Shown here piece after piece: positions 1 to 64,000 of a stretch of DNA of 64,000 nucleotides; within the stretch, counting starts at the first letter, position 1; the number at the start of each line of letters is the position of its first letter. The DNA lies in the NCBI GenBank assembly GCA_000004985.1, contig GG738846.1. The stretch is one strand, 5' to 3'. The notes under the pieces are model-generated. The model ran no database searches, was not told the origin of the DNA, and saw only the letters and a program-made list of their open reading frames with translations. Origin of the DNA: Naegleria gruberi. Lineage: Eukaryota. The translations under genes were made by a program, and so were the position numbers.

Positions 1-1040
1 GAAGGTCAGAAAATCCCTCAGATCCAAACTTCTTCCGTGGTTTTCTTTGTTTTTTCGGTTTTTCTTGACCTTCTTCCTCTTCTATTTGTTCCGCTTCTTT
101 TACTTCATTCTCAGGTTGTTTCTTTGAATTACCAAACATTTCCTCAACGACACAATTTTCCATATCATCCTGAATGTAGGGAAATAACTCAATTGGAGGT
201 CGCTCAGTATTCAGTGATTCCACTAAATGTGATACTTCCTCCTTATAGAATCCTTCCAATGTTGTTGTTGGAGTTTGAGTCTTATTGTAGAGAACTATTT
301 CTCTTGGACCAAACACTTTTTGTTGCCATTGCAGAACTGTCACAAAGGTCTTATATTCCGTCTCCTCTTCATCATCATCGTAGGGTTCTGCAGCACTATC
401 TCTTTGTTCCTTTCGTTCCTTGAAGCTTTTCTTTCCAATAACCATGTTGGTTCTCTTGATTGTGACTTTGATTTTCAAATTTTCAAAAGAATCTCTAGAA
501 TAGTACTGCACAGTTGATGTGTTACTCTTCAGTATCAGAAGGTCATTGTATTTTTCAAAAGGATTGGTTGCATCAGAGCTATAACTTGGAGATAACAGAT
601 TGAGCAATCTGAATTGAATCATAGAGAAGTTTGGAAGATAGGACGAAATTCCTGATGTAATATTTGAAAAGTTTCCAAATACTGAACCTGCAATTCCATT
701 AAAACATCCTCCCACCGAAGTACACATTCCACATAATCCACTTCCGAATTGGTTTAAAACTCCTCCCATACCAGGTTGCTGATATCTTGTAGCATTAGGA
801 TTGTTAATTACATTTTGTATGTGACTTCCGACTTGAACTTGGGCCATTGGTCCACTAGATTGTGATGATTGGGTTTGTCTCTGCACAACTACACTAGCTG
901 TTCTAGGTCGTTCATAGCTGGTAGTAGGCCTTAGTGATCCACTAGCTAATGAACCACTTGCTATTGGCCCCGAAGTCATTGGACGTTGCCTCACCATTGT
1001 TTGACCAATTGTTGGAGGTCTCTCATTCAATGGTACATCC
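1..1040 (-). CDS. Hypothetical protein, partial. The N-terminal ~345 aa lie in the window and the C-terminus runs off the window start.
   Basis: A manual minus-strand translation from ATG (rc of cat 1038-1040) reads MDVPLNERPPTIGQTMVRQRPMTSGPIAS...YDDDEEETEYKTFVTVLQWQQ... It shows no stop to position 1. It is absent from the ORF track because there is no in-window stop. The plus-strand ORFs 37..423 and 275..517 are antisense artefacts. No recognised domain. Confidence 0.45.
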
Positions 1041-1264
1041 ATCCTTGTATTTTTCTAATGATTTGTTTAATGATCGTGCGATGATGATTCCAAACAATAA
1101 ATCCTCCTGCTTTGGGTATTTTTTTTGAACTTGTAGACAAAAATGGCGCCAAATGTTGTTGCAGCTCTCATGTGCAAATAAATACAACACAAGGTTTATT
1201 ATTATTCATGTTCGAACTCGTATGGTAATTGTTTCCATTACTCTGTAGGAATCTATCACATTAT

Positions 1265-2919
1265 TTACTTGTTTTCATTATATTCAAAACTTAAACCCTT
1301 ATTTTGTCTAATTTTTTCCAAAGCATATTTCAAATTATCAATATTGGATTGAATTGTTCCTGTTAGTGTGAGTAGCTTATCTTCACTATCTAAAACGTCT
1401 ACTGAAAGTGTAAAAGGATTATATCGTAAAGCGAATGGTCGATTCAGTTTTGTGGAAGCAAATTTTCTCATTTGGTCTTTCATGGCATCAAAACTGTTGG
1501 CAACATAATAGACAGGTTGATAGGTTGTAATTGGATAGACATGATTACAGGCAACTTCTGGATCAAATGGTCTATATTCTGGTTTGTTTCCAGTTTTTAC
1601 ATCAATTCCATCAATACTATATTTCAATTCTCCAAAAGAGCTTAACAATCCAGCTCCATAAGCCTTATTTCTAGGAATACCATCTTTATCGTTTTGCACA
1701 CAAACTCCAAATTCAACTGTATACCAATAGAGTCTGACAAGTTTTTCAATATCTTCATCACTAGCTCCCAGAGATGCCAAACCAATTTGTTGACTGAAAT
1801 CAGCAAAATCAGAATCAGCAAATAATGGGGCGTGACCTAATAATTCATGTACAAGATCAGGTTCTATAGTATTTCATAAAATCATTGGTTAAGGTATTAA
1901 TCATTTGTGATAGATTAATGAAAGTACAATAGAATATTAATCCAAATTGAAAATGAAAAATCTAACCTACCTGGAGTATAGAAGGGAACAGAGTGATGAC
2001 GAATATATTGAGTACTGTGAAAAACTCTAAAAGCAAGTCCATTCAAGAAATCTCTTGCACTTTACAATCATGGAATGAGTAAAAAAATAGATACGAAACC
2101 TCTTACCTTAACAAACCACTCACTGGTCTCAAACGGAAACCAGTAACACCCTGTAAAAATTGGGAAACATCTTCCAATTGGGGAATGTTATTTTCAGAGT
2201 AGCCACAATTTTGCATAAGGAGTGGGAAAATGTAATTATATTGTTCACAAGCATAGGTTGGATAAAGTGCTGTTAATTCATTATAAATAATACGCCAGGT
2301 ATCAATTTCTGATTTTGCGTAGGCAACTTTTGGGATTGGTTCATTGATTTTATAAGTCTTGGCAATTTCTGCAATGTGTTTTCTTCTGTTACGATATTCG
2401 GAATCGGTAAATCCAGGCTGAAATAGAAACCTTTCGAAACAATGAAAATATTAACAAAACTTACATGATCAGATTCCAACTCTGCACCAGCTTCCAAAGT
2501 CTCAGATGAAAAGTAGTCAATATCCGATAATTTTCTTGGAAACCAAGGAATTGATTTTCCTCCCAACAATTTAACTTCATTGCAATATTTAGATTGTTTT
2601 AATTCAGTGATGGCCTTGTCGAGTTGTTCATTGGAAACGTCTTCATCAACATCAACAACAAAGTTAAACACTTCTTTAGAGTGACGTACAGGTCTGATTT
2701 GCAGATAAATTAAATTTACAGTTGATTCTTTAAAACCTACTTGGATTCAATTTTTGTTAAATTGACTTTGTTTCGGGAGAGAACATCAAGTGATGATTTT
2801 AATGTTCCAACACTGTGGGAGAGAGTTAAAAAGAGAGAACGATGATTTACCATGATGTGATTATAAAAGGAGTGGTAAAAGATGAGATTTTTTTTGTTGT
2901 TTTGTTTTTTACCAGACAC
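1265..2919 (-). CDS. pah: Phenylalanine-4-hydroxylase (biopterin-dependent aromatic amino acid hydroxylase), multi-exon.
   Basis: The C-terminal exon 1265..~1860 reads ...[50 protein letters not shown]..., matching the catalytic-core motifs of PAH/TH/TPH. Upstream exons carry [12 protein letters not shown] and ACT-domain-like [24 protein letters not shown] (2737..2919). An intron at ~1861-1967 is visible (GTAGGTTAG...TACTATAG). Exact exon boundaries in 1970-2740 were not resolved. Confidence 0.85.
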
Positions 2920-3037
2920 AAAAGGATCTTGCGGAGAAGAGTTGTGCTTCTTTGTAAACTTTGGTTCAGTTTATTAAAGCCCTAAGGACAATGTTTTGGC
3001 GGCCATATTAGAGTAGTTATTAATTGAGGACGCATAT

Positions 3038-5161
3038 TTACATTTCTTCAAATTCCTCATTTCTTAGTGGTGTCTTTTTACTTCTTGGTGAAGTTGTAAT
3101 GAAATTGTTATTCGATGAGGAGAGGTAAGGTCTGATTAGTTCCTCAATTTTTTCATCATCTTCATCTTCATCGTAGTTTTCCTCCTCCACTTGGTGATAT
3201 CTTTGATAATGGTGGTTCATATTTGAAATATTTACATGGTGAGAATCTTGGTCATCACTGTCAAGCTCAACATCACTTCCAAGATCTTCAGGTTCTGCTT
3301 GCTTTTCCTCAAATAAAAGACTGTCTTGAAGTTGCGAATTCTCGACACCTTCTTGATAGTATTGCAGGGATTCCTCCATTTCATGGTCTCTTCTTGAGCT
3401 TGACATTTGTTTTTGTCTGTAAAAATCCACAGTATCTTTCAGATTTTGATTGTCAATCTTCAAAGAGTTCAAACATTCCAATAAGATTTCATTTTCTTTG
3501 GCAATGCTATTGTTCACTTCTTCTACATTAGTTAATTGTTTGATTTTCTCCTTTAGTAAATCATTCTCTCCTTCAACAAAACTAAGCTTGCCTTGAATTT
3601 CTGCAACCTTCTTGAAAATCACTTCCTCACGTTCTTCACTCTCTGATTCTTTTGATTTCTTGTTTGCAATCTCATTCTTAATGGTAAATCCAAGCTGCTC
3701 ACATTCTGCTTCCTTCTTTCTAAGAGCTTCAGAGAATCGGTCAATAACTGATTGTTTTTCTGCTAGATCCCTGCCAAGTCTTTCTATTTGGTATTGTTTT
3801 TCACGATCTTGTTTCTCTGCTTCCCTTCTGGAGAGATTGATTTCCTCTTGTTTTTTGAAAATTTCCTTTTCCACTTCAGTTTCGAGTATCGCCTTTTCAT
3901 TTTCGAGTTGAGTAATCTTCTTTTCCATGCCAAGAATTTGTTGAGAGGATGCCTGAGCTTTTTGAGTTTCTTTTTGTACTGTTTTTTCTGCCTTTTGTAA
4001 ATCCTTTGTAAGTTTTTCAATCCTAGATTCCATCTTTTGTTGGCTTTGTAGTAATTCAACCTTTAATCTCTGCTCAACTATTAAAAGGTCCTCCTTTTCC
4101 TTACTGAGATGATTGACACTTTGTTGAATCAAGACATTTTGAGTTTTTTGTTCAGATAGGGTTTCTTGGAGAGAGTCAATTTTTGATTTGTAGAATTTTT
4201 CTCTTTGAGTTGAATTTTGTAATTGAGTTTGAATAGCAAGGTTCTTTTGTTGCAAATCATCAAATTGAGCGATGGTTTCCTCAAGAGCTGCAATTTGTTT
4301 TTTAAAATGGGTAAGTATTTGATCGTGTCTATTCTTTTCTTTTTCAATATGTCGTGCAAGCTTTCCTACCTTTTCGTCGTGTCTCTCTTGCATTTCACGA
4401 AGTACATCTTGGTGTTGTTCAATAATTCTTTGGGTATTTTTCTTTTCATCCTGTAATTGATCTTGAATATTAGCCATAGCCATTTTTACTTCATGAATCT
4501 CATTGAGATATTCCTCACATTGATTCTTCTTTTGGCCCAACTCTTTGTTGATATCTATGATTGATTGTGTCTTTTCCTTGTTAGATTTTTCCAAATCCTT
4601 ATTCATTGATTCCAATACTCCTTTACTTTCAATAAGATTCTTCTCTCTATGTTCACTCAAATCTAGTTGGGATTGAACTTCCTCTAGTTGATGCTGAAGA
4701 TTTCTAATTTCCTCAAGAAGTTCTCTTTCTTTCACTCTCCTTCTTTCGCATTCTTGATCCAATTCATTTCTACTCACTCTTAACTTGTGCTCCAAATCTC
4801 TCACTTGGTCATTAGAATACTGAAGCTTGACAGCATAATTTCCAACATTATCTTGGAGTTGGGATATCTTTACAGACATTCTTTGATTACTTTCTCTTAT
4901 TAACTTGGCTTCATCTTCCTCATAAGTATTTGAATACCAATTGTTTTTGTCCATCACACCAGATTTTTGATTCACATCGGAATATCCAAAGTGTGGAGAT
5001 CTTCCTTTCATTGGTGGAGAAAGATTGGAGAGTGAAGAATTCATGGTGAAACTAGCTGATGAAGGAGAGGCCTGAATATTATTAACCATGGATTTCAAGT
5101 TGTTAATCCTCTCATTAAGCTCCCTCGCTGTATTTGCCGTTGAATGGTTGCTTGTGTTCAT
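3038..5161 (-). CDS. Long coiled-coil protein (707 aa, E/K/Q/L-rich heptad repeats, acidic C-terminus).
   Basis: A single uninterrupted 2.1 kb ORF with an A-rich leader before the ATG at 5161. Composition is typical of myosin-tail or golgin-like coiled coils. There is no enzymatic motif. The nested ORFs 3223..3531, 3612..3911, 3784..4059 and others are frame artefacts of low-complexity sequence. Confidence 0.7.
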   Translation of the reverse strand: MNTSNHSTANTARELNERINNLKSMVNNIQASPSSASFTMNSSLSNLSPPMKGRSPHFGYSDVNQKSGVMDKNNWYSNTYEEDEAKLIRESNQRMSVKISQLQDNVGNYAVKLQYSNDQVRDLEHKLRVSRNELDQECERRRVKERELLEEIRNLQHQLEEVQSQLDLSEHREKNLIESKGVLESMNKDLEKSNKEKTQSIIDINKELGQKKNQCEEYLNEIHEVKMAMANIQDQLQDEKKNTQRIIEQHQDVLREMQERHDEKVGKLARHIEKEKNRHDQILTHFKKQIAALEETIAQFDDLQQKNLAIQTQLQNSTQREKFYKSKIDSLQETLSEQKTQNVLIQQSVNHLSKEKEDLLIVEQRLKVELLQSQQKMESRIEKLTKDLQKAEKTVQKETQKAQASSQQILGMEKKITQLENEKAILETEVEKEIFKKQEEINLSRREAEKQDREKQYQIERLGRDLAEKQSVIDRFSEALRKKEAECEQLGFTIKNEIANKKSKESESEEREEVIFKKVAEIQGKLSFVEGENDLLKEKIKQLTNVEEVNNSIAKENEILLECLNSLKIDNQNLKDTVDFYRQKQMSSSRRDHEMEESLQYYQEGVENSQLQDSLLFEEKQAEPEDLGSDVELDSDDQDSHHVNISNMNHHYQRYHQVEEENYDEDEDDEKIEELIRPYLSSSNNNFITTSPRSKKTPLRNEEFEEM

Positions 5162-5269
5162 TTTTTTGAATTTAAAATTAAGGCGCCATTTTTTTAACAG
5201 CCTTTTAACGAGTCGTATTTAAGCAATAAATCAAACTCTTGCAAGTATTTTATTCATAAAGATTAAAAA

Positions 5270-6301
5270 TTATATGATTTGTTTAGTATTATAGCTGGCA
5301 CAGTTTGAACATTTCATTCCAAAGACATGGAAATCAGCTTCACCCTTATTCAAGCATTCATTACAAAGTATATTAACCTTCTTTCTAAATTCTTGTGGCA
5401 TGGGAGAGTTTTGAATTTCTCTATCCATTAATTCAGTATCAATATCAACCATGTATTTTTGGCATAGTGGACAATTGTAAACTCGGTTTTTAAGCATGGA
5501 TTTGAAGCAACTAGAGTGCATTGGATGACCACACTTTAATAAGTGAACACTACTCGTTGAAGAAAAGAGATTTTCCAAACAAACAGGACAATTCGAATGC
5601 ATTGAATTTGGAATACATTTGTGACTTGGAGCCATACAAGCTCCACAAGTGTAACAATGAATAAATTGCTCTCTCTTTCCAATTCTACAAATTTTGCAAC
5701 CCTAATAATAATAATAATTCACACAGAGTCATTAAATTGATAAAATAAATTATTGACATACCTCACAATGATAAATTGAACGATTTTTATCGTTACTATA
5801 AATGTGACAAATTGTGCAAGAATAAAATTCTCCAAATTGGGTATTACAATTTGGATTTTCACAAATTACATTATCACTTGACTGTTCCAACTGACATCTC
5901 ATACATTTAATTCTTTCCACAGAATATCTATCCATTTGTTCAACTTTACATTTACATTTCTGGAATGCCTCTGCATCATGGCACAATCTACACCAATAAA
6001 ACTCCTTACAGCATGGTGATTGAATCATACAATTATGAGGATAGTGTGAACAACCCAAATCAGTTGAATAAGTTTTAGTATCTAACCCTTCCGAAGAATT
6101 TTCCTCTTGTTTTTCCTCCTCAGTTTCATCCTCCTCTATTGATACATCGTCATCATAATGATCGGAACCATCAATACTTTCCCAATCCTCTTCATTGTCC
6201 TCCTCCGCATTTTCGCCTTGTTGTTGTTGTTGTGGGGTGGTATCTTCTTCGTTGTGTTCTGCCATGTTGTTGTGTTGTTCTTCTTCACTCATTTTTTTCA
6301 A
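5270..6301 (-). CDS. CHY zinc-finger plus RING-H2 E3 ubiquitin ligase (RCHY1/Pirh2-like), two exons.
   Basis: Exon 1 (6301..~5758) has an acidic, Q-rich N-terminus followed by the CHY finger CSHYPHNCMIQSPCCKEFYWCRLCHDAE...YHCEVCQ. A ~50 nt intron (GTATGTCAAT...TATTATTAG, ~5707-5757) follows. Exon 2 reads GCKICRIGKREQFIHCYTCGACM...CPVCLENLFSS...LKCGHPMHSSCF...CPLCQ, which is CTCHY, RING-H2 and a zinc ribbon. Confidence 0.8.
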
Positions 6302-6582
6302 ACTTAATTTTCATTGTTTATTCGATTTAATTTTATTAGATTTTTAAATAACGATGCAAATTAGATTTATTTGAATATGAAGATCTCATGATTGATTTAT
6401 TCTTCAGATCAAACTGAACCATTGAGACAGACGAGCGAGAGAAACCAACAAAATTTAGAATTTTTAGAAAAATTAGAAAAAAATCCTCCCTTTCTCTTCT
6501 TCAACATCGCAACACTTGTCGTACTACTCACTCGTCGACACAACATCAGAAAACGATCGGATTGTGCAATAATTGGACGAGT

Positions 6583-9500
6583 CATGAGAGAGACACAACA
6601 TTTAATTGTAGAGACAGATAATGGTGGATTTCATATTATTAGCTCTCTTTCAAGAAGAAGAGACACACAAATAATAACTATCGAAAAGTATACTGGACAA
6701 TTGTTGTATACAGGTCATCCGGGTGTAGATCTTTTCTATTCTCCTCAAGATGCTCTCAAATTTCTGTCCAAAGATAAGAAGAATATAAAGAATGTAACGT
6801 AGGTAGTTTAAATAGAATGCAAGCATCATCATTACATTGACTATATAGAAAATGTCACTCAATCATTGGTTATACAGTAATTGGATCTTGTGGCTATTTA
6901 TTTATTTGTACAAAAGTTAGTTTGGATTTGGTACTTCCACCTAATCATCATGTTTATACAATAAGAGAAACTGAGACAATAACAATTCCACTCACCTATC
7001 CTCATCGTATCACTAAAGCAGAGGTTAAAAATTGTGAATTAATGACAGAGTTCCAATTGAAAGGCCTACATTTCTATTGTGAAACATATGACCTGACAAG
7101 ACCATTCCCATCAACCCATTCTCCCCAAGATTATACGGAAGAATTTTGTTGGAATATTCACTTGACGGAGAGTTTTAGAAAAATTAGAATGAGAAGTTGG
7201 TGTTGTGTTTTACTCCAAGGTGTTGCTAGATCATCAGGACCTGTCAAATGTAAAGAGAAGGATGAATATATTTTAAAAAGAGGAAGAGAAGCCCTTCTCA
7301 ATTTTAATGAACTATTAGATTCTGCCGAGGAGGTCAATTCTACTGAATCTATCGGTAATGTGAATTTGGCAATTATTTGTAGAAAGAGTTGCCTCAATCC
7401 AGGAACAAGATACAATGCAAGAGGATTGAATGACAAGTCAAGTCCTGGTAATGAATATGAATCAGAACAAATTTTATGGAGATCATATAATGGAAACATA
7501 ATGTTTAGTACTTTTGTTTGGAGAAGAGGCACTGTTCCTATCCACTGGAGAAGTGAACTCAATAATGCAGTACAAGATGCAAGTATTATCATTTCTGACA
7601 AACCCTATGAAAACATTGATGTATACTATAAGAGAATTGTTGATAGGTACAATAATCAACCTATCACTATTATTAATTTACTTCGTTCAAAAGAAATTCA
7701 CCCAGAAGAAGGAAATTTGACTCATCATTTTAGAGAATCCTTAAAGGTTGTTAAAAAGTTGATGGCCATAGATCAATTGGAAATGTTAGAATTTGATTGG
7801 CACACTCTTCATAAAACCGATGGTACTGAGAAAGCTGTAAAAAAGTTGTGGACCCTCGTTTCTCCAAAGTTAAGAGGTGCTGGTGTAACAACTGGTATAA
7901 TGAGAGTTTCATCTCATGGAACTGTTGTAGATATGAAGCTGTGGAAAAAACAAAGTGGTATTGTAAGAGTGAATTGTGCAGACTCTCTCGATAGAACCAA
8001 TCTCATTTGTTTTTTCAATTCCATTCAAGTTTTGGCAGAACAGTGTCGTCAACTTGGTGTTTCGCTTTGTGATCCATCAGGTGACTTTTCTGAGAGTTGG
8101 AAGAGTTTGGACTATACTCTTCAACAGGTAAAGGATGAGTTTGACTCTACTCTCCTTCTCAAATTGGCAGAAATTTATGTAAATGTTGGAGATGTATGTG
8201 CCACTCTTTATACTAATACGGTTGCAATGCATACTTCACCAATGCGTGAGTTTGCTCAACACTTAGGAGCTGCTCCTAACAATACCAAGCTCATTGTGGA
8301 GAGAAGAATTCAAAATGTTCTCAAGGACAAAATTCGTCAACAACAATACGAAATGTTTTTGGGTTTGAACTTGTCCAGATACTTTCCATCACATATTGTC
8401 AATACCAAGTATGGAGAATTGAGATATGTGAGTCACTATCCAACATTTATCTTTAAATCAGTTCCAAAAGAAATTCCATACAAGACAACAGAAGAGAGAG
8501 CTTTGATAAGAAGTGGATTTTCTCATCATTGGATTTGTCCAAGAGATTTTGATTTTATTGAAGTTCAAATTTACTTGCCATTCTATTGTAGAGTGACAGA
8601 GCTTGCTCTCACTATTAGACACGGTCTCAATGATTCAACTTCTCCTTCCAAGATGGATGTATTTGTTGGTACTCACCTTGATGATTGCCTTGTTGGTTTC
8701 CAAGAGCTTAACATTCCACGTTGTGAAGATGGAACTAAACTGATTTATACTTTACCTCCTCAAATTTCAGGAATTCCTGAAAACTCATCACTCTACGATT
8801 TTGAGGGAAGTGATGCAAGTTCAAAGATGAGAGTTGTAAGAATAATATTCTATGGCATCCCTCCTTGTAGTTGCATGACCATGGGTCAGATTCAAGTATT
8901 TGGTTCAGTTGACACACTTCTCAATCCATCTCAATCACCTAAGGAGTTTTATTTGGAACTTTTAAAGGCATCCTCTCAAAACGAAGTAGAACAAGTTCTG
9001 GATAATCTTGAAAAACAACAAGTTGAAGTTTCTAGAAGAAAAGCTGAGGAAATCAAGGTATTGGAAAAACAAGTTGAGAGGGAAGAAGAGGTCGAACGTA
9101 ATGAATCCTCCTTCAGTGACATTATTAAGGATGGTACAGCAGTTGAATTCACACAGGACCAAGAAGAAGAAGGAAGCAATACCGCTATTAGCTCCACAAG
9201 TAGTAGTAGTGTACCTACTAGCATTGTTGCCACTGACAATCCACAAAATGCCATTCTCATCGAAGATGTAACAAGCCAAGCCAAGATTAATGCCAATGCT
9301 TTGGATTCTATATTTGATGACTATTTTGAGAAGAGCAGAGAAAGTGGTACTGAAAGTTTGGAAAACTTCCTTCAAACCTCCAAATCAAACACTACTGCTA
9401 TCAAACTTGATGTCAAAGATAAACTGATAGAAATGATTAACAACCAGGATGAAACTTTGAGAGCTCTCAGAAATGACAAGTCGAGATCCCTTGAAAAGTA

Positions 9501-11016
9501 CTACAAGTTTGTACAAACCAAGGTTCCTACTACAACCTCAGAGATGAATTTTACAGACTCTTTAGAGTTGGAACTTGCTAGATTGAAGCTCTATATCAGT
9601 CCTCACGAAAGAGATAATCTTTTGGTAGAGAATAACTATAAGATTGACAAGTTCGATCCAAATCAATATATATATACCAGAGATTCCAAAGTAGAGAAAT
9701 CTATTAGAAAATCTATGGAAACCTCCACCTGTTCCATGTGTAAGACCAGCATCAAGCTGAGAAAATCTTCATGCCGCTACTGTAGACACTCATTCTGTAA
9801 AAACTGCATGTCCAAGTCAAAGTGTGAAATTATTGAATTCAACTGGAAGAATCCTTCATCAGTATGTATTGAATGCTCATCAACAATTGCCAAGCAAAAG
9901 GAAATGATTTCTGAAATTCAAGAACATATCACAATAGAATCTGGAAAATCCAAGCTTGCAACCAAGAATATTACTAGACTTTTTACTGAGCTCTATCCAC
10001 CAATTTCCCAATCAAGAAAAATGATGAAAAAACACGAGAAGGAAACCCTATGTTCAGAATTTCCAAGTAGTGGTATTTTAAGTTCTGTAGACACAGCTGC
10101 CAATTCACCACCAATAGAATCAATTCTCTTCCCACCTGACATTTTACCTTTGGAATATTGGTATGCCCCTCCTGGTATTGATACAGTTACCATCATTATT
10201 CTTTTACAATCATATGCTAAATTATCCAAGATGGTTCTTTTGGTTGACCAATTAGGTTACACACAGGATGATGCTCCAATATTTGATATTGCCATCGGTG
10301 AGAGGTTACCAACGTTTAAAAACATCACTAAATGGACTTTGGAAGCATCTAAAGCAAATGAAATGTTAGAATTCTCTTTCAATGGAGAGGGAACATCCAA
10401 CAATACTGACTTGTGTAGATTGGTAAGACTTACTGTAAAATTACCAGAAAGAGATCCATCTAACACTTCACCTCGTATTTTGCACATTGGAAGAATTTTA
10501 CTCTATGGAAAGGTTAATGATGATTCCTCTTCTCATCATGGTAATGATGCCTTAGAGACACTTGCTCCTAAGGAGCAGCAATATTTGGACGAAATACTTC
10601 GTGCCAAACCAACCATTCAAAGAGTTCAACTCAAGACTGAATCTAAATATGTTAAGGAGAGCAATTGCATTGATGTATCGTTGGCAGAAGTTGGAACCGT
10701 AGTGTCTGGCTTTAGAATTAACCTCACTCATACACAAGACACTATTCACTCACAAGTCAAACATATCAGAGTTAGCTTTTTATATGGTGAAAATGAAAAG
10801 AGTCTTGATGTTGCCTCACAAGTAATTGTTGAGAAAATTACTGTACCAAAGGTAGAACCAGGTGCTTCTCTCATTTTTGAATTTAATAAGAATTTCAACG
10901 TGGCTGTCAAGTTGGTAAGATTTGAGTTTTTGTCTAGTAAGTATTTTCTTTTCCAAATAATAATATTAATCATTCTTTTTATAATTCATTTGAACAGCTT
11001 ATGGATGTCATGTTAA
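6583..11016 (+). CDS. Large SAC-domain phosphoinositide phosphatase (~1450 aa) with a FYVE/RING-like Cys cluster and Ser/Thr-rich linkers.
   Basis: The Sac catalytic motif CX5R(T/S) is present as RVNCADSLDRTNLICFF, plus flanking Sac-domain blocks. A Sac-like N-terminal exon sits in ORF 6392..6802 (MRETQHLIVETDNGGFHIIS...). The Zn cluster is CSMCKTSIKLRKSSCRYCRHSFCKNCMS...CIECS. A terminal intron at 10938-10998 (GTAAGTATTTTC...TTGAACAG) gives the end ...VRFEFLSSLWMSC*. The junction between exon 1 and the 6922 exon could not be phased unambiguously. Confidence 0.75.
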
Positions 11017-11171
11017 TGATATTTCAATTCCTCAAATTTTCCTATTCTCAAACACTGTCCAATAAATTATTTATTTATTATTTTTGTTAACTAGAAAATA
11101 TTGTAACGTTCATATGAAATTTTCCCCACGAACAAATCAAAACAAATTGAATGACTGAAATTACAGATTTA

Positions 11172-13592
11172 TTAAAGTTCATCCTTTTCAACTGGTTCAG
11201 GCTTGACTTCTTCAGTCTTAACTTCTTCAACCTTCTTATTTTCCTTGGCAAGATTATTCTTATAGGCAAGTTGGGAATTTACACTAGCAATAATACGAGT
11301 AGCAAACTTGTTCTTTTCTTCAATGTCATAACCAGACAAGAGAGAAGCAGTGTCATAGACAAGGTTAATAGAGTTAGTCAATGAGTCATCGTTAACATTA
11401 TTCTTCAAGAGATCATTCATGTTTTGAATGATTGGGTGATTAGCATTGAGTTCCAAGGTTCTCAACTTCATCATCCAATCCATACCACCTTGTTCTTGTC
11501 CCAAAGCTTGAGCCTTCATAATTCTGGCCATGTTAGCAGAGACACCGAATGAGGAAGAAACCAAAACGGCTGGTGCAGAGGAGAGTCTATTAGAAATGGT
11601 AACCTTTGAAACCTTTTCCTTCAAGAGCATTTGAGCAATAGAAGTCAAAGTTTCAAATTCCTTAGTCAAGGATTCCAAATCCTTCTTCTTCTTTTCGAGA
11701 TCTTCATCTGGGAACTTGACATCTTCCTTAGCAATACTTTGAATCTTCATGCCTTGATATTCAGTAACTTGTTGAGTCATGTATTCATCCAATGGATCAA
11801 TCATGTAAATAACTTCCAAATCTCTAGTCTTGAATTCTTCCATGTGTGGAGAGGATTCAACTTCCTTCATATCCATACCAGAAATAAAGTAAATTTGTTC
11901 TTGCTTTTCCTTCTTTCTAGCAACATATTCGTCCAAACTAATTGATTCATTGGTCTTTGAAGTAGTGAAACGCAACATGGAGACAAGCTTTTTACGTTGC
12001 TTTTCATCTTCAATAACACCTAACTTGATGTTCTTTCCGAATTCCTTCCAGAACTTTTCATACTTGGTCAACTTGACTTCTTCCTTCTTTTCTTCACCTT
12101 CCTTAGATTCTTCCTTCTTTTCTTCTCTTTCCTTTCTTTCAGCCTTATCTTGTTCAGACAATTCGTGCAAGATTTGAATAGCCTTAGCCAACAACTTCTT
12201 CTTGATCATGGCCAACAACTTGCTATGTTGAAGAGTTTCTCTGGAAACATTGAGTGGTAAATCTTCAGAATCAACCAAACCCTTAATGAAATTCAAATAT
12301 CTTGGCAATAAATCTTCACCTTGATCAGTAATGAAAACTCTCTTGACGTACAACTTGATATTGTTAGTCTTTTGAGTGAAATCAAACATGTTGTATGGAG
12401 CCTTAGCTGGAACATACAAGAGTGACTTGAATTCAACTTGACCTTCAGCAGAGAACAAATCCCACATCATTGGATCTTCAGTAGCAGCAGTCATTGCTCT
12501 ATAGAATTGAATATATTCTTCTTCGGTAATGTTAGATGGTGATCTCAACCAGAGTGGCTTATTTTCATTCATAATATTCCATTCTTCAACAGTCTTTTCA
12601 ACCTTCTTGGTCTTTGGAGCAGCTGGAGTTTCTTCAGTCTTCTTTTCTTCTTCAACCTTAACTTCTTCAGTGGTTTCTGGAGTAGTGGTTTCTTCAGTAG
12701 TAGTTTCAGTAGTAGTTGTTGTTTCTTCTTCTTCAATTGGAACTTCTTCAGTTTCAGTTCTAACTTCGTGCAAGTAAATTGGGAAGTGGATGAATGAGCT
12801 GTACTTCTTGATCAATTCCTTCAATTTGGTGGCACTAGTGTAATCCTTAGCATCATCCTTCAAGTAGATGGTAATTTCACTACCTCTCTTCAAAGTATCA
12901 CCTCTTGGATCTTCAATAATAGTGAAAGTGTTATCAGCAGTACTAGTCCAGATCAATTGCTTGTCATCATTGTTTTTAGTGGTGACAACAACCTTTGAAG
13001 CAACCAAAAAGACAGAGTAGAAACCAACACCGAATTGACCAATCAAGGCAGAATCAGAAGTTTGAGCTTCCTTTTGGATCTTTTCAATAAAAGCCTTGGT
13101 TCCTGACTTGGCAATGGTACCCAAGTTATTAATCAAATCTTGCTTGGTCATACCAATACCAGAATCTCTAATCTTCAAAATATTGTTAGTGGTATCAGCC
13201 CAAACTCTAATTTCAAGTTCTGGATAGGCATTCAAAGCACTACTATCAGTCAAACTCAAGAATCTAATCTTGTTAAGAGCATCGGAGGCATTAGAAATTA
13301 ATTCTCTCAAGAAGATATCCTTGTTAGAGTAGAGTGAGTTAATAAGAATACCAAGCAATTGATTAATTTCAGCTTGGAATTGATGTTGTTCTTGTTGTGT
13401 GGATTGAGCGTTCAAAATTTGTTCCAATTCATCGGTAACTGTGGAGGTTGATCCAGCAGTGTTTGTATTTTCTACGGTAGGTTCTGTTGATGATGTTTCA
13501 GCACGAACTCCTCCCATCAGGAAGAGTTGGAAAGACAATGTACCCAACAATAACAAGACTAGGGTTAAACAAAGCACGGAATGTTTTCTCAT
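11172..13592 (-). CDS. grp94: Endoplasmin / GRP94 (ER-resident Hsp90 paralogue), apparently single exon.
   Basis: An 806 aa ORF. It has an N-terminal signal peptide (MRKHSVLCLTLVLLLLGTLSFQLFLMGG), the Hsp90 ATP-binding signatures (YSNKDIFLRELISNASDALNKIR, IGQFGVGFYS), a charged linker and the Hsp90 middle and C-terminal domains. It terminates in ...VEKDEL, a KDEL-type ER retrieval signal rather than the cytosolic MEEVD. Confidence 0.95.
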   Translation of the reverse strand: MRKHSVLCLTLVLLLLGTLSFQLFLMGGVRAETSSTEPTVENTNTAGSTSTVTDELEQILNAQSTQQEQHQFQAEINQLLGILINSLYSNKDIFLRELISNASDALNKIRFLSLTDSSALNAYPELEIRVWADTTNNILKIRDSGIGMTKQDLINNLGTIAKSGTKAFIEKIQKEAQTSDSALIGQFGVGFYSVFLVASKVVVTTKNNDDKQLIWTSTADNTFTIIEDPRGDTLKRGSEITIYLKDDAKDYTSATKLKELIKKYSSFIHFPIYLHEVRTETEEVPIEEEETTTTTETTTEETTTPETTEEVKVEEEKKTEETPAAPKTKKVEKTVEEWNIMNENKPLWLRSPSNITEEEYIQFYRAMTAATEDPMMWDLFSAEGQVEFKSLLYVPAKAPYNMFDFTQKTNNIKLYVKRVFITDQGEDLLPRYLNFIKGLVDSEDLPLNVSRETLQHSKLLAMIKKKLLAKAIQILHELSEQDKAERKEREEKKEESKEGEEKKEEVKLTKYEKFWKEFGKNIKLGVIEDEKQRKKLVSMLRFTTSKTNESISLDEYVARKKEKQEQIYFISGMDMKEVESSPHMEEFKTRDLEVIYMIDPLDEYMTQQVTEYQGMKIQSIAKEDVKFPDEDLEKKKKDLESLTKEFETLTSIAQMLLKEKVSKVTISNRLSSAPAVLVSSSFGVSANMARIMKAQALGQEQGGMDWMMKLRTLELNANHPIIQNMNDLLKNNVNDDSLTNSINLVYDTASLLSGYDIEEKNKFATRIIASVNSQLAYKNNLAKENKKVEEVKTEEVKPEPVEKDEL

Positions 13593-13869
13593 TCTCGTTC
13601 GTTTTTTGTTGTTTCTCGAATTTTTTTAAAGTTGTTTTTTGCTGGGTGGTGCAAAACAAGCCTCTTTTTCAAATTCCGAAGTGTTAAAAACACGTGTTTG
13701 ATGGAACGTAGAGACAATTCCGAGTAGTTTAAGATCCTCTCTTTACTATTCACCTTATCTTTTCAGATTACAACCTGCCAATTGTTATCTATTTTCTTTT
13801 TATTCGTTATCTTTGAATATATTTATGTGTTAAATTTAGGATACTTTACAAGTTTTATTTGGAGAAAAA

Positions 13870-14731
13870 TTATTCTTTAATTTTCATAATTGGGTGACTT
13901 TCAATATTGTGCATATCATTGAGAATGGTGGCAACTGAGAGACGTAATTTGTGGAATTGTTCCAAAGTTACTTCCATAGTGACAATTCTTGAATTGGACA
14001 ATTCAAATTGCAATAAAATCAATGGTTTGAAAACCTTACTCATTACTGAATTACTGATAGTGACATCAACTCTCCACCTTACATTCACAATATGGTTAAA
14101 CCAACCAGTTTTATCAGTACTGAGAGCCATAAATTGCTCCTTCTTTGTTTCGTAAGCTTCCACAAATAAATTAATTAAATCTTCATCAAAATCCATTTCC
14201 TTCAATTGATCTTTCAAATATGTTATTTTAATTCTTTGTCTGATCATGGATCTAAGAATAATATAAAATCCTAATTAATTTGTAATAGTTTCGAAATGGA
14301 TATTAAATAATTTAAATATTAAAATAATAGGAAATTACCTGTAAATATCACTGAAAATAATCCAGTCTTGATCGAATAATCAATTTGTTCTTGTACATGT
14401 TTAGATTTCTTCTTTTGTTTTTCCCATGAAGACTTTAATTCTCGTTCTAATTGCCCATTAAGTGGAATGGCTAATTCTTCTTGTTTATCTTTCAATAATT
14501 CTCCAGTTAGGAATTTAATAACAAGTGATAACACTCTAGTGAGGGATCTCTTTGATATGTGAGGAAGAAGTGGTAATATTCTCAACACTTCAACGGGTAT
14601 CTTATCACCTATTATTTAATAATAATAATAATATTAATCCGATCCAATTTCCCATTTAACAATTATCATGACACAATTAATATCATCACACAGCAATCAC
14701 CTACCCAAAAATACGACTTCATCCAAAACCA
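13870..14731 (-). CDS. COMM-domain protein (COMMD family), three exons.
   Basis: The C-terminal exon 13870..14247 has the COMM-domain pattern: WRVDVTISNSVMSKVFKPLILLQFELSNSRIVTMEVTLEQFHKLRLSVATIL. The upstream exon reads ...VLRILPLLPHISKRSLTRVLSLVIKF. The putative first exon is MVLDEVVFLG at ~14731, followed by a GTAGGTGATTG...AATAATAG intron. Confidence 0.6.
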
Positions 14732-14836
14732 TTTTTTATTATTATTAATTTTTTAAAAAAGTATTGAAAAAATCTTCTTTGTGGATTTTCAAAGCTCAAT
14801 AAAAAGAACAGATTATTTGCGTTGGTGAATGATGTT

Positions 14837-15752
14837 TCATTTGTAATGTCTTTTAAAATCATGCCATTGAAATGCTGTATTATTTACAATGTTATTATTT
14901 GAAACATTATGCTGTTGTGATGGAGATGTAATAGTTCTTTTCCTTTTCTTTTCATCTTCCAAAACTTCCTCTTCTCCAATCTCTGTGTTGATTAGAGACA
15001 CTTCCTTTGGTAAATGTACTATTTCCTTGTTAGACTTGTTTTTTCCCCTCTGAGGTGAACGAACAACAGTTCTAAACCTTGGAGATTTGAAAGTTAGTAA
15101 CAATGCAGAGTCATTGAAGATATTTACATTCAATCTGAATTTGTCAACTGTTTGATCACTACTAGTTTCTCTAAATCTGAATTCCAATTTAGCTTTTGTG
15201 TAGCCATGCTATTATGTAAAGTCCACATATACATGACAGATGTGTACATGAACAATCATTTAATGCATGCAGAAACATGAAAAGAAAAGTAACATTACTT
15301 TAAATAGAAACCAAACAACATACCTTTGAAACATCTAAATCTTGACAACACCTTCCCTTAATACCTCGTTTTCCCTTTCTCTCACTCTTTACACAAACGA
15401 TTGGAGTATTGGTCATTCCACACACCAGTTCCACTTGTACCCACAAGTTCAAATTGCAATTCACAGTACATACTCGAAGAGTGTACTTAAGAGAGCTCAA
15501 CAAGTGATTTTCACCATTATATACCTCAAATATCAAATTCTTTGTTGATATGACAACTTCGTCTGGTGTGAGTAAAGGTTGTTGATCAAAGGCGTCATAG
15601 TTTTGGAGACCAACTATGCAATCTTCCTCCGAAAAGAAGGATGGTACATACACTTTCGAAGTGCCTCCAGTGTTGTACCTCTTCTTACTAATTTCATGAA
15701 TTAAATTCGGAGAATTGTGATGTTGTTGATAAGTGGTTGTTTGTTGTTCCAT
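14837..15752 (-). CDS. Hypothetical protein, two exons. Possible beta-sandwich DNA-binding-like N-terminal domain followed by a basic tail.
   Basis: ORFs 15300..15752 (MEQQTTTYQQHHNSPNLIHEISKKRYNTGGTSKVYVPSFF...) and 14837..15187 are separated by a ~110 nt AT-rich gap consistent with an intron. No confident family assignment. Confidence 0.4.
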
Positions 15753-16276
15753 TTGTTTTCATACCCAATTCCTACTGATGAGTGTTATAGAGAGGTTGAT
15801 TACGAAAGTGCTAAACAGCAGCCTTATTCACCTTTTTATTTTTCTCAAAACAAGAAGAAATGTATTGTTGGGACCGTTGCTTGTTGGTGTTGTTGATTGA
15901 GTTTGCCCCCAACTAACCAACAAACTACTACTCAAAAAGGTGTTCAACAATACTGAATCGAGCGAGGAATTCACAATACATTTAAACAAACAGTGTGGGG
16001 CAGTTCATTAAAGAGAGTAAATTTAATTACCAGCATTATTGTGATTCCTGGTGATTGTATTTCTATTGATATGAAGGCAATTGATATGAAACATTGAGAA
16101 TTAGATTTTATTGTGAAAGGACGATTACATTTTGAACATGGGAAAACTTGTTTGCCTTTTCAAATTCTACCGTAGTGAATTAACTTCTTTAGGGAGTGTG
16201 AAAACTCGGTTGAACACATATTATTCAATTCACACAGAGTGGATTTTCAGCACTTTTGAGGATACGCAAAATAACT

Positions 16277-17251
16277 TTATTTCTTTTGGACAACTGTTTG
16301 ATTAATTTGACCAAAGATTGAAACCTTATTATTATCAAACATTTCCAATTGAATTCTATCACCAAACTTCATGAATGGAGTTGTAAATTGACCAGTTTCA
16401 ATCTTTTCAATCATTCTCTTTTCAGCAATACATGAACTACCACGTGATTGATCTTCATTACTGACAGTACCGCTTCCAATTATAGTACCAGCAGTGAGAG
16501 CACGAGTTTGTGTAACGTGTTGAATTAAATCATGGAATGAGAAGAACATTTCTGGTCCAGCATTTGGATTACCAAACAATTTACCATTCAAATGTGAAAT
16601 CAAATCACCATGACATCTGCCATCCTTCCACAATTCACCCAATTCATCCAAAGTAACAGCAAAAGGTGAGAAACTACTAGATGGCTTTGAAACAAAGAAT
16701 CCGAATTGTTTTTCCAATTCCTTTGGAATTAAATTACGTAAAGAAACATCATTACAAATCATGACCAATTTGATATATTGACCAGCTTGATCAGCTTTAG
16801 TACCCATTGGCACATCCTTTACAATAACAGCAACTTCACCTTCAAAATCAATTCCATAATCTTCACTAAAATGTTCAACATCTTGATTTGGTCCAATAAA
16901 AGTGCCACTTCCTCCTTGATAAACTAATGGATCTGTACGGAGTGTTTCTGGAGGTTGAGCATTACGTGCTTTACGAACAAGAACAATGTGATTAATGTAT
17001 GCACTACCATCGATCCATTCATAGGAACGTGGAAGTGGAGCCATTAAATTTTGTGATGACAATTCATGAGTGAATTGTATGGTCTTGTATAATTCTTCAA
17101 CTTTTGGATATAAATTATCCCAATCATCTAATAATTGTTGCATGGTTGTACTGATTTCGCTTGGGACTTCGGCATAGTGTGTACCTTCCTTGTTGACAAT
17201 GATTAATCTGCCATCTCTGGTTTGGTTTTTCAAGGTTGCGAATTTAACCAT
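16277..17251 (-). CDS. Fumarylacetoacetate hydrolase (FAH) family protein, bacterial-type ~324 aa, single exon.
   Basis: The FAH-fold C-terminal domain reads GEVAVIVKD...ICNDVSLRNL...SKPSSSFSPFAVTLDEL...TAGTIIGSGTVSN. The length and N-terminal domain resemble prokaryotic FAH-family hydratases/isomerases rather than the ~420 aa animal fumarylacetoacetase. Confidence 0.8.
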   Translation of the reverse strand: MVKFATLKNQTRDGRLIIVNKEGTHYAEVPSEISTTMQQLLDDWDNLYPKVEELYKTIQFTHELSSQNLMAPLPRSYEWIDGSAYINHIVLVRKARNAQPPETLRTDPLVYQGGSGTFIGPNQDVEHFSEDYGIDFEGEVAVIVKDVPMGTKADQAGQYIKLVMICNDVSLRNLIPKELEKQFGFFVSKPSSSFSPFAVTLDELGELWKDGRCHGDLISHLNGKLFGNPNAGPEMFFSFHDLIQHVTQTRALTAGTIIGSGTVSNEDQSRGSSCIAEKRMIEKIETGQFTTPFMKFGDRIQLEMFDNNKVSIFGQINQTVVQKK

Positions 17252-17468
17252 TTTTCTTGTTTGTGTGGGTGTTGTTATAAAGATGGAGGTGGCTTATTTT
17301 TTTTGAAAGTGAATTTGGTAGGTACTGGAGCTTTGAAAGATTCGCAGTCGTTGAGATTAAGTTTACAATGATAACAAATAAGTTATTAAATATACAATAT
17401 AAAAATTTTATTAATAAAGAGGATTGTCACAATGGAAATTTGTTGAGACCTGTATCATTATAATTTTA

Positions 17469-20400
17469 TTAAAATTTAAAACTCTTAGATCTCATCATTC
17501 TAGGTGAAGCAATACTGTCACTTGTTATCGAGGACATTTCATCATCAACCGTAATGCTAGTGTTTGTAAATGTTAAATACTTCTTCAATAGATAACGTTT
17601 AACAATCAAATTGCACTTGGTATAGATTGGTCGATTGAAGGATTTGATTCTATCTTGAATTAAGAACTGAATGCCCAAGATGGTATCATCTACATCACGA
17701 ATACCTTCAGACATTACTTCAAAACTATAAATCTTATTCTGTGTGGCAATACTAAAGCATTTGAAAGGTCTATAAATAATATTAGTATTCTTAAAAGCCT
17801 GAGAGTAAGGTCCGTAAACTATCCACTTAATATCTTTGGACAATTCAATTTTCGTTGTTTTCTTGAATAAAGACTTTCCTGATGCAGAGATGGAAAGGCA
17901 CTTTGAGTCTCTATCTAGTTTGAGTATTCTTTTGTGGACTTTATACTTCTTCTTCTTAATGTCATAATCGTGCAAGTAACAATTAATACCCTTCTTAACT
18001 CTCAGAAGCCTACTTGGTTCACCTTTGAGTAATATCTTGCTTGGTGTTAACAGTTCAACTCTTGGTGAGTCCAACTCATTATGATTTGGAATTGACAAAC
18101 TTAGAGGTGAGGAAAGCCTAGTGGTAGGGGATTTAGTTGGGGTAAAAGCAAATGAATTTTCGGAACTTAGGGTTGTATCAAGGAAGCTTTGAATAATGCT
18201 AAACTCATCTTCAGGTACATCGACAACAGAGTATGTGGGTGGAGTTGGTTTAGGTTGATTTTCCTCAATTACTGCTACAATTTCTGGTATTTCAATAAGG
18301 GGCTGCTCATTGTCTTCAATAAGAAAATCTTCCATTTCTTTGGGTATTTCAATATTAATACTATTGTTTTGACTATTTGGCTGACTTCCTCTATTAAATT
18401 GTTCAATTACTTCATCCTCTAGTGTTGTTAACAAGTCATGGTCCTCAATTTCACTTTCTTCAACAATGAAATCTTTGAATGGTGATCTTTGCTGTTCATC
18501 CTCTTCTTCTCCAACAAAATCATTGGTTAAATATAATAGATCCTCTTCTTGACTTGGGGATGGATCATTTCGATATTGTTGAGGAGAATTTTCATCATAA
18601 TCATGGAGGAAATCATTCTCTTGTTTTGGAGATAAATCATTTACAATTCGAAAGGGAGGACTTGGTGGGTTTCTATTTGGAAGTAATGTATGGTTATGTG
18701 GAGGTGAAAAATCCACCACTAGAGCAGATTCTTCCTTTCCAATTGGAGAGATTGGATGGTCATCTTCCTCGACTGTTAGAGTTATATCACTCGAAGAATC
18801 ATCTGAATCATTGTTGTACTCTTCAACGTGAGTGGACTTACAAAGGAAAGGAACATTCTTGGTTGGGGAAGTATAGACATGTGGGGAAGTATACTCTTTT
18901 CTTGCATTTACGTCATTCAGATGTTTCAAGTGCTCGAGTTCTTCCTTCAACTTTTTTTGCATGTTTAGCTTTTCTAATATAAGGTTGTTCGTTGTTGGTG
19001 GGGAGTATTTAGTTTGGGGAGTTTGGTTTTGTGTAGATGTTGAGGCTGGTTTTGGGGGAGCATATTTTTGTAATTGACTAATGAAAGACAGCAACGTTTG
19101 GTTTGGTTTTCTGTTAAGAGTCGAGCTAGGGTTGAATTCCTGTTTGGGCTGCATTTGGAAAGACGGGTTGAAATCAATAACGATTGGTTTTGAGCTTGGA
19201 ACGTTTGATTTTGGTTCCTGTTTGGGGGTTACTGATTTTTTAACTGGTGAAGTCCTTGGAGGTGTATTATTCTTAGTTGAGGCAGGAATATCAAATGTAA
19301 CACTCGGTCTTGCCTCCTTCAACTGTTGATTATTATCTGCTCTAGTTTTGACCTGAATAGGAGAAGGAGTTGAACGAGTTACATCTTCTAATACTCTATT
19401 TGGTGACCTCTGTTTGGTTGGTGAGAGATGTATGGTTTTGATTGGACTATTGATATTGTCCAGAATCTTTTTCTTTTCGTTAAGTTTCATCTCTATTTGC
19501 ATTAGTTCCTTCTCTAGCTCTTCTTCATCAAAGAAATCGTCTGAATCCTGAATATCCTCTTTCAAAGAATCAATATTGCTGGGTTCTTCTCGATCTAATG
19601 GTGTCTCCATACCTGTATTGGTGTTCAGTATTTTTAGAAGAGGATTTGCTTCGTCAAGCTCAATGTTTTCCTCATCAAGAGCCTGAACAATTTGTTTTGT
19701 GATAATCTCTTTCTTCTCTGGGCCGGATTTGATGGTTTTTAAATTGAGGTTGGAATCTTTTTGAGGTGAAAGTGATGATTTCGTTTGAGCGATTACCTTG
19801 TTGCTATGTTGATGACTAGTTGTGTTGAATGAAGCTGACTCTTCCACAGGAATACCTGTAATTTCCATTCGTACTCTATCCAGATAATCCTTATTTGAAA
19901 CAATTGCATCCTCCAAAGTTACTGAGACGTGCTTTATGCGGTGTGTATTGGCAAAAGTATGAGAGCCAATAAATGTTAATTGTAAGAATCGTAGAATATT
20001 CTGCTCTGGAATTATAAACGTGTCTGGAAGTAAGTCAATTGAGTTCTCAAAAATCCAATTATCATTAATCGTTTTAAATCCAAAATTTGGATGATGAGAG
20101 GTTGATATTACACATTTCTTTGGTTTTCCATTATGAGATGAGTACACTGTAATTCTAACCACTTTCTCACAAGGACCTATCTTTTTCCTTGTCAATGTAT
20201 TTGAAATGCTTTGTAATTCCAAAGTACATGACGACATGTCGGTCTTACTAATATTAGTGATCCACATTTGATTACTCTTATTGATATTGACTACATCCTT
20301 AATATATCGTTCCGAGATTACCTTATGGCAATTACTTCCAGTACTGTTGATTAGAGATTTGATAATATTTTCAATAACCATTGTGTTCATACTTGATGTA

Positions 20401-20810
20401 GTATTGTTAGTACTAATGTTATCATGGGCTTCCGAATTTAATATCGCCTGTTCATTCAACGATGGTTCTTTGTAATGATGTAACAAGGACAGTATATTAA
20501 AATCCTGTGATGATGGAATAGTATGATTGGATTTTGTTATGGAAATAGGAGATCTGTTCTTTTTTGTATTTTTAGAAAGGTATTGTCTTTCTATTTGTTC
20601 TAATAAATCATCGTTTAGGTAATCATTAAGCAAATCATTATTAAGGTTTGATGAATATTGAAAATTGGAACCTTCTTGTATAACTAGTTGTCTTGATACA
20701 TCCTTTTCCACTTCAAGAGATCGGGAGGGAGTAGAAGTTACCTCCTCATAATTCAAATACTCTTCCCGAACATTTTGTTTTGAATTTTTTGAGGTTCGAC
20801 CTTGAATCAT
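17469..20810 (-). CDS. Large low-complexity protein (1113 aa) with a C-terminal PH-like globular region.
   Basis: A single ORF with an A-rich leader at the 20810 ATG. It has long S/T/P/N/Q-rich and acidic segments. The C-terminal ~200 aa (..LLRVKKGINCYLHDYDIKKKKYKVHKRILKLDRDSKCLSISASGKSLFKKTTKIELSKDIKWIVYG...) has a PH-domain-like hydrophobic/basic pattern. No catalytic motif. Confidence 0.6.
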   Translation of the reverse strand: MIQGRTSKNSKQNVREEYLNYEEVTSTPSRSLEVEKDVSRQLVIQEGSNFQYSSNLNNDLLNDYLNDDLLEQIERQYLSKNTKKNRSPISITKSNHTIPSSQDFNILSLLHHYKEPSLNEQAILNSEAHDNISTNNTTSSMNTMVIENIIKSLINSTGSNCHKVISERYIKDVVNINKSNQMWITNISKTDMSSCTLELQSISNTLTRKKIGPCEKVVRITVYSSHNGKPKKCVISTSHHPNFGFKTINDNWIFENSIDLLPDTFIIPEQNILRFLQLTFIGSHTFANTHRIKHVSVTLEDAIVSNKDYLDRVRMEITGIPVEESASFNTTSHQHSNKVIAQTKSSLSPQKDSNLNLKTIKSGPEKKEIITKQIVQALDEENIELDEANPLLKILNTNTGMETPLDREEPSNIDSLKEDIQDSDDFFDEEELEKELMQIEMKLNEKKKILDNINSPIKTIHLSPTKQRSPNRVLEDVTRSTPSPIQVKTRADNNQQLKEARPSVTFDIPASTKNNTPPRTSPVKKSVTPKQEPKSNVPSSKPIVIDFNPSFQMQPKQEFNPSSTLNRKPNQTLLSFISQLQKYAPPKPASTSTQNQTPQTKYSPPTTNNLILEKLNMQKKLKEELEHLKHLNDVNARKEYTSPHVYTSPTKNVPFLCKSTHVEEYNNDSDDSSSDITLTVEEDDHPISPIGKEESALVVDFSPPHNHTLLPNRNPPSPPFRIVNDLSPKQENDFLHDYDENSPQQYRNDPSPSQEEDLLYLTNDFVGEEEDEQQRSPFKDFIVEESEIEDHDLLTTLEDEVIEQFNRGSQPNSQNNSINIEIPKEMEDFLIEDNEQPLIEIPEIVAVIEENQPKPTPPTYSVVDVPEDEFSIIQSFLDTTLSSENSFAFTPTKSPTTRLSSPLSLSIPNHNELDSPRVELLTPSKILLKGEPSRLLRVKKGINCYLHDYDIKKKKYKVHKRILKLDRDSKCLSISASGKSLFKKTTKIELSKDIKWIVYGPYSQAFKNTNIIYRPFKCFSIATQNKIYSFEVMSEGIRDVDDTILGIQFLIQDRIKSFNRPIYTKCNLIVKRYLLKKYLTFTNTSITVDDEMSSITSDSIASPRMMRSKSFKF

Positions 20811-20889
20811 TTTTTTTATTTCTAACTGATAACAATTTTAGGCGGGAAATTGTTTTTCTCTCCTAAAACTGTTAAACAAGGTGGAATTT

Positions 20890-20940
20890 CTCTAACTTTA
20901 ATTTTAAATTTGAAAAATAGTGCTCAAAGGGAAATGAACA
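20890..20940. repeat. Direct repeat copy A (tctctaactttaattttaaatttgaaaaatagtgctcaaagggaaatgaac).
   Basis: Shares a 22-nt identical core, aatttgaaaaatagtgctcaaa, plus flanking similarity with copy B at 22916..22993. The two copies bracket the P-loop NTPase gene at 21030..22681. Confidence 0.7.
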
Positions 20941-21029
20941 GAACTTCCTCTGTGTAGACCGATGGCATGACGACCATACTGAACTGCAATAAGTGCACCT
21001 CTATCATTCAATTTAGGAAATCTCTTATT

Positions 21030-22681
21030 TCATTGATTAAAGTTTTGACAGAAAACCATTTCCCTTATTTTATCGGTAATATTGATCAAATTTCTTGGTT
21101 CTTTGTTGCACCAATATATCACAATTTCTTGATAGAGGATTGGACAATCATCACATTGATAACACACAACATTTCTGATTGCTTTGATGCTTTTTTTTAC
21201 GAGATTTTCCTCATCATCTATTATTTTAATGTGGTAATGAATAGAATTGTTAAGTAATCCATTATTAAGTACCTTAGCAAACTGTTTGTGATCATGATTA
21301 GCTATTCCAAGAGTTTCTAGGGGGGATTGAATTAACTTGGTGGACTCACCCAAAAAAAGGAATGGTAACAACAAGTGAAAATGATACTCTACATCATTAG
21401 CTCTCCTCGAGTTAAAAAAACTGTCCCATCTAAATGTGATATAAGAACTGAGCAATGAGTCTCTAAGTTCATACTCTCGCGTCTCCTTGTTGAATACAAA
21501 GAACATGGAACTATTAATCCCATAGCCACAGAGGGCTCTGTCTGTTATAAAGGCTGGAACAGATTTGGTTTTGAAAATTGTCCAAGCCTCCTCTCGCTTT
21601 AGCCCTTTAACAATATTACCAATATCTCTATCATAAATGGTGAATATTTGTTGAACTAGATCAGCAATGGCTTGTTGGAGCGTTTTAGTTTTGCATTGAG
21701 AAATAACTTGGTCAACATAACTGCAGTGATACACCTCTAACGAATCTCGTATGATTTTTAGAAGTTCTGTGTCCACAAATTTTCTTTTGAAGATGTAGTT
21801 ATGGAATATGGCCACTTCCCTTAAATTTGCAGTTGCACTTGATCTTGGAATGTCATAGGTCATGTTATTATCAGAAAATGAAAACCCATTAGCGGGTACA
21901 TCTCTCAAATTTCTGAGTATAAGTGATTGAGTACTTCCAGTCCAAATACTAAGGAAATTTGTTGTACTTTTTAGAGATGGAGATTTAAAAACCTTCTTGA
22001 GAAAGTTTAAAGCGTCAGAAGATAATAGTTGAATTTCGTCCAATACAAAGTAAACCATCTTATTGCTTCTTTTTTTCAAATACTCTGTCATTGGATTGTG
22101 CAGAGATATTCCTTGCTGACAGTTGTATATGTTCGCTCCTTCACCAACAAAGCTACAAGAATTCTATTCACATAATCGTAATCTCTTTCTTGCTCATTCT
22201 TTGGAAAATCTCTAATATCAAGATAATGAACTTCATAGCCAATGTAATTATTAATTCTCCTACAGCAATGAACAGAGTGTAGATAAGGAAAAAGGTATCT
22301 TGCTGTAGTAGTCTTTCCTGTTCTCACTAACCCTGTTACAAAAACATGATAAATACATTTACTAATACCTCCTCTACAATATTGGGCACATTGAGAGGCA
22401 AATGCATTCAATTCAGGGAAATTATTTACCTGACACCATTCATCCTGATTGCCACCATTAAAATAATAAAGAGCAGAGGTAATACCTGCCTTAACGAATT
22501 TTACTTCTTGGCCATCAAGAGATTCAAGTTCAAAATTATGAAAATTTTCATTAAATTTTCTAATTGTATATTCTTCTTCTGTTTCACTAGTTTCGGAAGT
22601 AATGGTTTCTTGTTGAGGCTGGTGTATAGACTTTGTGGGAGGTTCTTCAAAACGGTCACTGTTTGAATGATTGCGTTTCAT
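21030..22681 (-). CDS. P-loop NTPase of uncertain family (Walker A GLVRTGKTT, Walker B YFVLDEIQLL), two exons joined by a 62-nt intron.
   Basis: Track ORFs 22088..22681 and 21030..22091 overlap by 4 nt in different frames. Removing GTCAGCAAGG...GCAATAAG (plus 22057..22118, 62 nt, length 2 mod 3) fuses them in frame (...VKERTYTT|MVYFVLDEIQLL...). This places Walker B ~90 aa after Walker A, as expected for one NTPase domain. The C-terminal ~300 aa ends in a Cys cluster, CYQCDDC...YWC. Family not identified (AAA+/ORC-like versus transposition-NTPase-like). Confidence 0.55.
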
Positions 22682-22915
22682 TTTTTAAAGATCTGAATAT
22701 TCTTTCAGGTAGTTCACTTATGCAGTAGTGAAAATGGTTGTAGCTGAGTAAGGATTCGTGTAGTGCCATGCAACATTTTGAAAAGTAACAAGTTTAGAAT
22801 AATTTAATTGAATGGAGTCAATCCTTTTTTTACTGCTGATCTTTTCATAATTCTATCAATACATGCCTTAATATGTGGACATGATTGCAAGTTTTGAGAT
22901 TGCAAGTTATGAATT

Positions 22916-22993
22916 TCTCTTACCTTAATTTTAACTTGTAATCAAAAATACTAGTAATCAATTTGAAAAATAGTGCTCAAACGGAAAATGAAC
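22916..22993. repeat. Direct repeat copy B (tctcttaccttaatttta[26-nt insertion]aatttgaaaaatagtgctcaaacggaaaatgaac).
   Basis: Same orientation as copy A. Carries a 26-nt insertion relative to copy A. Overlaps the 5' leader region of the DENN-domain gene. Confidence 0.7.
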
Positions 22994-23043
22994 TGGATTC
23001 AACGTCACTTGTCTACGAAGCGAAAGAATCAATTATTAAAAAA

Positions 23044-26000
23044 ATGAGGAAGAATTTTCGCACAGTCTCAGAGCTGCCACCAACATCACCTCGAAAACCA
23101 CTCCCAACATTGCCCAATCTTTTAAAATCTTCTAATAACAACGGCTCCAAACTCCTGCCAACATCACCACGAGGACAGCAAACATTTGTTGCAATCAGTA
23201 CCGATGAGGAAGAATTAATCAGTCTCTTATCAATGGAAGGAACAAAGGTGTTTGTGATTGGTTTGTGGGATGAGACGAGTCCTCTTCTTTCTAATAACTC
23301 TTCGAATGCTACTACAACAGGTAACAGTAGTACGATTGGAACTACAAGGAGAGTGCCACCACCACTCCCACCAAAGACAACATTAAATAATAGAAGATTG
23401 AGTAAAATCTGCTTTGACACAACATGTTTCATATCGGAAGATGGAAAGGCTCTAGTTTGTGAGAGTGATTTACCATCATCAGGACCTTTGGGAATGCAAA
23501 AACGAAGTAATAGTATGTTGTTATTAATTTCACATGCATATTAATATTGGAATTTTTCATCTCAATTGTCAATACTACTATCTATTACATAATTTGTCAC
23601 ATTATGATCTGATTTCATTGATAATAATATTATTATTATTATTAATAATAGTAATTCTCTTTTCCGAAGTGGAAAAGATTGTACCATACTATCAATCAGA
23701 AATATTGATAGGAAACCAGATTTCAGACTCAAATACTAATAACACAATATCACCAAGACAATCCAACAATTCAAATCCCTATCAAATCACCACTCAAGAT
23801 GCACGTGAATGTGTCTCCTTCTTTGAAAGATACTTCATTTCAGGCTATGACAATAACGATAGAGAATATCAAAAATCTCTCCTTCCCTACAAGCTGCAAC
23901 TCTTCATTCTCAAACGAAAGAACCACAAAAAGACGTTGGGATTCATCTTATCGGGTATGTTTTTTAATCAAAGTCTAAGATTGTGCTTACCATATTGCCT
24001 TAATTGATTTTTGCCTTGTCGCAATTTTTTACCACCAAATCCTTAAATTTCCGAATGTTGTTGTTGTATTGTGTTGCATGTGGCTACATCATGGTGATTC
24101 TATCAAAAATTGAAAAAACCCCTTTACTCTCTAATCTCTCATCTATATTTTCTCATTGGACGTCAATTAATATGCACTCACTTTCCAATAATCGGAATTC
24201 TAAAACTCTAAACTCTATACCTCCTACTGAATTAACATGTAATAATGATTCATCATCTCCATCATCATCACCCAATAATAATAATAATAATAACACTGTT
24301 GAATCAACAATAACACCAACTCGACAACGTTGTCTACCACCTGTTCCTCCAAATAATGTACAAAAACAATCATCTCCCCAACCTCCTCCTCCTCCTTTTA
24401 ATCGACAATCACCTCCCCAACCTCCTAAACGAACAACCTCAACAATGGAACATTCATCATCTATTATTTCTGATAATAATATGAATTCTGAATCAACCAT
24501 TTATGCTAACAAATCAACAACAAATAATTCACCTCCTCATCAACAATATCATCATCATCGTACCTTACCAATAATTCCAATTCGAAATTATCATGAAAAT
24601 GATATTACACCTTCAACTCTTAATCCTACTGTTGTTACTACTTTTCAAAATCATTCCAATAACCATAATCACTCTGTTCCTGCATTGCCAATTAAAAAAG
24701 ATCCAATGCAAGCATCAACATGGATAAAAGGATTACAAATGGTTTCTGATGATTCAAGAGGACTTTTATCTGCATCAACTCTTGCCAAAACAACCAATGT
24801 AAATAATCAATCATCTAAAATTGAGGAAGAAAAGAGAACATCTTTTGGAAACAAGAAGACTGAAATATCAAGTGACAATACCAGATACTTGCCACCACCA
24901 TTGAAAATCAATAGAATGGAATCACCTAATAATGATGTAAATAATGAATTGGCTAAACAATTACAAAAATTGAAAAGAACACCAGCAACACCAACTACCA
25001 GCTCTACTTCGAATGGTGGCAGTGGGTCTAATTCTTCAAGTAGACATTCTAGTATTGAGATACAAAGAGGAAGTGACCCAGAAACAAGTGCAGAGAAGAA
25101 ACTATTTGAAGTTGTGGTAGTAGTCAAACTGAAACAAACAGACAAATTGGAACCTTTCATAGATTATGAATTTCCACCACAAAATGTCAGAAGTACAAAA
25201 GACTTGAAACTTGTCATGTCAATTCCATTATTTTGTTGTAAGTTATTGTAAAAATTAATATGAAAAGCTAAGAGTCACTAGTTCCTGATATTGATACTGT
25301 TAAGGAGGGGACTTCATTATCAGGTGGTGATAAGAAAACATATAGCTTTGTCTTGACAGAAATAGATGGTACTAGAAAGTATGGATACTGCAGAAGAATG
25401 CTTCCAAAAGGTACTGGGAAACGATTGCCAGAAACTTACTGCATCATTTCTTCACACTCATGTTTTGGATTATTCTCTACAATACTCGATAATATTGAAA
25501 CAAGAAATGAAATTAATAATGTGGCCTGTTTCACTTTCCTTAAAAGTGTACTAGCTAATCCATTTCCATCACCAGGTACCTGCACCATTGTCAAGACAGT
25601 AAATCCCAAGACAGGTCAACAGGAAGAAGTTAAATTATCTAGACCTATTCTTGCTGATCCAATGTTGGAATACGTAAGTTTCATGAAACAAACCTATTTT
25701 GATTTTAATATCCAACATACGTATTATTAATAATTCTATCATCAAATAATAGATTAATTTCAACATATTATTCGAGAGTCTTTCTGCTGACAATATAATT
25801 ACCATGTTTGCATTTTTATTAATGGAAAGAAGAATGGTCATATTTTCAAATGACATTTCAAAATTATCTGCATTTTGTCAGGCAATGATTAGTATATTGT
25901 ATCCTTTTACATGGCAACATGTGTTCATTCCAGTTTTACCTCAATCATTGGTTGACTATGTTTGTAGTCCTGTCCCATTTGTCATTGGTGTCCTCAGTAA

Positions 26001-26553
26001 TCACAAACCATATATTGAGGAGCTGAAGAAGGATGGACAAGTAGAAGCAGAAGTGCTCTACATTGATATCGATTCTGGAAAGGTTTCAGAACCTTCTACC
26101 CTCAAGGATCAAAAGAAGATACTACCAAGCAATAAGGACTTGATTAAAAAGTTGACAGCTATCGCCAAGGAAATCAAAAACTCAAAGAATTCAAATCAAG
26201 TAGCAATGGCAAAAGACACATTTTTAATGTTCTTTGTTAAATTATTTGGAGATTACAAGGCATTTATCAAGCCGAATGCTGAATTTAATACTGAAAAGAA
26301 GAAGAATACACCCGAGTGGATATTCGATACCAAAGTGTTCTTGGACTATAAGAAGAAGAATAACAAGAAAAAGTATGAAAAGTTCTTTATCAACTTTACT
26401 CAATGCCAAATGTTCGAACGATGGTCTGCTGAAATAGCAAACCAAAGTCAAAACAAATCTGCCACTACTGCTTCACTAGATAAGGAACTTGGTTTGTTTG
26501 AACAACTTTCAGCCATATCTCAACAACAATTACTTTTGGACAAAAAGAAATAA
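23044..26553 (+). CDS. DENN-domain protein (uDENN-cDENN-dDENN; Rab GEF family), at least 5 exons with a long low-complexity N-terminal region.
   Basis: uDENN/cDENN: ...EKKLFEVVVVVKLKQTD..., GGDKKTYSFVLTEIDGTRKYGYCRRMLPKGTGKRLPETYCIISSHSCFGLFSTILD. DENN core: ITMFAFLLMERRMVIFSNDISKLSAFCQAMISILYPFTWQHVFIPVLP. dDENN: KDTFLMFFVKLFGDYKAFI...FINFTQCQMFERW. Introns seen at ~25247-25291 (GTAAGTTATTG...TCACTAG) and ~25675-25755 (GTAAGTTTCATG...AATAATAG). The likely ATG at 23044 (MRKNFRTVSELPP) is in frame with the track ORF that starts at a TTG. Confidence 0.75.
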
Positions 26554-26627
26554 AATGTTGTTGTATTGTGATAATATCTTTATTTCAATCATTAATGTTA
26601 TTAATGTTGAATGAAAGTTAGAATTGA

Positions 26628-29600
26628 TTATTGTCTAACAACTGGCATACTTGGAGGTTTAGTAACAAGCGAGTATCTTGGAGGTGGTGCATCCATTCTT
26701 ATTGTACTCATTTCAATACTCTCACTCACAACAATTTCCTTACCTATAGCAGGAATTTCTTGTTGCTCAAATACATCGAAATAGCTATTCTCAAAGGCAT
26801 AATCAATTTCATTGGAATTATCAAACCCACCAGAAATAGCTGGTGCTGAATTGGCAATCATTGTTGGAGGTCTCAGAGACATTCTCTTCGAACGTCTATC
26901 TTTGGCCTTATGTTCATCATCCTCTTCGACAACTAGTTCATTTCTAATCCATACATAATTTCTAATGAATGGAATGACAAAGTTGAGGATCAACAGGAGA
27001 GCAATGGTTGCTCCATTGATAACGTATAAAATGATGGATTGATTAGAGTTAGAAATAATGAGCCAATCGATTCCCAATTCCTTAATGTCCTTATATCTCA
27101 ATAACCAATAACCAAATAATAAATTGAATGAAAGTACCAAGTGAAGAATGGAGCTACTAATGGAAAGGGTAATGTCATGGTAAGGTCTAAATAGAATCAT
27201 GTACACGGATACAATGAACATGAGTCCACTACCAATAGGTGCTTGAAGAACAAGATTGGTATTCAAGAATGAAACCAAACAAGTCATGGTAATAAATTCA
27301 AACACATAGAAAAGGAATTGATATTTAAACATATTTTTGAATGATTCAAAAACAACACTAATACTACTCGTACTATTTCTAATACCATTGATATACTTTT
27401 TGAAAATGATATTCTCATTCTTCTTGATAGATTTGAGAAGTAGCTTTCTTTCCTCAGTGGATATGGATTCCTTAATAGGTGTGCTACTATTATCAATCTT
27501 TTTGATTTTTTGTTTGTATTCCTTTTTCTTTCTTCTGAGTAATAATAAATCATCATTAATAGAATTTTCATAGATAATCTTTGAGTGATTCTTGTAAATA
27601 AATATGAAAATCATGAATGGAATTAAAATTAAATAAAAGATACCAAATCCAATAGAAACCCAATACATGATTGGGAATTTAAGAGGTTTGAATAATGACT
27701 CTGGACATGCTTCATTATTGAATATACGTAAGTTTGAAGTATTTCTGAAAGAGAGAGTCGTGTTGTAATTTTCAACCATCCATATTGGAACAGTGGTACT
27801 GTTAGTTGTTGCCAATCTTACCATATTACTTTCACATTCAAATGTAGAAAAGATACTTCTCACACAAACAAAGTAAAAAATTGTAAAGACAATCCACAAT
27901 AAACGCTGTCTAATCTTGATAAAGTTGATGAAAAACATTTGATCCTGATACTTGACTCTATAAATTATAAGATATACAACAAAAATAGCAAATAACAACA
28001 GCAATACTGCAACAGAAAATCCAAATAATCCCCAAACATCTATTGCACTTGGTAATTCTCCTCTTGCAAATTCGTCATATGTTGATGGAAAGACAGCAAA
28101 TGAACCAGCAGCAACAATAAAGATTAGTAATATAAAGCAACATATACATGTAAACATTGTCCAACATAGTTTGCTCACAAATAATTTTACAGATGTCTTA
28201 TAGTTGGGGTTCAGCAGGAACAATATTAGGAAAACCCCTGGTAAAATCATTTCCCATGAATATATGAAATAGTAATTGTTAAACTTGATGGTTTTCCAAA
28301 TTAAATCCAAACTATTAATTGATAGAACATTGTACTTGATAATCATATTATAATAGTATGGCCAAGGAATTGAGAATGAATAACAAATAGAATATAATTG
28401 AAAGGCAAATAGTAAAAAGTAAATCTTTTCAAATACACCATCAAACAAGTTGGTATATTCACCCTTGAGTAGAAGAATATCTTGATATTGTTGTAAAATC
28501 TTAATATTAGAATAATTGTCTTGAATAAATTCAAATGGTACCAAAGTTCCATGAGGATCCTTCAAAATCATGTCTGAAAACTTATCATTCGAGAGTAAAC
28601 CTGGATGATGATAATTAGGAATTGTTTCATCTAGTGGAAGAGTAGCAGTTGTGATATTTGTCCAATTCTTGGTAGGTGAAACTTTAATTGCTTTTGTTTT
28701 AGAATTTGGATCATTGCTAGCTGCATTAGTTGGACTTGATGGACTTGTTGGAGATTTGGGTCCAGAATCGTGTCTGGAGAATAAACCTCTAACAGTTTCA
28801 TTCAAATGTTCTTTTGATAATTGTTCAATGATGGAATTTCTCACTGCTGAATAAGTGAGTACAGGTCTAAGAGCAAATCCTTTTCTTTCGATAATATTTC
28901 TCAAACGATTAATTTCAATAATTGTAATGGCCTTATCATTGGATGTGACCATTCTACCATCAATTTCATCCAAAGTTCTAATGTGAGACATTAGCAAGAG
29001 TCTATAATCACTCACAGGAATATTAAATGATTTAAAGTAGACAGACTTTGGTCCAATCAATTCAATTTTGGATTCAGCTCCTATATACATTTGATTTCTA
29101 TCATTATCAACAATGGTTGTTTGTCTACTGAGAGGTTGAGTACTAGTGGTACCTCCTTCATTAGGAGGAGCAACACCTCCCAGGTTGTAGCTACTCTTTT
29201 CCTTATTTTTCACATTTGAAACAAGTGTTGTATCATAGAGAGTGACCAGACTGGAAAGAGACAATAATAAAGTATAGAATTGGTTCAATTGATTGATTTG
29301 ATCATCAATTTGAATATTTGTGAGAGAGTTTGGTGATACATTGTAATGATTTTGTAAAAATTGTGAAGCAAGCAATTGAGATTTAGAAAGTGGGAAGGGA
29401 TTAGTAAAATCATCAACATTTTGTAATAAACGCAAAGTTGAAAATACTTGAATGTAATATTTTGCTGGATCTAAGAATAATTGACCGCCACATCTTTGAA
29501 TGTAAAGGGTACGCAAAGATCCAGAAGATCCAATTATATTCAAAATAAGCTGTTCATCCTGAACTGATATATCATTATCTCTAATATCGAGATAGTGCAA

Positions 29601-32600
29601 CTTTTTCAAGTTTGAAAACAATGCCTTATCCAGTTGTTTGATCAAGTTACCTCGTAAATCTAAATGGGTGAGTAAATGATAATCTTTCAAGCTGTTCAAT
29701 AATTTGATTCCCTTATAGTTCAACTTTAATGTAAGAGATTCTGTATCGTTATATTTGCATTCGTTCAGAGTTAATCTCAAACGAGTTTGTTCCAATTCGT
29801 GGAAAGTAAGTTCCTTTGCAATGGCATCACATCTTTCACTGACTGTAACGAGCTTTCCATCCAACTCAAATATCCAATCTGGAGAACGAGCAGATTGAAG
29901 TTTGGAAACGATACTCTTACGTGTCTCTGTATATTCGTGTGAGGTTTCAAAGGTTGACGCAATTACACGATCTGTTGTCTCCTTTTCAATAGATCTTGAT
30001 TGAATATTCATCTTGTAAATAGGATTATAAATCAAGGTGAGCTTTTTAAGAGACTTCTTATTATCAATAAACTTGGTGATAACATCAACACTGGATATTA
30101 AATTGTATTGTAAATCCAATTCTTCAAGCTCTGTCTTTTCCAATCCAGAAAGTGTTAATGCAGTATCTGTTATCAAATTCTTTGCTAGGGATAATTTTCT
30201 CAAGTGGAGGAAATTGGAAAAATCTATAAAGTCCAAACCAGAACCAGACAAATCCAATGATACTATACTCACTTGATTGATCGTTACTTTCCATATTTCT
30301 CTCTCCTTAACTGTTTGCAAGTATTTTTTGAAAATAGAGGCTTGGAACTGGAATGATTTGGGATTTCCATCTGAAAGTGGCCAATTATTTACAATTTCAT
30401 TCACAGTAATTTCCTTTTCATCAATTTCCCATAATGGGCAGAAAATATTTGCAAGTCTAGGAGTCTTGGAAATAATGGTATTTCTCACTTGCTGCTCAGT
30501 GTATTGAGTAAAGTTTGCATCTTCATTTTCATCAGAAGATGTATAAACACCTAAACATTCAAGGAATGGGTTTTGGTTAACAATTGCAATCACCTCATCC
30601 AAGTCGGTGAGTTTGTTATTTCTCAAATCGAGAATCTTTAACAATTTCATTTCAAAAATACCAGGACAAGAAACAGAAAGTTTGGCATTGAATTGGTTAC
30701 CTCTCAACAATAATTTTTCCAAATTCTTGAAAGCTCCAATATAGTTATCCAATCTATCAATACCTGATTCGTTCAAATTGATTTCAAATATCGAGAATGC
30801 CTTGCTGAGGTGATATCCCTTTTCTTCAATGACCTTTTGAAGTCTAGTCTCTTCTTTTTCATTCCATACCAATTGACGTTCTTGGCTAGTAATTTTAGTG
30901 TTAAATATGACTAGTTTTAGACCACCTCTCAAACTATTTAAATCTTTCAAAATCTTAATTTTGTAATTCTTTTGCTTCTCTAATTCTGGATTTCCATAAA
31001 GAGAGACCATTTCCAAGTCGTACATACGATGTAACATATTGGTAATATCTACCAACTTGTTCGAAATATTGTTAAATCCTAAATCAAGATATTTGATTTC
31101 TCTACACTTCTCCAAACCAATATCAAGAATATTATTGATCATATTGTGAGAAATATCCAAGCATGTGAGGGAAATAAAATGTGAGAAATCTGTACCCACA
31201 TCCTTCAAGCCACAATCTCTCAAGTAAAGCTTGGTAATAAGAGAAGGATCGTACATTTTACCAATTACAATCTCCTTATATGAAAGTTTAAGTTTGTCTG
31301 TCAATGGAGAATTAACCACCTGAGCAACAATAGAAAGGTTGAATCTGAATTTTAACTCTTCAACTTCAGAAAAGTCTCTCAGGACCTTTATAATTCTTGA
31401 CCTCTCAATAATATCAATCTTGATATCATCCAAGAATAGAAGTCTGTCGTTTCTATCTAAAAGGAGCTTGAGCACAGATGCTCTTCTCACTGACTCGGTT
31501 GAATTAAGGTTTCTATCAAATTGTAATTTGGAAAGATCAGATGTAATATTTACATAAATTAAATTACTAAGTTTTGATAGAGAATTAATAACTGGATCTC
31601 TATCCAATTTAGGATTACCAGACAAGTTGATAAACTTTAAAGATTTCAAATTTTCAATGCCATTAATAGTGATGAGATTATTTCCATACAAGTCAACATA
31701 TTCAAGTGAGATGAAAAATCCCAAATCAGCCAAAGTTAATGCACATTTTGGAAGAATCAACTTGGTAACAATAGACATGTATTGCCCATTACATAATTGC
31801 CTCAATTGATGGTGACCAAAATAATTGATAATTGAATAGTTCCATCTCAATCTACGTAAATCATCATCTTGGATATTGTCTGAGAAAATTTTGATAGATT
31901 TAAGTCTGTGCTCGATGGTGATCTTGATATCATCTAATTCCAATAAGCCTACACAACGGTTATCACCTTTCAAATTAATAGTCAAGTAAACAATAAAGTA
32001 CCAAATACGATTTTCTTCCTTTTCAGTTGTATCGTATGGATTTTCACAAATCCACAATTTTCTTAACGAAGGAATATAGGTTAACACTCTAAGACAGTGA
32101 GTTTCAGAAATTGCATTATCATTAATGTTGAACTCTCTCAGTTTTTCTAATCTTTCCAACCCACAACCTTTAATAGTGGTAATACTATTCTTTGAAAGGT
32201 CTAATTCCTTGATATTCACCATATTTCCAATATGAAATTCGGTCAGTCTTGCATTTGATAAGGATAGTGTAGTAATATTTTCTGGTTGCCAAGACTCGAG
32301 TTCTAATCTTTCACATAAAGCATTCATTCTTTCATCCCACTTAAGGTATGAAAATGTCTTTCTGCTTACTACAGTTCCATAGACATCATTTGCATTCTCT
32401 CTCTCTGAAAATGAAACTGTTTGTCCATTGAGTGAAATTATTCTTGGACATGTTCCAATTAGGATAGGTCTCCAATTTCCAATTTTTTCTATTGGATTAT
32501 CCATAACAACCAAATGCTCAATGAATGGAGATGCTTGTAGCATTGGTAAAATATTATCCATTACAGAAATGTTATTAAATCTAACATCCAATACTCTTAG

Positions 32601-33364
32601 TAATGGTAGATTGATACCAACAAGGGTATCCAAATTCATACATCTCATTACAAGTACAACACAATATTGGTATGAGGACAACTATTAAAGATTAACTATT
32701 AAAATATTTCCACTTTAAACATACCCTTTGATGAAATTTATCCGATTTGATTCTAATATTTTCCAAAAGAATTTTTTGAATAAATTGAGGTTGTACTGAA
32801 TAAATATCCTCAGGTTTAGATATTGTTTCCTGAGCAGTAAATTGATCAAATCTTTTCAATGGAGGTAAATGAGGAGAAAATTTAGAAGGAATAAACTTTT
32901 TAAATGGTGTCTTTTCTTCACTCAATCTTATTGAATTGTATTTGTCCACATCAATATGTTTCGGAAATAAACCCATTTGAGGTTCATTCTTATATTTTGG
33001 AGGATCAGGAAGAGCATTTAAAATATCACCCGAGGTTACTATGATTAAAATCAAATTATATAATGCTTAGTATACAAAACCTACAATTTAACATGAGAGT
33101 GAGAGTCTGAGGGAATTGTTTTTCAATCTCAAACACTTGCTTGTATTTATAGTTAGCAGAAATATCTCCTAACTTTAATCTTCCTCTCCTAAAGTAATCA
33201 ACTGATTTTGGATTTAAATATTCTAAATTTTCCATAGTTTTACATTCTTCACCTGCACTAAATGTAATACCGTTATCATTCACGTGATTGTTCAATCCTT
33301 GAATATTAGCAGTTTCTATATCATCCTCCGCACTTGCTAAGGATGATAGTTTGGAACTGAACAT
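26628..33364 (-). CDS. Giant leucine-rich-repeat protein (>2200 aa) with ~1200 aa of LRRs followed by a multi-pass transmembrane region.
   Basis: The 2017 aa ORF 26628..32681 begins at a TTG. The 5' exons lie in 32692..33364 (MFSSKLSSLASAEDD... then ...KFHQR|LSSYQYCVVLV, after a GTATGTTTAAAG...TTTAATAG intron). LRR consensus (LxxLxLxxNxI) runs throughout. These are followed by at least 10 hydrophobic helices (e.g. ILLIFIVAAGSFAVF, LFGFSVAVLLLLFAIFVVYLIIY, IGFGIFYLILIPFMIFIFIY). Confidence 0.7.
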
Positions 33365-33603
33365 TTTTTAAGCCTTAATTTTAAAATGAAGAGCGGCACA
33401 AAGAAATCTCTCCTGAGAGTGGATTTTTTGGAGGGAAATGGAGAGAATTGAATTTGGAACTCTATGGATTTTCAACAAGTACTCCCAACGAATAGCTGTT
33501 TACAGTTCAACAACAACACTGTGTTGCTTCAACGGGTTAAGATATTTCACTTGTTTCATTCTCTCTCAGCACCATTCCCAGTGAAAGAAAATGGTATGAG
33601 AAT

Positions 33604-36243
33604 CTACATAATAAGAGCAAGTGTAACAAAGAGAATAAAGTGATACAAAGTCTCTAGAGTAGAATCGAGAAGAAACTTGGGAGAGAATACACTCCAAACA
33701 AACAAGTGGTTTTGCATGAGGAGGAGGACAAATCCGCTCATTAAGATTTTTCCAGACCTCAATAATAAATTGTATACCTGGACATTGAACTTGTTCCCTT
33801 TTCTATTATGGATGGTCCAATCATTTTCCATTTCAATGGTTGCAAAAATTTCAAATATCATTCTTGGAGCGTAAATTTTAACAAACAGGGAAAATCCAAT
33901 TAAAAGAGGATGATAAAAAGTCAATCCTTGATAAGCAATAGAAAAATCAATATTGGCTATGGAAATACTTCTACCAAACCTGAAATAGCATGAATATGCA
34001 AATATTTGACAAATGAACAATTTGGAAAAGTCAGTCAAGGTTCCACTGATTGATGTTCTCGCACGCTTCGTTTGTAGAGAGTGGTGCCTCTTCATGACAT
34101 GATTCAATAGAATAACCTGAATTGTACTAATTAAAATCAATGGATAATTACAAGTATGCTCATTCAGGAACCAAATGAAAGAAAATAGCATGAATGATAT
34201 AATCCTCTCTGTTCTCAAAATAATGGCAACTAGTAAAGCCATTATGCATGATCCCACATTGATAATAACAATATTAATCCTATCAGAAAGTCCCAACTGA
34301 CCCTCTAACAATTTAAAATCCAATACATAACACCATACCAAAATGCAAGGAGCGAGTAGGGCCCCTCTCAACAATTTTCTATCATTCAATTCATGATACT
34401 TCCAATAATGTGCTGCCATTAGAAAAAGTGCAATCAAAAAAGATGCCATTTCAATAATCTCTCTCTTCGAGGTTTGAGTTTCCGAATATTGGGAATCCTT
34501 GACACCGCTAACATTCCAATTTCTTGTCATGGAATCCAATACTAACATGGCGAGTATCCACTTGTTATTCTCCAATTTGAAGAAAATAAATAGTAATATA
34601 AATGCTGCAAAGTAGTACCATATATGGTGTTCTTCTTCAATGAGACTGCTCGATCCATAACTTGCCAGATGGATAATAATCATTCCAACAAATATATAAT
34701 CATTGGAAATATTGAATCTCCTCAAAGAATTGTTCCTATATAGCAAAAACACAAGAAGTGCAACAAAAATGGTAAGGAACGCTAAACCTACTAAGACTGC
34801 TCCCAGTTGAATACTCCCGCTCTTTTTAATGAGCCTAGAGCTCATATCTGAAAGTATGTCGAAATAATTTTCAATTTGATTAGTTCTGTTAAAGTTATTA
34901 TTTTCAACACTCTCCCATCTTTTCAAATATTCAATATATTCTTGATCATTCACATTTTGCAGCAATTGAGCTGCATTGGAAATGATACTTGTGAGTGTAA
35001 ATTGTTCTTTAAAAATTACTATTAATATAATCAATATTATATTATTCAACTTACCACCAAAAGGTAAAAACAAATCGAGAATAATCTTTCCCACACTCAA
35101 TTCTGGAATTGGAACACCGGTCAAGAGTGAAATAGTTGGACAGAAATCTATTTGATTAACTGTGCCTCTGTAAATTGTTTCCTTTGATTGGATTAGTGGA
35201 TGAATAAAAGCCAACACTGCATTGGTTTCCATTGGTGTACTACCACCATGATTTCCATCATTGGTCATTCCATGGTCACTGCCGATAACAAAAAGAGTAT
35301 CATTGATACGAGATAGAATTGGTTCGAAAACTTGATCATTGTAATATTGAAATTTTTCTTTAAATTCCATTTCAGAAGCATGCATATGTCCAAGATGATC
35401 AAATCCAAGATAGTGCAATATCATCAAATCCCAACTGTTTTGCATTTGCATTTCTTCATTGATATGTCGTGTGACATTATTGTCAACAATTACAGTATCT
35501 GTCACATAGAGAGAATGTGTGGAATCACTTCTTGATTGAAAAATATTACTTTCAGATTGGCTTACCAACCTGAACCAAGTTTCATCCCCATGTAGTAAAA
35601 TTTTCCAATCTCCCTTTTTCAAATTATACAAAAATCCACTACTATTAACTATTTTTCTTTTCAACTCTTTATCTGGTCCATCATTCGATTCGGTGGAATG
35701 ATCCTCAGTGACAACATTCATTACAACATCTACAAAATTTGACATTTGACCATTTACAAGTGATCTCAATTTTGGAAGGGTAACAGTTGGTGCATGAGCA
35801 TAACTTGTGAACCATATAAAATTTTCCTTTCTATTGTGAATAGAGCTAAGTAGTGATGTATCATCACTATTCAGTGCATTGTCAAATCTCATTGATCCAA
35901 GAGCATCAATTAAAATAAAAACAATCTTGTTGACCTTTGGTTGATTATTTTCTTCTAATAATTCCAATTTTGAACTCTTTATCAATTCTTTTTTAATTTC
36001 CTCTAAATTTCTATTCGATTGAGAAGTGATTTTATCACCCAAAGGAAAAAATCCAGTAAATGTCAAGTAAATTCCAAACAAGTAGAGAGAAAATAAAATC
36101 CACACTATTAAATTATTTTTGATTCGTTCTGTTGAACAACAATATATTATTGATGCCGATGATGATTCGGAATTGTCATTATCATCATGATTCGTCATTA
36201 ATTTCTTCTCCTGTTGTTTTGACATTTTTTTTTTGAAAATCAA
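33604..36243 (-). CDS. GPI ethanolamine-phosphate transferase (PIG-O / PIG-G / Gpi13-Gpi7 family).
   Basis: An 879 aa ORF. It has an N-terminal TM segment, then an alkaline-phosphatase-superfamily domain (KIVFILIDALGSMRFD, HYLGFDHLGHMH, IGSDHGM), then ~10 C-terminal TM helices. This is the canonical PIG-O/PIG-G/PIG-N architecture. Single exon as far as seen. Confidence 0.8.
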   Translation of the reverse strand: MIFKKKMSKQQEKKLMTNHDDNDNSESSSASIIYCCSTERIKNNLIVWILFSLYLFGIYLTFTGFFPLGDKITSQSNRNLEEIKKELIKSSKLELLEENNQPKVNKIVFILIDALGSMRFDNALNSDDTSLLSSIHNRKENFIWFTSYAHAPTVTLPKLRSLVNGQMSNFVDVVMNVVTEDHSTESNDGPDKELKRKIVNSSGFLYNLKKGDWKILLHGDETWFRLVSQSESNIFQSRSDSTHSLYVTDTVIVDNNVTRHINEEMQMQNSWDLMILHYLGFDHLGHMHASEMEFKEKFQYYNDQVFEPILSRINDTLFVIGSDHGMTNDGNHGGSTPMETNAVLAFIHPLIQSKETIYRGTVNQIDFCPTISLLTGVPIPELSVGKIILDLFLPFGGKLNNIILIILIVIFKEQFTLTSIISNAAQLLQNVNDQEYIEYLKRWESVENNNFNRTNQIENYFDILSDMSSRLIKKSGSIQLGAVLVGLAFLTIFVALLVFLLYRNNSLRRFNISNDYIFVGMIIIHLASYGSSSLIEEEHHIWYYFAAFILLFIFFKLENNKWILAMLVLDSMTRNWNVSGVKDSQYSETQTSKREIIEMASFLIALFLMAAHYWKYHELNDRKLLRGALLAPCILVWCYVLDFKLLEGQLGLSDRINIVIINVGSCIMALLVAIILRTERIISFMLFSFIWFLNEHTCNYPLILISTIQVILLNHVMKRHHSLQTKRARTSISGTLTDFSKLFICQIFAYSCYFRFGRSISIANIDFSIAYQGLTFYHPLLIGFSLFVKIYAPRMIFEIFATIEMENDWTIHNRKGNKFNVQVYNLLLRSGKILMSGFVLLLMQNHLFVWSVFSPKFLLDSTLETLYHFILFVTLALIM

Positions 36244-36423
36244 AACAAGTGGATATTAAAATTGTGTAACGGTAACCTCTCTACTCTTTTCAAATCAATT
36301 CAATTAATATTAAAATTATTAAAATGTTCAACTCTTATCATTCCAAGTTATATTACAATTATTAAGGAATTTTAAAAAATTGGAGGTAAATTTTCTAATC
36401 ATTTCAAGTAAATTGTTTAAAAA

Positions 36424-36820
36424 ATGAGACAAAACTTTTGTAGAGCCATCCGCTCATTCGCTTCTTCATCTGCCCTCCGTAAGAATTTTACTTCATCCTC
36501 CTCTAGTAGTAGTTTCAAGATTTCAGGAGCAGCTTCATTCCTCACCACTTCACAACAACAAAATAATATAATGAATTATAGCTCATCGACAGCTATTCAA
36601 GCCATAACACAAGAAGGCGGAAAGAATAATAATTTGTCTGGTTTTAGAAATGTTAGATCGACAGGATTGGCTACCCAAGTACTTAGCTTGTGTGTATGCT
36701 CAGATGATGGTACGTAAGTGTCTGGTTTAATGATAATTTTAATATTTACATTCAAATAGATGATTGCTGATAAGTCTGCGGTTGTTTTTGCTCTTTGAGA
36801 GTTTAGGATACTTTGTAACG
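36424..36820 (+). CDS. Small hypothetical protein with a presequence-like S/A/R-rich N-terminus. Possibly two exons.
   Basis: ORF MRQNFCRAIRSFASSSALRKNF... is followed by a candidate intron (GTACGTAAGTG...TTCAAATAG) and a short terminal exon (MIADKSAVVFAL*). Weak support, no family assignment. Confidence 0.3.
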
Positions 36821-37128
36821 ATAATTTTGTTATTACTCTTTCCCTTTCATCTCTTTCCTACCATACTAAAGTAACAATATTGTTGTTGGACTATTAAAAT
36901 TATTTTCTTAATATTATTTATGTGTATACATTGGATTAATCGTTTGGAATTTTCTTGAATGTTTTAGTAATATAGCAATTATTAACATTTTGATGAAATT
37001 GATATCAATTCTTTCCGATTGCTTCCTAAATCTTTCTTTCTATCATTATTTAACATGTTAATACAATTAAAAGGAAATGATGATAAAAATCACATTATAT
37101 GTACAATTTAATAAGAGATATACATTGC

Positions 37129-37527
37129 TTATTGCAAAGTACCAGCATTGACCAATGAATCAGCAACACCCTTCAAGAATGAGTAAGCATTTGGATTCTT
37201 GTGTGGTTCAGAAAAACTACCAACAATGACAGCTGACTTCAAGACAACTCCTGATACGCCTTGCTTCTTTGTGGAAGAGAAACCTTGGAAGTTTTCTTCA
37301 TCAGCAACCAAACCCATATATTTGACACCACCCAAAGTAATACCAGTAGCAGGAACAGAAGATGGATTAGCAACTTGACCAGCCAAATTCTTAGCTTCTT
37401 GAGCAGTGACGGCCCAACCATCAGTAACACCCCAGATAGTACCATCTCTACCCATGATCAAACCCTTTTGGATCAAACCATTTGATGGAGCAACGAATTG
37501 AGAGTCAACGAAAGGAGTCCAAGACAT
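37129..37527 (-). CDS. Profilin.
   Basis: 132 aa. The N-terminal MSWTPFVD is the profilin MSWQ-type start. It has the central GRDGTIWG motif and the GGVKYMGL motif seen in Dictyostelium profilins (GGVKYMGI). Size and hydrophobic periodicity fit the family. Confidence 0.8.
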   Translation of the reverse strand: MSWTPFVDSQFVAPSNGLIQKGLIMGRDGTIWGVTDGWAVTAQEAKNLAGQVANPSSVPATGITLGGVKYMGLVADEENFQGFSSTKKQGVSGVVLKSAVIVGSFSEPHKNPNAYSFLKGVADSLVNAGTLQ

Positions 37528-37914
37528 TTTGTGTTAAATTATTTATATTTGAAATTAATAATACAATGCTGCTGCTGATGTGTACCTATTAAATAGGTTT
37601 GTTCATCATAATGGATTGACAGGTTTAATGTCTTGTCTTTCAAAAATTTAACATGTCGTGTAATGACAAGTGCCATTCAAGGAAATAAGGGGCTAAAATT
37701 GTATTGTGACTACGAATGTATTTACAATGAAAATCTTCTTTACAGTATTTGTGTGTTTAATATTGTATCTTTCATCAATAAGGTAGAAAATGTAAATCTC
37801 TTGATTGTAAACATCTATTTTCCAAATACATTTGAATACTCTTTAGGTTTTTATAATATTATAATAAATGTTAGTTAACTTTGAACTCAACATAATTACA
37901 AGCTTGCAATTCGA

Positions 37915-39512
37915 ATGGTCACAATGATGAACTTGGTTGGTTCCACAAAATTAAAAAAAATGTTCAACTATCAACCACACCAACCATCCATCAACTCCAA
38001 TACTAATAATACTAGTAGCACCATCACCACTCCACCACTCACTAATAATCCATCAATCTTTCCACCCATTCCTTCTTCTTCATCAACATTATGGAATACA
38101 ACTATCATGCCGCAACAGTATGGTCAGCATATGAATCAGATTCATCAAACTCTACTGCTCCATTACTTCTCGTTCCATATGATATGAGAATGAGTTCAAT
38201 GGATACAAGTTGTGGTAATAATTTGGAAAATTTGAATGAGGAAGATGGAATGATTGGTGTATGCACTGGAGAATTGAGTGAAAGTGAAGAATTTCCTTTC
38301 ATTCAATTGATTTTTAGAGATTCTGTCAGAATTGAAAGAATGATTATTGGAGCTTGTTCTCTTGATGTTTGGGGAAATGAATATTTGCAAGGTTGTCAAG
38401 TTCAATATCTTACAAAGGGCAATGAATGGCAACATTTGGCAATTATTTCATTGGATGGTGACAATCCAGATTGTGAAATTATTCTCAAATCACCAATTGA
38501 AACAAACTCAATTCGTGTCAAGACAGATTCTGAATATATTGGATTAGGAAAGTGGAAATGTTTTGGACAAGTAGTTGGTAATGTAACGAGAGGTTTAGAT
38601 ATAGAAAAGTTTCCACTCGATCAAAGTGGAACATCTTTTATTGACATGATTTCAATTCCATATAGAGTCAAGATGAGCTCCAAGTTTGCAAATACTGAGA
38701 ATACCTTTGCTTCACTCGTGGATGCTTCTGATTTATCAGTTGGTGCTGCTACAAATAATGATATCAATAGCTATATTGAAGCAGTGTTTTTGACACCTGC
38801 TCAACCTATTACTCATATTGCAATCAATTCACTTACAAAGAAGGATTGGGGTGTCAAGTATTCCCATAACCTTTTACTTGAATATTCTGATAATGGAGTT
38901 GATTGGAAGGTACTTCAAAAGTTGACTGATGTGCATGATAAATCGGCTCCTATTTCACTTGCACAGGCAGTTGTTTCAACTCATTGGAGAGTAAGGAGAG
39001 TTGAAGAAGGTTATGTAGCTTTGGGGTTGTTTAAATTCTACACATACCATCACATGTATAATGAATCGGTTGCTCCAAGTCAACCAACAATTTCCAAACC
39101 ACTCACCTATACTATTACCATGTCAGATGCCGATGAATCGTTAACAAATACTTATCAGTCATTACAAGACCCTTCTGGAAAATCTAGTGGAGCAGGCACT
39201 CTTGCTTCAAATAGTCCATTCATTCAAATCTCGTTTGATAGAGTGTACAAGTTGGTTTCATTGGATATTAGACCAATCAGAAAGCCAGATTGGGGCACAG
39301 CCTACTTGTCACCATGTTGTATCAAGTACTCTGAGAATGGTACTAAATGGTTTGATTCTGTATCTTTGAGTAATATCAGTCAAGAGTTGACCACCATTGT
39401 ATTGGATAATATATCTGCAAAGCATTTGAGAATTGTTAAGGAACCTAATGAAGAGGAAGAAGAAGAAGAGAGCTATATTGGAGTTGGTTCTTTAATTGTT
39501 CGTGGTTTTTAA
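37915..39512 (+). CDS. Protein with three tandem discoidin (F5/8 type C) domains, after an N/S/T-rich N-terminal exon.
   Basis: Three ~130 aa repeats each end in the discoidin-like Y/W-rich block: VQYLTKGNEWQHLAII, LEYSDNGVDWKVLQKL, IKYSENGTKWFDSVSL. The first exon 37915..~38090 (MVTMMNLVGSTKLKK...) is in a different frame from 38091..39512, which implies an intron near 38090-38200. Confidence 0.7.
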
Positions 39513-39570
39513 ATTCAAAAATCCAATTGTACAATATCAAATAAAGTTAAAAAACCTGACATGAGTTTTT

Positions 39571-40110
39571 CTAATTAAAAACTGTATCGATACACCTTTC
39601 CAATGAAATATCTTGTTTAAAATTTTTCATTTCTCTTCCTGCTGGTTCACTACATGCTGGTGAATTTCTTTCTGTTTCATTATTTGGTCTTAGCAGCCCA
39701 CAATATTGAGTCAGATGATTTAACATGTTTGTGGCTTCTGGAATTGGATTTATGGAAGCTTCTTCTCTTCTTCTAAGAGAAAGTGACAAATCTTGAGGAT
39801 AGATTGCCTTTTGGTGGTATCTTAATATTGTTTTACCATCAAAATCTGCCTTCAGTTCAATAGAAGACCACTCAGTATCATATTCCTCTGAATCTCTCCT
39901 CATATCGGTCACAGTATTTTTTATAAAGGTATAGGTACCAGCTGTTTTTGAATTTGGTTTTGCGAAAGAAAGTGCAGATAAACTTTTAAAGAGATTGAGA
40001 GAATCTCTCGAATGATTCCAATTACCCATCTTTCTAGCACTAATCTCACCATCCCAATTATTAATTGTTCCCTTCTTGAGTTCAGGTTTCTTATTTCCAG
40101 AAAATGTCAT
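39571..40110 (-). CDS. Hypothetical protein (179 aa).
   Basis: A single ORF converging on the discoidin-domain gene, 58 bp between stops. No recognisable domain. Confidence 0.4.
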   Translation of the reverse strand: MTFSGNKKPELKKGTINNWDGEISARKMGNWNHSRDSLNLFKSLSALSFAKPNSKTAGTYTFIKNTVTDMRRDSEEYDTEWSSIELKADFDGKTILRYHQKAIYPQDLSLSLRRREEASINPIPEATNMLNHLTQYCGLLRPNNETERNSPACSEPAGREMKNFKQDISLERCIDTVFN

Positions 40111-40195
40111 TGTAAACCTGTAAATAAACTCATCAAAATTTCCTCCAGGACGTCTCCTTCAATAATTTTTCCATTTTAATTGAAATTGTTAATAC

Positions 40196-40582
40196 CTACT
40201 CTAAAGCTTTAAAATAAACTTCCAAACTCAACTTGTGTGCACTTTTATACTTTTTAAATATTTTAGATTGACTATTTGTTTGCCAAATCATGAATGGCAC
40301 AGAAATCTTCTTTTTTGCCATAGCATCTTCCAATTCATCATAATCGATCATATTTTGCAAACAAGTATTAAACTTTTCATTACACCTCCGATTGATCAGA
40401 GATAAATTATTAAATGTTTGTGCATCAAGATGAGTACAAATTTCATAAAACACTTCATCATCCATTGTATCAAATTTGAGAGGAATAATTTCATCACTAT
40501 CTGATGATTCCTTCATCTTTTTTGATGACTTATTGACATCAGAGGAGGATGCTTGATTCTTTCTCTTGGTTTGTTTTGGCAT
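40196..40582 (-). CDS. Small basic/acidic protein with an F-box-like motif.
   Basis: An A-rich leader before the ATG. EVFYEICTHLDAQTFNNLSLINRRCNEKF resembles an F-box core. It shares a ~220 bp divergent promoter with the next gene. Confidence 0.4.
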   Translation of the reverse strand: MPKQTKRKNQASSSDVNKSSKKMKESSDSDEIIPLKFDTMDDEVFYEICTHLDAQTFNNLSLINRRCNEKFNTCLQNMIDYDELEDAMAKKKISVPFMIWQTNSQSKIFKKYKSAHKLSLEVYFKALE

Positions 40583-40740
40583 TTTTTTTACAATATGATT
40601 TTAAATATTTATTTTAAATATTTATTTTTAAACCGGTTTACACAACGACCCAAATGGTAAATGGCTGGCAAAAATCAAAGGCGACTTTTTTTTCGCCGCT
40701 TTATTTCTCCCATCCAGTACCAAACTGCTTGGGTGCAGAG

Positions 40741-40748
40741 TATAAATA
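40741..40748 (+). promoter_or_regulatory. TATA box (tataaata) ~55 bp upstream of the ATG at 40803.
   Basis: The only canonical TATAAATA in the 40583-40802 divergent promoter. It lies downstream of an imperfect GC-rich palindrome, ggcgac-t8-cgccgc. Confidence 0.5.
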
Positions 40749-40802
40749 AGAGACACAGCTGAGAGGAAGTAAAGAAACAAGCATAAAACAAATCATAAAA
40801 AA

Positions 40803-41201
40803 ATGTTCAACACTCAATTCATGAAAAAACTCCAAACCTTGTGGAATCAAGATGAAACCATTCCATCAACACTCAAATCTATAAATTTCAATGCCAATGT
40901 TGGTTATGGATATCAAGGAAAGGAAAATCCAGAAACTGTTTTGATTATCAAGGAAGGTACTGCTTCTGAAGCAAAGGTTTATGAAGGTGAAACTTTGGAT
41001 TGGGATATTAGATGTAGTGAAGACAATTGGGTGTATTATATGAAGAATGGAATGGGAATGACAACTTTGGGATCTGCTTACACAATGGGATGGATGAAAT
41101 TCCTTAAGGGAGACTACTTTAGTATGATTAAGAATCCAAGTATGATTGGACCATTTATTAAGAGTTTCGAATTGATGAGCAAGGTTTACAAGGACCAATA
41201 A
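40803..41201 (+). CDS. SCP2 sterol-carrier-like domain protein (132 aa).
   Basis: The C-terminal half (IRCSEDNWVYYMKNGMGMTTLGSAYTMGWMKFLKGDYFSMIKNPSM) follows the SCP2 pattern (...msdedf..l..Gkl.p..Afm.Gklki.Gdm...). Moderate similarity only. Confidence 0.5.
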   Translation: MFNTQFMKKLQTLWNQDETIPSTLKSINFNANVGYGYQGKENPETVLIIKEGTASEAKVYEGETLDWDIRCSEDNWVYYMKNGMGMTTLGSAYTMGWMKFLKGDYFSMIKNPSMIGPFIKSFELMSKVYKDQ

Positions 41202-41327
41202 GCCAATTTTTTAAAGCAATTTTGTACTATAAACAACTATTATTTTCTAATTGTTGGCATCTTGGTGTTATTTGAAAAGAGCATCTTTATTCAAATCTCA
41301 AATATATTACTATTTGAATTGACGCTG

Positions 41328-43548
41328 TTAGTGTTCGGTTGTAATATTAATAATACTGGAGAGTCTTTCAAAAGAAGTCTTGACAAGTAAAAGTTGTGAA
41401 TGACATTGTTGAAGGCTGGTCAATTGTTGTTTATCCTCATCTGAAATATAGTCGTGTGTTGGATCTTCATCGTCATCCATAAAGTTTTCAACCCTACTCA
41501 AAAGATTACTTGCTATAGAGCATAAAATATCTTGTAAACCAATAAACTTGTTCATGATAATGAGCATTTGTTCAACTTGGAGTCGTGTATTGACTTGAGT
41601 CTTTGCAAGGAAGGCCTTTTCAGCAATGCCAGTAAGGAAAGCGTAATGGGCAGCATTTAATTGATCCAAGTCCCCATCATTATCTCTCAAGTATTTGACA
41701 TCATGAATGAATTTATCCCAAGCACACTCCATTACTTCAAACATTAAATAGAATTGTAAACTCTTCAAAAATCTACTCATATCATGTCTCAATAGAATTG
41801 AAAAGTTCAAGGCATTTGATAATTGAGAAAGAACAGTAGTCTTCTTTCTGGGAATGGAACGAATGAGTTGGACAACCTTTTTCCAATTTTCATTGAGTGA
41901 TAGTTCTACTCGCTTAATATTCCACAAGAATTTAAATATCTTGTGGTAAACCTTCATAATAGGCTTTGCTAGTATTGTATCCAATGGAACTGTAATCTTA
42001 TAATCCAGATAGAAAACATCCCATCCATTTACATCGCTAGAATTTGTATTAGAATTTGATTTACCTTCAACCTTTAGTGCAACATCCAATCTATTTAGAA
42101 CATCTTGCTCATCGAATTGGGCATTTGAACCTCTGATTGCACTCTCTAGCAGACCAAGAAGGTCATGTTTGAAAATTGCATTGGAAGGCTTTTTCAAATC
42201 ATTGCTGTTATCAGTAATGTAAGATACATTATTCGTGAAAAACTTACTTTAGCAATTCAATTAAATGTTGAATAAAATCACCCTGGCCAAGTAAAAGATA
42301 TTGTTTGATGGCATGACAATGAAGTAAAAACTTGAATTGATCAAGCATTAAGTCGATTACTCTCTTGTTGGCAACTTTTGCTACACAATCAACAACATTT
42401 TCCAACTTGGAAATATTGTGGAATCCCAGTCCATCTGTAGATGACTTGGTTGATGAATCCATTGCCCATTCAGCATCTTTACAACATTGTCTGATAAAGT
42501 TAATGGTTTTACCAGTTCTCAAAATTTTTTCTGCCAATTGCTTGTCAATATAGAGAGGGACCATATCAACATCTATACTATATTTCAGTGCCCACAGTTT
42601 ATCAATGCCAATATTCGGGTTTGACTTGATAAAGAACTCTGCGTAAGGATCTTCTAATTCTCCATCAATAACCCAAGATTTTAACATTCTAAATATTGGA
42701 GAAGAGGTATGATCTAGAATTCTAACAAATAATTGTTGAACTAGTGGATCTCCATGTTTAAGGAAAGTGAAAATAGTGGAGATCAATATGCCCCCCTTTT
42801 TAAATTTACAAGAATCTGCCAATACAGCCAAATTTTTCATAATCTCTGTTGGTTCAATAGCCCATACAGCCAATCTTCTGAAAGTCACGGGTGTATTGGT
42901 ATTCTCTTGACTTTCAATATGTGTTTCGAGTGTAGATATTGTTTTGTAATAATCCACAAGTTCCTTGTCGATGGCTGCACATAAACTCTGCACAATCAAT
43001 CCATTTGAGGTGATATTCAATGTTCCAGAATCCACAAAACTTTTTACCTTTTTGTAGAGCCAACCTAATTCTGACAACTTGCTCATTAGTAGTCGAGTAG
43101 ATTTTGGTATTCCAATTTTTGTATCTACAATATATCGTTCGCTTCCAATATCAAATTTAATGTACTTTCCATCAATTCCTTGAAAGGTGTAAATGATGTC
43201 TCTTACCAGTACAGATTCGGCAATTTCAAATTTTGTATTTTCTTGCTCACTGTACGATTGTCTGTATTGTTCAAATGTTGATGATTTAGGCCTAATTTCC
43301 TGTGATTGAAGCATTCTTGGATTTTCTTGCCTTTGTGGTGTGGTAGAGTTGAGTTTGAATAAATTGTCTTGGAATGTCATATTTAAGGATGACACAGAAT
43401 TATCTTGTTGTAAATTGAAAATTCCTAGAGAATTGAGTAAATATACTAGATTGAATTTGTTTTGAATTACAGTTTTTGAATTGAGTTTGTGATATAATTG
43501 TGAGAATTGAAAAATTGTATCCGATTTGTTTTCTCTTGCAACTATCAA
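41328..43548 (-). CDS. Gamma-tubulin complex component (GCP/Spc97-Spc98 family), two exons.
   Basis: N-terminal GRIP1 region: ESVLVRDIIYTFQGIDGKYIKFD...LMSKLSELGWLYKKVKSF. C-terminal GRIP2 region: ECAWDKFIHDVKYLRDNDGDLDQLNAAHYAFLTGIAEKAFL. ORFs 42244..43548 and 41328..42197 are separated by a 46-nt intron-sized gap. Confidence 0.75.
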
Positions 43549-43582
43549 AATAAAAGATAAATATTGGGATTATTCAATGTAG

Positions 43583-43939
43583 CTACATACGTCTCTTCTT
43601 GATAGTTTCTGTGAGCAAAATTTGATCTTGTGTTTGAACAAGGGTCGGAGAAATCCTACTTGAAAGTAATGATGATAAAAATCTCAATTGCTTATTTACA
43701 TATTGTTCATACTCTTCATCGGTTTGCATTTTACTTTTGGGAATATTAATCTTGACCAGTTTTTTCAATAAACCAATCACTTGCTGAGATGAAAGTGAAG
43801 AAGAAAGAGAAGAGTGGTTCGATCCCATCATTGTATTATATTCTGATGATCCGGAAAGTTGTTGTTGTTGTATGATTGTATTATTGCTGCTAAAATTATT
43901 CGAGTTGTTGATTGTGGGCACATTTTGTCTTGGCATCAT
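43583..43939 (-). CDS. Small hypothetical N/S/Q-rich protein (118 aa).
   Basis: ORF with ATG at 43939. A GGCGCC motif sits 21 bp upstream. Confidence 0.4.
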   Translation of the reverse strand: MMPRQNVPTINNSNNFSSNNTIIQQQQLSGSSEYNTMMGSNHSSLSSSLSSQQVIGLLKKLVKINIPKSKMQTDEEYEQYVNKQLRFLSSLLSSRISPTLVQTQDQILLTETIKKRRM

Positions 43940-44126
43940 TTTTTTTTAAATTCAATTTTGGCGCCAAATATTATTTTAAATTTAATAAAAACAATTAATC
44001 AATCATTGATTTAACAATTTTTATTTCTGAGATAATTGTAAAAGATTAAATTCGGAAATCAACCGAAATTAATGAAGAACAAGAACTGTCACCAATCAAG
44101 TTTCCTTCAGTGAATTTTAAAAAAAA

Positions 44127-44820
44127 ATGGCTAAACACTTTCCTACTCAGTTTGGATCCACTTCTTCACGAGACGATTTTACTAACGATCTACACTTTGT
44201 AAAAGCATTCAAGAGGGAAGAAAAAAAAACACCATTATTCTGTGCGAATGATTTTCTCACATTACGAAATGGTGACGTTATTAAAATTAAAATTATTAAA
44301 GTATGTTGATGGATGAATTAATAATTCTAAACTAGAGTCGTACAGGGTGAGGAACTTGTAGTTTGTGATATAAATGGAAAGGCTGGTAAGTTTGGAATTT
44401 ATTGGTGTCAGTGTGTTTATCTTTTTGAAATTAATTTATGCAAATGGAATTACTTTGTTAGATCCATGGTAAGTTTGTAATTCATTGGTTAATGTTTATT
44501 TGGAATGAATTTGGAAAAGGTGTCAGATATATGTCAAGGGATTTAATGAAACACCCTCTACAAGTGTTGTTAAAAAGACTTTGAATCCTGTTTGGGATGA
44601 AAGTTTTTCATTTATAGTGACTGATAGTGAGCTTCTTTCTGTGGATATTGTATTTAGAGTGATGGATAGAGATATGTTTTCCGATGATTTTATGGGTCAA
44701 TCGGTTGTATATTTAACTAGGAAAGATTTTTCTCTGAATTGTTTCAAGAATTTCACTTTACCGTTGGTGGGTGTTGATCATGGATTGTTACACGTGTCAA
44801 TAGGTGTTTTTAGAGATTAA
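44127..44820 (+). CDS. C2-domain protein, four exons including a candidate 7-nt micro-exon.
   Basis: Exon 1 is 44127..44300 (...GDVIKIKIIK). Intron 44301..44343 (43 nt, GTATGTTGAT...GTACAG). Exon 2 is 44344..44384 (GEELVVCDINGKA). Intron 44385..44460. Micro-exon 44461..44467 (ATCCATG). Intron 44468..44518. Exon 4 is 44519..44820. Only with the micro-exon does the sequence read ...NGKADPWCQIYVKGFNETPSTSVVKKTLNPVWDESFSFIVTD...RVMDRDMFSDDFMGQ, a canonical C2 pattern (GKsDPYvkv...NPvWnE...D.D....D.iG). Direct splicing from 44384 to 44519 gives an in-frame TGA. Confidence 0.65.
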
Positions 44821-45401
44821 CAGATTATAGTTTTAGAAAATCATCCTTAATGTTAACTAATTTTACAAATACAACAATCTAACAATTTTAAGCAATATTT
44901 TATTAATACATTGGATGTAGATCAATTTGGCCTTCATCTGCAGAATCTGCCAAATTAAAGTATTTGGAAGCTGTATTAGGAGTACTCTTCATCATGGTCG
45001 TTCTCCTATTTTCACCAGCACTTGCTATGGAACTACTTGGGCTTGAACCTAGTTCTTCTTCGACAATGGTTTGGAAATCTTTTTGGTCAACCTGTATTCT
45101 TAATTGCTTCTTTTTAGGTATATCTTTTTTGTTAGGGATAACCTTATTCTTAGGTGTATTTTTTACAGAGGATTGATTTTGCCTAGTTGGTGGAGCAGAT
45201 GATGGCCTAGTACCTCTTTTCTCATTCTTTGGAAGAACGCTCTTATAGTAACCAACAACTCCAGCTGCCTTTTTCTTATTGAAATTATCTATTGGATGAG
45301 GATAAGAGTAGCCTTTTCCTTCCTTATTTACAACCATTGAATTTCTCTTTGTTTCCTCAGCAAATTCATCCAGCTCCTTATCAGGTAGAAACTCGTACTA
45401 T
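44600..45401. repeat. Segmental duplication copy 1 (~0.8 kb).
   Basis: Near-identical to 46182..46992, which starts immediately after the first N-gap. Only a few substitutions were seen, e.g. gctgtatTAggagt versus gctgtaCCaggagt. Confidence 0.85.
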
Positions 45402-45655
45402 TTGAATAATCAAAATCAATAACTTCATCTTGTTGTTCCATCTTTCTTCGTTGTTGATCCTCTCCCATTCTATTTAAACTCGATAGAACAGAAACCAAAG
45501 GTTTGGTTTTCATAACTGGTTCAACAAGACTGTTAGTCATTTATAAGAATACTATCAAAAACCCTTACTACTTACATTTCATCATCTTCTTCCACCAACA
45601 GTGGTTGCCAATTTTGCACTGCAGGGGCAACATATTCACTAGCTGGAGAAAACAT
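44903..45655 (-). CDS. Hypothetical basic Lys/Ser-rich protein, short paralogue (copy 1 of the duplicated segment), two exons.
   Basis: Exon 1 is 45655..~45575 (MFSPASEYVAPAVQNWQPLLVEEDDEM) with a GTAAGTAGTAAGG...CAAATAG intron. Exon 2 begins at 45401 (YEFLPDKELDEFAEETKRNSMVVNKEGKGYSYPHPIDNF...IDLHPMY*). Exon 2 is >98% identical to the 3' half of the 46494..47576 gene. Confidence 0.5.
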
Positions 45656-45872
45656 TTTTTTTAAATTTAAAAATGTAGATTTGAGGCGGGAAATTTTGGG
45701 CGCCAAACATTAATTGGTATATAAATAAAAAAAATGGTCAACAATCTGGTGCTTGTATCATAACAAAGTTGTTCTTCATTGGTTGATATTTCCTAATCCC
45801 AAAAGATAGCATTCATAACAATTGGTGGTATACCAGGGCGGAGTTTGTTTCAGGAATTATTAATCAAAAAAA

Positions 45873-46130
45873 ATGAAAGCCCCTGTCCTTGCTGTTTTCG
45901 TTCTGTTTTTGATGATGGTAATAGTTTCTGCTCGGAGCGCAGAAGGAAGAAGTAACAAACTATCATCTTCTCTTCTTCGTGATCGTAATATTGGTTACAA
46001 GAGAGATTTGGAAAAATTTCAAAGGAGAATTGACAGACTCAAAGAACAACTCGAGTTCTTTGCTGAAAGTGACAGTGAAGGTCTATCCGAAAGAGATTTC
46101 TTACGTAAATTTTACTTGTCAACTGGAGGT
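45873..46130 (+). CDS. Partial gene encoding a signal-peptide protein, truncated by the assembly gap.
   Basis: MKAPVLAVFVLFLMMVIVSARSAEG...QRRIDRLKEQLEFFAESDSEG runs into the N-run at 46131. A-rich leader (aaaaaaaatgaaag). Confidence 0.3.
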
Positions 46131-46181
46131 CNNNNNNNNNNNNNNNNNNNNNNNNNNNNNNNNNNNNNNNNNNNNNNNNNN
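46131..46181. other. Assembly gap (51 N).
   Basis: Run of n characters. Flanked on the right by sequence duplicating 44600 onward. Confidence 1.
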
Positions 46182-46992
46182 TTTGGGATGAAAGTTTTTC
46201 ATTTATAGTGACTGATAGTGAGCTTCTTTCTGTGGATATTGTATTTAGAGTGATGGATAGAGATATGTTNTCAGATGATTTTATGGGTCAATCGGTTGTA
46301 TATTTAACTAGGAAAGATTTTTCTCTGAATTGTTTCAAGAATTTCACTTTACCGTTGGTGGGTGTTGATCATGGATTGTTACACGTGTCAATAGGTGTTT
46401 TTAGAGATTAACAGATTATAGTTTTAGAAAATCATCCTTAATGTTAACTAATTTTACAAATACAACAATCTAACAATTTTAAGCAATATTTTATTAATAC
46501 ATTGGATGTAGATCAATTTGGCCTTCATCTGCAGAATCTGCCAAATTAAAGTATTTGGAAGCTGTACCAGGAGTACTCTTCATCATGGTCGTTCTCCTAT
46601 TTTCACCAGCACTTGCTATGGAACTACTTGGGCTTGAACCTAGTTCTTCTTCGACAATGGTTTGGAAATCTTTTTGGTCAACCTGTATTCTTAATTGCTT
46701 CTTTTTAGGTATATCTTTTTTGTTAGGGATAACCTTATTCTTAGGTGTATTTTTTACAGAGGATTGATTTTGCCTAGTTGGTGGAGCAGATGATGGCCTA
46801 GTACCTCTTTTCTCATTCTTTGGAAGAACGCTCTTATAGTAACCAACAACTCCAGCTGCCTTTTTCTTATTGAAATTATCTATTGGATGAGGATAAGAGT
46901 AGCCCTTTCCTTCCTTATTTACAACCATTGAATTTCTCTTTGTTTCCTCAGCAAATTCATCCAGCTCCTTATCAGGTAGAAACTCGTACATA
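46182..46992. repeat. Segmental duplication copy 2 (~0.8 kb), containing a second copy of the C2 gene's last exon (46182..46411, partial).
   Basis: It begins exactly at the gap edge. Identity with copy 1 ends at 46992/45401, where copy 2 continues as coding sequence (...DYMYEFLPDK) and copy 1 continues as intron (...caaatag|TACGAG). Confidence 0.85.
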
Positions 46993-47576
46993 TAATCAGG
47001 TATTCTTTCACTTGCAATTTTATAGTACTCTCTTGTCTTGGCTGTCAAATCTTTGATGGATTCTAGTTGATCCGCGAGAAGGGTAAACGTTGTTCTCTTA
47101 TCTCTTACAACTTGGTCATCATCAGGTATTTGAGAAAGTTGGGTGTGAATTTTGGAATAGGATAATTCAGCCATCTTTAACAATGAGTCGAGTTCTCCTG
47201 GTGTTGAAAGGGCAGCTACTTCATGTGGTTGTACATCTACTAGGGCTAGTTTTTTCTCTATTGGCAGAGGCTTTACTCTGAAGTAATTGAAATCTTGCAG
47301 AATTTCATTAAGGTAGTGATATGTCTTCGGTTTTAGAGGGGAGGACACTGATTTTCTCAGCTTGACTGATGCAGTCACCGTAGACTTTTGTCGTTTCTTC
47401 TCCTTCTTTCTTATGAGACGTTTCATTTTCATTTCAATTGCAAAGGCATCCTTCTTTTTGGCAAAAATTTCCTCAATATTATTCTTTAGATCCTTCTTTT
47501 TAAATTCCTCCTCTGCTATGGTTTTTTTCACTTCTATTGAAGGTATTTTCCTTCCCCTTTGTTTACTAGCGTCCAT
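46494..47576 (-). CDS. Hypothetical basic Lys-rich protein, long paralogue (360 aa).
   Basis: Continuous ORF MDASKQRGRKIPSIEVKK...ERIPDYMYEFLPDKELDEF...IDLHPMY*. Its 5' end abuts the second gap (47624..47673), so the start may be incomplete. Confidence 0.55.
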   Translation of the reverse strand: MDASKQRGRKIPSIEVKKTIAEEEFKKKDLKNNIEEIFAKKKDAFAIEMKMKRLIRKKEKKRQKSTVTASVKLRKSVSSPLKPKTYHYLNEILQDFNYFRVKPLPIEKKLALVDVQPHEVAALSTPGELDSLLKMAELSYSKIHTQLSQIPDDDQVVRDKRTTFTLLADQLESIKDLTAKTREYYKIASERIPDYMYEFLPDKELDEFAEETKRNSMVVNKEGKGYSYPHPIDNFNKKKAAGVVGYYKSVLPKNEKRGTRPSSAPPTRQNQSSVKNTPKNKVIPNKKDIPKKKQLRIQVDQKDFQTIVEEELGSSPSSSIASAGENRRTTMMKSTPGTASKYFNLADSADEGQIDLHPMY

Positions 47577-47623
47577 GGCCAGATCTGCGAGTATACTCTG
47601 ACTACCAATGGAAGTAGCAACTT

Positions 47624-47673
47624 NNNNNNNNNNNNNNNNNNNNNNNNNNNNNNNNNNNNNNNNNNNNNNNNNN
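47624..47673. other. Assembly gap (50 N).
   Basis: Run of n characters. Confidence 1.
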
Positions 47674-47935
47674 AACTGGAATTGCTGATTCTTTACAAAG
47701 TGTCATGATTATTAATTTGGCATTCAATGCAATTGGAGGTCAAATTCCAAAAGAGTATGGTGAAATACCCTCACTAACTGGAATCCATTTAGGAAGCAAT
47801 CATTTCGAAGGATTATTGCCTTCAGGTCTCTGCCGTGTATTGTCCTGTGACTGTTACAATAATCCAAAACTATTGTGCCCAGCCGATAATTGTAATAATA
47901 ACCATTGTAACATTACCTTTTTTCAAAATTTGTAA
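47674..47935 (+). CDS. C-terminal fragment of a plant-type LRR protein (NxLxGxIP repeats plus a Cys-rich end), truncated by the gap.
   Basis: ...INLAFNAIGGQIPKEYGEIPSLTGIHLGSNHFEGLLPSGLCRVLSCDCYNNPKLLCPADNCNNNHCNITFFQNL* opens directly after the N-run. Confidence 0.4.
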
Positions 47936-48133
47936 ATAATGGTGGTCAACTTGAGTATTTCATTTTCAGTAAATGGGATTGTCACAAAGTTTGCAATTTA
48001 CCAGAATTTTTTTTAAAAATGATAACAATTTTATCCTCAAAAAAGGACGTTAAGTGCCAACCTTAATACCTCAAGTTACTATTAAACAACACAGCTGTTA
48101 AAAAATGAACGATATAGAATTGAGATGAAAAGT

Positions 48134-50976
48134 TTAATTGTTATTCAACCCTCTTTGTGAAAAGTAGTGATGTTTTAAAATAGAGCCAGCATCTGGTCGT
48201 CTTTCTGGATCCTTCTCCAACATGCTAAACACCAACTCCACCAACTCTAATGAATAGATCTGTAAACTAATCTTCTCCTTTAATATTTGTTTGACAGTTT
48301 CAGAATCCTTTAACATGTACATTTGATTGATGGAAGTTGTTGTATCATGAGATAGAATCTGGTATAGAGTAACTCCCAAACTGAATATATCAGTTTTATG
48401 ATCACATGAAATTCCACACAACAATTCTGGTGAAATATACAATGGAGTTCCAGCTAATGAAAAACTGGTTGATTGTTTTGAGTTTTTTGCCAAACCAAAA
48501 TCAGCAATGATAATGTCAATGGCTGAATCATTCATTTTCTGAATGAAAATATTGGAAGGTTTAATATCTCTGTGAATAACTCTGATTTAGTGTTAAATCC
48601 ACATATTTTAATATGTTTCTAAACTTACCCAAAGTTGATGAAAATATAATCCAAGGCACTACATGATTGAAATAATATTTGAGCAATTAAAAGTTCTGAA
48701 CAAAATTTGGATCCAGTAATGAGTCTATTCAAATCACCCATCTCATAATAAGTCATATCAATACATAGAATTTGACCATTTCCAATAAAGAAATCATTCA
48801 CTTTGAGAACATTTGGGTGATTCATCTTTAAAAGTTGAATTCCTTCTCTCATAGCCACGTTCAAATCTTCATGGTTATCAAATCTAACCACTTTGATTGC
48901 TTTGACTTCATTATTACATTTAGTGTCATTCACTTTAAACACACTTCCACCTTGTCCAATCTTTACCAAATTTGTATATCTATCCATTGGATCATTTTGA
49001 GATTCTTTTGAAGATGAAGTATATTGAGAAGGGAAATCAGAAATCATTGTTGATTGTGTGAATGATTTTAATTCTTCTTCCGAAGGATTCACCGTATCAA
49101 TGTTCAAAGTTGCTTCCTTTGCTCTATTTCTATTAATTAACACAATAATGATAATTACAAAAATTACAATGATTAAAATTACAATAAATAGGGTTGGAAC
49201 AAGTACTGCAACTAGTATAGTTGTTTGATCAGATTGAGCACTAAGATTTGTTCCATTATTTTGCTTATTAATTGCTGAGCAATCCTTATTATAAGTTGTT
49301 ACATCTGATGTTGGACATGTACAAGTGTCAGGAGCTGTACATTCACCAATACTTGAACAAACCAGTCTACTACTAGAAGAAACTCCAAAACAATTAAATG
49401 TTTCACAATCAGCTCCACTATAACCTGTCTGACATGAACAATTGTTTGGTGCAATGCAATTTCCTTTTGAGGAACATACGTTTACATCTGTTTTGAGTAT
49501 ATTATTACATTTAAACATGCTACATGTGGAATTTAGATATCCACTATTACAAGTACATTCATCTTTGGCAGTACATTTACCAAAACCTGAACAAACATTT
49601 GGTTGACTATTTGATATTCCAAAACATGAATATTCCTGACAATACGACCCATTATAATGATCTTGACATGAACAAGCATTATATGCATAACAAAATCCAT
49701 GTGAAGAACAAACACCTGAACTGTCATATCTTACTCCATTGCAATTAAATAAATTACAACTAGTTCCATATCCAAAATATCCTTCAAAACAATTACAATC
49801 ACTTCCTGATTGAGTAGAATTTAAAGGACATGGTACAATTTTTCTAATATAATTATAATTAGTGTCTGCAATAAATATTTCACCCAATTGATTGATTGAA
49901 ACTCCATGAGGTGATAAATTTGTAGAATTTCCCAATAAACCATCCCCATTGAAAAGTTGATTTCCTGTTCCAGCAAATGTTGAAATAATTCCACTTGTTG
50001 AAATCTTTCTAACTCTGAAATTGACTGAATCTGCAAAAAATACTTCACCCAATTGATTTACTGTAATTCCTCTAGGTGAAAATATCTTTGCCATTGTTCC
50101 TAATATTCCATCTCCATTGTAACCATTTGAACCTATTCCAGCAATTGTGGTAATCGTACCATTTGTCAATATTTTACGAATTCTAGAATGAGAGAGAACT
50201 GAAATGTATACTTGACCTATTTGGTCAACTGCAACACCTGTAGGAGAACAAATATTTGCATTAGTTGCTAAAATACCATCTCCATTAAAATCACATGATC
50301 CTGTTCCAGCAATTGTTGTAATGGTACCATTTGTCAAAATTTTACGAATTCTATTATTTCCAGTATCTTTCCAAATTTAACAGTTAAAAGTTCAACAATA
50401 ATACCTACCTGCAATTATAACTTCTCCCAATTGACTAATAGCAACTGCATTTGGATTTTTAACATTGGCACTTGTTGACGGAATAAAATCACCATTATAG
50501 GCTCCATCTCCAACACTAGTCCCAGCAATTGTTGTTATGGTACCATTTGTCAATATTTTACGAATCCTATTTCCAAATTCAGCAATAATAATTTCACTCA
50601 GTTGACTAACAGCAATATCATAGGGATAGTAAAGTTGGGCATTGGTAGCTAGTATGTTATCACCATTATATCCAGCAGTACCAGTTCCAGCAATTGTTGT
50701 TATTGTGCCATTAGTTAAAATCTTTCGAATACGATGATTGCTCGTATCTGATATCAGAATCTCCCCAGTTGATTCGAGAAAGGCAACAGATGAAGGTGAA
50801 TTTAGAGTTGCAGATGATGCCAACATGTAATCTCCATTGTAAACACTTGAACCCGTTCCAGCAATTACTTTCAAATAGTTTCCAACTCCAAAAGTTGTTT
50901 GTTGTGCTGTGCTTGTTTCAACAACCAACCATGCAGAAAGTAGAAGCAAGCACATGTAAATGATTTGTCGAAACAT
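48134..50976 (-). CDS. Receptor-like protein kinase, three exons. Signal peptide, NHL-type beta-propeller repeats, EGF-like Cys repeats, one TM segment and a cytoplasmic Ser/Thr(-Tyr) kinase domain.
   Basis: Exon 1 is 50976..~50382 (MFRQIIYMCLLLLSAWLVVETSTAQQ...). Repeated (R)IRKI(L)TNGTITTIAGTG..YNGDG units resemble NHL repeats. Intron ~50338-50381. Exon 2 has ~8 CxCxxG EGF-like repeats, the TM segment ILVAVLVPTLFIVILIIVIFVIIIIVLI and kinase subdomains (VKIGQGGSVFKV, AIKVV). Intron ~48560-48623 (GTAAGTTTAG...AAATCAG). Exon 3 has HRDIKPSNIF, DFGLAK and GTPLYISPE. Confidence 0.8.
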
Positions 50977-51865
50977 TTTTTTATAAAGATGGATCTTGTT
51001 TTTTAATTATTGTGTTGCTACTGTACAGTAGCTCTTGGTATACCAACGAGTGTGACTCTTTGTTTTACACATAGCCTGTTATGTTCTAAATTGATCCTTG
51101 TCAGTTTACAATTTGTCTTATGCGTGCTATTAAATAGACCTTAACATCTCTCTTACAGGTGTCTCTTCGTTCATATTCAATTTATTCAGCCAATTCTGTC
51201 ACTGATGATACTATGAAGGTTATGTTGACACAAGCGGCTACTTTTTGAATGGTAAGCTTCCTTGTTTGCTGGTTCTTCTTTCAATAACACAGTTGTGTTT
51301 TCTCTACTGTTTGTGGTGCTGCTGTGGATATTATTTAGATTATGAAAAATTTGCACTGTTGGATTGTTCTATAACAAGATTGTCACAGTATCTTGTGAAT
51401 AAATACAGGGTTGTTATTGTTGACAATTTGGCAATCATCAGTGATGACACAGTATTTTTTGAATTCTTGAATGCGCTGTCCATTTTCATCAAAAACTACT
51501 TCATCTTAAGGGTTAACTTAAATTACGTAATTTTGGAATTGCTCTCAAATTAGAACCAAAGCCAATATCTCTTTTCCAACTCGAACATTTTTTGACATTT
51601 GACCTTAATTGTTTCATGAATCTAAAATCTACAAGAGATGTTTTTGTAAAATTGATATGGGAGTACCAATAACAAAATTGGACAAATCGCAACACATCTC
51701 TATTTTCTTCCTGGTTATTTGGCTGGTTATTGGATATTAAAACTGATGAAAGCACGGAATCTGAAATTTGAATCTTGGAAATGATTGGAGCGGAAAGCTT
51801 CCCTCTGAAGTGTTGTTGAACATAACAACAGTAAACATCAATAAAGTTCAAAAAAACGAAACTAA

Positions 51866-53839
51866 ATGAAACCAACAACAGAAGCATCATCTTTTCGAAA
51901 CAATAGAAATCGTTCCTCAACTCTTCCTATGAGGTTGTCAAAGAATATGGCTATTGAAAATATCAATCAGTCAATAAAACAATCATTTAGAAATTCAAAA
52001 ACCACAGTTGACCTAAATGAAAGTCAAGGAAGTATGATTATAAAAGATAGAATTTCTTTCTCTAGAAGTAGGCGTTCAAGCACAGCATCAGGTTCAAAAC
52101 AGCCAACATCACTCTACAAGAGACTCTTATCCAACCTCAAACATGGTGATGATTCCATGTCAGACATTATAAGTGAAACATCATATGACACTTCCATGTC
52201 GGGTTTAGTAACGTCATCTATGGGAATAGGTTTCAGATTAAATGGAGCCAACAACACTCCCACACACAAACAAGAAATATCCGAATTGAATAATTTAGTT
52301 TCTCAATTCATGTGTTGTGGCTTTCCAATTGTGGTTTTTGACAAGAAGGGTTGTATTGTCTATATGAATAGAGAATCAGAGGAAATGTTTGGAACATTTA
52401 GTTTTTCAGTATTGGGTGAAGATTTAGTTGAGGTTTTTATGGAGGACACAATTCTCGATATTCACACGTTAATTGATGATTTTTTAGGATTTTCAATGGA
52501 AGATATTGAAGGAGTTGACAGGAAGAATATCAGTCTCAAGAATATGCCTTATGAATTATTGAGCGAGGAAGATAAATCAAAGAGAAGAAGTCACCTTTCA
52601 AAAGAGAGAATTTTGAAAGGAAAATCAATAACTTTGAATCAATTCTTTACCATCTCAACAAAACTTGTTCCAATTAAGAAGAAACATGAAATTCACTTTT
52701 GTGCCTATATGAAATTTGTTGAATTTATTGATAATGAAGAGTTGAACACAATATATGAGAATTTAGATTCCGTTCATGTACAAATTACAAATGCAAGTAT
52801 TGTTCCAATTGTGGCGATTAATGATAAGGGAAGTGTTTTGGTATTCAATAAGGCTGCCACACTGACATTTGGATATGAAAATAGTGAAATAATTGGAAGA
52901 AATGTCAAAATTATTTGTAATAGAAAAGATAGAATGAATCATGACATGTATTTGGAGAGATTTGCCAAAACTGAAAAGAAGAAAATTCTAGATCGTATTA
53001 AGAAAGTCAAAGGTCAAACAAAAGATGGTAAAAGTATTCCAGTGGAAATCAAAATTTCTCAAATTGTCAAAAATGGTCAATCATTATTTGTTGCCTATTT
53101 CAGAGATTACAAATTATTATCCAATCAAGATGAACAAATGACAGGTATTGCAGAAAAGATTTATCCAAGAAATATTGCAGAAAGATTAAGTATGGGCCAG
53201 AAAATCATTGACCAAGTTGATGGATGTTCCATGTTATATTGTGATTTGGTTGGTTTTACAGAGTTATCATCAACCATGCCACCTAAACAAGTTGTTTCTC
53301 TACTACACTCAATATTTTCAAATTTTGATGAAATTTGTCAAAAGTTCAAGATGGAAAAGATTAAAACAATAGGAGATAGTTACTTTTTAGCTTCTGGTTT
53401 AAGGAATGAAACTAGTTCAGTTGACCATATGATTAAGGGTGGTCTTTTAATGATTACAACAGTGAATCAATTTTCAGAATCGACAGGAAATAGTTTACAA
53501 GTTAGAGTTGGAATTCACACCTCAATAGGAGGTGATGTCATTGCAGCTGTAGTTGGTAAAGTGAAGAGAACGTACGATCTCTTTGGGTCTGATGTTAAAA
53601 TTGCTCAACTAATGGAAATGACTGGAATTACTAATGAATTACACATCTCCAACAATACCTACAAATCCATCAAGAGTGAAAAGAGAAAATCACTCTTTAT
53701 TGAAAAATTCAAAGAGGGAGATGAAATTTTAATGGACAAGTATGCAGAACCATTGCAGATACCGACAAATAGTTGGGTAACACACAATGTGTTAGAATTA
53801 CTCAATAGAGATAAGGAAAAGTCAATTCAACAACAATAA
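51866..53839 (+). CDS. PAS-PAS sensor fused to a class III adenylate/guanylate cyclase domain (657 aa), apparently single exon.
   Basis: After an S/R-rich N-terminus come two PAS/PAC-like modules (VVFDKKGCIVYMNRESEEMFG, PIVAINDKGSVLVFNKAATLTFGYENSEIIGRNVKII...GKSIPVEIKISQI). The CYC domain reads SMLYCDLVGFTELSS...KIKTIGDSYFLASGL...VRVGIHTSIGGDVIAAVVG...YDLFGSDVKIAQLME. A-rich leader, host-like codon usage. Confidence 0.8.
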   Translation: MKPTTEASSFRNNRNRSSTLPMRLSKNMAIENINQSIKQSFRNSKTTVDLNESQGSMIIKDRISFSRSRRSSTASGSKQPTSLYKRLLSNLKHGDDSMSDIISETSYDTSMSGLVTSSMGIGFRLNGANNTPTHKQEISELNNLVSQFMCCGFPIVVFDKKGCIVYMNRESEEMFGTFSFSVLGEDLVEVFMEDTILDIHTLIDDFLGFSMEDIEGVDRKNISLKNMPYELLSEEDKSKRRSHLSKERILKGKSITLNQFFTISTKLVPIKKKHEIHFCAYMKFVEFIDNEELNTIYENLDSVHVQITNASIVPIVAINDKGSVLVFNKAATLTFGYENSEIIGRNVKIICNRKDRMNHDMYLERFAKTEKKKILDRIKKVKGQTKDGKSIPVEIKISQIVKNGQSLFVAYFRDYKLLSNQDEQMTGIAEKIYPRNIAERLSMGQKIIDQVDGCSMLYCDLVGFTELSSTMPPKQVVSLLHSIFSNFDEICQKFKMEKIKTIGDSYFLASGLRNETSSVDHMIKGGLLMITTVNQFSESTGNSLQVRVGIHTSIGGDVIAAVVGKVKRTYDLFGSDVKIAQLMEMTGITNELHISNNTYKSIKSEKRKSLFIEKFKEGDEILMDKYAEPLQIPTNSWVTHNVLELLNRDKEKSIQQQ

Positions 53840-54203
53840 ATCTTTGCACTATTCTCTCTTGTTGATGAAGAAATTTAAATGAAATTATGAAAAAAAATGA
53901 ATTATTTCAAATCTTTAAAATTCAGAAGAAAATTAAATCATCATTTCCAAAATAATAATATGAAAATGAATAGAAGAACATTTTCTACTGTTCGGAATTG
54001 TACTATTCAAGCATTATCAGCATCACCAATAACAGGTAAAATCTCTCCAAATTAATTGGAATGATTAATCCATTATTTACATTTTCAATATATTTAAAAT
54101 ATTATTATTATTATATATTATTAAATCATTGGATGAAAATAATATTAATTAATGATGATTTTCATCCGTATTAAATAATATTTAAATTGAATATTTAAAA
54201 AAA

Positions 54204-55064
54204 ATGGAACAAATCTACGCCAATACCAAAGACTCTCTATTTTGTATTAAACGTTTTCAAGAATTACTAAAAACAAGTTATATAGGACGATCGATCGTGT
54301 ATCGGAATCAAGTGGAAACAACAATGGACATTGGAAGGAGAGAGGCTGAGGAGGGTTGTTTGACTGGAACACTCATCTTGGCAGAGGAACAAACAAAAGG
54401 AAGAGGAAGGAGAGGTAGAGAATGGAGCAGTGCAGGGAAGGGAAAGAATTTGTATTTTACTATTGTATTTCATGTTAGATTGGATAATGCACAGGAATTG
54501 ATAAAACTTAATTTGGCAATTCCTTTGGCAATTACTATTACTTTGAGAGATGAAGGATTGGAAAATTGTGGAATTAAATGGCCAAATGATGTTTGGGTCA
54601 TTCCAAACGAAAAGGATTCACTTCCATCTAAAATTAGTGGAATGTTAATTGATAGTGTACAATCTGGAGAAACTTTATTTGCATTGGCAGGAATTGGAAT
54701 TAATCTCAATAGTTCATTCAAGAGTACATCACTTACCCAAGGTGAAAATGCTCTTCCAAATGTTGCTATTTCATTCCTTGATGCTACCAATAAGAGTGTA
54801 GATAGAGAAAAATTTCTTGCTCAATTGTGTAATACTTTGGAAAACTTATTGGCATTTTCACAAAAGGATGTAATTACTCTGTACAAATCACATGATATTC
54901 TTATTGGAAAGGATATTACCATATCACCATCAGATAAATCACCATCATATACTGCCAAAGCTGTTGGTATTTCCAAGTTTGGTAACTTGATGGTTGAAAT
55001 GAAAGATGGAACAGGTGTCAAGGAAATGATTGCTGAAGAAGTTTCCATTCGACCATTAGAATAA
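54204..55064 (+). CDS. Biotin--protein ligase, BirA type (compact 286 aa, no N-terminal extension).
   Basis: BPL/LPL catalytic-domain signatures are present: QTKGRGRRGREWSSAGKGKNLYFT, IKWPNDVWV and KISGMLID. The C-terminal SH3-like tail is present. It is far shorter than typical eukaryotic holocarboxylase synthetases. Confidence 0.8.
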   Translation: MEQIYANTKDSLFCIKRFQELLKTSYIGRSIVYRNQVETTMDIGRREAEEGCLTGTLILAEEQTKGRGRRGREWSSAGKGKNLYFTIVFHVRLDNAQELIKLNLAIPLAITITLRDEGLENCGIKWPNDVWVIPNEKDSLPSKISGMLIDSVQSGETLFALAGIGINLNSSFKSTSLTQGENALPNVAISFLDATNKSVDREKFLAQLCNTLENLLAFSQKDVITLYKSHDILIGKDITISPSDKSPSYTAKAVGISKFGNLMVEMKDGTGVKEMIAEEVSIRPLE

Positions 55065-55257
55065 TTTCAAAAAAATCTCTTTTAAGAATGTAAATAGTAG
55101 TCTTATTCAATCAATAAATAGATATTTAATTATTTTAAAATAATAAATTGTAGCTTTAATGTCTCTTATATCATAACGACCTTAGATATTTAATTATTTT
55201 AAAATAGATTGAATTTATTTAAATTTGAATTGGTTTTAAATTGTTTAAAATAAAAAA

Positions 55258-56487
55258 ATGCAAATACTAAGAGATCAAGGAGCCTATATTGTTTCCTTTG
55301 TTAGAACACCAATCGGATCTAATGGAGGAAGCCTCTCATCACTCTCTGCCATAAAAATTGGTTCGGTTGCACTCAAGGAAGCCATTCAGAGATCCAATCT
55401 TTCATTAGGACAAGTTGAAGAGGTAATTATGGGATCTGTTTTACAGGCTGGTCTGGGCCAAAATCCTACTAGACAAGTTGCTCTCGGAGCTGGCTTATCA
55501 ACAGAGGTTATTTGTACAACTGTGAACAAAGTGTGTAGTTCTGGAATGAAATCAATTCACTATGGAGCTTTGGAAATAATGTGTGGACAACGTGATATTA
55601 TTGCATGTGGAGGTGTTGAATCAATGTCAAATACTCCTTATTATTTAAATGAATATAGAAATGGAAAGAGAATGGGAGATGGTAAAATAGTAGATGGAAT
55701 GATGTATGATGGTCTTTTTGATCCTTATCATTCAACCATGATGGGTAAATTTGCAGATGTCACTGCAACAACATATAACATCTCAAAACAAGAACAAGAT
55801 GATTACTCTGTGAAGAGTTATGAAAGAGCAATGAAAAATGCAGATAAATTCAAGAAGGAAATTGTTCCTGTAAAGGTGAATGCAAATTTAACATTGGACC
55901 ATGATGAGGAAGTTTCTAAATTCAGAGGTGCTGATAAATTAAAATCACTCAAACCAGCATTTTCTAAGGAAGGTGGATCTGTAACTGCTGGTAATGCCAG
56001 TAAAATTAGTGATGGAGCTGCCTTTGTAGTGTTGGTAAGTGGAAGATTCTTAAAATCGAATCCAACCTATTTGGCCTCCATTAGAAATCAAAGCATTTTC
56101 CAAGTATTATCATTTGAAGATGCTGAAAAGGAACCTAATTGGTTCACAATTGCTCCATCAGTTGCCATTCCAAAAGCCATTAAGAAGGCAGGTCTCTCAA
56201 TTGACCAAGTTGATAATTTTGAAATTAATGAAGCATTTGCAGCTGTTGCATTAGCCAATTCTAAAATTTTAAATCTTCCAGAAGAAAAGGTCAATATCTG
56301 GGGAGGTGCAGTTGCATTAGGGCATCCATTAGGTTGTTCAGGAGCTAGAATTGTTGTCACTCTCTGTAATCAATTATGTACAAACAATAAGACTATAGGT
56401 TGTGCTGGTATTTGTAATGGAGGTGGTGGTGCAAGTTCTCTAGTTCTTAAGAGAATTGATCCTTCTCATTTAAATTCCTCCCTTTAA
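55258..56487 (+). CDS. Acetyl-CoA C-acetyltransferase (acetoacetyl-CoA thiolase, thiolase II).
   Basis: 409 aa. Has the N-terminal RTPIGS...GGSL, the active-site Cys region VNKVCSSGMKSI, the C-terminal signatures NGGGGASSLVLKR and GHPLGCSGARIV. Confidence 0.9.
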   Translation: MQILRDQGAYIVSFVRTPIGSNGGSLSSLSAIKIGSVALKEAIQRSNLSLGQVEEVIMGSVLQAGLGQNPTRQVALGAGLSTEVICTTVNKVCSSGMKSIHYGALEIMCGQRDIIACGGVESMSNTPYYLNEYRNGKRMGDGKIVDGMMYDGLFDPYHSTMMGKFADVTATTYNISKQEQDDYSVKSYERAMKNADKFKKEIVPVKVNANLTLDHDEEVSKFRGADKLKSLKPAFSKEGGSVTAGNASKISDGAAFVVLVSGRFLKSNPTYLASIRNQSIFQVLSFEDAEKEPNWFTIAPSVAIPKAIKKAGLSIDQVDNFEINEAFAAVALANSKILNLPEEKVNIWGGAVALGHPLGCSGARIVVTLCNQLCTNNKTIGCAGICNGGGGASSLVLKRIDPSHLNSSL

Positions 56488-56601
56488 ATTCCTTTCATGA
56501 TGATGTCTACACCATTTGAACGACTCTATGATGACGTTGCATTAATGTCATTTGAAATGAAAGCATTGAAATAAAAATTATTTAAAAAACACTTAAAAAA
56601 A

Positions 56602-56997
56602 ATGATGAGAAATAACAAGAGTTTGCGTTCAAAACTCTTTTCCGGAGCCAAATATGATGAAGAATATGGTGGATCCTATTTACCTACTACAAATAATTCT
56701 CAAACACAATTGTTAATAGATAAGGCAGAGGATGATATTGACCAAAAAGCAGGAGTGATGGTGAAGGGAGTTAGAGTTTTAAAGGAAATTGCCATGACAA
56801 TGGGAGCGGAATTGGATGAACAAAATGCCTATATGAAATCCATTAATGCAGATGCCAGCAATACAAAGACTATGCTTGATAATACCTTGATGAGGTTGAA
56901 ATTACTCACTCAAAGGAGACATGGAATGCTTGGAATGTATTGTCTATTAATTGGATTTGTTTTATTTGTACTGCTTGTGTTATACACTTGGATTTAA
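56602..56997 (+). CDS. Bet1-like Qc-SNARE (tail-anchored).
   Basis: 131 aa. A SNARE heptad region (DDIDQKAGVMVKGVRVLKEIAMTMGAELDEQNAYMKSINADASNTKTML) is followed by the C-terminal TM anchor LGMYCLLIGFVLFVLLVLYTWI. Confidence 0.6.
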   Translation: MMRNNKSLRSKLFSGAKYDEEYGGSYLPTTNNSQTQLLIDKAEDDIDQKAGVMVKGVRVLKEIAMTMGAELDEQNAYMKSINADASNTKTMLDNTLMRLKLLTQRRHGMLGMYCLLIGFVLFVLLVLYTWI

Positions 56998-57081
56998 ATC
57001 ATATACGAATTTTTGAAACATTAGAAACTCACTTATTGACTACTTGGATTAATTGTCAACTCCAAATCTGGAATTTTATTA

Positions 57082-58311
57082 TTAATCAAAATAATTATTT
57101 AGTAGATTAACACCTGACGGATTGTCATTCATTTCGTCCAGCATATCAGTTGCAATACTACTCTGGTGCTGCTGGTTGGTACTTATCGTACTTGCCGTTG
57201 TAAAAGTTGCTGTAGAGGAATCCAGAGAATAATTCATTAAAGGTAGAGTGGCATTTGAGGCCACTTTGGAGAGGAGAGAAATAAAATCCTTCTTTTCTGC
57301 TTCTGGAATTTTTGACAATATCTTGTCAACATCCTGCTCACTAGCAATACTAGTCAACAAATCACGCAAATAGAGTGAAACACTTGTAAATTTGTTGGAA
57401 GTGATAAGATCCTTAACAGTTTCTCGAAGTAATGCTTCTTCAACTGGTTCTCCCACAGATTCTTCCTCATCATCGAAATTGGAATCACTGGCTTGCCTTT
57501 CCAGTTTTGCCTTTTTTCTTTCTTCCTCATAATAACTGGGATCTCTTCTCTTTTTTTCATTGTCCATCATTTTGTCAAAAACATGTGTTCCATTAAGTAT
57601 GTGTACAGTTGCCATCTTTTCACTTGTACTTGAAATATTTGTTTCCAAAATAATCAATCCAAGTGTGAAGGTCGTAATTAAGGAGGCAATCTTGACCTTT
57701 TTGTAAATGTCAAATTTGATAATATTTCTACTCTTTTTTCCTTTCATATTCTCAGTGGTGTAAATGTGAAGTTTAAATGGATCATGCAATTCAAAAATGT
57801 AAGCAAAAATCGATTGATGTGGCTCATCAACTCCATAATACAATTTAGATTGTAATTCCTCTGTAATTTTGTAACGAATAGTTTTTCTATGTTTCAATAT
57901 CTTGGTATCAAATGATTCCTGATCAACATCAGTCTCCATAGCAAACTTTGAATTCTTTGCATTTTCAATAATATTTTCCTCTCTCAATTTACCAGTCTCT
58001 ACAATTTCATTCTTTAGCCTTTCTCTCACAAGCTGATAAATCTTTTCAATATTAGCACTTGATGCATTGATCGGTTCAGGAAATGTATAACAATTAAAAA
58101 TCATATTAAAACCACATTCAACCTTCTTATTCCTAACAATCTTTTCCGAAGAGTTTGATGAAGACTTTTTCTTTCTTGATGACGACTCGGATGAACCAGA
58201 AACAGCAGCCATGGTAACAGAAGTAATACTATTGTTATTACTAGAGGCATTTGTTGCCAATAATTCTTCCGAACTTATCATTTTGTTGTTGTTGATGTGG
58301 TGTATTATCAA
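57082..58311 (-). CDS. Hypothetical protein (409 aa) with one predicted TM helix.
   Basis: A single ORF with an N/S-rich N-terminus. The hydrophobic segment is IASLITTFTLGLIILE. No recognised domain. Confidence 0.5.
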   Translation of the reverse strand: MIIHHINNNKMISSEELLATNASSNNNSITSVTMAAVSGSSESSSRKKKSSSNSSEKIVRNKKVECGFNMIFNCYTFPEPINASSANIEKIYQLVRERLKNEIVETGKLREENIIENAKNSKFAMETDVDQESFDTKILKHRKTIRYKITEELQSKLYYGVDEPHQSIFAYIFELHDPFKLHIYTTENMKGKKSRNIIKFDIYKKVKIASLITTFTLGLIILETNISSTSEKMATVHILNGTHVFDKMMDNEKKRRDPSYYEEERKKAKLERQASDSNFDDEEESVGEPVEEALLRETVKDLITSNKFTSVSLYLRDLLTSIASEQDVDKILSKIPEAEKKDFISLLSKVASNATLPLMNYSLDSSTATFTTASTISTNQQHQSSIATDMLDEMNDNPSGVNLLNNYFD

Positions 58312-58560
58312 TTATTTAATTTGATGAAGCTGATGAAATATTTTTCTTGTGTGGACAATATTTTTTGTTTGGTTTGCACTTGACGCGTTGTATTTTTTTT
58401 TGTAATGTGTTCAAATATCTAATAAAACACGTGATGCACTCTGCTGTTGAATCCATTTTTATCTGGAAATAACTTCAACTGATTTGGATCAACTGAAGAT
58501 GCAAAAAAAGACGAGTTTACTGGAACTACAAATCGATTCCATTTATTCTCAAAGAAAAAA

Positions 58561-59160
58561 ATGGCTCTCCAAGAACATCAAAATGAAACTAACGAAAAAT
58601 TGTTAAGGCAAGAAGAATGTTTAACCTCAAACTCTGATAGAAAAACTTGTCTTCTTGGAAAGAGAAAACAAGAAGAAGCCACGAATGGTACAACTTTTTC
58701 ATCTGAATCACAAGATATAGAGTTTGAAAGTGTTGCTGTTGATGAAGATGTGAAATTAGAAAATGTACAATTAAAACAATCACTTTTGTTACTCGTATTA
58801 GGAGCAGAACAGAGAGAGGAATGGCCTGAAAAGTGGCAAAATTTGGTATGGAAAGTTGTTAATCAGAATATTCTACAAGATTGTTCAAACTCTACAACCA
58901 ACGATTCACTGTTCAATGAGGAATTTACGAGAGAATTGGAGAGTTATTTCCCAATGGACACAAGTACAAACTCTTCCAATACTAATTGTGCTAAGGAGTG
59001 GGTTAGAAATAGAATTAAACCATGCCTTGCTTTCAATTCTCTCCTTGAACCAATCTCTAAAAAGATCAAAATTGCAACAACAAATGAAACTCCCACAACT
59101 ACAAATCCAGACCTAGTAGAAGACGACAATACTGCTGAAGAGGCTTCTCCAATTTTCTAA
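58561..59160 (+). CDS. Hypothetical acidic protein (199 aa).
   Basis: ORF with an A-rich leader (aaaaaaaatggct). No recognised domain. Confidence 0.45.
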   Translation: MALQEHQNETNEKLLRQEECLTSNSDRKTCLLGKRKQEEATNGTTFSSESQDIEFESVAVDEDVKLENVQLKQSLLLLVLGAEQREEWPEKWQNLVWKVVNQNILQDCSNSTTNDSLFNEEFTRELESYFPMDTSTNSSNTNCAKEWVRNRIKPCLAFNSLLEPISKKIKIATTNETPTTTNPDLVEDDNTAEEASPIF

Positions 59161-59225
59161 TTTTAATATCTGTAAATAAAATGCAAGTTGACTTGAACAA
59201 TTTAAAAAAGCAGGTGTTAAAAGAT

Positions 59226-59964
59226 TTATTGAGAAGCTCTTAACTTGTTCAAAGCATCAGTAAACTTATTGCTGTGTGACTTTTCAGCCTTAGCAAGAGT
59301 TTCGAACCATTCAGAAATATCATCGAAACCTTCTTGTCTGGCAGTCTTAGCCATAGATGGATACATGGAAGTATATTCGTGAGTTTCACCAGCAATAGCA
59401 GAAATCAAGTTTGATTCAGTATCACCCATTGGTTCACCAGTGGCTGGGTCACCAGCTTCTTCCAAGAATTCTATTATTATTATTAGTACAAATTAAATAA
59501 TTATTTTAATTGTTATTATTAGAATATAATAATATAAAGTAAAATAATTTAATGTAAATTCTAGTGTAAAGATAATAATATTACTATTAACTACATACCC
59601 AAATGTCCAAAAGCGTGAGCAGTTTCACCATCAGCAGTAGATCTGAACAATTGGGAAATATCAGTGTGACCTTCAACATCAGCTCTATTTTAATACATTA
59701 TTAAACAATAATTATCATCACACAAGAACAAGAATATAATTAAAATCATCATCATCAGTACAATTGTCGTCATCCAAAAAAAACCTACCTATCGGCGAAG
59801 AAGAGATATCTTCTGTTAGCTTGGGATTCACCAGCAAAAGCTTCCTTCAAGTTATTGTGAGTCTTGGTACCCTTCAATTCACTGTACATTCTTGTGGAAG
59901 AAGCATTGGAAATGACGGTAGGCTTGAGGTTAGTGCTCTTTGATACTTTGGTGATGGATCTGAA
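59226..59964 (-). CDS. Rubrerythrin-like diiron (ferritin-like) protein lacking the rubredoxin domain, three exons, with a presequence-like N-terminus.
   Basis: Exon 1 is 59964..~59788 ([60 protein letters not shown]). An intron follows. Exon 2 is ~59681..59597 ([28 protein letters not shown]). Intron ~59471-59596 (GTATGTAGTTAAT...AATAATAG). Exon 3 is ~59470..59226 ([70 protein letters not shown]...*). It carries the rubrerythrin Fe-ligand blocks E..AGES, E..H and EY. There is no C-terminal CxxC...CxxC. Confidence 0.75.
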
Positions 59965-60153
59965 CATTTTTTTAAGTGACTGGTTTATTTTTAACGACCT
60001 AATTAATTCCGACCACCTATGGCGGAGTAAAGAAAGAATCACCTGTACAGGAGGTTGGTTCAATTCAATTCTTAATAACTGAATAGATATTTAGGATAAT
60101 GGGTGTTTGTTAAGTTAGAAATGGTGATGAAGTGCAAAAGAGTTTTATTGTAA

Positions 60154-60226
60154 GGGGATGTAGCTCACATGGTAGAGCGCTTCTTTAGCATGGAAGAGGT
60201 ACGGGGATCGATACCCCGCATCTCCA
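60154..60226 (+). tRNA. tRNA-Ala (anticodon AGC), 73 nt, no intron.
   Basis: GGGGATGTAGCTCACATGGTAGAGCGCTTCTTTAGCATGGAAGAGGTACGGGGATCGATACCCCGCATCTCCA folds as a cloverleaf. Acceptor GGGGATG/CATCTCC with G3:U70. D-arm GCTC/GAGC. Anticodon stem CTTCT/GGAAG with loop TTAGCAT. T-arm CGGGG/CCCCG with the internal B box GGATCGATACC. Discriminator A. Confidence 0.95.
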
Positions 60227-60328
60227 CACATTTTGCCTTTTGCTAGTTTTCTTATTAAGGCTAATAGAATATTATGACATGGATTAAAAGAAAGATGAAT
60301 AAACCTTCATTCTCTACTTGTTATTCAT

Positions 60329-61306
60329 TTAAAATTGAGCATCAACAAAATTTCTATGATATAGACTACTAAACCTATATTTTCTATTTTCAGTATAGAA
60401 TAATCTTTGATAATCTTGTGGTGTTAAAATATCCTTTTTTGATTTCAATCGTTCTTGATATTCCTCATTGACTTTTCTACTGTCCATGGTTGATATGGAG
60501 TTTTGATGGCGAATATTATTTTGAATTCTTTCGTTCAGACTCATTCTATTTTCAGTGTTGGCATTTACAATATAATTCTGAGTGAAGTATCTGTGTTCAT
60601 GATCAAAGTTTGAGGCAATTTTCAAATCATACAATAGGTCATTAGAAACTCTATTGGATTTTATCAAATCTGATATACTATCATACTTGATGGAATGTAA
60701 TTGCAAATAAAGATACCATAAATATTCCAAATCCACTGGTTTTCCCTTTCTAATCGAGAATATATGTAAATCAAGAGGATGTACCAATAAATCCTTATCA
60801 TTATTATTAACATTCAAATCAGTTGTCAAATCATCCCAATATTTCAAATATTCTTCATTGAAAAACATTCTCATATTTGATTCCTCTTGTGTCAAGTCAT
60901 ATTCTGTAGCATATGGATAAGGAGCTTCAAATCTATATATAAAACAAGTTTCCTTCTTGTGATACAATCTACTTTTAAATATATTTGTCATGTTAATTGC
61001 CGGAATATTGGTCCAATATTGTACTGTTTCATCAAATGAAGAGGAAGGTAAAAAGGAAAACCCAATAAATCCAATAGTTGAGACTGCAGAGATGAGCAAG
61101 GCTCTTGTTGTAAATTTCCTCTGATAAATAAATTTTGAGAGAAAATTCAACTTGACCTCCGTTTCAGGTTTTTGAAAGAAGGAATAAAATTGTGAAAATT
61201 TTGATAATTTAAATTTTGAATTATTTGCTCGTGATGATGATTGGTAATTTATCGGATTTGGAAGAATTTTCCTATCTGCTGATGATGTTTCTGGATCTTG
61301 TTTCAT
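60329..61306 (-). CDS. Hypothetical membrane protein (~325 aa), probable type II/signal-anchor topology.
   Basis: The likely start is MKQDPETSS at 61306. The track ORF extends further upstream via an in-frame non-AUG region. It has a single TM helix, ALLISAVSTIGFIGFSFL, then a Tyr/Asp-rich lumenal or extracellular domain. Confidence 0.5.
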   Translation of the reverse strand: MKQDPETSSADRKILPNPINYQSSSRANNSKFKLSKFSQFYSFFQKPETEVKLNFLSKFIYQRKFTTRALLISAVSTIGFIGFSFLPSSSFDETVQYWTNIPAINMTNIFKSRLYHKKETCFIYRFEAPYPYATEYDLTQEESNMRMFFNEEYLKYWDDLTTDLNVNNNDKDLLVHPLDLHIFSIRKGKPVDLEYLWYLYLQLHSIKYDSISDLIKSNRVSNDLLYDLKIASNFDHEHRYFTQNYIVNANTENRMSLNERIQNNIRHQNSISTMDSRKVNEEYQERLKSKKDILTPQDYQRLFYTENRKYRFSSLYHRNFVDAQF

Positions 61307-61397
61307 TTTTTTAATATAAATATTTAAATAATATCGATCTTGGAGTTTTAAAATAATATTAATCATATATTTATGAATAATTTTCAATTTAATTTCA

Positions 61398-64000
61398 TTA
61401 TGTTTTCTCATGATAACTCCACACATAATTCCACTTCTTCAAATTGGCCACTCTGTTTCCCAGTTTCATCATTCTTTTGTTGAACTTTCCAATGCGGCTT
61501 GTTCGTTCTTTTTTGGTTTCCTTCTCTGGAGTTCTGAATGACATCTTTACCATGTTGTGCTCTAATTCTATGTGGCGTTTAATTGGAGAAGATTGATCAT
61601 TAATGAACTCTTCTATTCTTCTAGTTGTGAGATTACCTTTAATTTCCTCAATTTTGGTTGGTTCTTGTTGTTGTCTTTGTTTAATCCATTTTACTATTTG
61701 ATTATCTAAAAATTGGTGAGGATCAAGAACCATTTCTCTCAAGTTTGAATATCCACATCTCACAATGGATGGAATGGTATTTGGTTTTACTGATGGATAC
61801 CAAATATGGATCTTGATGGTTGGGATTGTTTTCAATTGGTTCACTAAATTCTTAATTTCTTGATTACTTGTTGATTCATTCTTGTAGCTTTGAAAATATT
61901 TATCAATGTCTAATTGAGCCAATGACTTTTTCATTTCTTCTTGACCTACACATGTATCACTATATTTGATAGAGAATTCTACCATAACTATTGTGGAATA
62001 ATTGTTAAATTCTTGAAAGCTCAAAAAATCTTGATGAGCTGAATTTGGAAGTCTTATCAATCTGTTCAGGTAGAGTTTTTGCTCCTCTGTTATGATCATC
62101 TTGTTATCATTAACATTGGTACAAACTTCAACACATTTCCATAGATAGGAAAGCATGTCCTCGTCTACATTCTTAATCAAGCCAAATCGATTCAAAGATA
62201 GAGGCTTAAATTTAAGATCATGAGATTCTAATATGATTTGATCCATCTCTCCTGAATTTAACAACTTGAGTGCTTTCAAAGAATTTACACTTGTCAACCG
62301 CTTGTTGAACATTAAGTTCAAAACAACTAACCATTCAAATATACCACCAAAACTTGGCCCTCCAAATAATGTTGGATATCTGGTTATTCTTTTTTGTATT
62401 TCAGAGAAAAATAATGAACTATCTCTACAAAATTCAAAGAGGGTGTCGATTAATACTTGTTCATCTAAAAGACTAACTAAATAAGTACCATCTTCATTAC
62501 GCTCAATCTCACACATTCCAACTGGTATCCAACTTGGATCTATAGTACATATCTTGTTCTCTCCTTCTCCTCTTAATTGAATTGATAGGTGCCTAATAAT
62601 TAAATCACTCACTCCATCCCAAAATATCTGACTATAGATTGAAAGCTTTTGACGTAGGAATTGAGTTAGGTCATTACGAAAAGTATCTAATGTTACCAGA
62701 GCTGCTGATTTAACATTTTTACAACTAAATAAATTCTTAATGAAAGTAAAGAATATTCTTTTTCTACCCAGAAATTGATGAATTAAGTGAATGTCAGTAA
62801 GTTCTGAAATAACCTTCTTTGATTGATTGATCATGAATTTTAAAAGTGATTCAATATTGCCTCGATTAATGGAATCAAACTTGCTTGGCATCATTCTAAT
62901 ATTCACTCTCTTTCCCAATAATGACAAATATTGATCTACATAACGCTGATCAAAACTGGTGCCTGCTATGCCAACATATATCGGTTGAAGTTTAGTGACC
63001 TCTCTGACAATGAAATGTTGTAAATTTCTAAATTGATTACATTCATAATCAAAAATATCCAAAAGAGATTTGTTAGAAGTATTCAAAATCTCATCTAAAC
63101 CAAAACCAACATCTTTTCCATACTCATCCTTAATACTACCAATTAACATTCGGTTATAGTTTATGAAATAGGCCAAATCAGTTTCCCAAGGACTAAGCTC
63201 ACTCAAAATTTCAGCATAAATATAGCTGATACATTTCAAGTACCCATTTAATTGGTATTCTAGAAATTCGGTCGATGTCAAATACTTGTTGACCTTCAAG
63301 AGGGACCTTAAGTAAAGCAACCGTGCCAGTATAAATACTTGAATTTCATTGAACACAACAACATTTTTTGCTACATCTGTTCTCAAGCTTCTAATTCTCT
63401 TAGCTAAAAGGTTGTAACAAGGATCTATTATTTGGGTTAAATCAGGAGAACTAAAGTCAGAAAATAAATTAGATTCAGGAGCCAAAATCATGTAAATCAA
63501 AAAGTAGTCCTGGTGTACACTTCTTGACAACATTTTGAAGGTTTTTCCCTTCCCAGAAACACCCAAAAGCATCTCAACATTGACACTTTTGTCAAAGAGA
63601 GTCTCTTTTTTAATGTTGTTCAATAAATCGGGAGTTGTTAAATGTTTATACATGCCAAATAATTCAGGACGAATCGAACCTTGATAAATAGGCAAGCCAC
63701 ATTTTGAATTGTAATATCTACCCATTAATTTCTGTTGTTGGGCAGAATCCAAATAGGTTGGCTTTGTGATAGTGGAAACAACATTATCAGCAATTCTTTG
63801 CAATGTTGCTACAGAAACAAACCGATGGTTACGCTTAACTTTTTCTATAGCGTCCTTATAGAGGCTTGAGAAATCGGGTGAGTTTAATTGTCTTTCTTCT
63901 ACAAATTCAATTGTATTGTTGTAGATAAGTACACTCTCGGGAACACCTTTCTGGTTGAGGCTAGAATGATCCTTAATGAAGTCTTCATGAGGAGCAGAAA
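61398..64000 (-). CDS. Large P-loop NTPase-like protein (>860 aa), with its 5' end beyond the window.
   Basis: The track ORF starts at TTG 63803. The same frame stays open to position 64000 (...SVATLQRIADNVV...). Walker A reads LLGVSGKGKTFKMLS. About 90 aa downstream sits VVVFNEIQVFI, a DEIQ-like motif with N for D, and further down GFGLDEIL. A long, mostly helical C-terminal region follows. Stop at 61398. Confidence 0.55.
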   Translation of the reverse strand, partial: SAPHEDFIKDHSSLNQKGVPESVLIYNNTIEFVEERQLNSPDFSSLYKDAIEKVKRNHRFVSVATLQRIADNVVSTITKPTYLDSAQQQKLMGRYYNSKCGLPIYQGSIRPELFGMYKHLTTPDLLNNIKKETLFDKSVNVEMLLGVSGKGKTFKMLSRSVHQDYFLIYMILAPESNLFSDFSSPDLTQIIDPCYNLLAKRIRSLRTDVAKNVVVFNEIQVFILARLLYLRSLLKVNKYLTSTEFLEYQLNGYLKCISYIYAEILSELSPWETDLAYFINYNRMLIGSIKDEYGKDVGFGLDEILNTSNKSLLDIFDYECNQFRNLQHFIVREVTKLQPIYVGIAGTSFDQRYVDQYLSLLGKRVNIRMMPSKFDSINRGNIESLLKFMINQSKKVISELTDIHLIHQFLGRKRIFFTFIKNLFSCKNVKSAALVTLDTFRNDLTQFLRQKLSIYSQIFWDGVSDLIIRHLSIQLRGEGENKICTIDPSWIPVGMCEIERNEDGTYLVSLLDEQVLIDTLFEFCRDSSLFFSEIQKRITRYPTLFGGPSFGGIFEWLVVLNLMFNKRLTSVNSLKALKLLNSGEMDQIILESHDLKFKPLSLNRFGLIKNVDEDMLSYLWKCVEVCTNVNDNKMIITEEQKLYLNRLIRLPNSAHQDFLSFQEFNNYSTIVMVEFSIKYSDTCVGQEEMKKSLAQLDIDKYFQSYKNESTSNQEIKNLVNQLKTIPTIKIHIWYPSVKPNTIPSIVRCGYSNLREMVLDPHQFLDNQIVKWIKQRQQQEPTKIEEIKGNLTTRRIEEFINDQSSPIKRHIELEHNMVKMSFRTPEKETKKERTSRIGKFNKRMMKLGNRVANLKKWNYVWSYHEKT

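What the first reader, a model, noticed from the sequence alone, without database searches (positions are those of the whole stretch)
20890..22993. P-loop NTPase gene with a frame-restoring 62-nt intron, flanked by same-orientation ~50-80 bp direct repeats.
The gene 21030..22681 encodes Walker A (GLVRTGKTT) and a DEIQ-type Walker B ~90 aa apart, followed by a 300-aa Cys-containing C-terminal domain. DEIQ/DEAQ Walker B variants are typical of AAA+ helper NTPases such as TniB/IstB/ORC-Cdc6-like. The gene is bracketed by repeats sharing an exact 22-mer (aatttgaaaaatagtgctcaaa) and ~50 nt of flanking similarity. A second large NTPase with a GKGKT Walker A and an NEIQ motif lies at the window end (61398..64000). 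Repeat-flanked NTPase genes may mark a domesticated or decayed mobile element, or a lineage-specific family. Alternatively the repeats are shared regulatory elements.
Basis: partly seen in the sequence, partly recalled or inferred. Interest (0 to 1): 0.5.

Follow-up and report, generated by a model that had tools for sequence, protein, structure and literature searches.

The report
Frameshifted Naegleria AAA+ ATPase gene
This is a single-exon Naegleria gruberi gene for an uncharacterised, lineage-restricted ORC/Cdc6-like AAA+ ATPase that is broken by a one-base frameshift, not by an intron, and its flanking repeats are a local duplication of promoter-proximal DNA, not the ends of a mobile element.

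Summary
The window is Naegleria gruberi NEG-M. The gene (minus strand, 22681..21030), its Walker A and Walker B motifs and the flanking direct repeats are all real.

The 62-nt "intron" is not supported. A full-length paralogue, NAEGRDRAFT_74127 (72-77% identical), is colinear with the window across the frame change. The supposed intron encodes conserved residues in the downstream frame. The frames meet at 22155-22156, where 2 nt stand in place of one codon. GenBank splits the locus into a 197-aa stub (NAEGRDRAFT_61937) and a chimera with the downstream gene.

The protein belongs to a small family found only in Heterolobosea (Naegleria, Willaertia): 8 hits among 1.84 billion representatives. 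Its predicted fold is closest to archaeal Orc/Cdc6, archaeal Walker-type AAA+ ATPases of unknown function, and NLR/STAND ATPases.

The repeats (62 and 88 nt, 92% identical) occur only here in the window. They are absent around three relatives on other contigs. No transposase, inverted repeat or poly(A) accompanies them. They lie at matching distances upstream of the two outer genes, which suggests a duplicated bidirectional-promoter core.

The second "NTPase" at the window end has no profile support and is unrelated. Overall this is ordinary: a broken or mis-assembled paralogue of an unstudied AAA+ family.

The parts
21030..22681 (-). Whole NTPase locus. It is a single exon interrupted by one frameshift, with ATG at 22681 and stop TGA at 21032-21030.
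   Evidence: Colinear with paralogue NAEGRDRAFT_74127 (P0001) over its full length.
22157..22681 (-). Upstream reading frame, codons 1-175 (through ...YVNRIL). Read on to the premature stop at 22088, it gives GenBank protein NAEGRDRAFT_61937 (197 aa).
   Evidence: 77% identical to P0001. No stops in 175 codons, against about 14 expected in shuffles.
22155..22156 (-). Frameshift site. Two nucleotides (GT) stand where the paralogue has one codon (Arg), so either 1 nt is missing or 2 nt are extra.
   Evidence: Alignment A2: NRIL / SFVGEG in the window versus NRIIRSFVGEG in P0001. Three-frame translation.
21030..22154 (-). Downstream reading frame, 374 codons plus stop (SFVGEGANIYNCQQGISLHNPMTEYLKKRSNKMVYFVLDEIQ...).
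   Evidence: 72% identical to P0001. No stops in 374 codons, against about 28 expected in shuffles.
22059..22120 (-). It is not an intron.
   Evidence: In the downstream frame it encodes ...QQGISLHNPMTEYLKKRSNK, which matches P0001 ...STQYNPITEYLEKRSDK. Introns inferred in the neighbouring gene begin GTAAGT or GTATGT.
22307..22333 (-). Walker A motif, GLVRTGKTT.
   Evidence: GxxRTGKT is conserved across most of the family.
22029..22052 (-). Walker B strand, YFVLDEIQ.
20884..20946 (+). Left direct repeat R1. It lies 74-136 nt upstream of the ATG (20810) of minus-strand gene A, and 84 nt past the NTPase stop codon.
22911..22999 (+). Right direct repeat R2. It carries a 26-nt insertion that looks like a degenerate copy of the repeat core. 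It lies 45-133 nt upstream of the ATG (23044) of the plus-strand DENN gene B, and 230-318 nt upstream of the NTPase ATG.
   Evidence: The reading of the 26-nt insert comes from inspecting the sequence.
17469..20810 (-). Gene A, the outer neighbour (1113-aa ORF, no Pfam domain). GenBank fuses it to the NTPase 3' half in a 1315-aa chimeric model (P0027).
23044..26553 (+). Gene B, the other outer neighbour. It is a multi-exon DENN-domain protein.

Best explanation
The locus is one intron-less gene on the minus strand (22681..21030) of Naegleria gruberi NEG-M.

What it encodes: a roughly 550-aa AAA+ ATPase from a small family restricted to Heterolobosea. It has an N-terminal beta-rich segment, then an ATP-binding core with Walker A GxxRTGKT, Walker B hhhhDEIQ and a TGSTQ motif at the position expected for sensor 1. 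A helical lid carrying the IYDRD motif follows, and then a helical C-terminal region. By fold it most resembles Orc/Cdc6 initiators, archaeal Walker-type AAA+ ATPases and STAND/NLR switches. I therefore infer that an intact copy acts as an ATP-dependent assembly or switch protein: it would bind ATP, oligomerise or clamp a partner or nucleic acid, and reset by hydrolysis. This function is inferred, not shown.

State of the window copy: in the reference sequence the gene is interrupted by a single frameshift at 22155-22156. It is either a very recently inactivated paralogue of NAEGRDRAFT_74127, possibly on one haplotype only, or the victim of a base-call or assembly error. There is no intron.

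The repeats: the flanking 62 and 88-nt direct repeats are a local duplication. Each copy sits about 50-135 nt upstream of the start codon of one outer gene (gene A on the minus strand, DENN gene B on the plus strand). The most economical history is that A and B once shared a bidirectional promoter region of about 180 bp. The roughly 2-kb NTPase segment (20947..22910) came to lie inside it, and the promoter core was duplicated so that each outer gene kept a copy. Selection on both copies would explain why they are far better conserved than their surroundings. The history and the promoter function are inferred.
For: Organism:
- Seven window ORFs are exact matches to N. gruberi NEG-M proteins on the 1,001,995-bp scaffold.

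Frameshift rather than intron:
- P0001 aligns colinearly to the upstream frame (77% identity) and then the downstream frame (72%), with exactly one residue unaccounted for and 2 nt left over.
- All family members are colinear through this region.
- The proposed donor GTCAGC differs from the GTAAGT and GTATGT donors inferred in gene B.
- GenBank models stop at the premature stop (P0016, 197 aa) or build a chimera (P0027), so the annotators did not call this intron.

The break is recent or artefactual:
- There are 0 stops in 175 and 374 codons, against about 14 and 28 expected.
- All family motifs are intact in the window copy.

Family and fold:
- An exhaustive HMM search of 1.84 billion representatives gave 8 hits. 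The named ones are all N. gruberi, N. lovaniensis, N. fowleri or Willaertia magna.
- Pfam AAA_14 scores 31.2 bits against a cut-off of 27. AAA_22 matches 9 of 12 members at the E<=0.1 listing limit.
- A profile search of PDB sequences finds Cdc6 and ORC5 weakly (E 0.01-0.3).
- The AlphaFold2 model has pTM 0.64, with pLDDT mostly 70-90 over residues 60-260 and 320-370 and lower (48-69) over 251-320.

Repeats:
- Only two copies exist in 64 kb, expected 0.01.
- 57 of 62 aligned positions are identical, while the adjacent sequence is unalignable.
- R1 lies at -74..-136 from the gene A ATG and R2 at -45..-133 from the gene B ATG.
- There are no such repeats around relatives in L003/L004, L005 and L006.
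Against: - Whether the frameshift exists in the organism could not be tested. No independent N. gruberi read or assembly covering 22155 was reachable. The one close-strain contig found, L008 (98.3% identical), stops about 1.8 kb short of the left repeat.
- The promoter-duplication history rests on geometry alone. I could not obtain the A-B region of any other Naegleria genome, and the chimeric-query attempt returned nothing useful. No transcription start data are available.
- Relative to the minus-strand genes, both repeats also lie upstream in the same orientation (gene A and the NTPase). So R2 could belong to the NTPase promoter and not to gene B.
- The C-terminal 180 residues of the structural model have low confidence, so the domain assignment there is open.
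- No biochemical function is known for any family member.
Confidence: 0.6

Rival explanations
1. One reading: the gene is functional and contains a genuine 62-nt spliceosomal intron (22120..22059), giving a 529-aa protein.
For: A GT..AG interval of 62 nt does restore the reading frame. Short introns do appear to exist in the neighbouring gene. The spliced product still scores on Pfam AAA_14.
Against: - The interval, together with the 34 nt before it, encodes SFVGEGANIYNCQQGISLHNPMTEYLKKRSNK in the downstream frame. This matches the paralogue's SFVGEGATVVDCMQDSTQYNPITEYLEKRSDK. Such conservation is not expected of intron sequence.
- The upstream-frame residues just before the 'donor' (VALLVKERTYTT) have no counterpart in P0001.
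- The donor GTCAGC is unlike the local GTAAGT and GTATGT donors.
- Neither GenBank model uses it.
Confidence: 0.06
2. The repeat-flanked 2-kb unit is a mobile or decayed mobile element, with the NTPase acting as a TniB/IstB/TnsC-type transposition helper and the repeats as element termini or a long target-site duplication.
Against: - No transposase, integrase or reverse transcriptase ORF was seen in or beside the unit among ORFs of 40 aa or more. The two flanking genes lack such Pfam domains.
- No terminal inverted repeats lie at the boundaries, and no poly(A) follows the 3' end.
- The named proteins give three copies in N. gruberi, two in N. lovaniensis and one in N. fowleri. The N. fowleri and N. 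lovaniensis long forms are at least 90% identical, which fits vertically inherited genes.
- Relatives in L003/L004, L005 and L006 sit among ordinary genes without flanking repeats.
- The repeat has no third copy in 64 kb.
- TnsC hits rank well below Orc/Cdc6, archaeal AAA+ ATPases and NLRs.
Confidence: 0.06
3. The repeats are two instances of a cis-regulatory module kept by selection (for example co-regulation of the flanking genes, or an NTPase promoter plus a gene A promoter). They have no connection to how the NTPase arrived.
For: Both copies are promoter-proximal. Conservation forms an island with unalignable flanks. R2 contains an extra degenerate copy of the core, as happens when binding sites multiply (sequence). 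Read on the minus strand, both copies lie upstream of minus-strand genes in the same orientation.
Against: A 62-nt match with a 22-nt exact core is far longer than a typical shared binding site, so common descent by duplication is still required. No further copies lie upstream of the roughly 25 other genes in the window.
Confidence: 0.25

Closest known systems
Archaeal Orc1/Cdc6 initiators (e.g. Aeropyrum pernix ORC2, PDB 1w5s) and eukaryotic Cdc6/ORC subunits
   Different: Only 10-13% identical. A C-terminal winged helix is not resolved in the model. The family is confined to Heterolobosea and has several paralogues, one of which is apparently broken, so these are not the replication initiators themselves. 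An extra N-terminal beta-rich segment is present.
Archaeal Walker-type AAA+ ATPases of unknown function (PAB2304, PDB 2qen; SSO1545, PDB 2fna)
   Different: No significant sequence or Pfam match to that family appeared at E<=0.1. The taxonomic range is different.
STAND/NLR ATPases (NB-ARC: plant NLRs, CED-4) and BREX BrxC
   Different: There is no C-terminal repeat sensor domain (LRR, WD or TPR) and no recognised effector domain. Sequence matches are below Pfam thresholds.
Transposition helper ATPases TniB/TnsC/IstB
   Different: No partner transposase and no element ends were found. Copy number is low, and orthologues in other Naegleria species look vertically inherited.

Membership tests
P-loop NTPase / AAA+ superfamily | Walker A GxxxxGK[ST] and Walker B hhhhDE | tested here: met
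   GLVRTGKTT (22333..22307) and YFVLDEIQ (22052..22029). Both are conserved across most of the family.
P-loop NTPase / AAA+ superfamily | Profile match to an AAA-type Pfam model at or above its curated threshold | tested here: met
   AAA_14 scores 31.2 bits (cut-off 27) on the window protein and 29.8 on P0001. AAA_22 scores 25.8 (cut-off 27), just below.
P-loop NTPase / AAA+ superfamily | Alpha/beta core followed by a helical lid domain | tested here: met
Orc1/Cdc6 replication initiators | Significant sequence homology or orthology to ORC/Cdc6 | tested here: inconclusive
   Best PDB profile hit is Cdc6 at E=0.01, others at 0.12-0.3. No Pfam Cdc6/ORC hit. The distribution is limited to Heterolobosea.
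Orc1/Cdc6 replication initiators | C-terminal winged-helix DNA-binding domain | tested here: inconclusive
   The C-terminal region (residues about 385-559) mostly has pLDDT below 50.
TniB/TnsC/IstB transposition ATPases | Encoded within a transposon, next to a transposase, and bounded by element ends | tested here: not met
   The neighbours are an uncharacterised 1113-aa gene and a DENN gene. No inverted terminal repeats were found. Relatives' loci have ordinary neighbours.
STAND/NLR ATPases | NB-ARC or NACHT profile match plus a C-terminal repeat sensor domain | tested here: not met
   22120..22059, 62 nt.
   The interval encodes residues conserved in P0001 in the downstream frame. Homologues align through it, and the frames meet 35 nt upstream of it.
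   No RNA-seq or EST data were reachable.
Repeat-bounded mobile element | Multiple genomic copies carrying the same terminal repeats | tested here: inconclusive
   No further copy exists in the 64-kb window, and relatives in L003-L006 lack flanking repeats.

The most novel reading that the evidence does not exclude
The family could be a Heterolobosea-specific, STAND/Orc-like ATPase switch used in a lineage-specific defence or cell-fate pathway. Its fold is as close to NLRs and BrxC as to Cdc6. The long forms carry a shared N-terminal module, and in one contig that module recurs in a gene lying beside a family member. Copies also seem to be gained and lost. Separately, this locus could record a gene landing inside a bidirectional promoter, tolerated because about 60 bp of promoter core was duplicated so that both flanking genes kept it.
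Probability: 0.15. Interest if true: 0.45.

Novelty: new member of a known kind. Interest (0 to 1): 0.15.

Why it matters
- **Annotation.** Two GenBank models at this locus are artefacts of one frameshift. NAEGRDRAFT_61937 is a 197-aa stub. The 1315-aa model fuses the NTPase 3' half to the next gene. They should be replaced by one (pseudo)gene plus a separate downstream gene.
- **A new family.** The work defines a small, undescribed AAA+ family restricted to Naegleria and Willaertia. It has clear signature motifs (GxxRTGKT, VLDEIQ, TGSTQ, NGFS, IYDRD). It may interest people studying Naegleria-specific biology, including N. fowleri (FDP41_013052).
- **Limits.** No new mechanism is demonstrated. 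The promoter-duplication history is only a hypothesis.

Tried and rejected
- **DNA of the paralogue and of the window's own scaffold.** Exact-protein look-ups found no record for N. gruberi proteins. I therefore could not compute dN/dS or check for repeats at the NAEGRDRAFT_74127 locus.
- **Synteny in other Naegleria.** A chimeric gene A + gene B protein query returned only the N. gruberi chimera P0027.
- **JGI metagenome scan with the family profile.** It gave 57 pattern matches, none a relative.
- **Exact 22-mer in metagenomes.** Two hits came back, both inside a conserved ORF (MKEKMDLLLNEIKEK...) on contigs that do not resemble Naegleria. By eye the ORF looks like a bacterial aminoacyl-tRNA-synthetase gene, which was not verified. 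These are taken as chance matches.
- **Rfam scan of 20400-23400.** Nothing at E<=1, so the repeats are not a known RNA gene.
- **Viral origin.** BFVD fold search gave only generic AAA+ hits with TM 0.2-0.35. Of the 8 sequence hits, those carrying a source name are all heterolobosean and none carries a viral label.
- **First structure prediction.** With a 3-sequence alignment it was unusable (pLDDT 31). The afdb50 fold library was unavailable.
- **Programmed -1 frameshifting.** Considered and rejected. A -1 slip between 22164 and 22154 would restore the frame, but no X_XXY_YYZ slippery heptamer is present there (sequence).
- **Retroposition.** Rejected because there is no poly(A) tract between the stop codon and R1.
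- **Literature search for the locus tags.** No paper mentions them.
- **Close-strain contig L008.** It is 98.3% identical to the window but ends inside gene A, short of the locus.
Full report
**Source of the window.** The window is AT-rich (31-37% G+C) and eukaryotic in style. Seven of ten long ORFs are exact matches to Naegleria gruberi strain NEG-M proteins on a 1,001,995-bp scaffold. Among them are HSP90 XP_002682891 at 11172..13592 and fumarylacetoacetate hydrolase XP_002682893 at 16277..17251.

**Observation.** On the minus strand two ORFs abut: 22681..22088 (197 aa) and 22091..21030 (353 aa). Walker A GLVRTGKTT (22333..22307) and Walker B YFVLDEIQ (22052..22029) are present. The 22-mer AATTTGAAAAATAGTGCTCAAA occurs at 20907 and 22960, both on the + strand. 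There is no other match in 64 kb even with three mismatches allowed (expected 0.01). Similarity extends to 20884-20946 and 22911-22999: 57 of 62 aligned positions are identical, interrupted by a 26-nt insertion in the right copy. That insertion looks like a degenerate extra copy of the repeat core. So the gene, its motifs and the repeats are real.

**The intron is not real.**
- A GT..AG interval of 62 nt that restores the frame exists at 22120..22059.
- The only close homologue is N. gruberi NAEGRDRAFT_74127 (P0001, 559 aa, on a different 261-kb scaffold). It is colinear with the window through this region.
- P0001 reads ...NRIIRSFVGEGATVVDCMQDSTQYNPITEYLEKRSDKMVYFVLDEIQ. The window gives ...NRIL in the upstream frame, and SFVGEGANIYNCQQGISLHNPMTEYLKKRSNKMVYFVLDEIQ in the downstream frame.
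- Exactly one residue is unaccounted for, and two nucleotides (GT, 22156-22155) lie between the frames. The discontinuity is therefore a frameshift of one missing or two extra bases, 35 nt upstream of the supposed intron. The 'intron' itself encodes conserved residues.
- More distant family members are also colinear here.
- The proposed donor GTCAGC differs from the donors of the introns I infer in the neighbouring DENN gene, which are GTAAGT, GTAAGT and GTATGT.
- GenBank does not use this intron either. It holds the 197-aa upstream ORF as NAEGRDRAFT_61937 (EFC50151, D2UZH3). It also holds a 1315-aa model (P0027) that starts inside the NTPase's downstream frame (MTYDIPRSS...) and splices over the left repeat into the next gene. 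Both models are artefacts of the frameshift.
- I saw no slippery heptamer that would suggest programmed frameshifting.

**Is the gene dead?** Apart from this one lesion, both frames are completely open. There are 0 stops in 175 and 374 codons, where shuffled sequence gives about 14 and 28. All family motifs are intact. So the break is either very recent, possibly on one haplotype only, or a sequencing or assembly error. I could not distinguish these. No independent N. gruberi data covering the site could be reached. An ENA metagenome contig from a 98.3%-identical strain ends inside gene A. In another Naegleria-like organism a family member shows a frame change inside the conserved TGSTQ motif, and the same 157-aa fragment ORF recurs in a second assembly (L006, L007). 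Loss of copies may therefore be common in this family.

**What the protein is.**
- An exhaustive HMM search of 1.84 billion cluster representatives found only eight proteins. The named ones are N. gruberi (74127, 61937, 71305), N. lovaniensis (C9374_011505, C9374_003606), N. fowleri (FDP41_013052) and Willaertia magna (ABK040_010957). The rest come from unlabelled environmental or run assemblies.
- Signature motifs are GxxRTGKT, hhVLDEIQ, TGSTQ, NGFS, IYDRD, LRD and LGE.
- Pfam gives AAA_14 just above threshold and AAA_22 just below. NCBIfam gives nothing useful.
- A family profile finds Cdc6 and ORC5 weakly among PDB sequences (E 0.01-0.3).
- With the 12-sequence alignment, AlphaFold2 gave a usable model of the paralogue. 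It has pTM 0.64, with pLDDT mostly 70-90 over residues 60-260 and 320-370, lower (48-69) over 251-320, and a poor C-terminus.
- Viral structure libraries give only generic AAA+ matches.
The protein is neither a housekeeping initiator nor a transposition helper. I infer an ATP-dependent assembly or switch protein; this is inference only.

**The repeats.**
- They are unique to this locus within the window. They match no Rfam family. Their only exact matches in metagenomes lie inside a conserved ORF on unrelated contigs and are taken as chance.
- Nothing else marks a mobile element. No transposase-like ORF was seen, and the two flanking genes have no such Pfam domain. There are no inverted termini and no poly(A).
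- Family copy number is two or three per annotated Naegleria genome, and the N. fowleri and N. lovaniensis long forms are at least 90% identical. Relatives on three other heterolobosean contigs sit among ordinary genes with no flanking repeats.
- Geometry is suggestive. R1 lies 74-136 nt upstream of the ATG of gene A (minus strand, 20810). R2 lies 45-133 nt upstream of the ATG of gene B (plus strand, 23044; a DENN-domain gene).
- Removing 20947..22910 would leave A and B as a divergent pair sharing about 180 bp with one copy of the element in the middle.
- The paralogues differ at about 25% of residues. Neutral DNA of that age should be far more diverged than 8% (binomial P about 6e-4 even at 25% divergence). 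The sequence next to the repeats is indeed unalignable.
- Either both copies are under selection, or the small duplication is younger than the gene's arrival.
- My preferred reading is a duplicated core of a former bidirectional promoter. A closely related alternative is a regulatory module unconnected with the gene's arrival. Both remain untested, because I could not reach other Naegleria genomes.

**The second 'NTPase'.** ORF 61398..63803 contains GVSGKGKT and VVFNEIQ. It has no P-loop hit in Pfam, NCBIfam or PDB sequences. It shows no similarity to this family by BLASTP or profile comparison. It does not support a repeat-flanked NTPase family.

**Verdict.** The finding reduces to three things: a frameshifted (or mis-assembled) paralogue of an uncharacterised, Heterolobosea-restricted AAA+ ATPase; two faulty public gene models; and a locus-specific duplication of about 60 nt of promoter-proximal sequence. 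Interest is low.

Noticed in passing
window 44591-45401 and 46182-46993: An 812-bp segment is duplicated in direct orientation at 99.3% identity, 1591 bp apart. It covers NAEGRDRAFT_61946 (144 aa) and part of NAEGRDRAFT_61947 (360 aa), which fall in the same 90% protein cluster. This is either a very recent tandem duplication or an assembly duplication.
   Followed up: partly
window 17469-21870 (GenBank model P0027): The public 1315-aa N. gruberi protein is a chimera. Its first 197 residues or so are the NTPase's downstream frame. A predicted intron of about 445 nt, which removes the NTPase C-terminus and repeat R1, joins them to the 1113-aa gene A.
   Followed up: yes
window 60329-63803 (minus strand): The 'second NTPase' ORF (801 aa, with GKGKT and NEIQ strings) has no family or structure-sequence match. 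It overlaps the next ORF (60329..61426, 365 aa) by 29 nt, so it may be another gene split by a frameshift or short intron. It runs towards the window end.
   Followed up: partly
L006 4882-6452 and L007 (same 157-aa ORF): A family member in another Naegleria-like organism changes reading frame inside the conserved TGSTQ motif. It also lacks about 36 residues between Walker A and Walker B relative to N. lovaniensis C9374_011505. The same 157-aa fragment ORF is present in two assemblies (ENA and Logan), so this is a probable pseudogene. A stretch of about 60 nt with three stops further on may be a true intron.
   Followed up: partly
L006 6974-9963: Just downstream of that family member, one gene carries two copies of the N-terminal module found in the long family members (N. 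fowleri FDP41_013052 type). The next ORF has a weak NPHP3_N/P-loop match. This hints at domain shuffling among neighbouring STAND-like ATPase genes.
   Followed up: partly
L008 (ENA ERZ929261) = window 14695-19084: A metagenome contig is 98.3% identical to the window over 4.4 kb (35 mismatches, 6 gaps). A second N. gruberi-like strain or haplotype therefore exists in public data and could be used to check the frameshift and repeats.
   Followed up: partly
window 49865-50571: Internal direct repeats at 74-92% identity lie within or between the minus-strand ORFs 48625..50337 and 50392..50976. They are probably a repetitive coding region.
   Followed up: no
L003 3852-5535: The environmental family member P0018 (427 aa) is probably truncated in its gene call. 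The C-terminal family region continues in another frame about 100 nt downstream (5194-5490), suggesting an intron or a frameshift there.
   Followed up: partly

What the first reader, a model, noticed from the sequence alone, without database searches (positions are those of the whole stretch)
44385..44518. Candidate 7-nt micro-exon (ATCCATG, 44461..44467) inside the C2-domain gene, flanked by two introns with duplicated 5' ends.
Only inclusion of 44461..44467 restores the canonical C2 motif ...NGKA-DPW-CQIYVKG and keeps NPVWDESF in frame. Splicing 44384 directly to 44519 creates a TGA, and reading through gives TAA. The two flanking introns start almost identically (gtaagtttgGaattTattggt versus gtaagtttgTaattCattggt) and both contain ggtgtcag near or at their acceptors. 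This suggests an internal duplication of an ancestral intron created the micro-exon. Micro-exons this short are rare and hard for gene predictors. This one is likely mis-annotated wherever it exists.
Basis: seen in the sequence. Interest (0 to 1): 0.6.

Follow-up and report, generated by a model that had tools for sequence, protein, structure and literature searches.

The report
Seven-base micro-exon in Naegleria C2 gene
A small calcium-binding (C2-domain) gene of a Naegleria amoeba almost certainly carries a 7-base coding exon, which arose when a second short intron, its start copied from the intron next door, appeared in this lineage only; this is a tidy example of a known phenomenon, not a new kind of thing.

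Summary
The micro-exon ATCCATG is at 44462-44468, flanked by introns 44386-44461 (76 nt) and 44469-44519 (51 nt). The window comes from a Naegleria species.

Including the 7 nt gives a 173-aa protein that aligns without gaps to orthologues from N. fowleri, N. lovaniensis, Willaertia magna and two metagenome contigs. Asp72 and Pro73 are invariant. The Pfam C2 score is 68.7 bits, against 47-55 bits for the other in-frame models I scored. Skipping the micro-exon, or retaining either intron, gives a premature stop. dN/dS against the closest orthologue is 0.07, so the gene has been under purifying selection and shows no pseudogene signature. Asp72, whose codon intron 2a splits, aligns with one of the five Ca2+-ligand aspartates of synaptotagmin-1 C2A.

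No orthologue has the downstream intron (2b), so by parsimony it was gained in this lineage. Its first 21 nt, plus 2 exon nt, copy the start of intron 2a (21/23 identical). Beyond that the similarity is weak. The shared GGTGTCAG is no more than chance, and in 2a it lies near the donor, not the acceptor.

Across Naegleria the intron in these three codons sits at four positions within 8 nt.

No transcript data were available. The "mis-annotated" claim could not be tested.

The parts
44127..44300 (+). Exon 1 of the C2 gene (174 nt, 58 codons, ATG at 44127)
   Evidence: The N-terminus aligns with N. fowleri and N. lovaniensis from Met1.
44301..44345 (+). Intron 1 (45 nt, GTATGT...TACAG, phase 0, after ...IIK)
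   Evidence: The same position holds an intron in L001, L007, N. fowleri, N. lovaniensis and Willaertia.
44346..44385 (+). Exon 2 (40 nt, GEELVVCDINGKA plus the first base of the Asp72 codon)
44386..44461 (+). Intron 2a (76 nt, GTAAGTTT...TTGTTAG, phase 1 inside the Asp72 codon, G|AT)
   Evidence: The closest orthologue, L001, has its single intron 1 nt further 3' (GA|T). N. fowleri and N. lovaniensis have it 4 nt further 3' (GAT CC|A).
44384..44406 (+). Copy 1 of the 23-nt direct repeat, TGGTAAGTTTGGAATTTATTGGT (donor of intron 2a)
44462..44468 (+). Micro-exon ATCCATG (7 nt). It encodes bases 2-3 of Asp72, all of Pro73 and bases 1-2 of Trp74.
   Evidence: The L001 orthologue has (A)TCCTTG at the same place, contiguous with the downstream exon, with one synonymous difference.
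44467..44489 (+). Copy 2 of the 23-nt direct repeat, TGGTAAGTTTGTAATTCATTGGT (donor of intron 2b)
44469..44519 (+). Intron 2b (51 nt, GTAAGTTT...GGAAAAG, phase 2 inside the Trp74 codon). Lineage-specific, with an atypical AAG acceptor.
   Evidence: Absent from L001/L002, L007, N. fowleri, N. lovaniensis and Willaertia. The other confident introns in the window end in YAG.
44520..44820 (+). Exon 4 (301 nt, last base of Trp74 to TAA at 44818-44820). It encodes the rest of the C2 domain.

Best explanation
The window is from a Naegleria species (Heterolobosea). Positions 44127-44820 (+) hold a four-exon gene for a 173-aa single-C2-domain protein.

The third exon is the 7-nt micro-exon ATCCATG (44462-44468). 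Two short canonical GT-AG introns flank it, and each has its own GTAAGTTT donor and a TTAAT branch-like motif about 30 nt upstream of its acceptor. Because introns here are short (43-115 nt), I infer that the spliceosome recognises each intron as a unit (intron definition). A 7-nt exon then needs no special mechanism: removing either intron first leaves an ordinary splice site for the other.

The micro-exon supplies most of the Asp-Pro-Trp motif of calcium-binding loop 1. Asp72 aligns with one of the five Ca2+-ligand aspartates of synaptotagmin-1 C2A, so the protein needs the micro-exon for both frame and function.

Evolutionary inference:
- The upstream intron (2a) is the local representative of an intron that the N. 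fowleri/N. lovaniensis clade and the closest metagenomic relative also carry.
- The downstream intron (2b) was gained after the window's lineage split from that relative.
- The gain was a 51-nt insertion into TG^GTGTCAG, and its first roughly 21 nt were templated from the start of intron 2a, 83 nt upstream. A local partial duplication or a template switch during repair would do this; TGGT microhomology is present at both sites.

Shown: the sequence anatomy, protein colinearity, purifying selection, absence of 2b elsewhere, and the 23-nt repeat. Inferred: actual splicing, direction and mechanism of the gain, and Ca2+ binding.
For: **Splice anatomy and frames:**

**C2 domain score:** Pfam C2 scores 68.7 bits with the micro-exon and 54.7, 55.3, 51.3 and 47.5 bits for four alternative in-frame models.

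**Orthologues:**
- N. fowleri FDP41_000665, N. lovaniensis C9374_004494, Willaertia ABK040_003121 and two ENA contigs.
- The alignment is ungapped through D-x-N-G-x-[AS]-D-P-[FWY]-x-x-I-[YF]-V-K-G-F, with D66, D72 and P73 invariant.

**Selection:** dN/dS = 0.07 against L001 over 137 codons, with synonymous sites saturated.

**Ca2+ ligands:** the synaptotagmin-1 C2A alignment places window D66, D72, D123, D125 and D130 opposite the aspartates of the Syt1 motifs LDMGG, SDPY, DFD and KHD. That these are the five Ca2+ ligands is from my own knowledge.

**Gene structures of the orthologues:**
- Intron 1 is conserved everywhere.
- L001, N. fowleri and N. lovaniensis have a single intron in the Asp-Pro region. 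L007 and Willaertia have none.
- No orthologue has an intron at the 2b position.

**Tree:** (Willaertia,(L007,((window,L001),(N. fowleri,N. lovaniensis)))).

**Repeat:**
- 23 nt, 91% identical, spacing 83 nt; unique in the window.
- 11/13 identical at intron positions +9 to +21, against a mean of about 4 and a maximum of 9 for 54 other intron pairs.

**Local intron norms:** 43-115 nt long, GTAAGTTT or GTATGT donors.
Against: - No transcript evidence of any kind could be obtained.
- The 2b acceptor is AAG in a purine-rich context, unlike the YAG acceptors of every other confident intron in the window. Its use is therefore plausible but unproven.
- Ten or eleven of the 23 repeated bases are ordinary splice-donor consensus.
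- Similarity beyond the first 21 intron bases is marginal (P about 0.04) and disappears in a k-mer test. This is odd for a recent whole-intron duplication and limits the claim to a short templated tract.
- The polarity (gain here rather than loss elsewhere) rests on parsimony over a 112-column single-gene tree.
- The assembly is a draft, with gaps and a 99% duplicate starting 70 nt into exon 4.
Confidence: 0.78

Rival explanations
1. Recently disabled gene. The 51-nt segment (2b) is an insertion that is not spliced out, or only inefficiently, so the locus is a young pseudogene or yields mostly transcripts with a premature stop (TGG TAA).
For: Retaining 2b gives an immediate TAA. The 2b acceptor is an atypical AAG. 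No annotated protein from this locus exists in the databases searched.
Against: The insertion begins with the optimal local donor, GTAAGTTT, and its removal restores the frame and the invariant motif exactly. There is no other stop or frameshift in 522 nt. All five Ca2+-ligand Asp are intact. dN/dS is 0.07, though this averages over a long divergence and cannot exclude very recent decay. The missing annotation is explained by the absence of the species from the database.
Confidence: 0.07
2. A different splice pattern without the micro-exon is the real one. An example is donor GTTTGG at 44390 joined to the acceptor at 44519 (...KAGKCQIYVKG...). Another is GTGTCA at 44405 joined to 44519 (...KAGKFGIYWCQIYVKG...).
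For: Both keep the frame open and still pass the Pfam C2 threshold, at 54.7 and 55.3 bits. A gene predictor would probably choose one of them.
Against: They use weak donors next to a perfect GTAAGT. They lose the invariant Asp72-Pro73 or insert 4 residues into a loop that is ungapped in all six sequences. They score about 13-14 bits lower.
Confidence: 0.05
3. Assembly artefact. The repeat spaced 83 nt apart, and hence intron 2b, was created by misassembly of a draft genome.
For: The window has two 50-N gaps, an ambiguous base, and an 811-nt duplicate at 99.3% identity that starts inside exon 4. The first copy ends in unrelated sequence.
Against: The two introns are alike over only 23 nt and differ in length and sequence elsewhere. 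This is not what a collapsed or duplicated read produces. The result is also exactly frame-preserving with canonical signals.
Confidence: 0.04
4. The micro-exon is real, but the similar 5' ends are not a duplication. They would reflect chance plus shared constraint, such as an intronic splicing signal needed next to a tiny exon. Intron 2b would then have arisen independently, or both introns would be old and 2b was lost elsewhere.
For: Eight of the 21 intron bases are donor consensus. Similarity fades after +21. Neutral sites between the window and L001 are saturated, so the age of the introns cannot be read from their sequence. Background intron pairs reach 9/13 identity by chance.
Against: 11/13 at a fixed register for the one pair specified in advance has a binomial probability of about 1e-4 at the observed background match rate of about 0.31 (my calculation). 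No other intron or site in the 64 kb carries the motif. Loss of 2b in three separate lineages is less parsimonious than one gain.
Confidence: 0.2

Closest known systems
Coding micro-exons of 15 nt or less, as catalogued in plants (Yu et al. 2022, PMC8831610), including the 1-nt exons of APC11 and VPS55
   Same: A very short internal coding exon flanked by canonical introns with strong GTRAGT donors. It is needed to keep the frame and a conserved protein motif. Relatives carry the same bases inside a larger exon. Annotation pipelines tend to miss such exons.
   Different: The plant micro-exons are mostly ancient, conserved across land plants and backed by RNA-seq or RT-PCR. This one is in a heterolobosean amoeba, appears lineage-specific and young, and has no transcript support yet.
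Near intron pairs, intron sliding and intron gain by tandem duplication in Drosophila (Lehmann et al. 2010, PMC2891723)
   Same: Orthologous genes carry introns at positions less than 32 nt apart. Here they are 1, 2, 5 and 8 nt into the same three codons. There is no intron-less state between the intron-bearing Naegleria lineages in the tree, and some distances are multiples of 3 (2, 5, 8). Local duplication is one proposed source.
   Different: [quoted passage not shown] Here the pair apparently does coexist, 7 nt apart. The newer intron also shows identifiable similarity to the older one, whereas they found no relevant similarity of their introns to other introns, transposons or exons. Their duplication model copies exonic sequence containing an AG|GY proto-splice site. 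Here the copied tract is the 5' end of an existing intron.
Intron creation by segmental or tandem genomic duplication (Hellsten et al. 2011, PMC3265369; Ma et al. 2016, PMC4974935)
   Same: A new functional intron arises at once because a duplication supplies ready-made splice signals.
   Different: I saw only the titles and abstracts of these papers. In those cases the whole new intron is a recognisable duplicate. Here only about 21-23 nt are clearly duplicated and the origin of the remaining 30 nt or so is unresolved.
Stwintrons, the spliceosomal twin introns of fungi (PMC8469720)
   Same: Two U2-type introns in immediate proximity, whose removal may be ordered. Stwintrons have also been discussed as a source of new introns.
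   Different: In a stwintron the inner intron interrupts a splice signal of the outer one and no exon lies between them. Here each intron has complete signals of its own and 7 coding bases are kept between them.
Ca2+-binding C2 domains such as synaptotagmin-1 C2A (PDB 2r83, 1rsy)
   Same: Pfam C2 at 68.7 bits. Best PDB matches are synaptotagmin-1, -7 and -3 and the ferlins. All five aspartate positions of the calcium-binding loops are present.
   Different: This is a stand-alone 173-aa protein with a roughly 50-residue N-terminal extension and no transmembrane or second C2 domain. It is a family restricted, as far as found, to Naegleria and Willaertia. Ca2+ and lipid binding are untested.

Membership tests
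Coding micro-exon | Internal exon of 15 nt or less, bounded by a canonical acceptor upstream and a canonical donor downstream | tested here: met
   TTGTTAG|ATCCATG|GTAAGT at 44462-44468.
Coding micro-exon | Inclusion is needed for the frame and reproduces residues conserved in orthologues | tested here: met
   Skipping gives TGA and retention gives TAA. D72 and P73 are invariant and the alignment is ungapped. Pfam gains 13-21 bits.
Coding micro-exon | Observed in mature transcripts | not testable with these tools
   No RNA data for this species. No spliced protein from this locus in the 5.8-billion-protein collection.
C2 domain (PF00168), Ca2+-binding type | Profile match above the curated threshold | tested here: met
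   68.7 bits against a cut-off of 22, residues 52-141.
C2 domain (PF00168), Ca2+-binding type | Five acidic Ca2+ ligands in loops 1 and 3 | tested here: met
   D66, D72, D123, D125 and D130 align with the Asp of the Syt1 C2A motifs LDMGG, SDPY, DFD and KHD. Their identity as ligands is from general knowledge.
C2 domain (PF00168), Ca2+-binding type | Ca2+-dependent membrane binding | not testable with these tools
   Requires biochemistry.
Intron gained by local or tandem duplication | Intron absent at that position in sister and outgroup lineages | tested here: met
   No intron at TG|G in L001/L002, L007, N. fowleri, N. lovaniensis or Willaertia. Tree.
Intron gained by local or tandem duplication | Significant sequence similarity between the new intron and a nearby source | tested here: inconclusive
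   Clear for 23 nt (21/23; 11/13 beyond the consensus). Marginal or absent for the remaining 30 nt or so.
Intron gained by local or tandem duplication | AG|GY proto-splice site or direct repeats at the insertion boundaries | tested here: inconclusive
   Only a 3-4-nt microhomology (G|GT; TGGT at both donors). The orthologous site in L001 is TGG|GTG, not AG|GT.
Near intron pair / intron sliding (Lehmann et al. 2010) | Intron positions less than 32 nt apart in orthologues, with no intron-less intermediate | tested here: met
   Positions 1 and 8 (window), 2 (L001), 5 (N. fowleri, N. lovaniensis), counted in nt from the first base of the Asp codon. Intron-less states occur only in the two outgroups.
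Near intron pair / intron sliding (Lehmann et al. 2010) | Sequence similarity between orthologous introns at the two positions, or tandem GYRGYR/NAGNAG sites | tested here: not met
   2a against the L001 intron gives P about 0.03 and 2b against it P about 0.34. Synonymous sites are saturated. No tandem splice sites are visible at these junctions.
Stwintron | The inner intron interrupts the donor, branch site or acceptor of an outer intron, with no exon between them | tested here: not met
   Both introns have complete signals of their own, and 7 coding bases must be kept.
Introner-like element | Many near-identical intron copies dispersed in the genome | tested here: inconclusive
   The motif occurs only at these two adjacent sites in the 64 kb. 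The rest of the genome was not available.

The most novel reading that the evidence does not exclude
The locus may be a snapshot of how introns "slide". A resident intron seeds a partial copy of itself a few bases away, the two coexist for a time around a micro-exon, and loss of either one leaves an intron at a shifted position. Repeated rounds at this site would explain why four Naegleria lineages have an intron at four different positions (1, 2, 5 and 8 nt) within the same three codons of one small gene. Coexisting near intron pairs, thought very unlikely in Drosophila (PMC2891723), would then be the missing intermediate.
Probability: 0.2. Interest if true: 0.7.

Novelty: new member of a known kind. 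Interest (0 to 1): 0.42.

Why it matters
Cases where a recently gained spliceosomal intron can be tied to an identifiable source sequence are few, and almost none come from Heterolobosea. If transcripts confirm the micro-exon, the locus gives three things:

1. A clean, testable example of intron gain templated by a neighbouring intron.
2. A coexisting pair of introns only 7 nt apart, at a site where congeners differ in intron position. This bears on the long-running question of whether intron "sliding" is real and how it happens.
3. A practical warning for annotating Naegleria genomes. A predictor that cannot place a 7-nt exon will drop the gene or emit a protein lacking a Ca2+-ligand Asp.

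The protein itself is an ordinary small C2-domain protein.

Tried and rejected
- **Enumerating splice combinations.** All GT/GC-AG and AT-AC combinations across 44346-44600 gave many frame-preserving solutions. Frame restoration alone is therefore not evidence, and I relied on orthologue colinearity and domain score instead.
- **First word-indexed protein search.** It found only one homologue. The exhaustive HMMER search with exon 4 was needed to reach the N. fowleri/N. lovaniensis cluster representative, Willaertia and a second metagenome contig.
- **Profile search with the six-sequence alignment.** It added nothing new and found no N. gruberi orthologue.
- **Search with the neighbouring 360-aa ORF.** It found nothing at E <= 1e-10, so I could not reach an annotated N. 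gruberi locus through synteny.
- **Exact-product look-ups.** Of six window ORFs, only one matched, on an ENA metagenome contig. The source assembly is not in the collection, so I could not see how it is annotated.
- **JGI metagenome scan.** It returned only generic C2 domains (43% identity or less) and no further orthologous loci.
- **Longer duplication.** I looked for a tandem unit of 83 nt, reuse of GGTGTCAG, and TGGAA-type motifs. Outside the 23-nt repeat nothing exceeds shuffled controls, so I dropped the more elaborate duplication-deletion scenarios.
- **Tandem Repeats Finder.** It sees no array here.
- **Literature.** No paper in the held library links Naegleria with micro-exons.
- **Rejected classifications.** Stwintron, recursive-splice-site and introner-like readings do not fit; see the membership test.

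Full report
**1. What is in the sequence**

The window is AT-rich (about 33% GC). It has long open reading frames interrupted by a few short introns. At 44127-44820 on the + strand lies a small gene:

| Feature | Coordinates | Length | Notes |
|---|---|---|---|
| Exon 1 | 44127-44300 | 174 nt | ATG at 44127 |
| Intron 1 | 44301-44345 | 45 nt | GTATGT...CAG |
| Exon 2 | 44346-44385 | 40 nt | |
| Intron 2a | 44386-44461 | 76 nt | GTAAGT...TTAG |
| Micro-exon | 44462-44468 | 7 nt | ATCCATG |
| Intron 2b | 44469-44519 | 51 nt | GTAAGT...AAAG |
| Exon 4 | 44520-44820 | 301 nt | TAA at 44818-44820 |

Joining exon 2 directly to exon 4 runs into a TGA. Retaining 2b gives TGG TAA. Reading through both introns also ends in TAA.

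**2. Is the micro-exon more than chance?**

Frame restoration alone is weak evidence. 42 single-intron and 256 two-intron combinations of GT/GC-AG or AT-AC sites in this stretch keep the frame open. The evidence that counts is comparative.

- *Domain score.* The micro-exon model scores 68.7 bits against Pfam C2. Four alternative in-frame models score 54.7, 55.3, 51.3 and 47.5 bits.
- *Orthologues.* An exhaustive HMMER search with exon 4, followed by cluster look-up, identified N. fowleri FDP41_000665, N. lovaniensis C9374_004494, Willaertia magna ABK040_003121 and two metagenome contigs (L001/L002 and L007). The window is therefore from a Naegleria species.
- *Colinearity.* In the six-way alignment the region D-x-N-G-x-[AS]-D-P-[FWY]-x-x-I-[YF]-V-K-G-F has no gaps. 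D66, N68, G69, D72 and P73 are invariant. The 7 nt encode exactly the missing ..AT CCA TG.
- *Closest relative.* L001 is 72% identical and has the same convergent neighbouring gene. The same bases there read (A)T CCT TG, contiguous with the downstream exon, with one synonymous difference.
- *Selection.* dN/dS between the window and L001 is 0.07 over 137 codons, with synonymous sites saturated. The gene has been under strong purifying selection.
- *Function of the residues.* Alignment to synaptotagmin-1 C2A puts D66, D72, D123, D125 and D130 opposite the five aspartates that, from established knowledge of that domain, ligate Ca2+. Intron 2a splits the codon of D72 (G|AT).

**3. Splice-signal plausibility**

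Eight other confident introns in the window are 43-115 nt long. They start GTAAGTT(T/A) or GTATGT and end in YAG. Both 2a and 2b have the best local donor, GTAAGTTT. 2a ends in TAG. 2b ends in AAG within a purine-rich stretch, which is atypical here, although Willaertia intron 1 also ends in AAG. Each intron has a TTAAT about 30 nt upstream of its acceptor. With introns this short, recognition of each intron as a unit is the expected mode (my inference). Removing either intron first leaves a normal site for the other. No transcript data could be reached with these tools, so splicing is inferred, not shown.

**4. Origin of the arrangement**

I mapped the annotated proteins onto their loci and read the metagenome contigs. 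Intron 1 is at the same phase-0 position in all species. Positions in the Asp-Pro-aromatic codons are counted in nt from the first base of the Asp codon:

| Lineage | Intron position(s) |
|---|---|
| Window | 1 (2a) and 8 (2b) |
| L001 | 2 (GA\|T) |
| N. fowleri, N. lovaniensis | 5 (GAT CC\|A) |
| L007 | none |
| Willaertia | none |

A neighbour-joining tree on 112 ungapped columns gives (Willaertia,(L007,((window,L001),(N. fowleri,N. lovaniensis)))). By parsimony, an intron entered this spot in the ancestor of the last four lineages. Intron 2b is unique to the window's lineage and is therefore a gain.

The start of 2b repeats the start of 2a.
- There is a 23-nt direct repeat (2 exon nt plus 21 intron nt), 21/23 identical, spaced 83 nt apart. 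It has no other match in the window even at 3 mismatches.
- Eight of the intron bases are donor consensus. The next 13 are 11/13 identical, whereas 54 other intron pairs in the window average about 4 and reach at most 9.
- Beyond +21 the similarity is marginal (P about 0.04 in a local alignment test).
- Once the 23-nt repeat is masked, shared k-mers do not exceed shuffles (P 0.16-0.21).
In 2a it lies near the donor, not the acceptor.

I conclude that a short tract of 2a templated the 5' end of a 51-nt insertion at TG^GTGTCAG. TGGT microhomology at both sites fits a local duplication or a template switch. A whole-intron duplication is not demonstrated.

**5. Comparison with what is known**

- *Micro-exons.* They are well documented down to 1 nt and are notoriously misannotated (PMC8831610).
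- *Closely spaced alternative intron positions.* "Near intron pairs" have been attributed in Drosophila to sliding or tandem duplication (PMC2891723). That study considered coexistence of such pairs in one gene very unlikely, and found no relevant similarity of its introns to other introns, transposons or exons. Here the pair apparently coexists and shares a copied 5' end. That is the one feature a specialist might find noteworthy.
- *Stwintron.* This is not one: each intron has complete signals of its own and coding bases are kept between them.
- *Introner family.* There is no sign of one within the 64 kb.
- *Literature.* I found no paper linking Naegleria and micro-exons in the held library.

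**6. The "mis-annotated" claim**

It could not be tested.
- No protein sharing this gene's last exon is in the 5.8-billion-protein collection.
- Exact look-ups of window ORFs failed, except for one hit on an ENA metagenome contig. The source assembly is therefore not represented.
- The annotated orthologues have no micro-exon and are modelled correctly.

**7. Caveats**

The assembly is a draft. There are 50-N gaps at 46132-46181 and 47624-47673, and 44592-45401 is repeated at 46183-46993 at 99.3% identity. The second copy carries the intact neighbouring gene, colinear with L001. The first copy breaks off into unrelated sequence. This looks like an unmerged haplotype or a chimeric contig end. 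The micro-exon region itself is present only once and does not look like an assembly product, because 2a and 2b differ outside the 23 nt.

**8. Verdict**

The micro-exon is very probably real (about 0.8). It was created by a lineage-specific gain of intron 2b, and the 5' end of that intron was copied from intron 2a (about 0.55 for the templating sub-claim). It is a new member of known kinds (micro-exon; intron gain by local duplication) in an under-studied lineage. Interest is moderate. It would rise if transcripts and sister genomes show that coexisting intron pairs are intermediates of intron sliding.

Noticed in passing
window 44386/44469; L001 181-224; L003 3384-3486; L004 3406-3516: The intron inside the Asp-Pro-aromatic codons of this C2 gene sits at four positions within 8 nt across Naegleria. 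Counting in nt from the first base of the Asp codon: after nt 1 and nt 8 in the window, nt 2 in L001, and nt 5 in N. fowleri and N. lovaniensis. L007 and Willaertia have none. This points to a local hotspot of intron turnover or sliding.
   Followed up: partly
window 44466-44530 versus L001 225-245: After Trp, the window reads TGG TGT CAG ATA (W-C-Q-I) and L001 reads TGG GTG TCA ATT (W-V-S-I). The hexamer GTGTCA is kept at the DNA level but read in a different frame. This implies two compensating 1-nt indels, the first exactly at the insertion site of intron 2b.
   Followed up: no
window 46132-46181, 47624-47673, 46270: Two runs of exactly 50 N (scaffold gaps) and a single ambiguous base. The stretch between the gaps is a 1.4-kb contig.
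   Followed up: yes
window 44592-45401 versus 46183-46993: An 811-nt duplicate at 99.26% identity (5 mismatches, 1 gap). It covers the last 229 nt of the C2 gene and the 3' part of the convergent neighbouring gene. The second copy continues into the intact 360-aa neighbour ORF (46494-47576), colinear with L001. The first copy breaks at 45401 into unrelated sequence. It is probably an unmerged haplotype or a chimeric contig end rather than a real segmental duplication.
   Followed up: partly
L003 3641-3740; L004 3671-3725; L007 229-267: There is further intron turnover in the same small gene. N. fowleri and N. lovaniensis have an extra intron at MDK|D. The L007 species has one 9 nt upstream, at VFK|V. 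The window and L001 have neither.
   Followed up: no
L001 1-19: The metagenome contig k141_867013 begins with Illumina adapter sequence (CACGACGCTCTTCCGATCT), so untrimmed adapter is present in a public assembly.
   Followed up: no
window 16277-17251 (-); L006: The 324-aa fumarylacetoacetate-hydrolase-family ORF of the window is found with an identical product only on an ENA metagenome contig (ERZ929261, PRJEB11402). The same or a very close Naegleria therefore occurs in that sample, while the source genome's own proteome is absent from the collection.
   Followed up: no
L001 199-534; L007 55-267: Prokaryote-style gene calling on these eukaryotic metagenome contigs yields chimeric proteins whose N- or C-termini are translated intron. 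Examples are P0001, which starts MEIKNAFTS..., and P0127, which ends ...GLRSNFVVNTS.
   Followed up: yes

What the first reader, a model, noticed from the sequence alone, without database searches (positions are those of the whole stretch)
44600..47673. Near-identical ~0.8 kb duplication bracketing an assembly gap. It yields a truncated and a full-length paralogue of a Lys-rich protein and a second copy of the C2 gene's terminal exon.
Sequence 46182..46992 starts exactly at the gap edge and is >98% identical to 44600..45401. Past the shared block the copies diverge completely (intron in copy 1, continuous coding in copy 2). This argues against a trivial overlap mis-join and favours either a recent tandem segmental duplication or collapsed/expanded haplotypes. 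The second gap at 47624..47673 lies just upstream. This region is the least reliable part of the window. It is also where new chimeric gene structures could have arisen, such as copy 1 gaining a new 5' exon MFSPASEYV....
Basis: seen in the sequence. Interest (0 to 1): 0.5.

Follow-up and report, generated by a model that had tools for sequence, protein, structure and literature searches.

The report
Haplotype mini-contig misplaced in scaffold gap
The 0.8-kb "duplication" is most likely an assembly artefact in the Naegleria gruberi reference genome: a small contig from the second haplotype was dropped into a scaffold gap. As a result, one ordinary gene is listed in the databases as two fragmentary "paralogues".

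Summary
The repeat is real in the sequence. 44591..45398 equals 46182..46989 (808 bp, 4 substitutions plus one N), and copy 2 starts at a 50-N gap. The window is the N. gruberi NEG-M reference scaffold, where the two copies are annotated as NAEGRDRAFT_61946 (144 aa) and 61947 (360 aa).

Three results argue against a biological duplication:
1. The 1,442-bp contig holding copy 2 (46182..47623) sits inside a leucine-rich-repeat (LRR) gene. The two halves of that gene end and start exactly at the two gaps. They are collinear with one 253-aa N. gruberi protein from a separate 8.7-kb scaffold, so only about 148 nt are truly missing there.
2. N. fowleri has one copy of the Lys-rich gene (about 860 aa), convergent with the same C2 gene.
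3. The supposed "new 5' exon" MFSPASEYV... is the ancestral exon 1-2 of that gene (55% identity, E 5e-17). Homology stops exactly at the junction 45399|45398.

So contig 1 carries an internal deletion of the gene: 634 bp plus an unsequenced stretch, together about 1.8 kb by the N. fowleri yardstick. Contig 2 is a fragment of the undeleted allele. The layout matches a heterotype false duplication. The deletion is probably a real heterozygous allele, but no reads could be checked. Interest is low.

The parts
44591..45398 (.). Shared block, copy 1, internal to the long contig that ends at 46131. It holds the 3' 230 nt of the C2 gene, an 82-bp intergenic spacer, and the last 496 nt of the Lys-rich gene including its stop.
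   Evidence: 808 bp, 99.4% identical to 46182..46989
46182..46989 (.). Shared block, copy 2. It begins at the first base after gap 1.
46132..46181 (.). Gap 1 (50 N). It hides no demonstrated join between the LRR gene and copy 2.
47624..47673 (.). Gap 2 (50 N).
46182..47623 (.). The 1,442-bp mini-contig between the two gaps. It is interpreted as a fragment of the other haplotype that was placed inside the LRR gene by the scaffolder.
46990..47623 (-). Unique part of the mini-contig (B). It is the middle coding region of the Lys-rich gene, continuous with the shared block, and its frame is open to the gap edge.
   Evidence: aligns to N. fowleri P0005 aa 478-~668
46494..47576 (-). Database gene model NAEGRDRAFT_61947 (EFC50157.1, 360 aa). 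It starts at an internal Met of the fragment.
   Evidence: 100% match
44903..45337 (-). Database gene model NAEGRDRAFT_61946 (EFC50156.1, 144 aa). It is the ORF left downstream of the deletion junction.
   Evidence: 100% match
45576..45655 (-). Exon 1 of the Lys-rich gene (MFSPASEYVAPAVQNWQPLLVEEDDE). It is followed by a canonical 46-nt intron, 45530..45575 (GTAAGT...ACTAACAG).
45399..45529 (-). Exon 2 of the Lys-rich gene (...KTKPLVSVLSSLNRMGEDQQRRKMEQQDEVIDFDYSN). Homology to the N. fowleri and N. lovaniensis orthologues ends at its last codons, which is the junction.
45398..45399 (-). Deletion junction in contig 1. On the minus strand it reads ...TCAAATA|GTACGAGTTTC..., where the undeleted copy reads ...GATTATAT|GTACGAGTTTC.... 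The assembled frame shifts and stops at 45328, giving a 93-aa product.
44127..44820 (+). C2-domain gene, convergent with the Lys-rich gene. Exons: 44127-44300, 44346-44385, 44462-44468, 44520-44820.
   Evidence: synteny with N. fowleri
45873..46131 (+). LRR gene, first 86 codons. It ends at gap 1; base 46131 (C) fits the first base of the next codon (His87) of P0001.
47674..47935 (+). LRR gene, C-terminal part. It starts at gap 2; base 47674 (A) fits the third base of Pro136 of P0001.

Best explanation
The apparent duplication is a heterotype false duplication in the Sanger-era N. gruberi NEG-M reference assembly.

The real locus has one C2 gene and one convergent Lys-rich gene of roughly 800 aa. 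That gene has exon 1, exon 2, a short intron and one large last exon. An LRR gene diverges from its 5' end.

The two haplotypes differ structurally here. The haplotype in the main contig lacks an internal segment of the Lys-rich gene, running from the end of exon 2 to 496 nt before the end of the coding sequence (stop codon included). The lost segment is 634 bp (B) plus an unsequenced stretch (X). By the N. fowleri yardstick the total is about 1.8 kb.

Reads from the undeleted haplotype could not be merged across that junction. They formed a separate 1,442-bp contig (shared block plus B). The scaffolder could not nest this contig inside the long contig, so it put it in the nearest gap. That gap is a break of about 148 nt in the LRR gene, and the contig was flanked by two placeholder 50-N gaps. 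Automatic annotation then called two 'predicted proteins' from the two fragments.

Shown: the identity of the block, the organism and gene models, collinearity of the LRR halves with one protein, single-copy synteny in N. fowleri, and the ancestral nature of exons 1-2 with homology ending at the junction.

Inferred: that the two copies are alleles, that the deletion is a real heterozygous allele rather than a chimeric join, and the scaffolder's behaviour.
For: 1; the window carries exact copies of two adjacent N. gruberi NEG-M gene models (EFC50156.1 and EFC50157.1) on a 1,001,995-bp scaffold.
2; the LRR protein P0001 (EFC35711.1, 253 aa, on a separate 8,656-bp scaffold) matches 45873..46130 with aa 1-86 (97.7%) and 47675..47914 with aa 137-216 (98.8%). 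Both matches run right up to the gap edges, and the edge bases fit the adjacent codons. Only about 148 nt are therefore missing where the scaffold shows 1,542 nt.
3. Neither end of the mini-contig is joined by sequence to its neighbours.
4. N. fowleri has a single orthologue (814-859 aa models), with exon 2, a 59-nt intron and a large exon. It is convergent with the C2 orthologue.
5; exons 1-2 upstream of copy 1 are orthologous to P0005 aa 12-65 (55% identity, E 5e-17). Homology ends at DYSN, exactly at 45399.
6; the unique part of the mini-contig continues the orthologue alignment without a break across 46989/46990, so copy 2 keeps the ancestral arrangement.
7; the few differences are SNP-like. 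Two of the three events are synonymous: TCC/TCA in the C2 gene and AAA/AAG in the Lys-rich gene.
8. P0001 also differs from the window by substitutions and an indel of about 89 nt. Two diverged haplotypes of this neighbourhood were therefore assembled separately.
9. N. gruberi is reported as a heterozygous diploid with mosaic heterozygosity (PMC9928731; PMC6201504).
10. False duplications separated by gaps on one scaffold, most frequent in Sanger assemblies and producing false gene gains, are a described class (PMC9516828).
Against: - No reads, depth or mate-pair data could be examined, so allelism is inferred.
- The 8,656-bp scaffold could not be fetched. Whether it carries the missing part of the gene is unknown.
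- No N. gruberi sequence for the missing stretch X was found, so the deletion size is an estimate from N. fowleri.
- The same linear layout would also arise from a true tandem duplication of a unit of about 3.5 kb followed by a deletion in the first copy.
- That 50 N is a placeholder for an unmeasured or negative gap is my assumption.
Confidence: 0.62

Rival explanations
1. This is also an assembly artefact, but with no real deletion. Both haplotypes carry the intact gene. The join 45398|45399 in the long contig would be a chimeric or mis-assembled join, for example from a rearranged clone. The mini-contig would be the leftover of the correct path.
For: - The mini-contig keeps the ancestral, continuous arrangement.
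- The junction lies at the exon 2 end, where N. fowleri has the donor GTACGT, and the shared block begins with GTACGAG. A short shared motif might therefore have helped a false join.
- The mini-contig shows low-quality signs: an N at 46270 and a mismatch 3 nt away.
Against: - With Sanger reads, a false join on a motif of 5-7 nt is not expected.
- If both haplotypes were intact, the undeleted path would have full coverage and should have become the main contig. Instead it is fragmented.
- The copies differ at SNP-like, mostly synonymous sites.
- The neighbourhood shows other haplotype differences.
Confidence: 0.2
2. The mini-contig comes from a recent paralogous copy of the C2/Lys-rich region elsewhere in the genome. 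It was pulled into this scaffold because of the shared 808 bp. The local gene would be truncated in both haplotypes.
For: The placement of the mini-contig is unsupported by sequence. The block is 99.4% identical.
Against: - N. fowleri has one copy, in the same C2-convergent context that the mini-contig preserves.
- This reading needs a duplication plus a deletion of the original.
- Only two N. gruberi models contain the block, both on this scaffold.
Confidence: 0.08
3. This is a real recent tandem duplication of a unit of about 3.5 kb, from the C2 last exon to the middle of the LRR gene, followed by a deletion in the first copy. The scaffold order would be correct, and the gaps would hide the duplication junction and about 2 kb of the second copy.
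For: The order and orientation of the pieces in the scaffold fit this layout. The copies differ at a few sites.
Against: - It needs two events where one suffices.
- No duplication junction is sequenced.
- The sequences after the two blocks are unrelated, so a simple tandem repeat is excluded.
- Both gaps are 50-N placeholders, although about 2 kb would be hidden in the second.
- A separate scaffold shows the LRR gene uninterrupted.
- Gap-flanked duplicates on one scaffold are the hallmark of false duplications in Sanger assemblies (PMC9516828).
Confidence: 0.07

Closest known systems
Heterotype false duplication in a genome assembly (Ko et al. 2022, Genome Biol 23:205, PMC9516828)
   Same: Two near-identical copies lie on one scaffold, separated by an assembly gap. 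The copies differ at a few haplotype-like sites. The source is a Sanger-era assembly of a heterozygous diploid. The result is a false gene gain (two annotated 'proteins') and foreign exons inserted into another gene (C2/Lys-rich fragment inside the LRR gene, like the ALDH2 exons in ACAD10 in that paper).
   Different: The trigger here appears to be a structural difference between haplotypes (an internal deletion of a gene) rather than merely raised SNP density. Read depth, k-mer and read-pair criteria could not be tested.
Heterozygous deletion (loss-of-function) allele in a clonally propagated diploid protist
   Same: One haplotype lacks an internal part of a gene and is frameshifted, giving a 93-aa product. 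The other keeps the ancestral open frame.
   Different: Neither the heterozygous state nor the breakpoint microhomology could be verified without the undeleted exon 2/intron 2 sequence of N. gruberi.
Recent tandem segmental duplication creating chimeric genes
   Same: Two copies in the same orientation about 1.6 kb apart, with different sequence upstream of the shared coding block.
   Different: No sequenced duplication junction. The flanks after the blocks are unrelated. Copy 2 interrupts a gene that is intact on another scaffold. The 'new' exons are the ancestral ones.

Membership tests
Heterotype false duplication (assembly artefact) | Assembly gap between the duplicated pair on the same scaffold | tested here: met
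   The 50-N gap 46132..46181 abuts copy 2. A second 50-N gap closes the mini-contig.
Heterotype false duplication (assembly artefact) | Copies differ at haplotype-specific sites (single-copy heterozygous k-mers) | tested here: inconclusive
   There are 4 substitutions in 808 bp, and two of the three events are synonymous. Without reads they cannot be shown to be allelic.
Heterotype false duplication (assembly artefact) | Haploid-level read depth over each copy | not testable with these tools
   No read data. No N. gruberi assemblies or reads are on record in the look-up collections.
Heterotype false duplication (assembly artefact) | Discordant read pairs, or an independent assembly lacking the duplication | tested here: inconclusive
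   Indirect support only. A separate N. gruberi scaffold encodes the LRR gene uninterrupted across the place where the mini-contig sits, and N. fowleri has a single copy. Neither is an independent assembly of this exact locus in NEG-M.
True tandem duplication | Head-to-tail units: the sequence following copy 2 repeats the sequence following copy 1 | tested here: not met
   45399.. and 46990.. are unrelated.
True tandem duplication | A sequenced novel junction joining the end of unit 1 to the start of unit 2 | tested here: not met
   The place where it would lie is gap 1. Copy 2 begins at the gap edge.
Processed (retro)copy | Copy limited to one transcript, introns removed, poly(A) tail | tested here: not met
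   The block spans the 3' ends of two convergent genes plus the intergenic spacer. Neither the N. gruberi mini-contig nor N. fowleri has an intron at 46989/46990.
Microhomology-mediated deletion allele | Short identical sequence at both breakpoints of the undeleted allele | tested here: inconclusive
   The distal breakpoint reads AT|GTACGAG. The N. fowleri intron-2 donor is GTACGT.

The most novel reading that the evidence does not exclude
The scaffold order is correct, and NEG-M carries a very recent tandem duplication of about 3.5 kb (C2 3' end to mid-LRR gene). Its first copy has since lost the middle of the Lys-rich gene. That would give a truncated gene fused out of frame to its own first two exons, plus a truncated LRR gene copy. 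It would be a snapshot of gene birth and decay by duplication and deletion in a clonal amoeba.
Probability: 0.07. Interest if true: 0.25.

Novelty: not a real feature. Interest (0 to 1): 0.08.

Why it matters
The value is mainly practical. Two RefSeq/UniProt entries (XP_002682900.1/D2UZI2, 144 aa, and XP_002682901.1/D2UZI3, 360 aa) are fragments of one Naegleria-specific gene of roughly 800 aa. The LRR gene on this scaffold is broken by a misplaced contig. Gene-family counts, orthology tables and pangenome analyses that use the NEG-M proteome inherit a false gene gain here and miss a full-length gene. If the deletion allele is real, it is an ordinary example of a heterozygous loss-of-function structural variant in a clonally grown diploid protist.

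Tried and rejected
- **Word-index homology search, Lys-rich protein.** It found nothing. This was a false negative, because phmmer over all cluster representatives found P0002 and the N. fowleri orthologue.
- **Pfam.** No domain in the Lys-rich protein or its 859-aa orthologue.
- **Exact-product look-ups.** The 360-aa and 144-aa ORFs, P0001 and three other window ORFs are not on record. No second N. gruberi assembly and not the 8,656-bp scaffold could be fetched.
- **Chimeric query: N. gruberi exons 1-2 plus the N. fowleri middle region.** It returned only N. fowleri and N. lovaniensis proteins. No annotated N. gruberi protein contains the missing part.
- **Metagenome scan for relatives.** Nothing found.
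- **N. gruberi genome paper and a review.** Not held in the library. Heterozygosity is cited second-hand.
- **Retrocopy or cDNA origin of copy 2.** Rejected, because the block spans two convergent genes and the spacer between them.
- **A 26-nt intron (GTTATT...AATAG) that would restore the frame in copy 1.** Rejected. It is far shorter than the 45-76-nt introns seen here, and it would delete conserved exon-2 residues.
- **Repeat or transposon family.** Rejected, because there are only two copies in the window.
Full report
**1. Observation**

At a constant offset of 1591 nt, window 44591..45398 equals 46182..46989. The block is 808 bp. There are four substitutions (44682 C/A, 44976-44977 TT/CC, 45314 T/C) and one N at 46270. 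blastn gives 99.4% identity, and there is no third copy in the 64 kb.

The window has only three N runs: 46132..46181 (50), 46270 (1) and 47624..47673 (50). Copy 2 therefore starts at the first base of a 1,442-bp contig (46182..47623) that lies between two 50-N gaps. I call it the mini-contig.

Beyond 45398/46989 the two copies are unrelated. Two small corrections apply: 46182 pairs with 44591, and the block ends at 45398/46989.

**2. Source and database models**

phmmer against cluster representatives found a 144-aa protein identical to the ORF 45337..44906. The cluster look-up names it EFC50156.1 / NAEGRDRAFT_61946 of Naegleria gruberi. Its cluster mate is EFC50157.1 / NAEGRDRAFT_61947 (360 aa), which matches 47576..46497 at 100%. 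Both are on a 1,001,995-bp scaffold.

The window is therefore the NEG-M reference assembly. The two copies are already annotated as two adjacent 'predicted proteins'.

**3. The mini-contig sits inside another gene**

On the + strand an ORF with a signal peptide starts at 45873 and runs into gap 1. Another open frame runs out of gap 2 (47675..47935) and has LRR motifs.

A query made of both pieces hit one N. gruberi protein, P0001 (EFC35711.1, 253 aa, on a separate 8,656-bp scaffold):
- Its residues 1-86 match 45873..46130 (97.7%).
- Its residues 137-216 match 47675..47914 (98.8%).
- The single bases at the gap edges fit its codons. C at 46131 fits His87, and A at 47674 fits Pro136.

About 148 nt are therefore missing between 46131 and 47674, while the scaffold shows 1,542 nt there. 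Neither end of the mini-contig is connected by sequence to its neighbours.

**4. What the Lys-rich gene really looks like**

The same phmmer search found an N. fowleri protein of 814 aa (P0003). Its cluster mates are 859 aa (P0005) and 783 aa.

A 14.5-kb N. fowleri contig (L001) shows the following structure:

| Feature | L001 coordinates |
|---|---|
| Exon 1 | 8896..8963 |
| Exon 2 (donor GTACGT) | 9020..9154 |
| Intron 2 (59 nt) | 9155..9213 |
| Large last exon | 9214..11590 |
| Convergent C2-domain gene (minus strand) | 12609..11714 |

The pair 'C2 gene facing the 3' end of a single, long Lys-rich gene' is therefore ancestral.

The mini-contig keeps this arrangement. Its open frame aligns to P0005 residues 478-859 without a break across 46989/46990. 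It is still open at the gap edge 47623.

**5. What lies upstream of copy 1**

On the minus strand the structure is:
- An ATG at 45655 opens an 80-nt exon.
- A canonical 46-nt intron follows (GTAAGT...ACTAACAG, 45575..45530).
- A 131-nt exon ends at 45399.

The encoded 70 aa (MFSPASEYVAPAVQNWQPLLVEEDDEILVEPVMKTKPLVSVLSSLNRMGEDQQRRKMEQQDEVIDFDYSN) align to P0005 residues 12-65 with 55% identity (E 5e-17). They align to the N. lovaniensis orthologue as well.

Homology ends at DYSN(S/T), exactly at the junction. In the relatives the protein continues VHSVLNCFKKRMNVIEE....

These are therefore the gene's own first two exons, not a new 5' exon. In the long contig they are joined directly to the last 496 nt of the coding sequence, in the wrong frame. 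The assembled product is 93 aa and stops at 45328.

Relative to the ancestral gene, the long contig lacks three pieces:
- intron 2;
- a middle stretch X, about 380 aa in N. fowleri, with no trace in the window;
- the 634 bp B that the mini-contig carries.

**6. Interpretation**

One structural difference explains everything. One haplotype carries an internal deletion of the Lys-rich gene, and the other is intact.
- Reads of the intact haplotype that cross from the shared block into B could not be merged into the long contig, so they formed the mini-contig.
- The scaffolder placed the mini-contig in the nearest gap, which is the small break in the LRR gene.

The layout matches the described class of heterotype false duplications. 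In that class the duplicates lie on one scaffold, are separated by gaps, are most frequent in Sanger assemblies of heterozygous genomes, and cause false gene gains and foreign exons inside other genes (PMC9516828).

Several points support allelism:
- The differences are few and SNP-like: TCC/TCA (synonymous, C2 gene), AAA/AAG (synonymous, Lys-rich gene) and AAT/GGT.
- P0001 differs from the window by three residues (two in its N-terminal match, one in its C-terminal match) and by an indel of about 89 nt at the LRR 3' end. Two diverged haplotypes of this neighbourhood were therefore assembled apart.
- Naegleria is described as a heterozygous diploid, and N. gruberi as showing mosaic heterozygosity (PMC9928731; PMC6201504).

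**7. Is the deletion real?**

This is inferred, not shown. I favour a real heterozygous allele for two reasons. The deleted path became the main contig, while the intact path is fragmented and of lower quality (an N, contig breaks). That pattern is expected if each path has haploid coverage. A single chimeric clone would not normally outcompete a full-coverage path.

The breakpoint reads ...TCAAATA|GTACGAG..., where the intact copy has ...GATTATAT|GTACGAG.... The N. fowleri intron-2 donor is GTACGT. A GTACG microhomology is therefore possible but untested.

**8. Rivals**

- No real deletion, with a chimeric join in contig 1 (0.20).
- A misplaced paralogous contig from elsewhere (0.08).
- A true tandem duplication of about 3.5 kb followed by a deletion in copy 1 (0.07). 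This gives the same linear order, but it needs two events and an unseen junction.

A simple tandem repeat is excluded, because the sequences after the two blocks differ. A retrocopy is excluded, because the block spans two convergent genes and their spacer.

**9. Limits**

- No read data were available.
- The 8,656-bp scaffold and any other N. gruberi assembly could not be retrieved.
- The middle part of the gene in N. gruberi was not found.
- The first word-index search was a false negative.

**10. Verdict**

The sequence observation is correct. The biological reading as a duplication that creates paralogues or chimeric genes is most likely wrong. This is an assembly and annotation artefact caused by haplotype structure. 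It is of low scientific interest, but it is worth correcting in the databases.

Noticed in passing
window 44386..44519 (+), C2 gene: The C2-domain gene needs a 7-nt micro-exon (ATCCATG, 44462..44468) to encode the conserved GKADPW motif. With it, the 173-aa model hits Pfam C2 at E 5.8e-19. The two introns flanking it (76 and 51 nt) are clearly alike: 19 of their first 21 nt are identical, and 0 of 2000 shuffles reach the alignment score. N. fowleri has a single intron at this place. This looks like an intron gained by a local duplication.
   Followed up: partly
window 47900..47940 (+), LRR gene 3' end: The N. gruberi protein P0001, from a separate 8,656-bp scaffold, has 32 extra Cys-rich residues (MAVCNCGG...NGSP) between NNNHCN and FFKICK*. 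The window has only 6 nt there. This is an indel of about 89 nt that shifts the frame, so the window ORF ends ITFFQNL*. It is a second structural difference between the two versions of this neighbourhood.
   Followed up: partly
window 46270..46273: A single N and a mismatch 3 nt away lie about 90 nt into the mini-contig. This suggests low coverage or low quality at its start.
   Followed up: no
L001 8896..11590 (N. fowleri orthologue): Public N. fowleri gene models for the orthologue disagree. The 814-aa model skips the 135-nt exon 2. The 859-aa model includes it. Two 783-aa calls start at an internal Met. The N. lovaniensis model (341 aa) appears truncated, with an unrelated tail.
   Followed up: partly
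window 45656..45872: The Lys-rich gene and the LRR gene are divergent. Only 217 bp separate their start codons, so they probably share a bidirectional promoter region. In N. fowleri the upstream neighbour is a different gene (B-box/MATH), so synteny holds on the C2 side only.
   Followed up: no
tool behaviour, vs 20: The word-index protein search returned no hit for the Lys-rich query, although an identical 144-aa protein and a 41%-identical orthologue are in the collection. Negative results of that tool for low-complexity, Lys-rich queries should not be trusted.
   Followed up: yes

What the first reader, a model, noticed from the sequence alone, without database searches (positions are those of the whole stretch)
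51866..53839. PAS-PAS sensor directly fused to a class III nucleotidyl cyclase domain in a compact 657-aa, intron-less, bacterial-style architecture.
Tandem PAS/PAC modules followed by a CYC domain (F(A/C)D..GFT, the TIGD metal-binding Asp, the arginine/transition-state region VGIHTSIGG...YDLFGSDV) is the typical architecture of bacterial and cyanobacterial signal-regulated adenylate/guanylate cyclases. The cyclases usually described from social amoebae are much larger multi-domain proteins. The A-rich Kozak context and N/S-rich N-terminus indicate the gene is native rather than a contaminant. Substrate specificity (ATP versus GTP) depends on residues in the ...GDSYFLASG... and ...HTSIGGDV... 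blocks and could be informative. It sits in a 5 kb run of bacterial-like single-exon genes (cyclase, BirA-type ligase, thiolase).
Basis: partly seen in the sequence, partly recalled or inferred. Interest (0 to 1): 0.65.

Follow-up and report, generated by a model that had tools for sequence, protein, structure and literature searches.

The report
Naegleria heme-PAS sensor with half-cyclase domain
This is a native gene of the amoeboflagellate Naegleria gruberi (not a social amoeba) that joins a probable heme-based gas sensor of the bacterial FixL type to an adenylate-cyclase domain lacking two catalytic residues, so it probably needs a partner subunit to make cAMP.

Summary
Window 51866-53839(+) is one 657-aa ORF with two PAS domains and a class III cyclase domain, all statistically solid.

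- **Organism.** The protein is identical to Naegleria gruberi XP_002682694.1 (NAEGRDRAFT_61949), so this is a heterolobosean, not a social amoeba.
- **Family.** Full-length homologues with the same architecture were identified by name only in Naegleria: at least 5 in N. gruberi, 2 in N. fowleri and 2 in N. lovaniensis. The gene belongs to a lineage-typical family and is not an isolated bacterial-style oddity.
- **PAS-B.** It is a FixL/DosP-type PAS domain with the proximal heme histidine (His359), so it is a candidate O2/NO/CO sensor.
- **Cyclase domain.** It keeps both metal aspartates and the ATP-type Lys/Asp pair. It lacks the NxxxR transition-state motif (Lys578, Leu582), as does every named Naegleria homologue. 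It scores better against the C1 half of mammalian adenylate cyclases and against sGC alpha than against C2 or sGC beta.

Best reading: a heme-PAS-gated adenylate-cyclase subunit that needs a partner carrying NxxxR, as sGC alpha and chytrid NeoR do. No partner was found, and neither heme binding nor catalysis has been tested. I rate it a new variant of a known kind, of moderate interest.

The parts
51866..53839 (+). Complete single-exon CDS, 657 aa. Identical to N. gruberi NAEGRDRAFT_61949 (XP_002682694.1 / EFC49950.1 / D2UZI5_NAEGR).
51866..52261 (+). N-terminal region, residues 1-132. Predicted disordered, Ser/Asn/Thr/Arg-rich, variable in length among paralogues.
   Evidence: pLDDT below 50; composition; alignment A2
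52265..52717 (+). PAS-A, residues 134-284. A divergent PAS fold with an insertion of about 40 aa after the F helix and a conserved CGFP motif. No cofactor can be assigned.
   Evidence: Pfam PAS_4/PAS_8 partial hits above cutoff; AF2 secondary structure; family alignment
52733..53113 (+). PAS-B, residues 290-416. FixL/DosP-type PAS domain and candidate heme sensor.
   Evidence: Pfam E 3e-17; NCBIfam FixL and DosP models; PDB FixL heme domain 1d06 E 1e-17, DosP 1e-10, alignment to B. japonicum FixL without gaps
52940..52942 (+). His359 codon (CAT). Aligns with the histidine I recall as the proximal heme ligand, His200 of B. japonicum FixL, on the F-alpha helix. Arg365 (52958-52960) aligns with FixL Arg206. 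Lys379 (53000-53002) aligns with the distal Arg220.
   Evidence: H359 and D360 invariant in A2; helix 353-369
53114..53206 (+). Helical linker with a cyclase-transducer-like element (GIAEKIYPRNIAERL), residues 417-447.
   Evidence: aligns with the LLLNILPxxIAERL segment of bacterial relatives; helices 421-432 and 435-442; family comparison
53207..53785 (+). Class III nucleotidyl cyclase catalytic domain, residues 448-640. Metal Asp460 and Asp504, Lys500 and Asp571 (ATP type) and Arg547 are all retained.
   Evidence: Pfam E 2e-41; residue mapping
53597..53611 (+). Position of the canonical NxxxR transition-state motif, here K578-I-A-Q-L582, so both Asn and Arg are missing.
   Evidence: 142 of 185 cyclase domains in the comparison set have the full canonical residue set, while all named Naegleria family members lack Asn and Arg

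Best explanation
The gene encodes a soluble, native Naegleria gruberi sensor-cyclase subunit. From N to C terminus it has a disordered Ser/Asn-rich region, a divergent PAS-A, a FixL/DosP-type PAS-B, a short helical transducer element and a class III cyclase domain.

Shown here: the domains, the organism, the Naegleria family, retention of His359, and retention of both metal aspartates and the Lys/Asp ATP-specifying pair together with loss of the NxxxR motif.

Inferred: (a) PAS-B binds heme through His359 and senses a diatomic gas (O2, NO or CO) or redox state. (b) The signal passes through the linker helix to the cyclase dimer interface, as in FixL, DosP and sGC. (c) Because the domain has the residue pattern of the C1 half of mammalian adenylate cyclases, of sGC alpha and of chytrid NeoR, a homodimer would have two defective sites. 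The protein would therefore work as the metal-donating half of a heterodimer, with another Naegleria cyclase supplying Lys/Asp/Asn/Arg. That would give one active cAMP-forming site and one degenerate, possibly regulatory, site.
For: Identity and family: exact match to N. gruberi. Full-length homologues at 39-52% identity with the same architecture in N. gruberi, N. fowleri and N. lovaniensis.

Heme-PAS: the only solved relatives of PAS-B with E below 1e-8 are the heme domains of FixL and DosP, and the alignment to B. japonicum FixL has no gaps (31/101 identical). NCBIfam's best full-protein models are FixL and DosP. The His column is H in 876 of 889 PAS-B-like domains recovered, and in every family member. 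Xing et al. [quoted passage not shown] His359 lies on the predicted F-alpha helix.

C1-like cyclase: the residue pattern is D-K-D-R-D-K-L against the canonical D-K-D-R-D-N-R. All named Naegleria members lack Asn and Arg but keep the other five residues, apart from one more degenerate N. lovaniensis protein. HMMER scores are higher for the N/R-lacking halves: AC9 C1 90.7 bits against C2 50.5, AC8 C1 75.5 against C2 53.6, sGC alpha1 100.6 against beta1 49.3. In two-domain protist cyclases among the hits, the best-matching domain is always the one lacking N/R. The top fold matches are sGC alpha chains, DosP and the FixL PAS-A/PAS-B dimer.

Precedent: NeoR lacks NxxxR, is inactive alone and is active as a heterodimer (PMC12264004).
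Against: - No partner was identified. There is no other cyclase in the 64-kb window, and every family member I could inspect is also N/R-less.
- The N. gruberi proteome could not be searched as such.
- The distal residue that binds O2 in FixL (Arg220) is Lys in this protein, though it is Arg in most relatives.
- Heme binding cannot be read from sequence with certainty. About 40% of FixL-cluster PAS domains lack the His and do something else (PMC10468136), and some His-bearing domains may also not bind heme.
- The AF2 model has only moderate overall confidence (pLDDT 71, pTM 0.40) and rests on a 16-row alignment.
- Restoring N and R in NeoR did not restore its activity, so the motif alone does not settle catalytic competence either way.
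Confidence: 0.55

Rival explanations
1. An active homodimeric adenylate cyclase that catalyses without the canonical Asn/Arg, for example using Lys578 or other basic residues. It would be regulated directly by the PAS domains, like bacterial PAS-cyclases.
For: Both metal Asp, Lys500/Asp571 and Arg547 are strictly kept across the family, which argues for a nucleotide-binding and metal-binding role under selection. The closest non-Naegleria cyclase domains are homodimer-type bacterial enzymes at 38-45% identity. The window protein has a basic residue (Lys) at the Asn position.
Against: The residue at the Asn position is not conserved in the family (K, E, T, A, L, S) and the Arg position is L, M, S or I, so no substitute catalytic residue is conserved there. 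The NxxxR motif is described as highly conserved in active sites of class III cyclases and absent precisely from the non-catalytic halves of heterodimers (PMC12264004). The C-terminal part of the domain is also divergent: the Pfam match stops at about 157-162 of 183 profile positions, whereas canonical relatives reach 180.
Confidence: 0.22
2. A pseudo-cyclase. The catalytic domain no longer makes cyclic nucleotide in any complex, and serves as a dimerisation or nucleotide-binding module for a PAS-based sensor or scaffold.
For: NxxxR is lost in every Naegleria member. One N. lovaniensis paralogue (P0185) has also lost a metal Asp and the beta4 Arg (E-K-D-K-D-E-I). P0002 has the two PAS domains but no recognisable cyclase domain in its gene model.
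Against: Five of the seven key residues are retained in nearly all members across species that share only about 40% identity overall. That is the pattern of C1/alpha-type halves that still contribute to catalysis, not of free decay.
Confidence: 0.15
3. One reading: an unusual bacterial-style cyclase in a social amoeba, possibly part of a block of bacterial-like (transferred) genes.
For: The domain combination is common in bacteria. The nearest non-Naegleria relatives of the cyclase domain are cyanobacterial and verrucomicrobial proteins. PAS domains in eukaryotes are argued to derive from bacteria (PMC10468136).
Against: The organism is N. gruberi. The family is shared by three Naegleria species, with a canonical relative in Percolomonas. 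Composition equals that of the genome. The thiolase neighbour appears eukaryote-like, judging from my recollection of which organisms its best-matching solved structures come from. Any bacterial ancestry is therefore ancient, not a local island.
Confidence: 0.05

Closest known systems
FixL (rhizobial O2 sensor kinase) and DosP/EcDOS (E. coli O2-sensing c-di-GMP phosphodiesterase) heme-PAS domains
   Same: PAS-B aligns to B. japonicum FixL without gaps and shares the HD(x)Y..R segment, including the proximal His and the Arg206 equivalent. It also keeps hydrophobic residues at the positions of Ile215, Leu236 and Ile238. The tandem PAS-A/PAS-B layout matches the FixL PAS dimer structure 8js5.
   Different: The output is a class III cyclase rather than a histidine kinase or an EAL domain. 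The distal Arg220 equivalent is Lys here. The host is a eukaryote. Heme binding is untested.
Soluble guanylate cyclase alpha subunit (animal NO receptor)
   Same: PAS, helical linker and cyclase domain in one chain. The cyclase domain keeps the metal Asp residues but lacks NxxxR. sGC alpha gives the best whole-chain fold matches and a much better sequence score than the beta subunit.
   Different: The specificity residues are of ATP type (Lys/Asp). The heme would sit in a FixL-type PAS, not in an H-NOX domain on the partner subunit. The linker is shorter. No partner is known.
C1 half of mammalian membrane adenylate cyclases (AC9, AC8, AC5)
   Same: Best-scoring solved relatives of the cyclase domain. 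The same 'A(N/Q)LME' replacement of 'ASRME' is present, and both metal Asp residues are retained.
   Different: It is a single-domain soluble protein with its own sensor domains, so any C2-like half must come from a separate gene.
Neorhodopsin (NeoR) / RGC heterodimers of chytrid fungi
   Same: A single-domain sensor-cyclase of a microbial eukaryote lacking NxxxR (T455/K459). It is inactive alone and active only with a partner that has the motif (PMC12264004).
   Different: A rhodopsin light sensor and GTP specificity. The partner genes are clustered in the chytrid genome, whereas there is no cyclase neighbour here.
Globin-coupled oxygen-sensing adenylate cyclases of trypanosomatids (HemAC-Lm / OAC)
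   Same: A heme sensor fused to an adenylate cyclase domain in a member of Discoba (PMC7719234).
   Different: A globin fold rather than a PAS fold. It is a different cyclase lineage, related to the receptor adenylate cyclases.
NgPAC1-4, BLUF-cyclase photoreceptors of N. gruberi
   Same: Same organism and the same design principle: a small bacterial-type sensor domain fused to a soluble cyclase. Their light-regulated adenylyl cyclase activity has been shown experimentally (PMC5608697).
   Different: A BLUF flavin sensor. Their catalytic residues were not examined here.

Membership tests
Class III nucleotidyl cyclase (Pfam PF00211) | Catalytic-domain fold and profile match | tested here: met
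   E 2e-41, 142 bits against a cutoff of 21.9. Fold matches to GC-A, Rv1625c and AC9 cyclase domains, with target-normalised TM-score 0.75-0.8 for the isolated cyclase-domain entries.
Class III nucleotidyl cyclase (catalytically complete homodimer type) | Two metal-binding Asp | tested here: met
   Asp460 and Asp504.
Class III nucleotidyl cyclase (catalytically complete homodimer type) | Substrate-specifying pair: Lys/Asp for ATP, Glu/Cys for GTP | tested here: met
   Lys500 and Asp571, so ATP type. The UniProt name 'Guanylate cyclase' given to the N. fowleri homologues probably just follows the name of the Pfam family.
Class III nucleotidyl cyclase (catalytically complete homodimer type) | Transition-state NxxxR motif | tested here: not met
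   Lys578 and Leu582. The motif is absent from all named Naegleria homologues, while 142 of 185 comparison domains carry the complete canonical residue set.
Class III cyclases with a cyclase-transducer element | Conserved helical segment of about 19 aa immediately N-terminal to the catalytic domain. The definition is recalled from the literature (Ziegler et al. 2017) and was not read here. | tested here: inconclusive
   IAEKIYPRNIAERL aligns with LLLNILPxxIAERL of bacterial relatives and is predicted helical. The LLxN half is not conserved.
FixL/DosP-type heme-PAS (cluster 3 of Xing et al. 2023) | PAS fold with specific sequence similarity to FixL/DosP heme domains | tested here: met
   1d06 E 1e-17, DosP E 1e-10; the next, non-heme PAS hit is at E 0.003. 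NCBIfam FixL and DosP models.
FixL/DosP-type heme-PAS (cluster 3 of Xing et al. 2023) | Proximal histidine on the F-alpha helix | tested here: met
   His359 aligns with the histidine of the FixL HD(x)Y segment, lies in predicted helix 353-369, and is invariant in alignment A2.
FixL/DosP-type heme-PAS (cluster 3 of Xing et al. 2023) | Distal Arg that contacts bound O2 (B. japonicum FixL Arg220; role recalled from the literature) | tested here: inconclusive
   Lys379 in this protein. Arg in most paralogues and in 665 of 889 related domains.
FixL/DosP-type heme-PAS (cluster 3 of Xing et al. 2023) | Actual heme b binding and a ligand-dependent switch | not testable with these tools
   Needs spectroscopy of the recombinant protein.
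Heterodimeric (C1/alpha/NeoR-type) cyclase half | Metal Asp residues retained and NxxxR lost | tested here: met
   Higher scores to C1 and sGC alpha than to C2 and sGC beta.
Heterodimeric (C1/alpha/NeoR-type) cyclase half | Existence of a complementary partner carrying NxxxR | not tested
   None in the window. The N. gruberi proteome was not searchable. Canonical relatives with the same linker type exist in Percolomonas and in unnamed eukaryotic contigs.
Dictyostelid (social amoeba) cyclases | Encoded in an amoebozoan genome | tested here: not met
   Exact match of four consecutive ORFs to the collection; three of them (cyclase, ligase, thiolase) are named N. gruberi proteins, the fourth carries no name.

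The most novel reading that the evidence does not exclude
Naegleria may carry a FixL-type, heme-PAS-gated adenylate cyclase built as a heterodimer. This family would be the sensor-bearing, metal-donating 'alpha' half, and a second cyclase would supply NxxxR. That would be a protist counterpart of soluble guanylate cyclase, assembled from a bacterial O2-sensor module instead of H-NOX. It would link O2 (or NO/CO) directly to cAMP in an organism reported to have both aerobic and anaerobic metabolism (my recollection of the genome paper, which was not held in the library).
Probability: 0.3. Interest if true: 0.7.

Novelty: new variant of a known kind. Interest (0 to 1): 0.45.

Why it matters
No paper in the searched library describes a FixL-type heme-PAS domain coupled to a class III cyclase, or any heme-PAS sensor in Naegleria. 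If heme binding and gas regulation are confirmed, this would add a further design of heme-regulated cyclase, beside H-NOX/sGC and the globin-coupled Leishmania enzyme. It would also give a concrete candidate for oxygen sensing in heteroloboseans, a group that includes the pathogen N. fowleri, which has two named homologues.

The family-wide loss of NxxxR in a single-domain sensor-cyclase is a second example, after chytrid NeoR, suggesting that obligate heterodimeric cyclases may arise repeatedly in microbial eukaryotes. A practical point: the database name 'Guanylate cyclase' on the N. fowleri homologues is probably wrong about substrate (Lys/Asp indicates ATP), and 'cyclase' may overstate what the protein can do on its own.

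Tried and rejected
- **Social-amoeba origin.** Rejected by the exact match to N. gruberi.
- **Recent bacterial transfer or contamination.** Rejected. Composition equals that of the window, the flanking genes are eukaryotic with introns, and the family is present in three Naegleria species.
- **Guanylate cyclase.** Rejected on the Lys500/Asp571 pair.
- **Word-indexed protein search with the PAS-A/PAS-B region.** It returned nothing although paralogues exist, which is a prefilter artefact.
- **Word-indexed search with the full protein.** It missed the self-hit because its 90% cluster is represented by a 57-aa fragment.
- **Looking up the paralogue loci.** The loci of P0001 and P0002 are not on record, so I could not check whether P0002, whose model is fused to a cellulase domain, hides a cyclase exon or a partner gene.
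- **Searching for a second cyclase or PAS gene in the window.** A six-frame HMM scan found none.
- **The N. gruberi genome paper (Fritz-Laylin 2010).** It is not held in the library. My recollection that it reports more than 100 cyclases is therefore unverified; PMC9928731 gives at least 81 for the genus.
- **Distance tree of cyclase domains.** It shows a tight Naegleria cluster, but beyond that a plateau of equally distant bacterial and protist domains, so it cannot establish an origin.
Full report
**1. What is at the coordinates**

Window 51866..53839 (+) is a single ORF of 657 aa, from ATG to TAA.
- Pfam finds a class III cyclase domain at residues 450-605 (E 2e-41).
- It finds a strong PAS domain at 306-414 (E 3e-17).
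- It finds a weaker, partial PAS match at about 153-201 that still passes the gathering thresholds of PAS_4 and PAS_8.

An AlphaFold2 model was built on a 16-sequence family alignment (mean pLDDT 71, pTM 0.40).
- Residues 1-132 are disordered.
- Residues 134-284 form a complete PAS fold with an insertion of about 40 residues after the F helix (PAS-A).
- Residues 290-416 form a second PAS (PAS-B).
- Two short helices (421-442) follow, and then a cyclase fold (448-640).

**2. Whose gene it is**

An exact-sequence look-up shows that the ORF is N. gruberi XP_002682694.1 / EFC49950.1 (NAEGRDRAFT_61949, 'predicted protein').
- The next two ORFs are the adjacent N. gruberi proteins EFC49951 and EFC49952, on a scaffold of 1,001,995 bp.
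- The window is therefore heterolobosean nuclear DNA, not social-amoeba DNA.
- The gene's GC content (32.4%) equals that of the window (33.3%).
- Neighbouring genes are ordinary eukaryotic ones. They include a gamma-tubulin complex component and an NHL/EGF/transmembrane/kinase receptor, both split across ORFs.
- The thiolase scores best against acetyl-CoA acetyltransferase structures. From memory, the top entry (6aqp, 375 bits) is fungal and 2f2s is the human mitochondrial enzyme; classic bacterial biosynthetic thiolase entries score about 247 bits.
- The ligase is a short BirA-like biotin-protein ligase.
- The idea of a local block of bacterial-like genes is not supported.

**3. The family**

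An exhaustive HMMER search of 1.84 billion representatives, followed by name look-ups, identified by name full-length homologues with the same N-terminal tail, PAS-A, PAS-B and cyclase order only in Naegleria.
- N. gruberi: P0001, NAEGRDRAFT_50144, 72607 and 48447, plus P0002, whose gene model is fused to a cellulase.
- N. fowleri: FDP41_004160 and FDP41_011737.
- N. lovaniensis: C9374_009276 and C9374_000900.

These share 39-52% identity with the window protein, and Pfam confirms the same domain architecture for P0001, P0186, P0187 and P0189.

A second, shorter group has one or two PAS domains of the same type and a cyclase domain with the same distinctive linker ('I(F/Y)P..I(A/S).R').
- One member clusters with a Percolomonas cosmopolitus (Heterolobosea) transcript.
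- Others lie on eukaryotic metagenome contigs.

Published surveys report at least 81 cyclases across Naegleria and four BLUF-cyclase genes in N. gruberi whose products show light-regulated cyclase activity (PMC9928731, PMC5608697). A compact sensor-cyclase fusion is therefore typical of this organism rather than exceptional.

**4. PAS-B is a FixL/DosP-type domain**

NCBIfam places PAS-B best on the FixL and DosP models.
- Against all solved structures, the only hits with E below 1e-8 are the heme domains of FixL (1d06, E 1e-17) and DosP/EcDOS (E 1e-10).
- The next hit scores only E 0.003.
- The alignment to B. japonicum FixL over 101 residues has no gaps and 31 identities.

Using my recollection of B. 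japonicum FixL numbering:
- His359 aligns with the proximal ligand His200.
- Arg365 aligns with Arg206.
- Lys379 aligns with the distal Arg220. That position is Arg in most paralogues.

Across 889 PAS-B-like domains recovered from the hit set, the histidine column is H in 876. It is invariant in the family alignment and sits on the predicted F-alpha helix. Xing et al. [quoted passage not shown]

Heme binding is therefore a well-founded inference, but it is not shown. I found no paper in the library describing a heme-PAS cyclase, or any FixL-like sensor, in Naegleria.

**5. The cyclase domain is a 'half' domain**

I aligned 185 cyclase domains from the hit set to a profile.
- 142 show the full canonical set: metal Asp, Lys, metal Asp, beta4 Arg, Asp, Asn, Arg.
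- The window protein has D460, K500, D504, R547 and D571, but K578 and L582 in place of Asn and Arg.
- Every named Naegleria homologue also lacks both. The Asn position is K, E, T, A, L or S, and the Arg position is L, M, S or I.
- Those homologues keep the other five residues, except one more degenerate N. lovaniensis protein.

The bacterial relatives closest to the domain (38-45% identity; Symploca, Verrucomicrobia) all read GDTVNxASRMES where this protein reads GSDVKIAQLMEM.

Lys500/Asp571 indicate ATP rather than GTP as substrate.

The domain scores consistently higher against the N/R-lacking halves of known heterodimers:
- AC9 C1 90.7 bits against C2 50.5.
- AC8 C1 75.5 against C2 53.6.
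- sGC alpha1 100.6 against beta1 49.3.

In two-domain protist cyclases in the hit list, its best match is always the N/R-lacking domain. Whole-model fold search returns sGC alpha chains first, then DosP and the FixL PAS-A/PAS-B dimer.

The NxxxR motif is reported as highly conserved in active class III sites and as absent from the non-catalytic half of heterodimers. Chytrid NeoR, which lacks it, is inactive alone and active with RGC1 or RGC2 (PMC12264004).

**6. Most likely mechanism**

*Shown:* domain order, key residues, family distribution.

*Inferred:*
- Heme on His359 senses O2, NO, CO or redox state.
- The conformational change is passed through the PAS-B C-terminal helix and the transducer-like element to the cyclase dimer.
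- Because a homodimer would carry two sites without NxxxR, the protein most likely pairs with another Naegleria cyclase that supplies Lys/Asp/Asn/Arg. This protein would supply the metal aspartates, giving one catalytic and one degenerate site.

I could not identify the partner.
- The window holds no other cyclase.
- All family members I could inspect are N/R-less.
- The N. gruberi gene loci were not retrievable.

Rival readings remain open. They are an unconventional active homodimer, and a pseudo-cyclase that only dimerises or binds nucleotide.

**7. Verdict**

The host assignment, the 'unusual for this organism' argument and the transition-state assignment are wrong.

Two points from this analysis carry the interest. 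One is a FixL-type, probably heme-binding PAS domain fused to a cyclase in a eukaryote. The other is a loss of NxxxR across all named family members, which makes the protein resemble sGC alpha or NeoR. Both are sequence-based predictions on an uncharacterised 'predicted protein'. I rate it a new variant of a known kind, with interest 0.45.

Noticed in passing
Proteins P0140-P0183 (not in the window); P0171 is Bodo saltans CUG33156.1: The highest-scoring database hits to PAS-B are giant proteins of 1,100-5,500 aa containing 8-13 or more tandem FixL-like PAS domains. Nearly all of these domains keep the proximal-His position. The five I scanned with Pfam have no recognisable output domain. The only one with a name is from Bodo saltans, annotated 'methyl-accepting chemotaxis protein, putative'. 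These look like poly-heme-PAS proteins, and their function is unclear.
   Followed up: partly
window 53450-53839 and 54204-55064: A 129-aa N. gruberi entry (NAEGRDRAFT_76633, P0020) is 100% identical to residues 529-657 of the cyclase but sits on a separate 8,656-bp contig. The neighbouring ligase also has two accessions (EFC35709.1 and EFC49951.1). This region is probably duplicated on a small redundant scaffold or haplotig in the assembly.
   Followed up: no
window 48625-50976 (-): Two adjacent ORFs encode a signal-peptide-like start with NHL repeats, then NHL repeats, teneurin-like EGF repeats, a transmembrane segment and the N-lobe of a protein kinase. This looks like an intron-containing receptor kinase whose kinase domain continues beyond 48625.
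   Followed up: partly
window 41328-43548 (-): A gamma-tubulin complex component is split over two ORFs: GCP N-terminal domain at 42244-43548 and C-terminal domain at 41328-42197. This implies a short intron or a frameshift.
   Followed up: no
window 56602-56997 (+): A 131-aa ORF with a hydrophobic C-terminal tail (tail-anchored, SNARE-like in appearance) has no Pfam hit. In the protein collection it is recorded only from an ENA contig, not among the named N. gruberi proteins, so it may be an unannotated gene.
   Followed up: no
L001 536-6056 (eukaryotic metagenome contig ERZ26692762): Two PAS-PAS-cyclase genes lie in tandem next to RasGEF genes, and both lack NxxxR (patterns D-K-D-R-D-E-E and D-K-D-R-D-I-E). 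The N/R-less sensor-cyclase type therefore also occurs in an unidentified eukaryote.
   Followed up: partly
It is probably a mis-joined model, or a paralogue that lost its cyclase domain. The locus could not be retrieved.
   Followed up: partly

Follow-up and report, generated by a model that had tools for sequence, protein, structure and literature searches.

A spliced nuclear gene of Naegleria gruberi predicted to encode an aerobic-type mitochondrial rubrerythrin

Rubrerythrins that lack a rubredoxin domain have been defined as an aerobic-type lineage whose members include sulerythrin of the archaeon Sulfolobus tokodaii, ferriperoxin of Hydrogenobacter thermophilus, and BpRbr, the rubrerythrin of Burkholderia pseudomallei (Cardenas et al. 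2016, PMC5114695). Aerobic growth requires ferriperoxin, an FNR/NADPH-dependent hydroperoxide reductase, and a knockout of its gene, fpx, is oxygen-sensitive; for sulerythrin, both peroxidase and catalase activity have been reported; and BpRbr is a domain-swapped dimer whose pre-formed site accepts Fe, Mn and Co promiscuously. The genes for these rubrerythrins (RBR) were also reported to co-occur with genes for DUF3501 and for RFO, a CCG-domain Fe-S oxidoreductase (Cardenas et al. 2016, PMC5114695).

A eukaryotic counterpart, the RBR-DUF3501-RFO system, was subsequently described with EFC50160.1 listed as its Naegleria gruberi member (Gray et al. 2020, PMC7050145). That survey recorded RBR across jakobids, Tsukubamonas, malawimonads, hemimastigotes, CRuMs, amoebozoans, cryptists, glaucophytes, red algae and further lineages; in most cases it was accompanied by DUF3501 and RFO and was predicted to be directed to mitochondria. 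Trees of RFO and DUF3501 placed the eukaryotic sequences with those of Alphaproteobacteria, and the authors argued that the system descended from the alphaproteobacterial ancestor of mitochondria, was present with both partners in LECA, and was then lost multiple times (Gray et al. 2020, PMC7050145), a view of mitochondrial-ancestor descent that later papers have echoed. Here, we describe the structure of the N. gruberi gene, map the metal ligands of its product, and compare the locus with its relatives in other heteroloboseans and in prokaryotes. Our overall reading, to which we assign a probability of roughly 85%, is that this nuclear gene encodes an aerobic-type mitochondrial rubrerythrin operating by the mechanism proposed below; of its elements, the gene structure, the family assignment, the ligands and the mitochondrial co-fractionation are established, whereas the cleavage site, the dimer, the peroxidase activity and the electron route are inferred.

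The gene lies on the minus strand at 59226..59967 of a 64-kb window, the whole stretch of DNA that was analyzed, and extends from ATG to TAA. Reverse-complement reading and scripted assembly yielded three exons and two introns, and the spliced CDS of 510 nt specifies a protein of 169 aa that matches, at 100% identity from end to end, EFC50160.1 / XP_002682904.1 / NAEGRDRAFT_77926, an N. gruberi ‘predicted protein’; the three-exon model is also that of the public annotation of EFC50160.1. Exon 1 (59789..59967, minus strand, 179 nt) carries the start codon at 59967-59965, encodes the putative presequence and helix A with E47, and ends within codon R60 in phase 2. It is followed by intron 1 (59685..59788, minus strand, 104 nt, GTAGGT...TAG, phase 2), by exon 2 (59599..59684, minus strand, 86 nt), which supplies helix B with ligands E80 and H83, and by intron 2 (59471..59598, minus strand, 128 nt, GTATGT...TAG), which interrupts codon E89 in phase 1. 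Exon 3 (59226..59470, minus strand, 245 nt) encodes the cross-over loop and helices C and D with E117, E120, E151 and H154, and closes with the TAA stop codon at 59228-59226. The exons have a GC content of 40-43% (exon 1, 41.9%), compared with 24% for intron 1, 11.7% for intron 2, and 33% for the window. The splice model is supported by the conservation of intron positions, by the ungapped alignment of the protein to bacterial homologs, and by peptides matching the exact model, as detailed below. An earlier note on this DNA had already recognized a spliced gene with two introns, and frame assembly, the GT...AG boundaries and conservation in Naegleria fowleri bear this out. The outline of its coordinates, 59226-59964, was right, although the upper end falls 3 nt short and misses the start codon; similarly, the N-terminal sequence it quoted was exact, while its peptide TAREEGF should read TARQEGF.

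The protein belongs to the rubrerythrin family by a wide margin. Residues 38-160 match the Pfam Rubrerythrin profile PF02915 over positions 1-135 of 137, with a score of 96.2 bits (E=2.8e-27), well above the curated gathering cut-off of 22.8. By comparison, the match to the Ferritin profile PF00210 reaches 25.1 bits and is confined to residues 120-165, and neither a COQ7 nor a DUF family appeared in the Pfam scan of the protein at E<=1. These scores lead us to reject a ferritin, COQ7 or DUF identity; the same Pfam comparison had been proposed in the earlier note as a way of refuting its rubrerythrin assignment, and when run it placed Rubrerythrin far ahead. Among solved structures, the best matches are those of B. 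pseudomallei rubrerythrin (4DI0, 8FUH and 9ONM, E ~1e-62, ~72% identity), followed by sulerythrin (1J30, E=2e-53, ~60% identity). The match to the classical rubrerythrin of Desulfovibrio vulgaris is far weaker (E ~3e-30), and against NF045767, the NCBIfam equivalog for classical rubrerythrins, the protein reaches 130.8 bits where the cut-off is 200 and covers only profile positions 2-146 of 194. The alignments to 4DI0 and 1J30 run ungapped from residue 29 to residue 164/167 and cross both splice junctions. Seven residues of the metal site, E47, E80, H83, E117, E120, E151 and H154, are invariant in an alignment of 26 sequences and follow the dimetal ligand pattern E...ExxH / E(xxE)...ExxH along helices A-D, and a constant offset of 27 maps them to E20, E53, H56, E90, E93, E124 and H127 of BpRbr.

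No C-terminal rubredoxin Cys4 domain (CxxC...CxxC) was found in the protein, which contains no cysteine at any of its 169 positions. Downstream of the gene, a convergent ORF (58561..59160, plus strand) ends 65 bp from the rubrerythrin stop codon, a distance too short to accommodate a hidden rubredoxin exon. We rejected such an exon on these grounds and because the orthologs terminate at the matching position, and we regard the absence of rubredoxin, which had been noticed before from the sequence, as real given the cysteine-free protein and the 65-bp interval. The description of the protein as a ‘truncated’ rubrerythrin must nevertheless be abandoned, as it is full-length and colinear with sulerythrin, ferriperoxin and BpRbr. 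On the basis of sequence comparison, then, it is a member of the aerobic-type rubredoxin-less lineage with a predicted mature length of 141 aa. Since this lineage is typical of aerobes, its presence in an aerobic amoeba is not anomalous, contrary to the earlier suggestion that such a protein would be unusual there.

Structural prediction is in agreement with this assignment. The AlphaFold (AF2) monomer model displays the expected long helices arranged as a helical bundle, with a disordered N-terminus (pLDDT below 50 for residues 1-22), and a Foldseek search with the model returned BpRbr and sulerythrin first, with ferritins and bacterioferritins as distant fold matches. The model comprises one closed bundle that superimposes on classical rubrerythrin 1RYT with a TM-score of 0.70, while the domain-swapped chains of 4DI0 and 1J30 align to it at an rmsd of ~13 A; as a monomer prediction, the model is silent on domain swapping and quaternary state.

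The N-terminal 28 residues, encoded at 59884..59967 on the minus strand, form an extension beyond the point at which the bacterial homologs begin. The first 30 residues of the protein include five K/R and 11 S/T, with no D/E before E30, which itself lies in the mature part, and the start of the putative presequence is amphipathic (muH 0.73). The character of the extension is common to N. gruberi, N. fowleri, N. lovaniensis and Willaertia magna (‘RMY|SELKG’, ‘RKY|SELKG’). It terminates in R-M-Y|S, which we take to be the R-3 motif of mitochondrial processing peptidase sites, and the motif is kept as RMY|S in N. fowleri and as RKY|S in W. magna; the presequence is thus probably cut after R-M-Y and before S29. 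Published predictions for EFC50160.1 give a TargetP score of 0.657 (reliability class 4), a MitoProt score of 0.957 and a Predotar score of 0.63 (Gray et al. 2020, PMC7050145). Additionally, in a LOPIT-like organelle fractionation of N. gruberi, XP_002682904.1 was assigned by co-fractionation to a mitochondrial cluster of 946 proteins, and 11 unique peptides covered 39% of its sequence (Horváthová et al. 2021). Its log2 LFQ values rose from 26.25 to 28.38 to 30.17 with growing mitochondrial enrichment, and it clusters with 376 mitochondrial markers whose abundance trend it shares; the entry stands on the mitochondrial sheet of that data set, the peroxisomal sheet starting only past it (Horváthová et al. 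2021). A mitochondrial-presequence-like N-terminus, as initially proposed from composition, is thereby backed by both the published predictors and the proteomic data.

With respect to the partners, the alphaproteobacterial MAG that contains the closest bacterial homolog presents a cluster in the order Fur-family regulator, RBR, CCG-domain oxidoreductase (RFO), DUF3501. Across the prokaryotic loci with full 3-kb flanks, DUF3501 lies beside the rubrerythrin gene in 50 of 54 and RFO in 49 of 54, counts that reproduce the co-occurrence reported earlier by Cardenas et al. (2016, PMC5114695), and a Fur-family regulator adjoins it in 29 of the 54. With proteins of an alphaproteobacterial operon as references, the corresponding N. 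gruberi proteins are XP_002674685.1 for DUF3501 (E=2e-32) and XP_002680212.1 for RFO (E=7e-26). The N. gruberi partners listed by Gray et al. (2020, PMC7050145), both predicted to be mitochondrial, are EFC41941.1 (DUF3501) and EFC47468.1 (RFO), and XP_002674685.1 and XP_002680212.1 appear on the same mitochondrial sheet as the rubrerythrin (Horváthová et al. 2021), such that all three proteins co-fractionate with mitochondria. Searches of the 64-kb window by tblastn with alphaproteobacterial queries detected neither an RFO nor a DUF3501 gene (best E=6.5 and 8.9). The partner genes are therefore unlinked to the rubrerythrin gene and encoded elsewhere, as also reported for Andalucia (Gray et al. 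2020, PMC7050145). A different neighbor, tRNA-Ala(AGC), is located at 60154-60227 on the plus strand, 186 bp upstream of the rubrerythrin ATG. The tRNA gene had been noted previously and is real, yet neither the N. fowleri nor the W. magna ortholog has a tRNA gene closer than 4 kb, and for this reason we reject a functional link between the two genes and consider their adjacency incidental.

Orthologs are present in N. fowleri (82% identity), N. lovaniensis, W. magna (76%) and a JGI contig designated P0017 (66%), whose product likewise has an N-terminal extension, and the Naegleria pangenome paper reports one rubrerythrin per genome. A series of top-scoring hits of 207-228 aa (P0002-P0010, P0012 and P0013) was set aside; these are ‘one-and-a-half-copy’ bacterial-like proteins encoded on very short contigs, and we rejected them as eukaryotic transcripts. 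The gene of N. fowleri (L001, 4001-4937) has three introns, the first two of which agree with those of N. gruberi in both codon and phase (R60/R62, AG|A; E89/E91, G|AA), and its exon 1 is colinear with that of N. gruberi. The third, at M|Y in YTSM|YPG, splits the counterpart of N. gruberi exon 3 and is absent from N. gruberi. By contrast, no intron breaks up the W. magna gene (L002, 4001-4507). With an intronless ortholog in Willaertia and one extra intron in N. fowleri relative to N. gruberi, introns are evidently being gained or lost in this gene.

The mechanism that we propose begins with removal of the two short AT-rich introns from the pre-mRNA and synthesis of a 169-aa precursor in the cytosol, which would be imported into the mitochondrial matrix by means of the basic, hydroxyl-rich 28-residue presequence. 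Removal of the presequence would leave a mature protein of ~141 aa that starts exactly where the bacterial homologs start. By analogy with BpRbr and sulerythrin, the mature protein would assemble as a homodimer with swapped domains and a pair of four-helix bundles. A dimetal, presumably diiron, site built from E47, E80, H83, E117, E151 and H154 would lie in each of them, and E120 would cap the substrate pocket. In this form, the protein would act as a reductase of H2O2 or organic hydroperoxides. Lacking a rubredoxin domain, it would need an external electron donor; electrons would come from a separate protein, and the co-occurrence of the three genes points to RFO and DUF3501 as the likeliest donors or partners. 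A further, tentative idea, for which we would give distinctly less than even odds, is that RBR, RFO and DUF3501 are more than a simple peroxidase working alone and constitute a membrane- or quinone-linked mitochondrial module that channels electrons from the respiratory chain to the reduction of peroxide or O2, or else serves in metal repair or delivery. Such a link is conceivable because RFO resembles CCG proteins of the GlpC/HdrD type. If this were true, the trio would represent an ancestral mitochondrial redox branch that Naegleria retained and that animals, fungi and plants lost.

Several other readings of the protein deserve consideration. It might, for example, mainly store or buffer iron or manganese in mitochondria, in the manner of a ferritin or a metallochaperone, instead of acting as a peroxidase. 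The weak Ferritin match over residues 120-165, the distant fold similarity to ferritins and bacterioferritins, the promiscuous binding of Fe, Mn and Co by BpRbr, and the Fur-family regulator adjacent to the gene in over half of the prokaryotic loci can all be cited in its favor. However, the Ferritin match spans a single helix pair and reflects shared superfamily ancestry, falling far below the 96 bits for Rubrerythrin; the close relatives are dimeric and not 24-mer cages; ferriperoxin and sulerythrin have peroxidase activity, with an oxygen-sensitive phenotype for the fpx knockout; and the capping Glu is conserved along with the full ligand set. We accordingly judge a primary role in storage to be quite improbable. 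Still harder to sustain is the proposition that the protein resides in the cytosol or is sent to two compartments, for example through initiation at the internal Met27 (MYSELKG...), and that the extension is not a working presequence. This Met is found two residues ahead of the start of bacterial homology, and is also present in N. fowleri, and the modest TargetP reliability lends the proposition some weight; but W. magna has K in place of M at that position, the character of the extension is conserved over four species, and the abundance of the rubrerythrin climbs with mitochondrial enrichment as does that of the markers with which it clusters. We regard this alternative as very unlikely, and mitochondrial localization as the preferred reading.

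The origin of the gene raises a separate set of alternatives. The best bacterial matches that bear names are overwhelmingly from Alphaproteobacteria, notably Rhodospirillales, and identity to alphaproteobacterial proteins is 70-76%. A neighbor-joining tree built in numpy from 135 columns and 84 sequences with 200 bootstraps, the prokaryotic sequences having been picked by similarity to the query and being biased to that extent, recovered the three heteroloboseans and P0017 as monophyletic in 190 of 200 bootstraps. This eukaryote-like clade sits beside or within the alphaproteobacterial cluster, and the 135-column tree does not resolve its sister group. The very high identity, the imprecise attachment of the clade, and the turnover of introns, with none in Willaertia and one more in N. 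fowleri than in N. gruberi, would suit a fairly recent transfer from bacteria into the Naegleria or heterolobosean lineage, followed by gain of introns and a targeting peptide. Against this stand the presequence-bearing orthologs in N. gruberi, N. fowleri, N. lovaniensis and W. magna, the monophyly of the four eukaryote-like sequences, codon use and GC that are host-like, and the wide spread of the protein among eukaryotes, usually with DUF3501 and RFO, whose own trees join eukaryotes to Alphaproteobacteria. Our tree alone does not discriminate between these histories, and published work reads the gene as inherited from the mitochondrial ancestor; horizontal transfer followed by intron gain, which had been floated in the earlier note, is not favored, and a recent Naegleria-specific transfer is the weaker reading and an unlikely one. 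As for bacterial contamination or an artefact of the gene model, the high similarity of the mature part to bacterial proteins might invite the suspicion. It is effectively refuted by two spliceosomal-type introns that break the frame and whose GT...AG boundaries are conserved in N. fowleri, by the position of the gene amid eukaryotic genes in a window of 33% GC, and by the detection in N. gruberi of peptides from the exact model. Endosymbiotic inheritance of a genuine nuclear gene thus remains the reading that we prefer.

Among the systems with which the locus can be compared, the eukaryotic RBR-DUF3501-RFO system of Gray et al. (2020, PMC7050145) is the same object: under EFC50160.1 / XP_002682904.1, the literature already covers the gene, how it is classified, which partners it has, and its location as predicted and as supported by experiment. 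As the significance of this exact gene has been set out in that literature, including the point that Naegleria offers a culturable host for testing the biochemical role of rubrerythrin, our addition is confined to details of gene structure, namely, the exon and intron coordinates, introns 1 and 2 shared with N. fowleri, the third intron in that species and the lack of any in Willaertia, and the mapping of the ligands. Symerythrin of Cyanophora paradoxa (3QHB) is alike in being eukaryote-encoded and in belonging to the rubrerythrin/ferritin-like superfamily, but it matches over 62 residues only (E=4e-12), shows 22% identity in a fold alignment, and represents a separate lineage. Classical rubrerythrins, such as those of D. 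vulgaris (1RYT/1B71) and of the anaerobic protists Entamoeba and Trichomonas, share the four-helix-bundle diiron domain at ~39-43% identity over aligned columns, yet carry a C-terminal Cys4 rubredoxin domain that the Naegleria protein does not have. Sulerythrin and ferriperoxin are also single ferritin-like domains from aerobes and have peroxidase activity; they derive from archaeal or Aquificae thermophiles. Finally, BpRbr resembles the Naegleria protein in its ~72% identity, its length relative to the mature form, its seven metal-site residues and its lack of rubredoxin; where the two systems part is in the gene and its setting, with BpRbr encoded beside its partners and devoid of presequence and introns, and the Naegleria rubrerythrin encoded by a nuclear, spliced gene that is unlinked to those of its partners and whose product is targeted to an organelle.

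The rubrerythrin orthologs of three amoebae show, on a small scale and cleanly, how a gene with bacterial ancestors has gained or lost introns. The N. gruberi gene (59226-59967, minus strand) carries two introns, both of which are also found in the N. fowleri ortholog (L001, 4001-4937), where a third, additional intron falls between M and Y (YTSM|YPG), and the Willaertia magna ortholog (L002, 4001-4507) has none.

A tRNA-Ala adjoining it, as proposed in the earlier note, is real: ARAGORN and Rfam both place a tRNA-Ala(AGC) at 60154-60227 on the plus strand, upstream of the rubrerythrin gene. It is separated from the ATG by 186 bp, and the two genes are divergently oriented. The adjacency looks incidental, since the N. 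fowleri and W. magna orthologs have no tRNA within 4 kb of them. Among the neighbouring ORFs, the biotin/lipoate protein ligase family gene (54186-55058, plus) is also the downstream neighbour of the rubrerythrin gene in N. fowleri, but the N. gruberi ligase gene is flipped with respect to the rubrerythrin gene and sits ~4 kb farther from it. It lies between ORFs for a PAS-domain adenylate/guanylate cyclase (51866-53839, plus) and a thiolase (55258-56487, plus). None of the four long ORFs immediately flanking the rubrerythrin gene matched a Pfam family at E<=0.001; three are on the minus strand (57082-58311, 60329-61426 and 61398-63803), and the fourth (58561-59160, plus), which converges on the rubrerythrin stop, encodes 199 aa and is acidic and rich in Ser, Thr and Asn.

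At the closest alphaproteobacterial locus (L003, 4407-7575), the genes for rubrerythrin (RBR), the CCG-domain Fe-S oxidoreductase (RFO) and DUF3501 form a cluster with a Fur-family regulator gene directly upstream. Among the 80 prokaryotic loci L005-L084, 54 had full flanks, and a Fur-family gene lay within 3 kb in 29 of these. This is a hint that bacterial RBR-RFO-DUF3501 may be under iron- or peroxide-responsive (Fur/PerR-type) control.

Database matches outside the window included 11 clusters of "one-and-a-half-copy" aerobic-type rubrerythrins of 207-228 aa (P0002-P0010, P0012 and P0013). In most, helices A-B are duplicated with the join at AIAGE|SQANRRY, an internal helix A/helix C repeat; P0002 and P0003 have a longer duplicated segment and a later join (WFETLAKA|DVEG). 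All come from very short metagenome contigs (0.7-1.4 kb), and these proteins are probably chimeric assemblies formed via the internal repeat; the two copies are not identical in sequence, and a genuine six-helix variant may instead be represented.

The AlphaFold monomer model of the N. gruberi protein (mf75d59f31cde) is a closed four-helix bundle, whose pLDDT drops at residues 82-86, directly ahead of the cross-over loop. It aligns with classical rubrerythrin (1RYT) at a TM of 0.70, whereas B. pseudomallei rubrerythrin (4DI0) and sulerythrin (1J30), although much closer relatives, are domain-swapped chains and reach only 0.46-0.55, with an rmsd of about 13 A. Fold searches in swapped families such as this one therefore call for caution.
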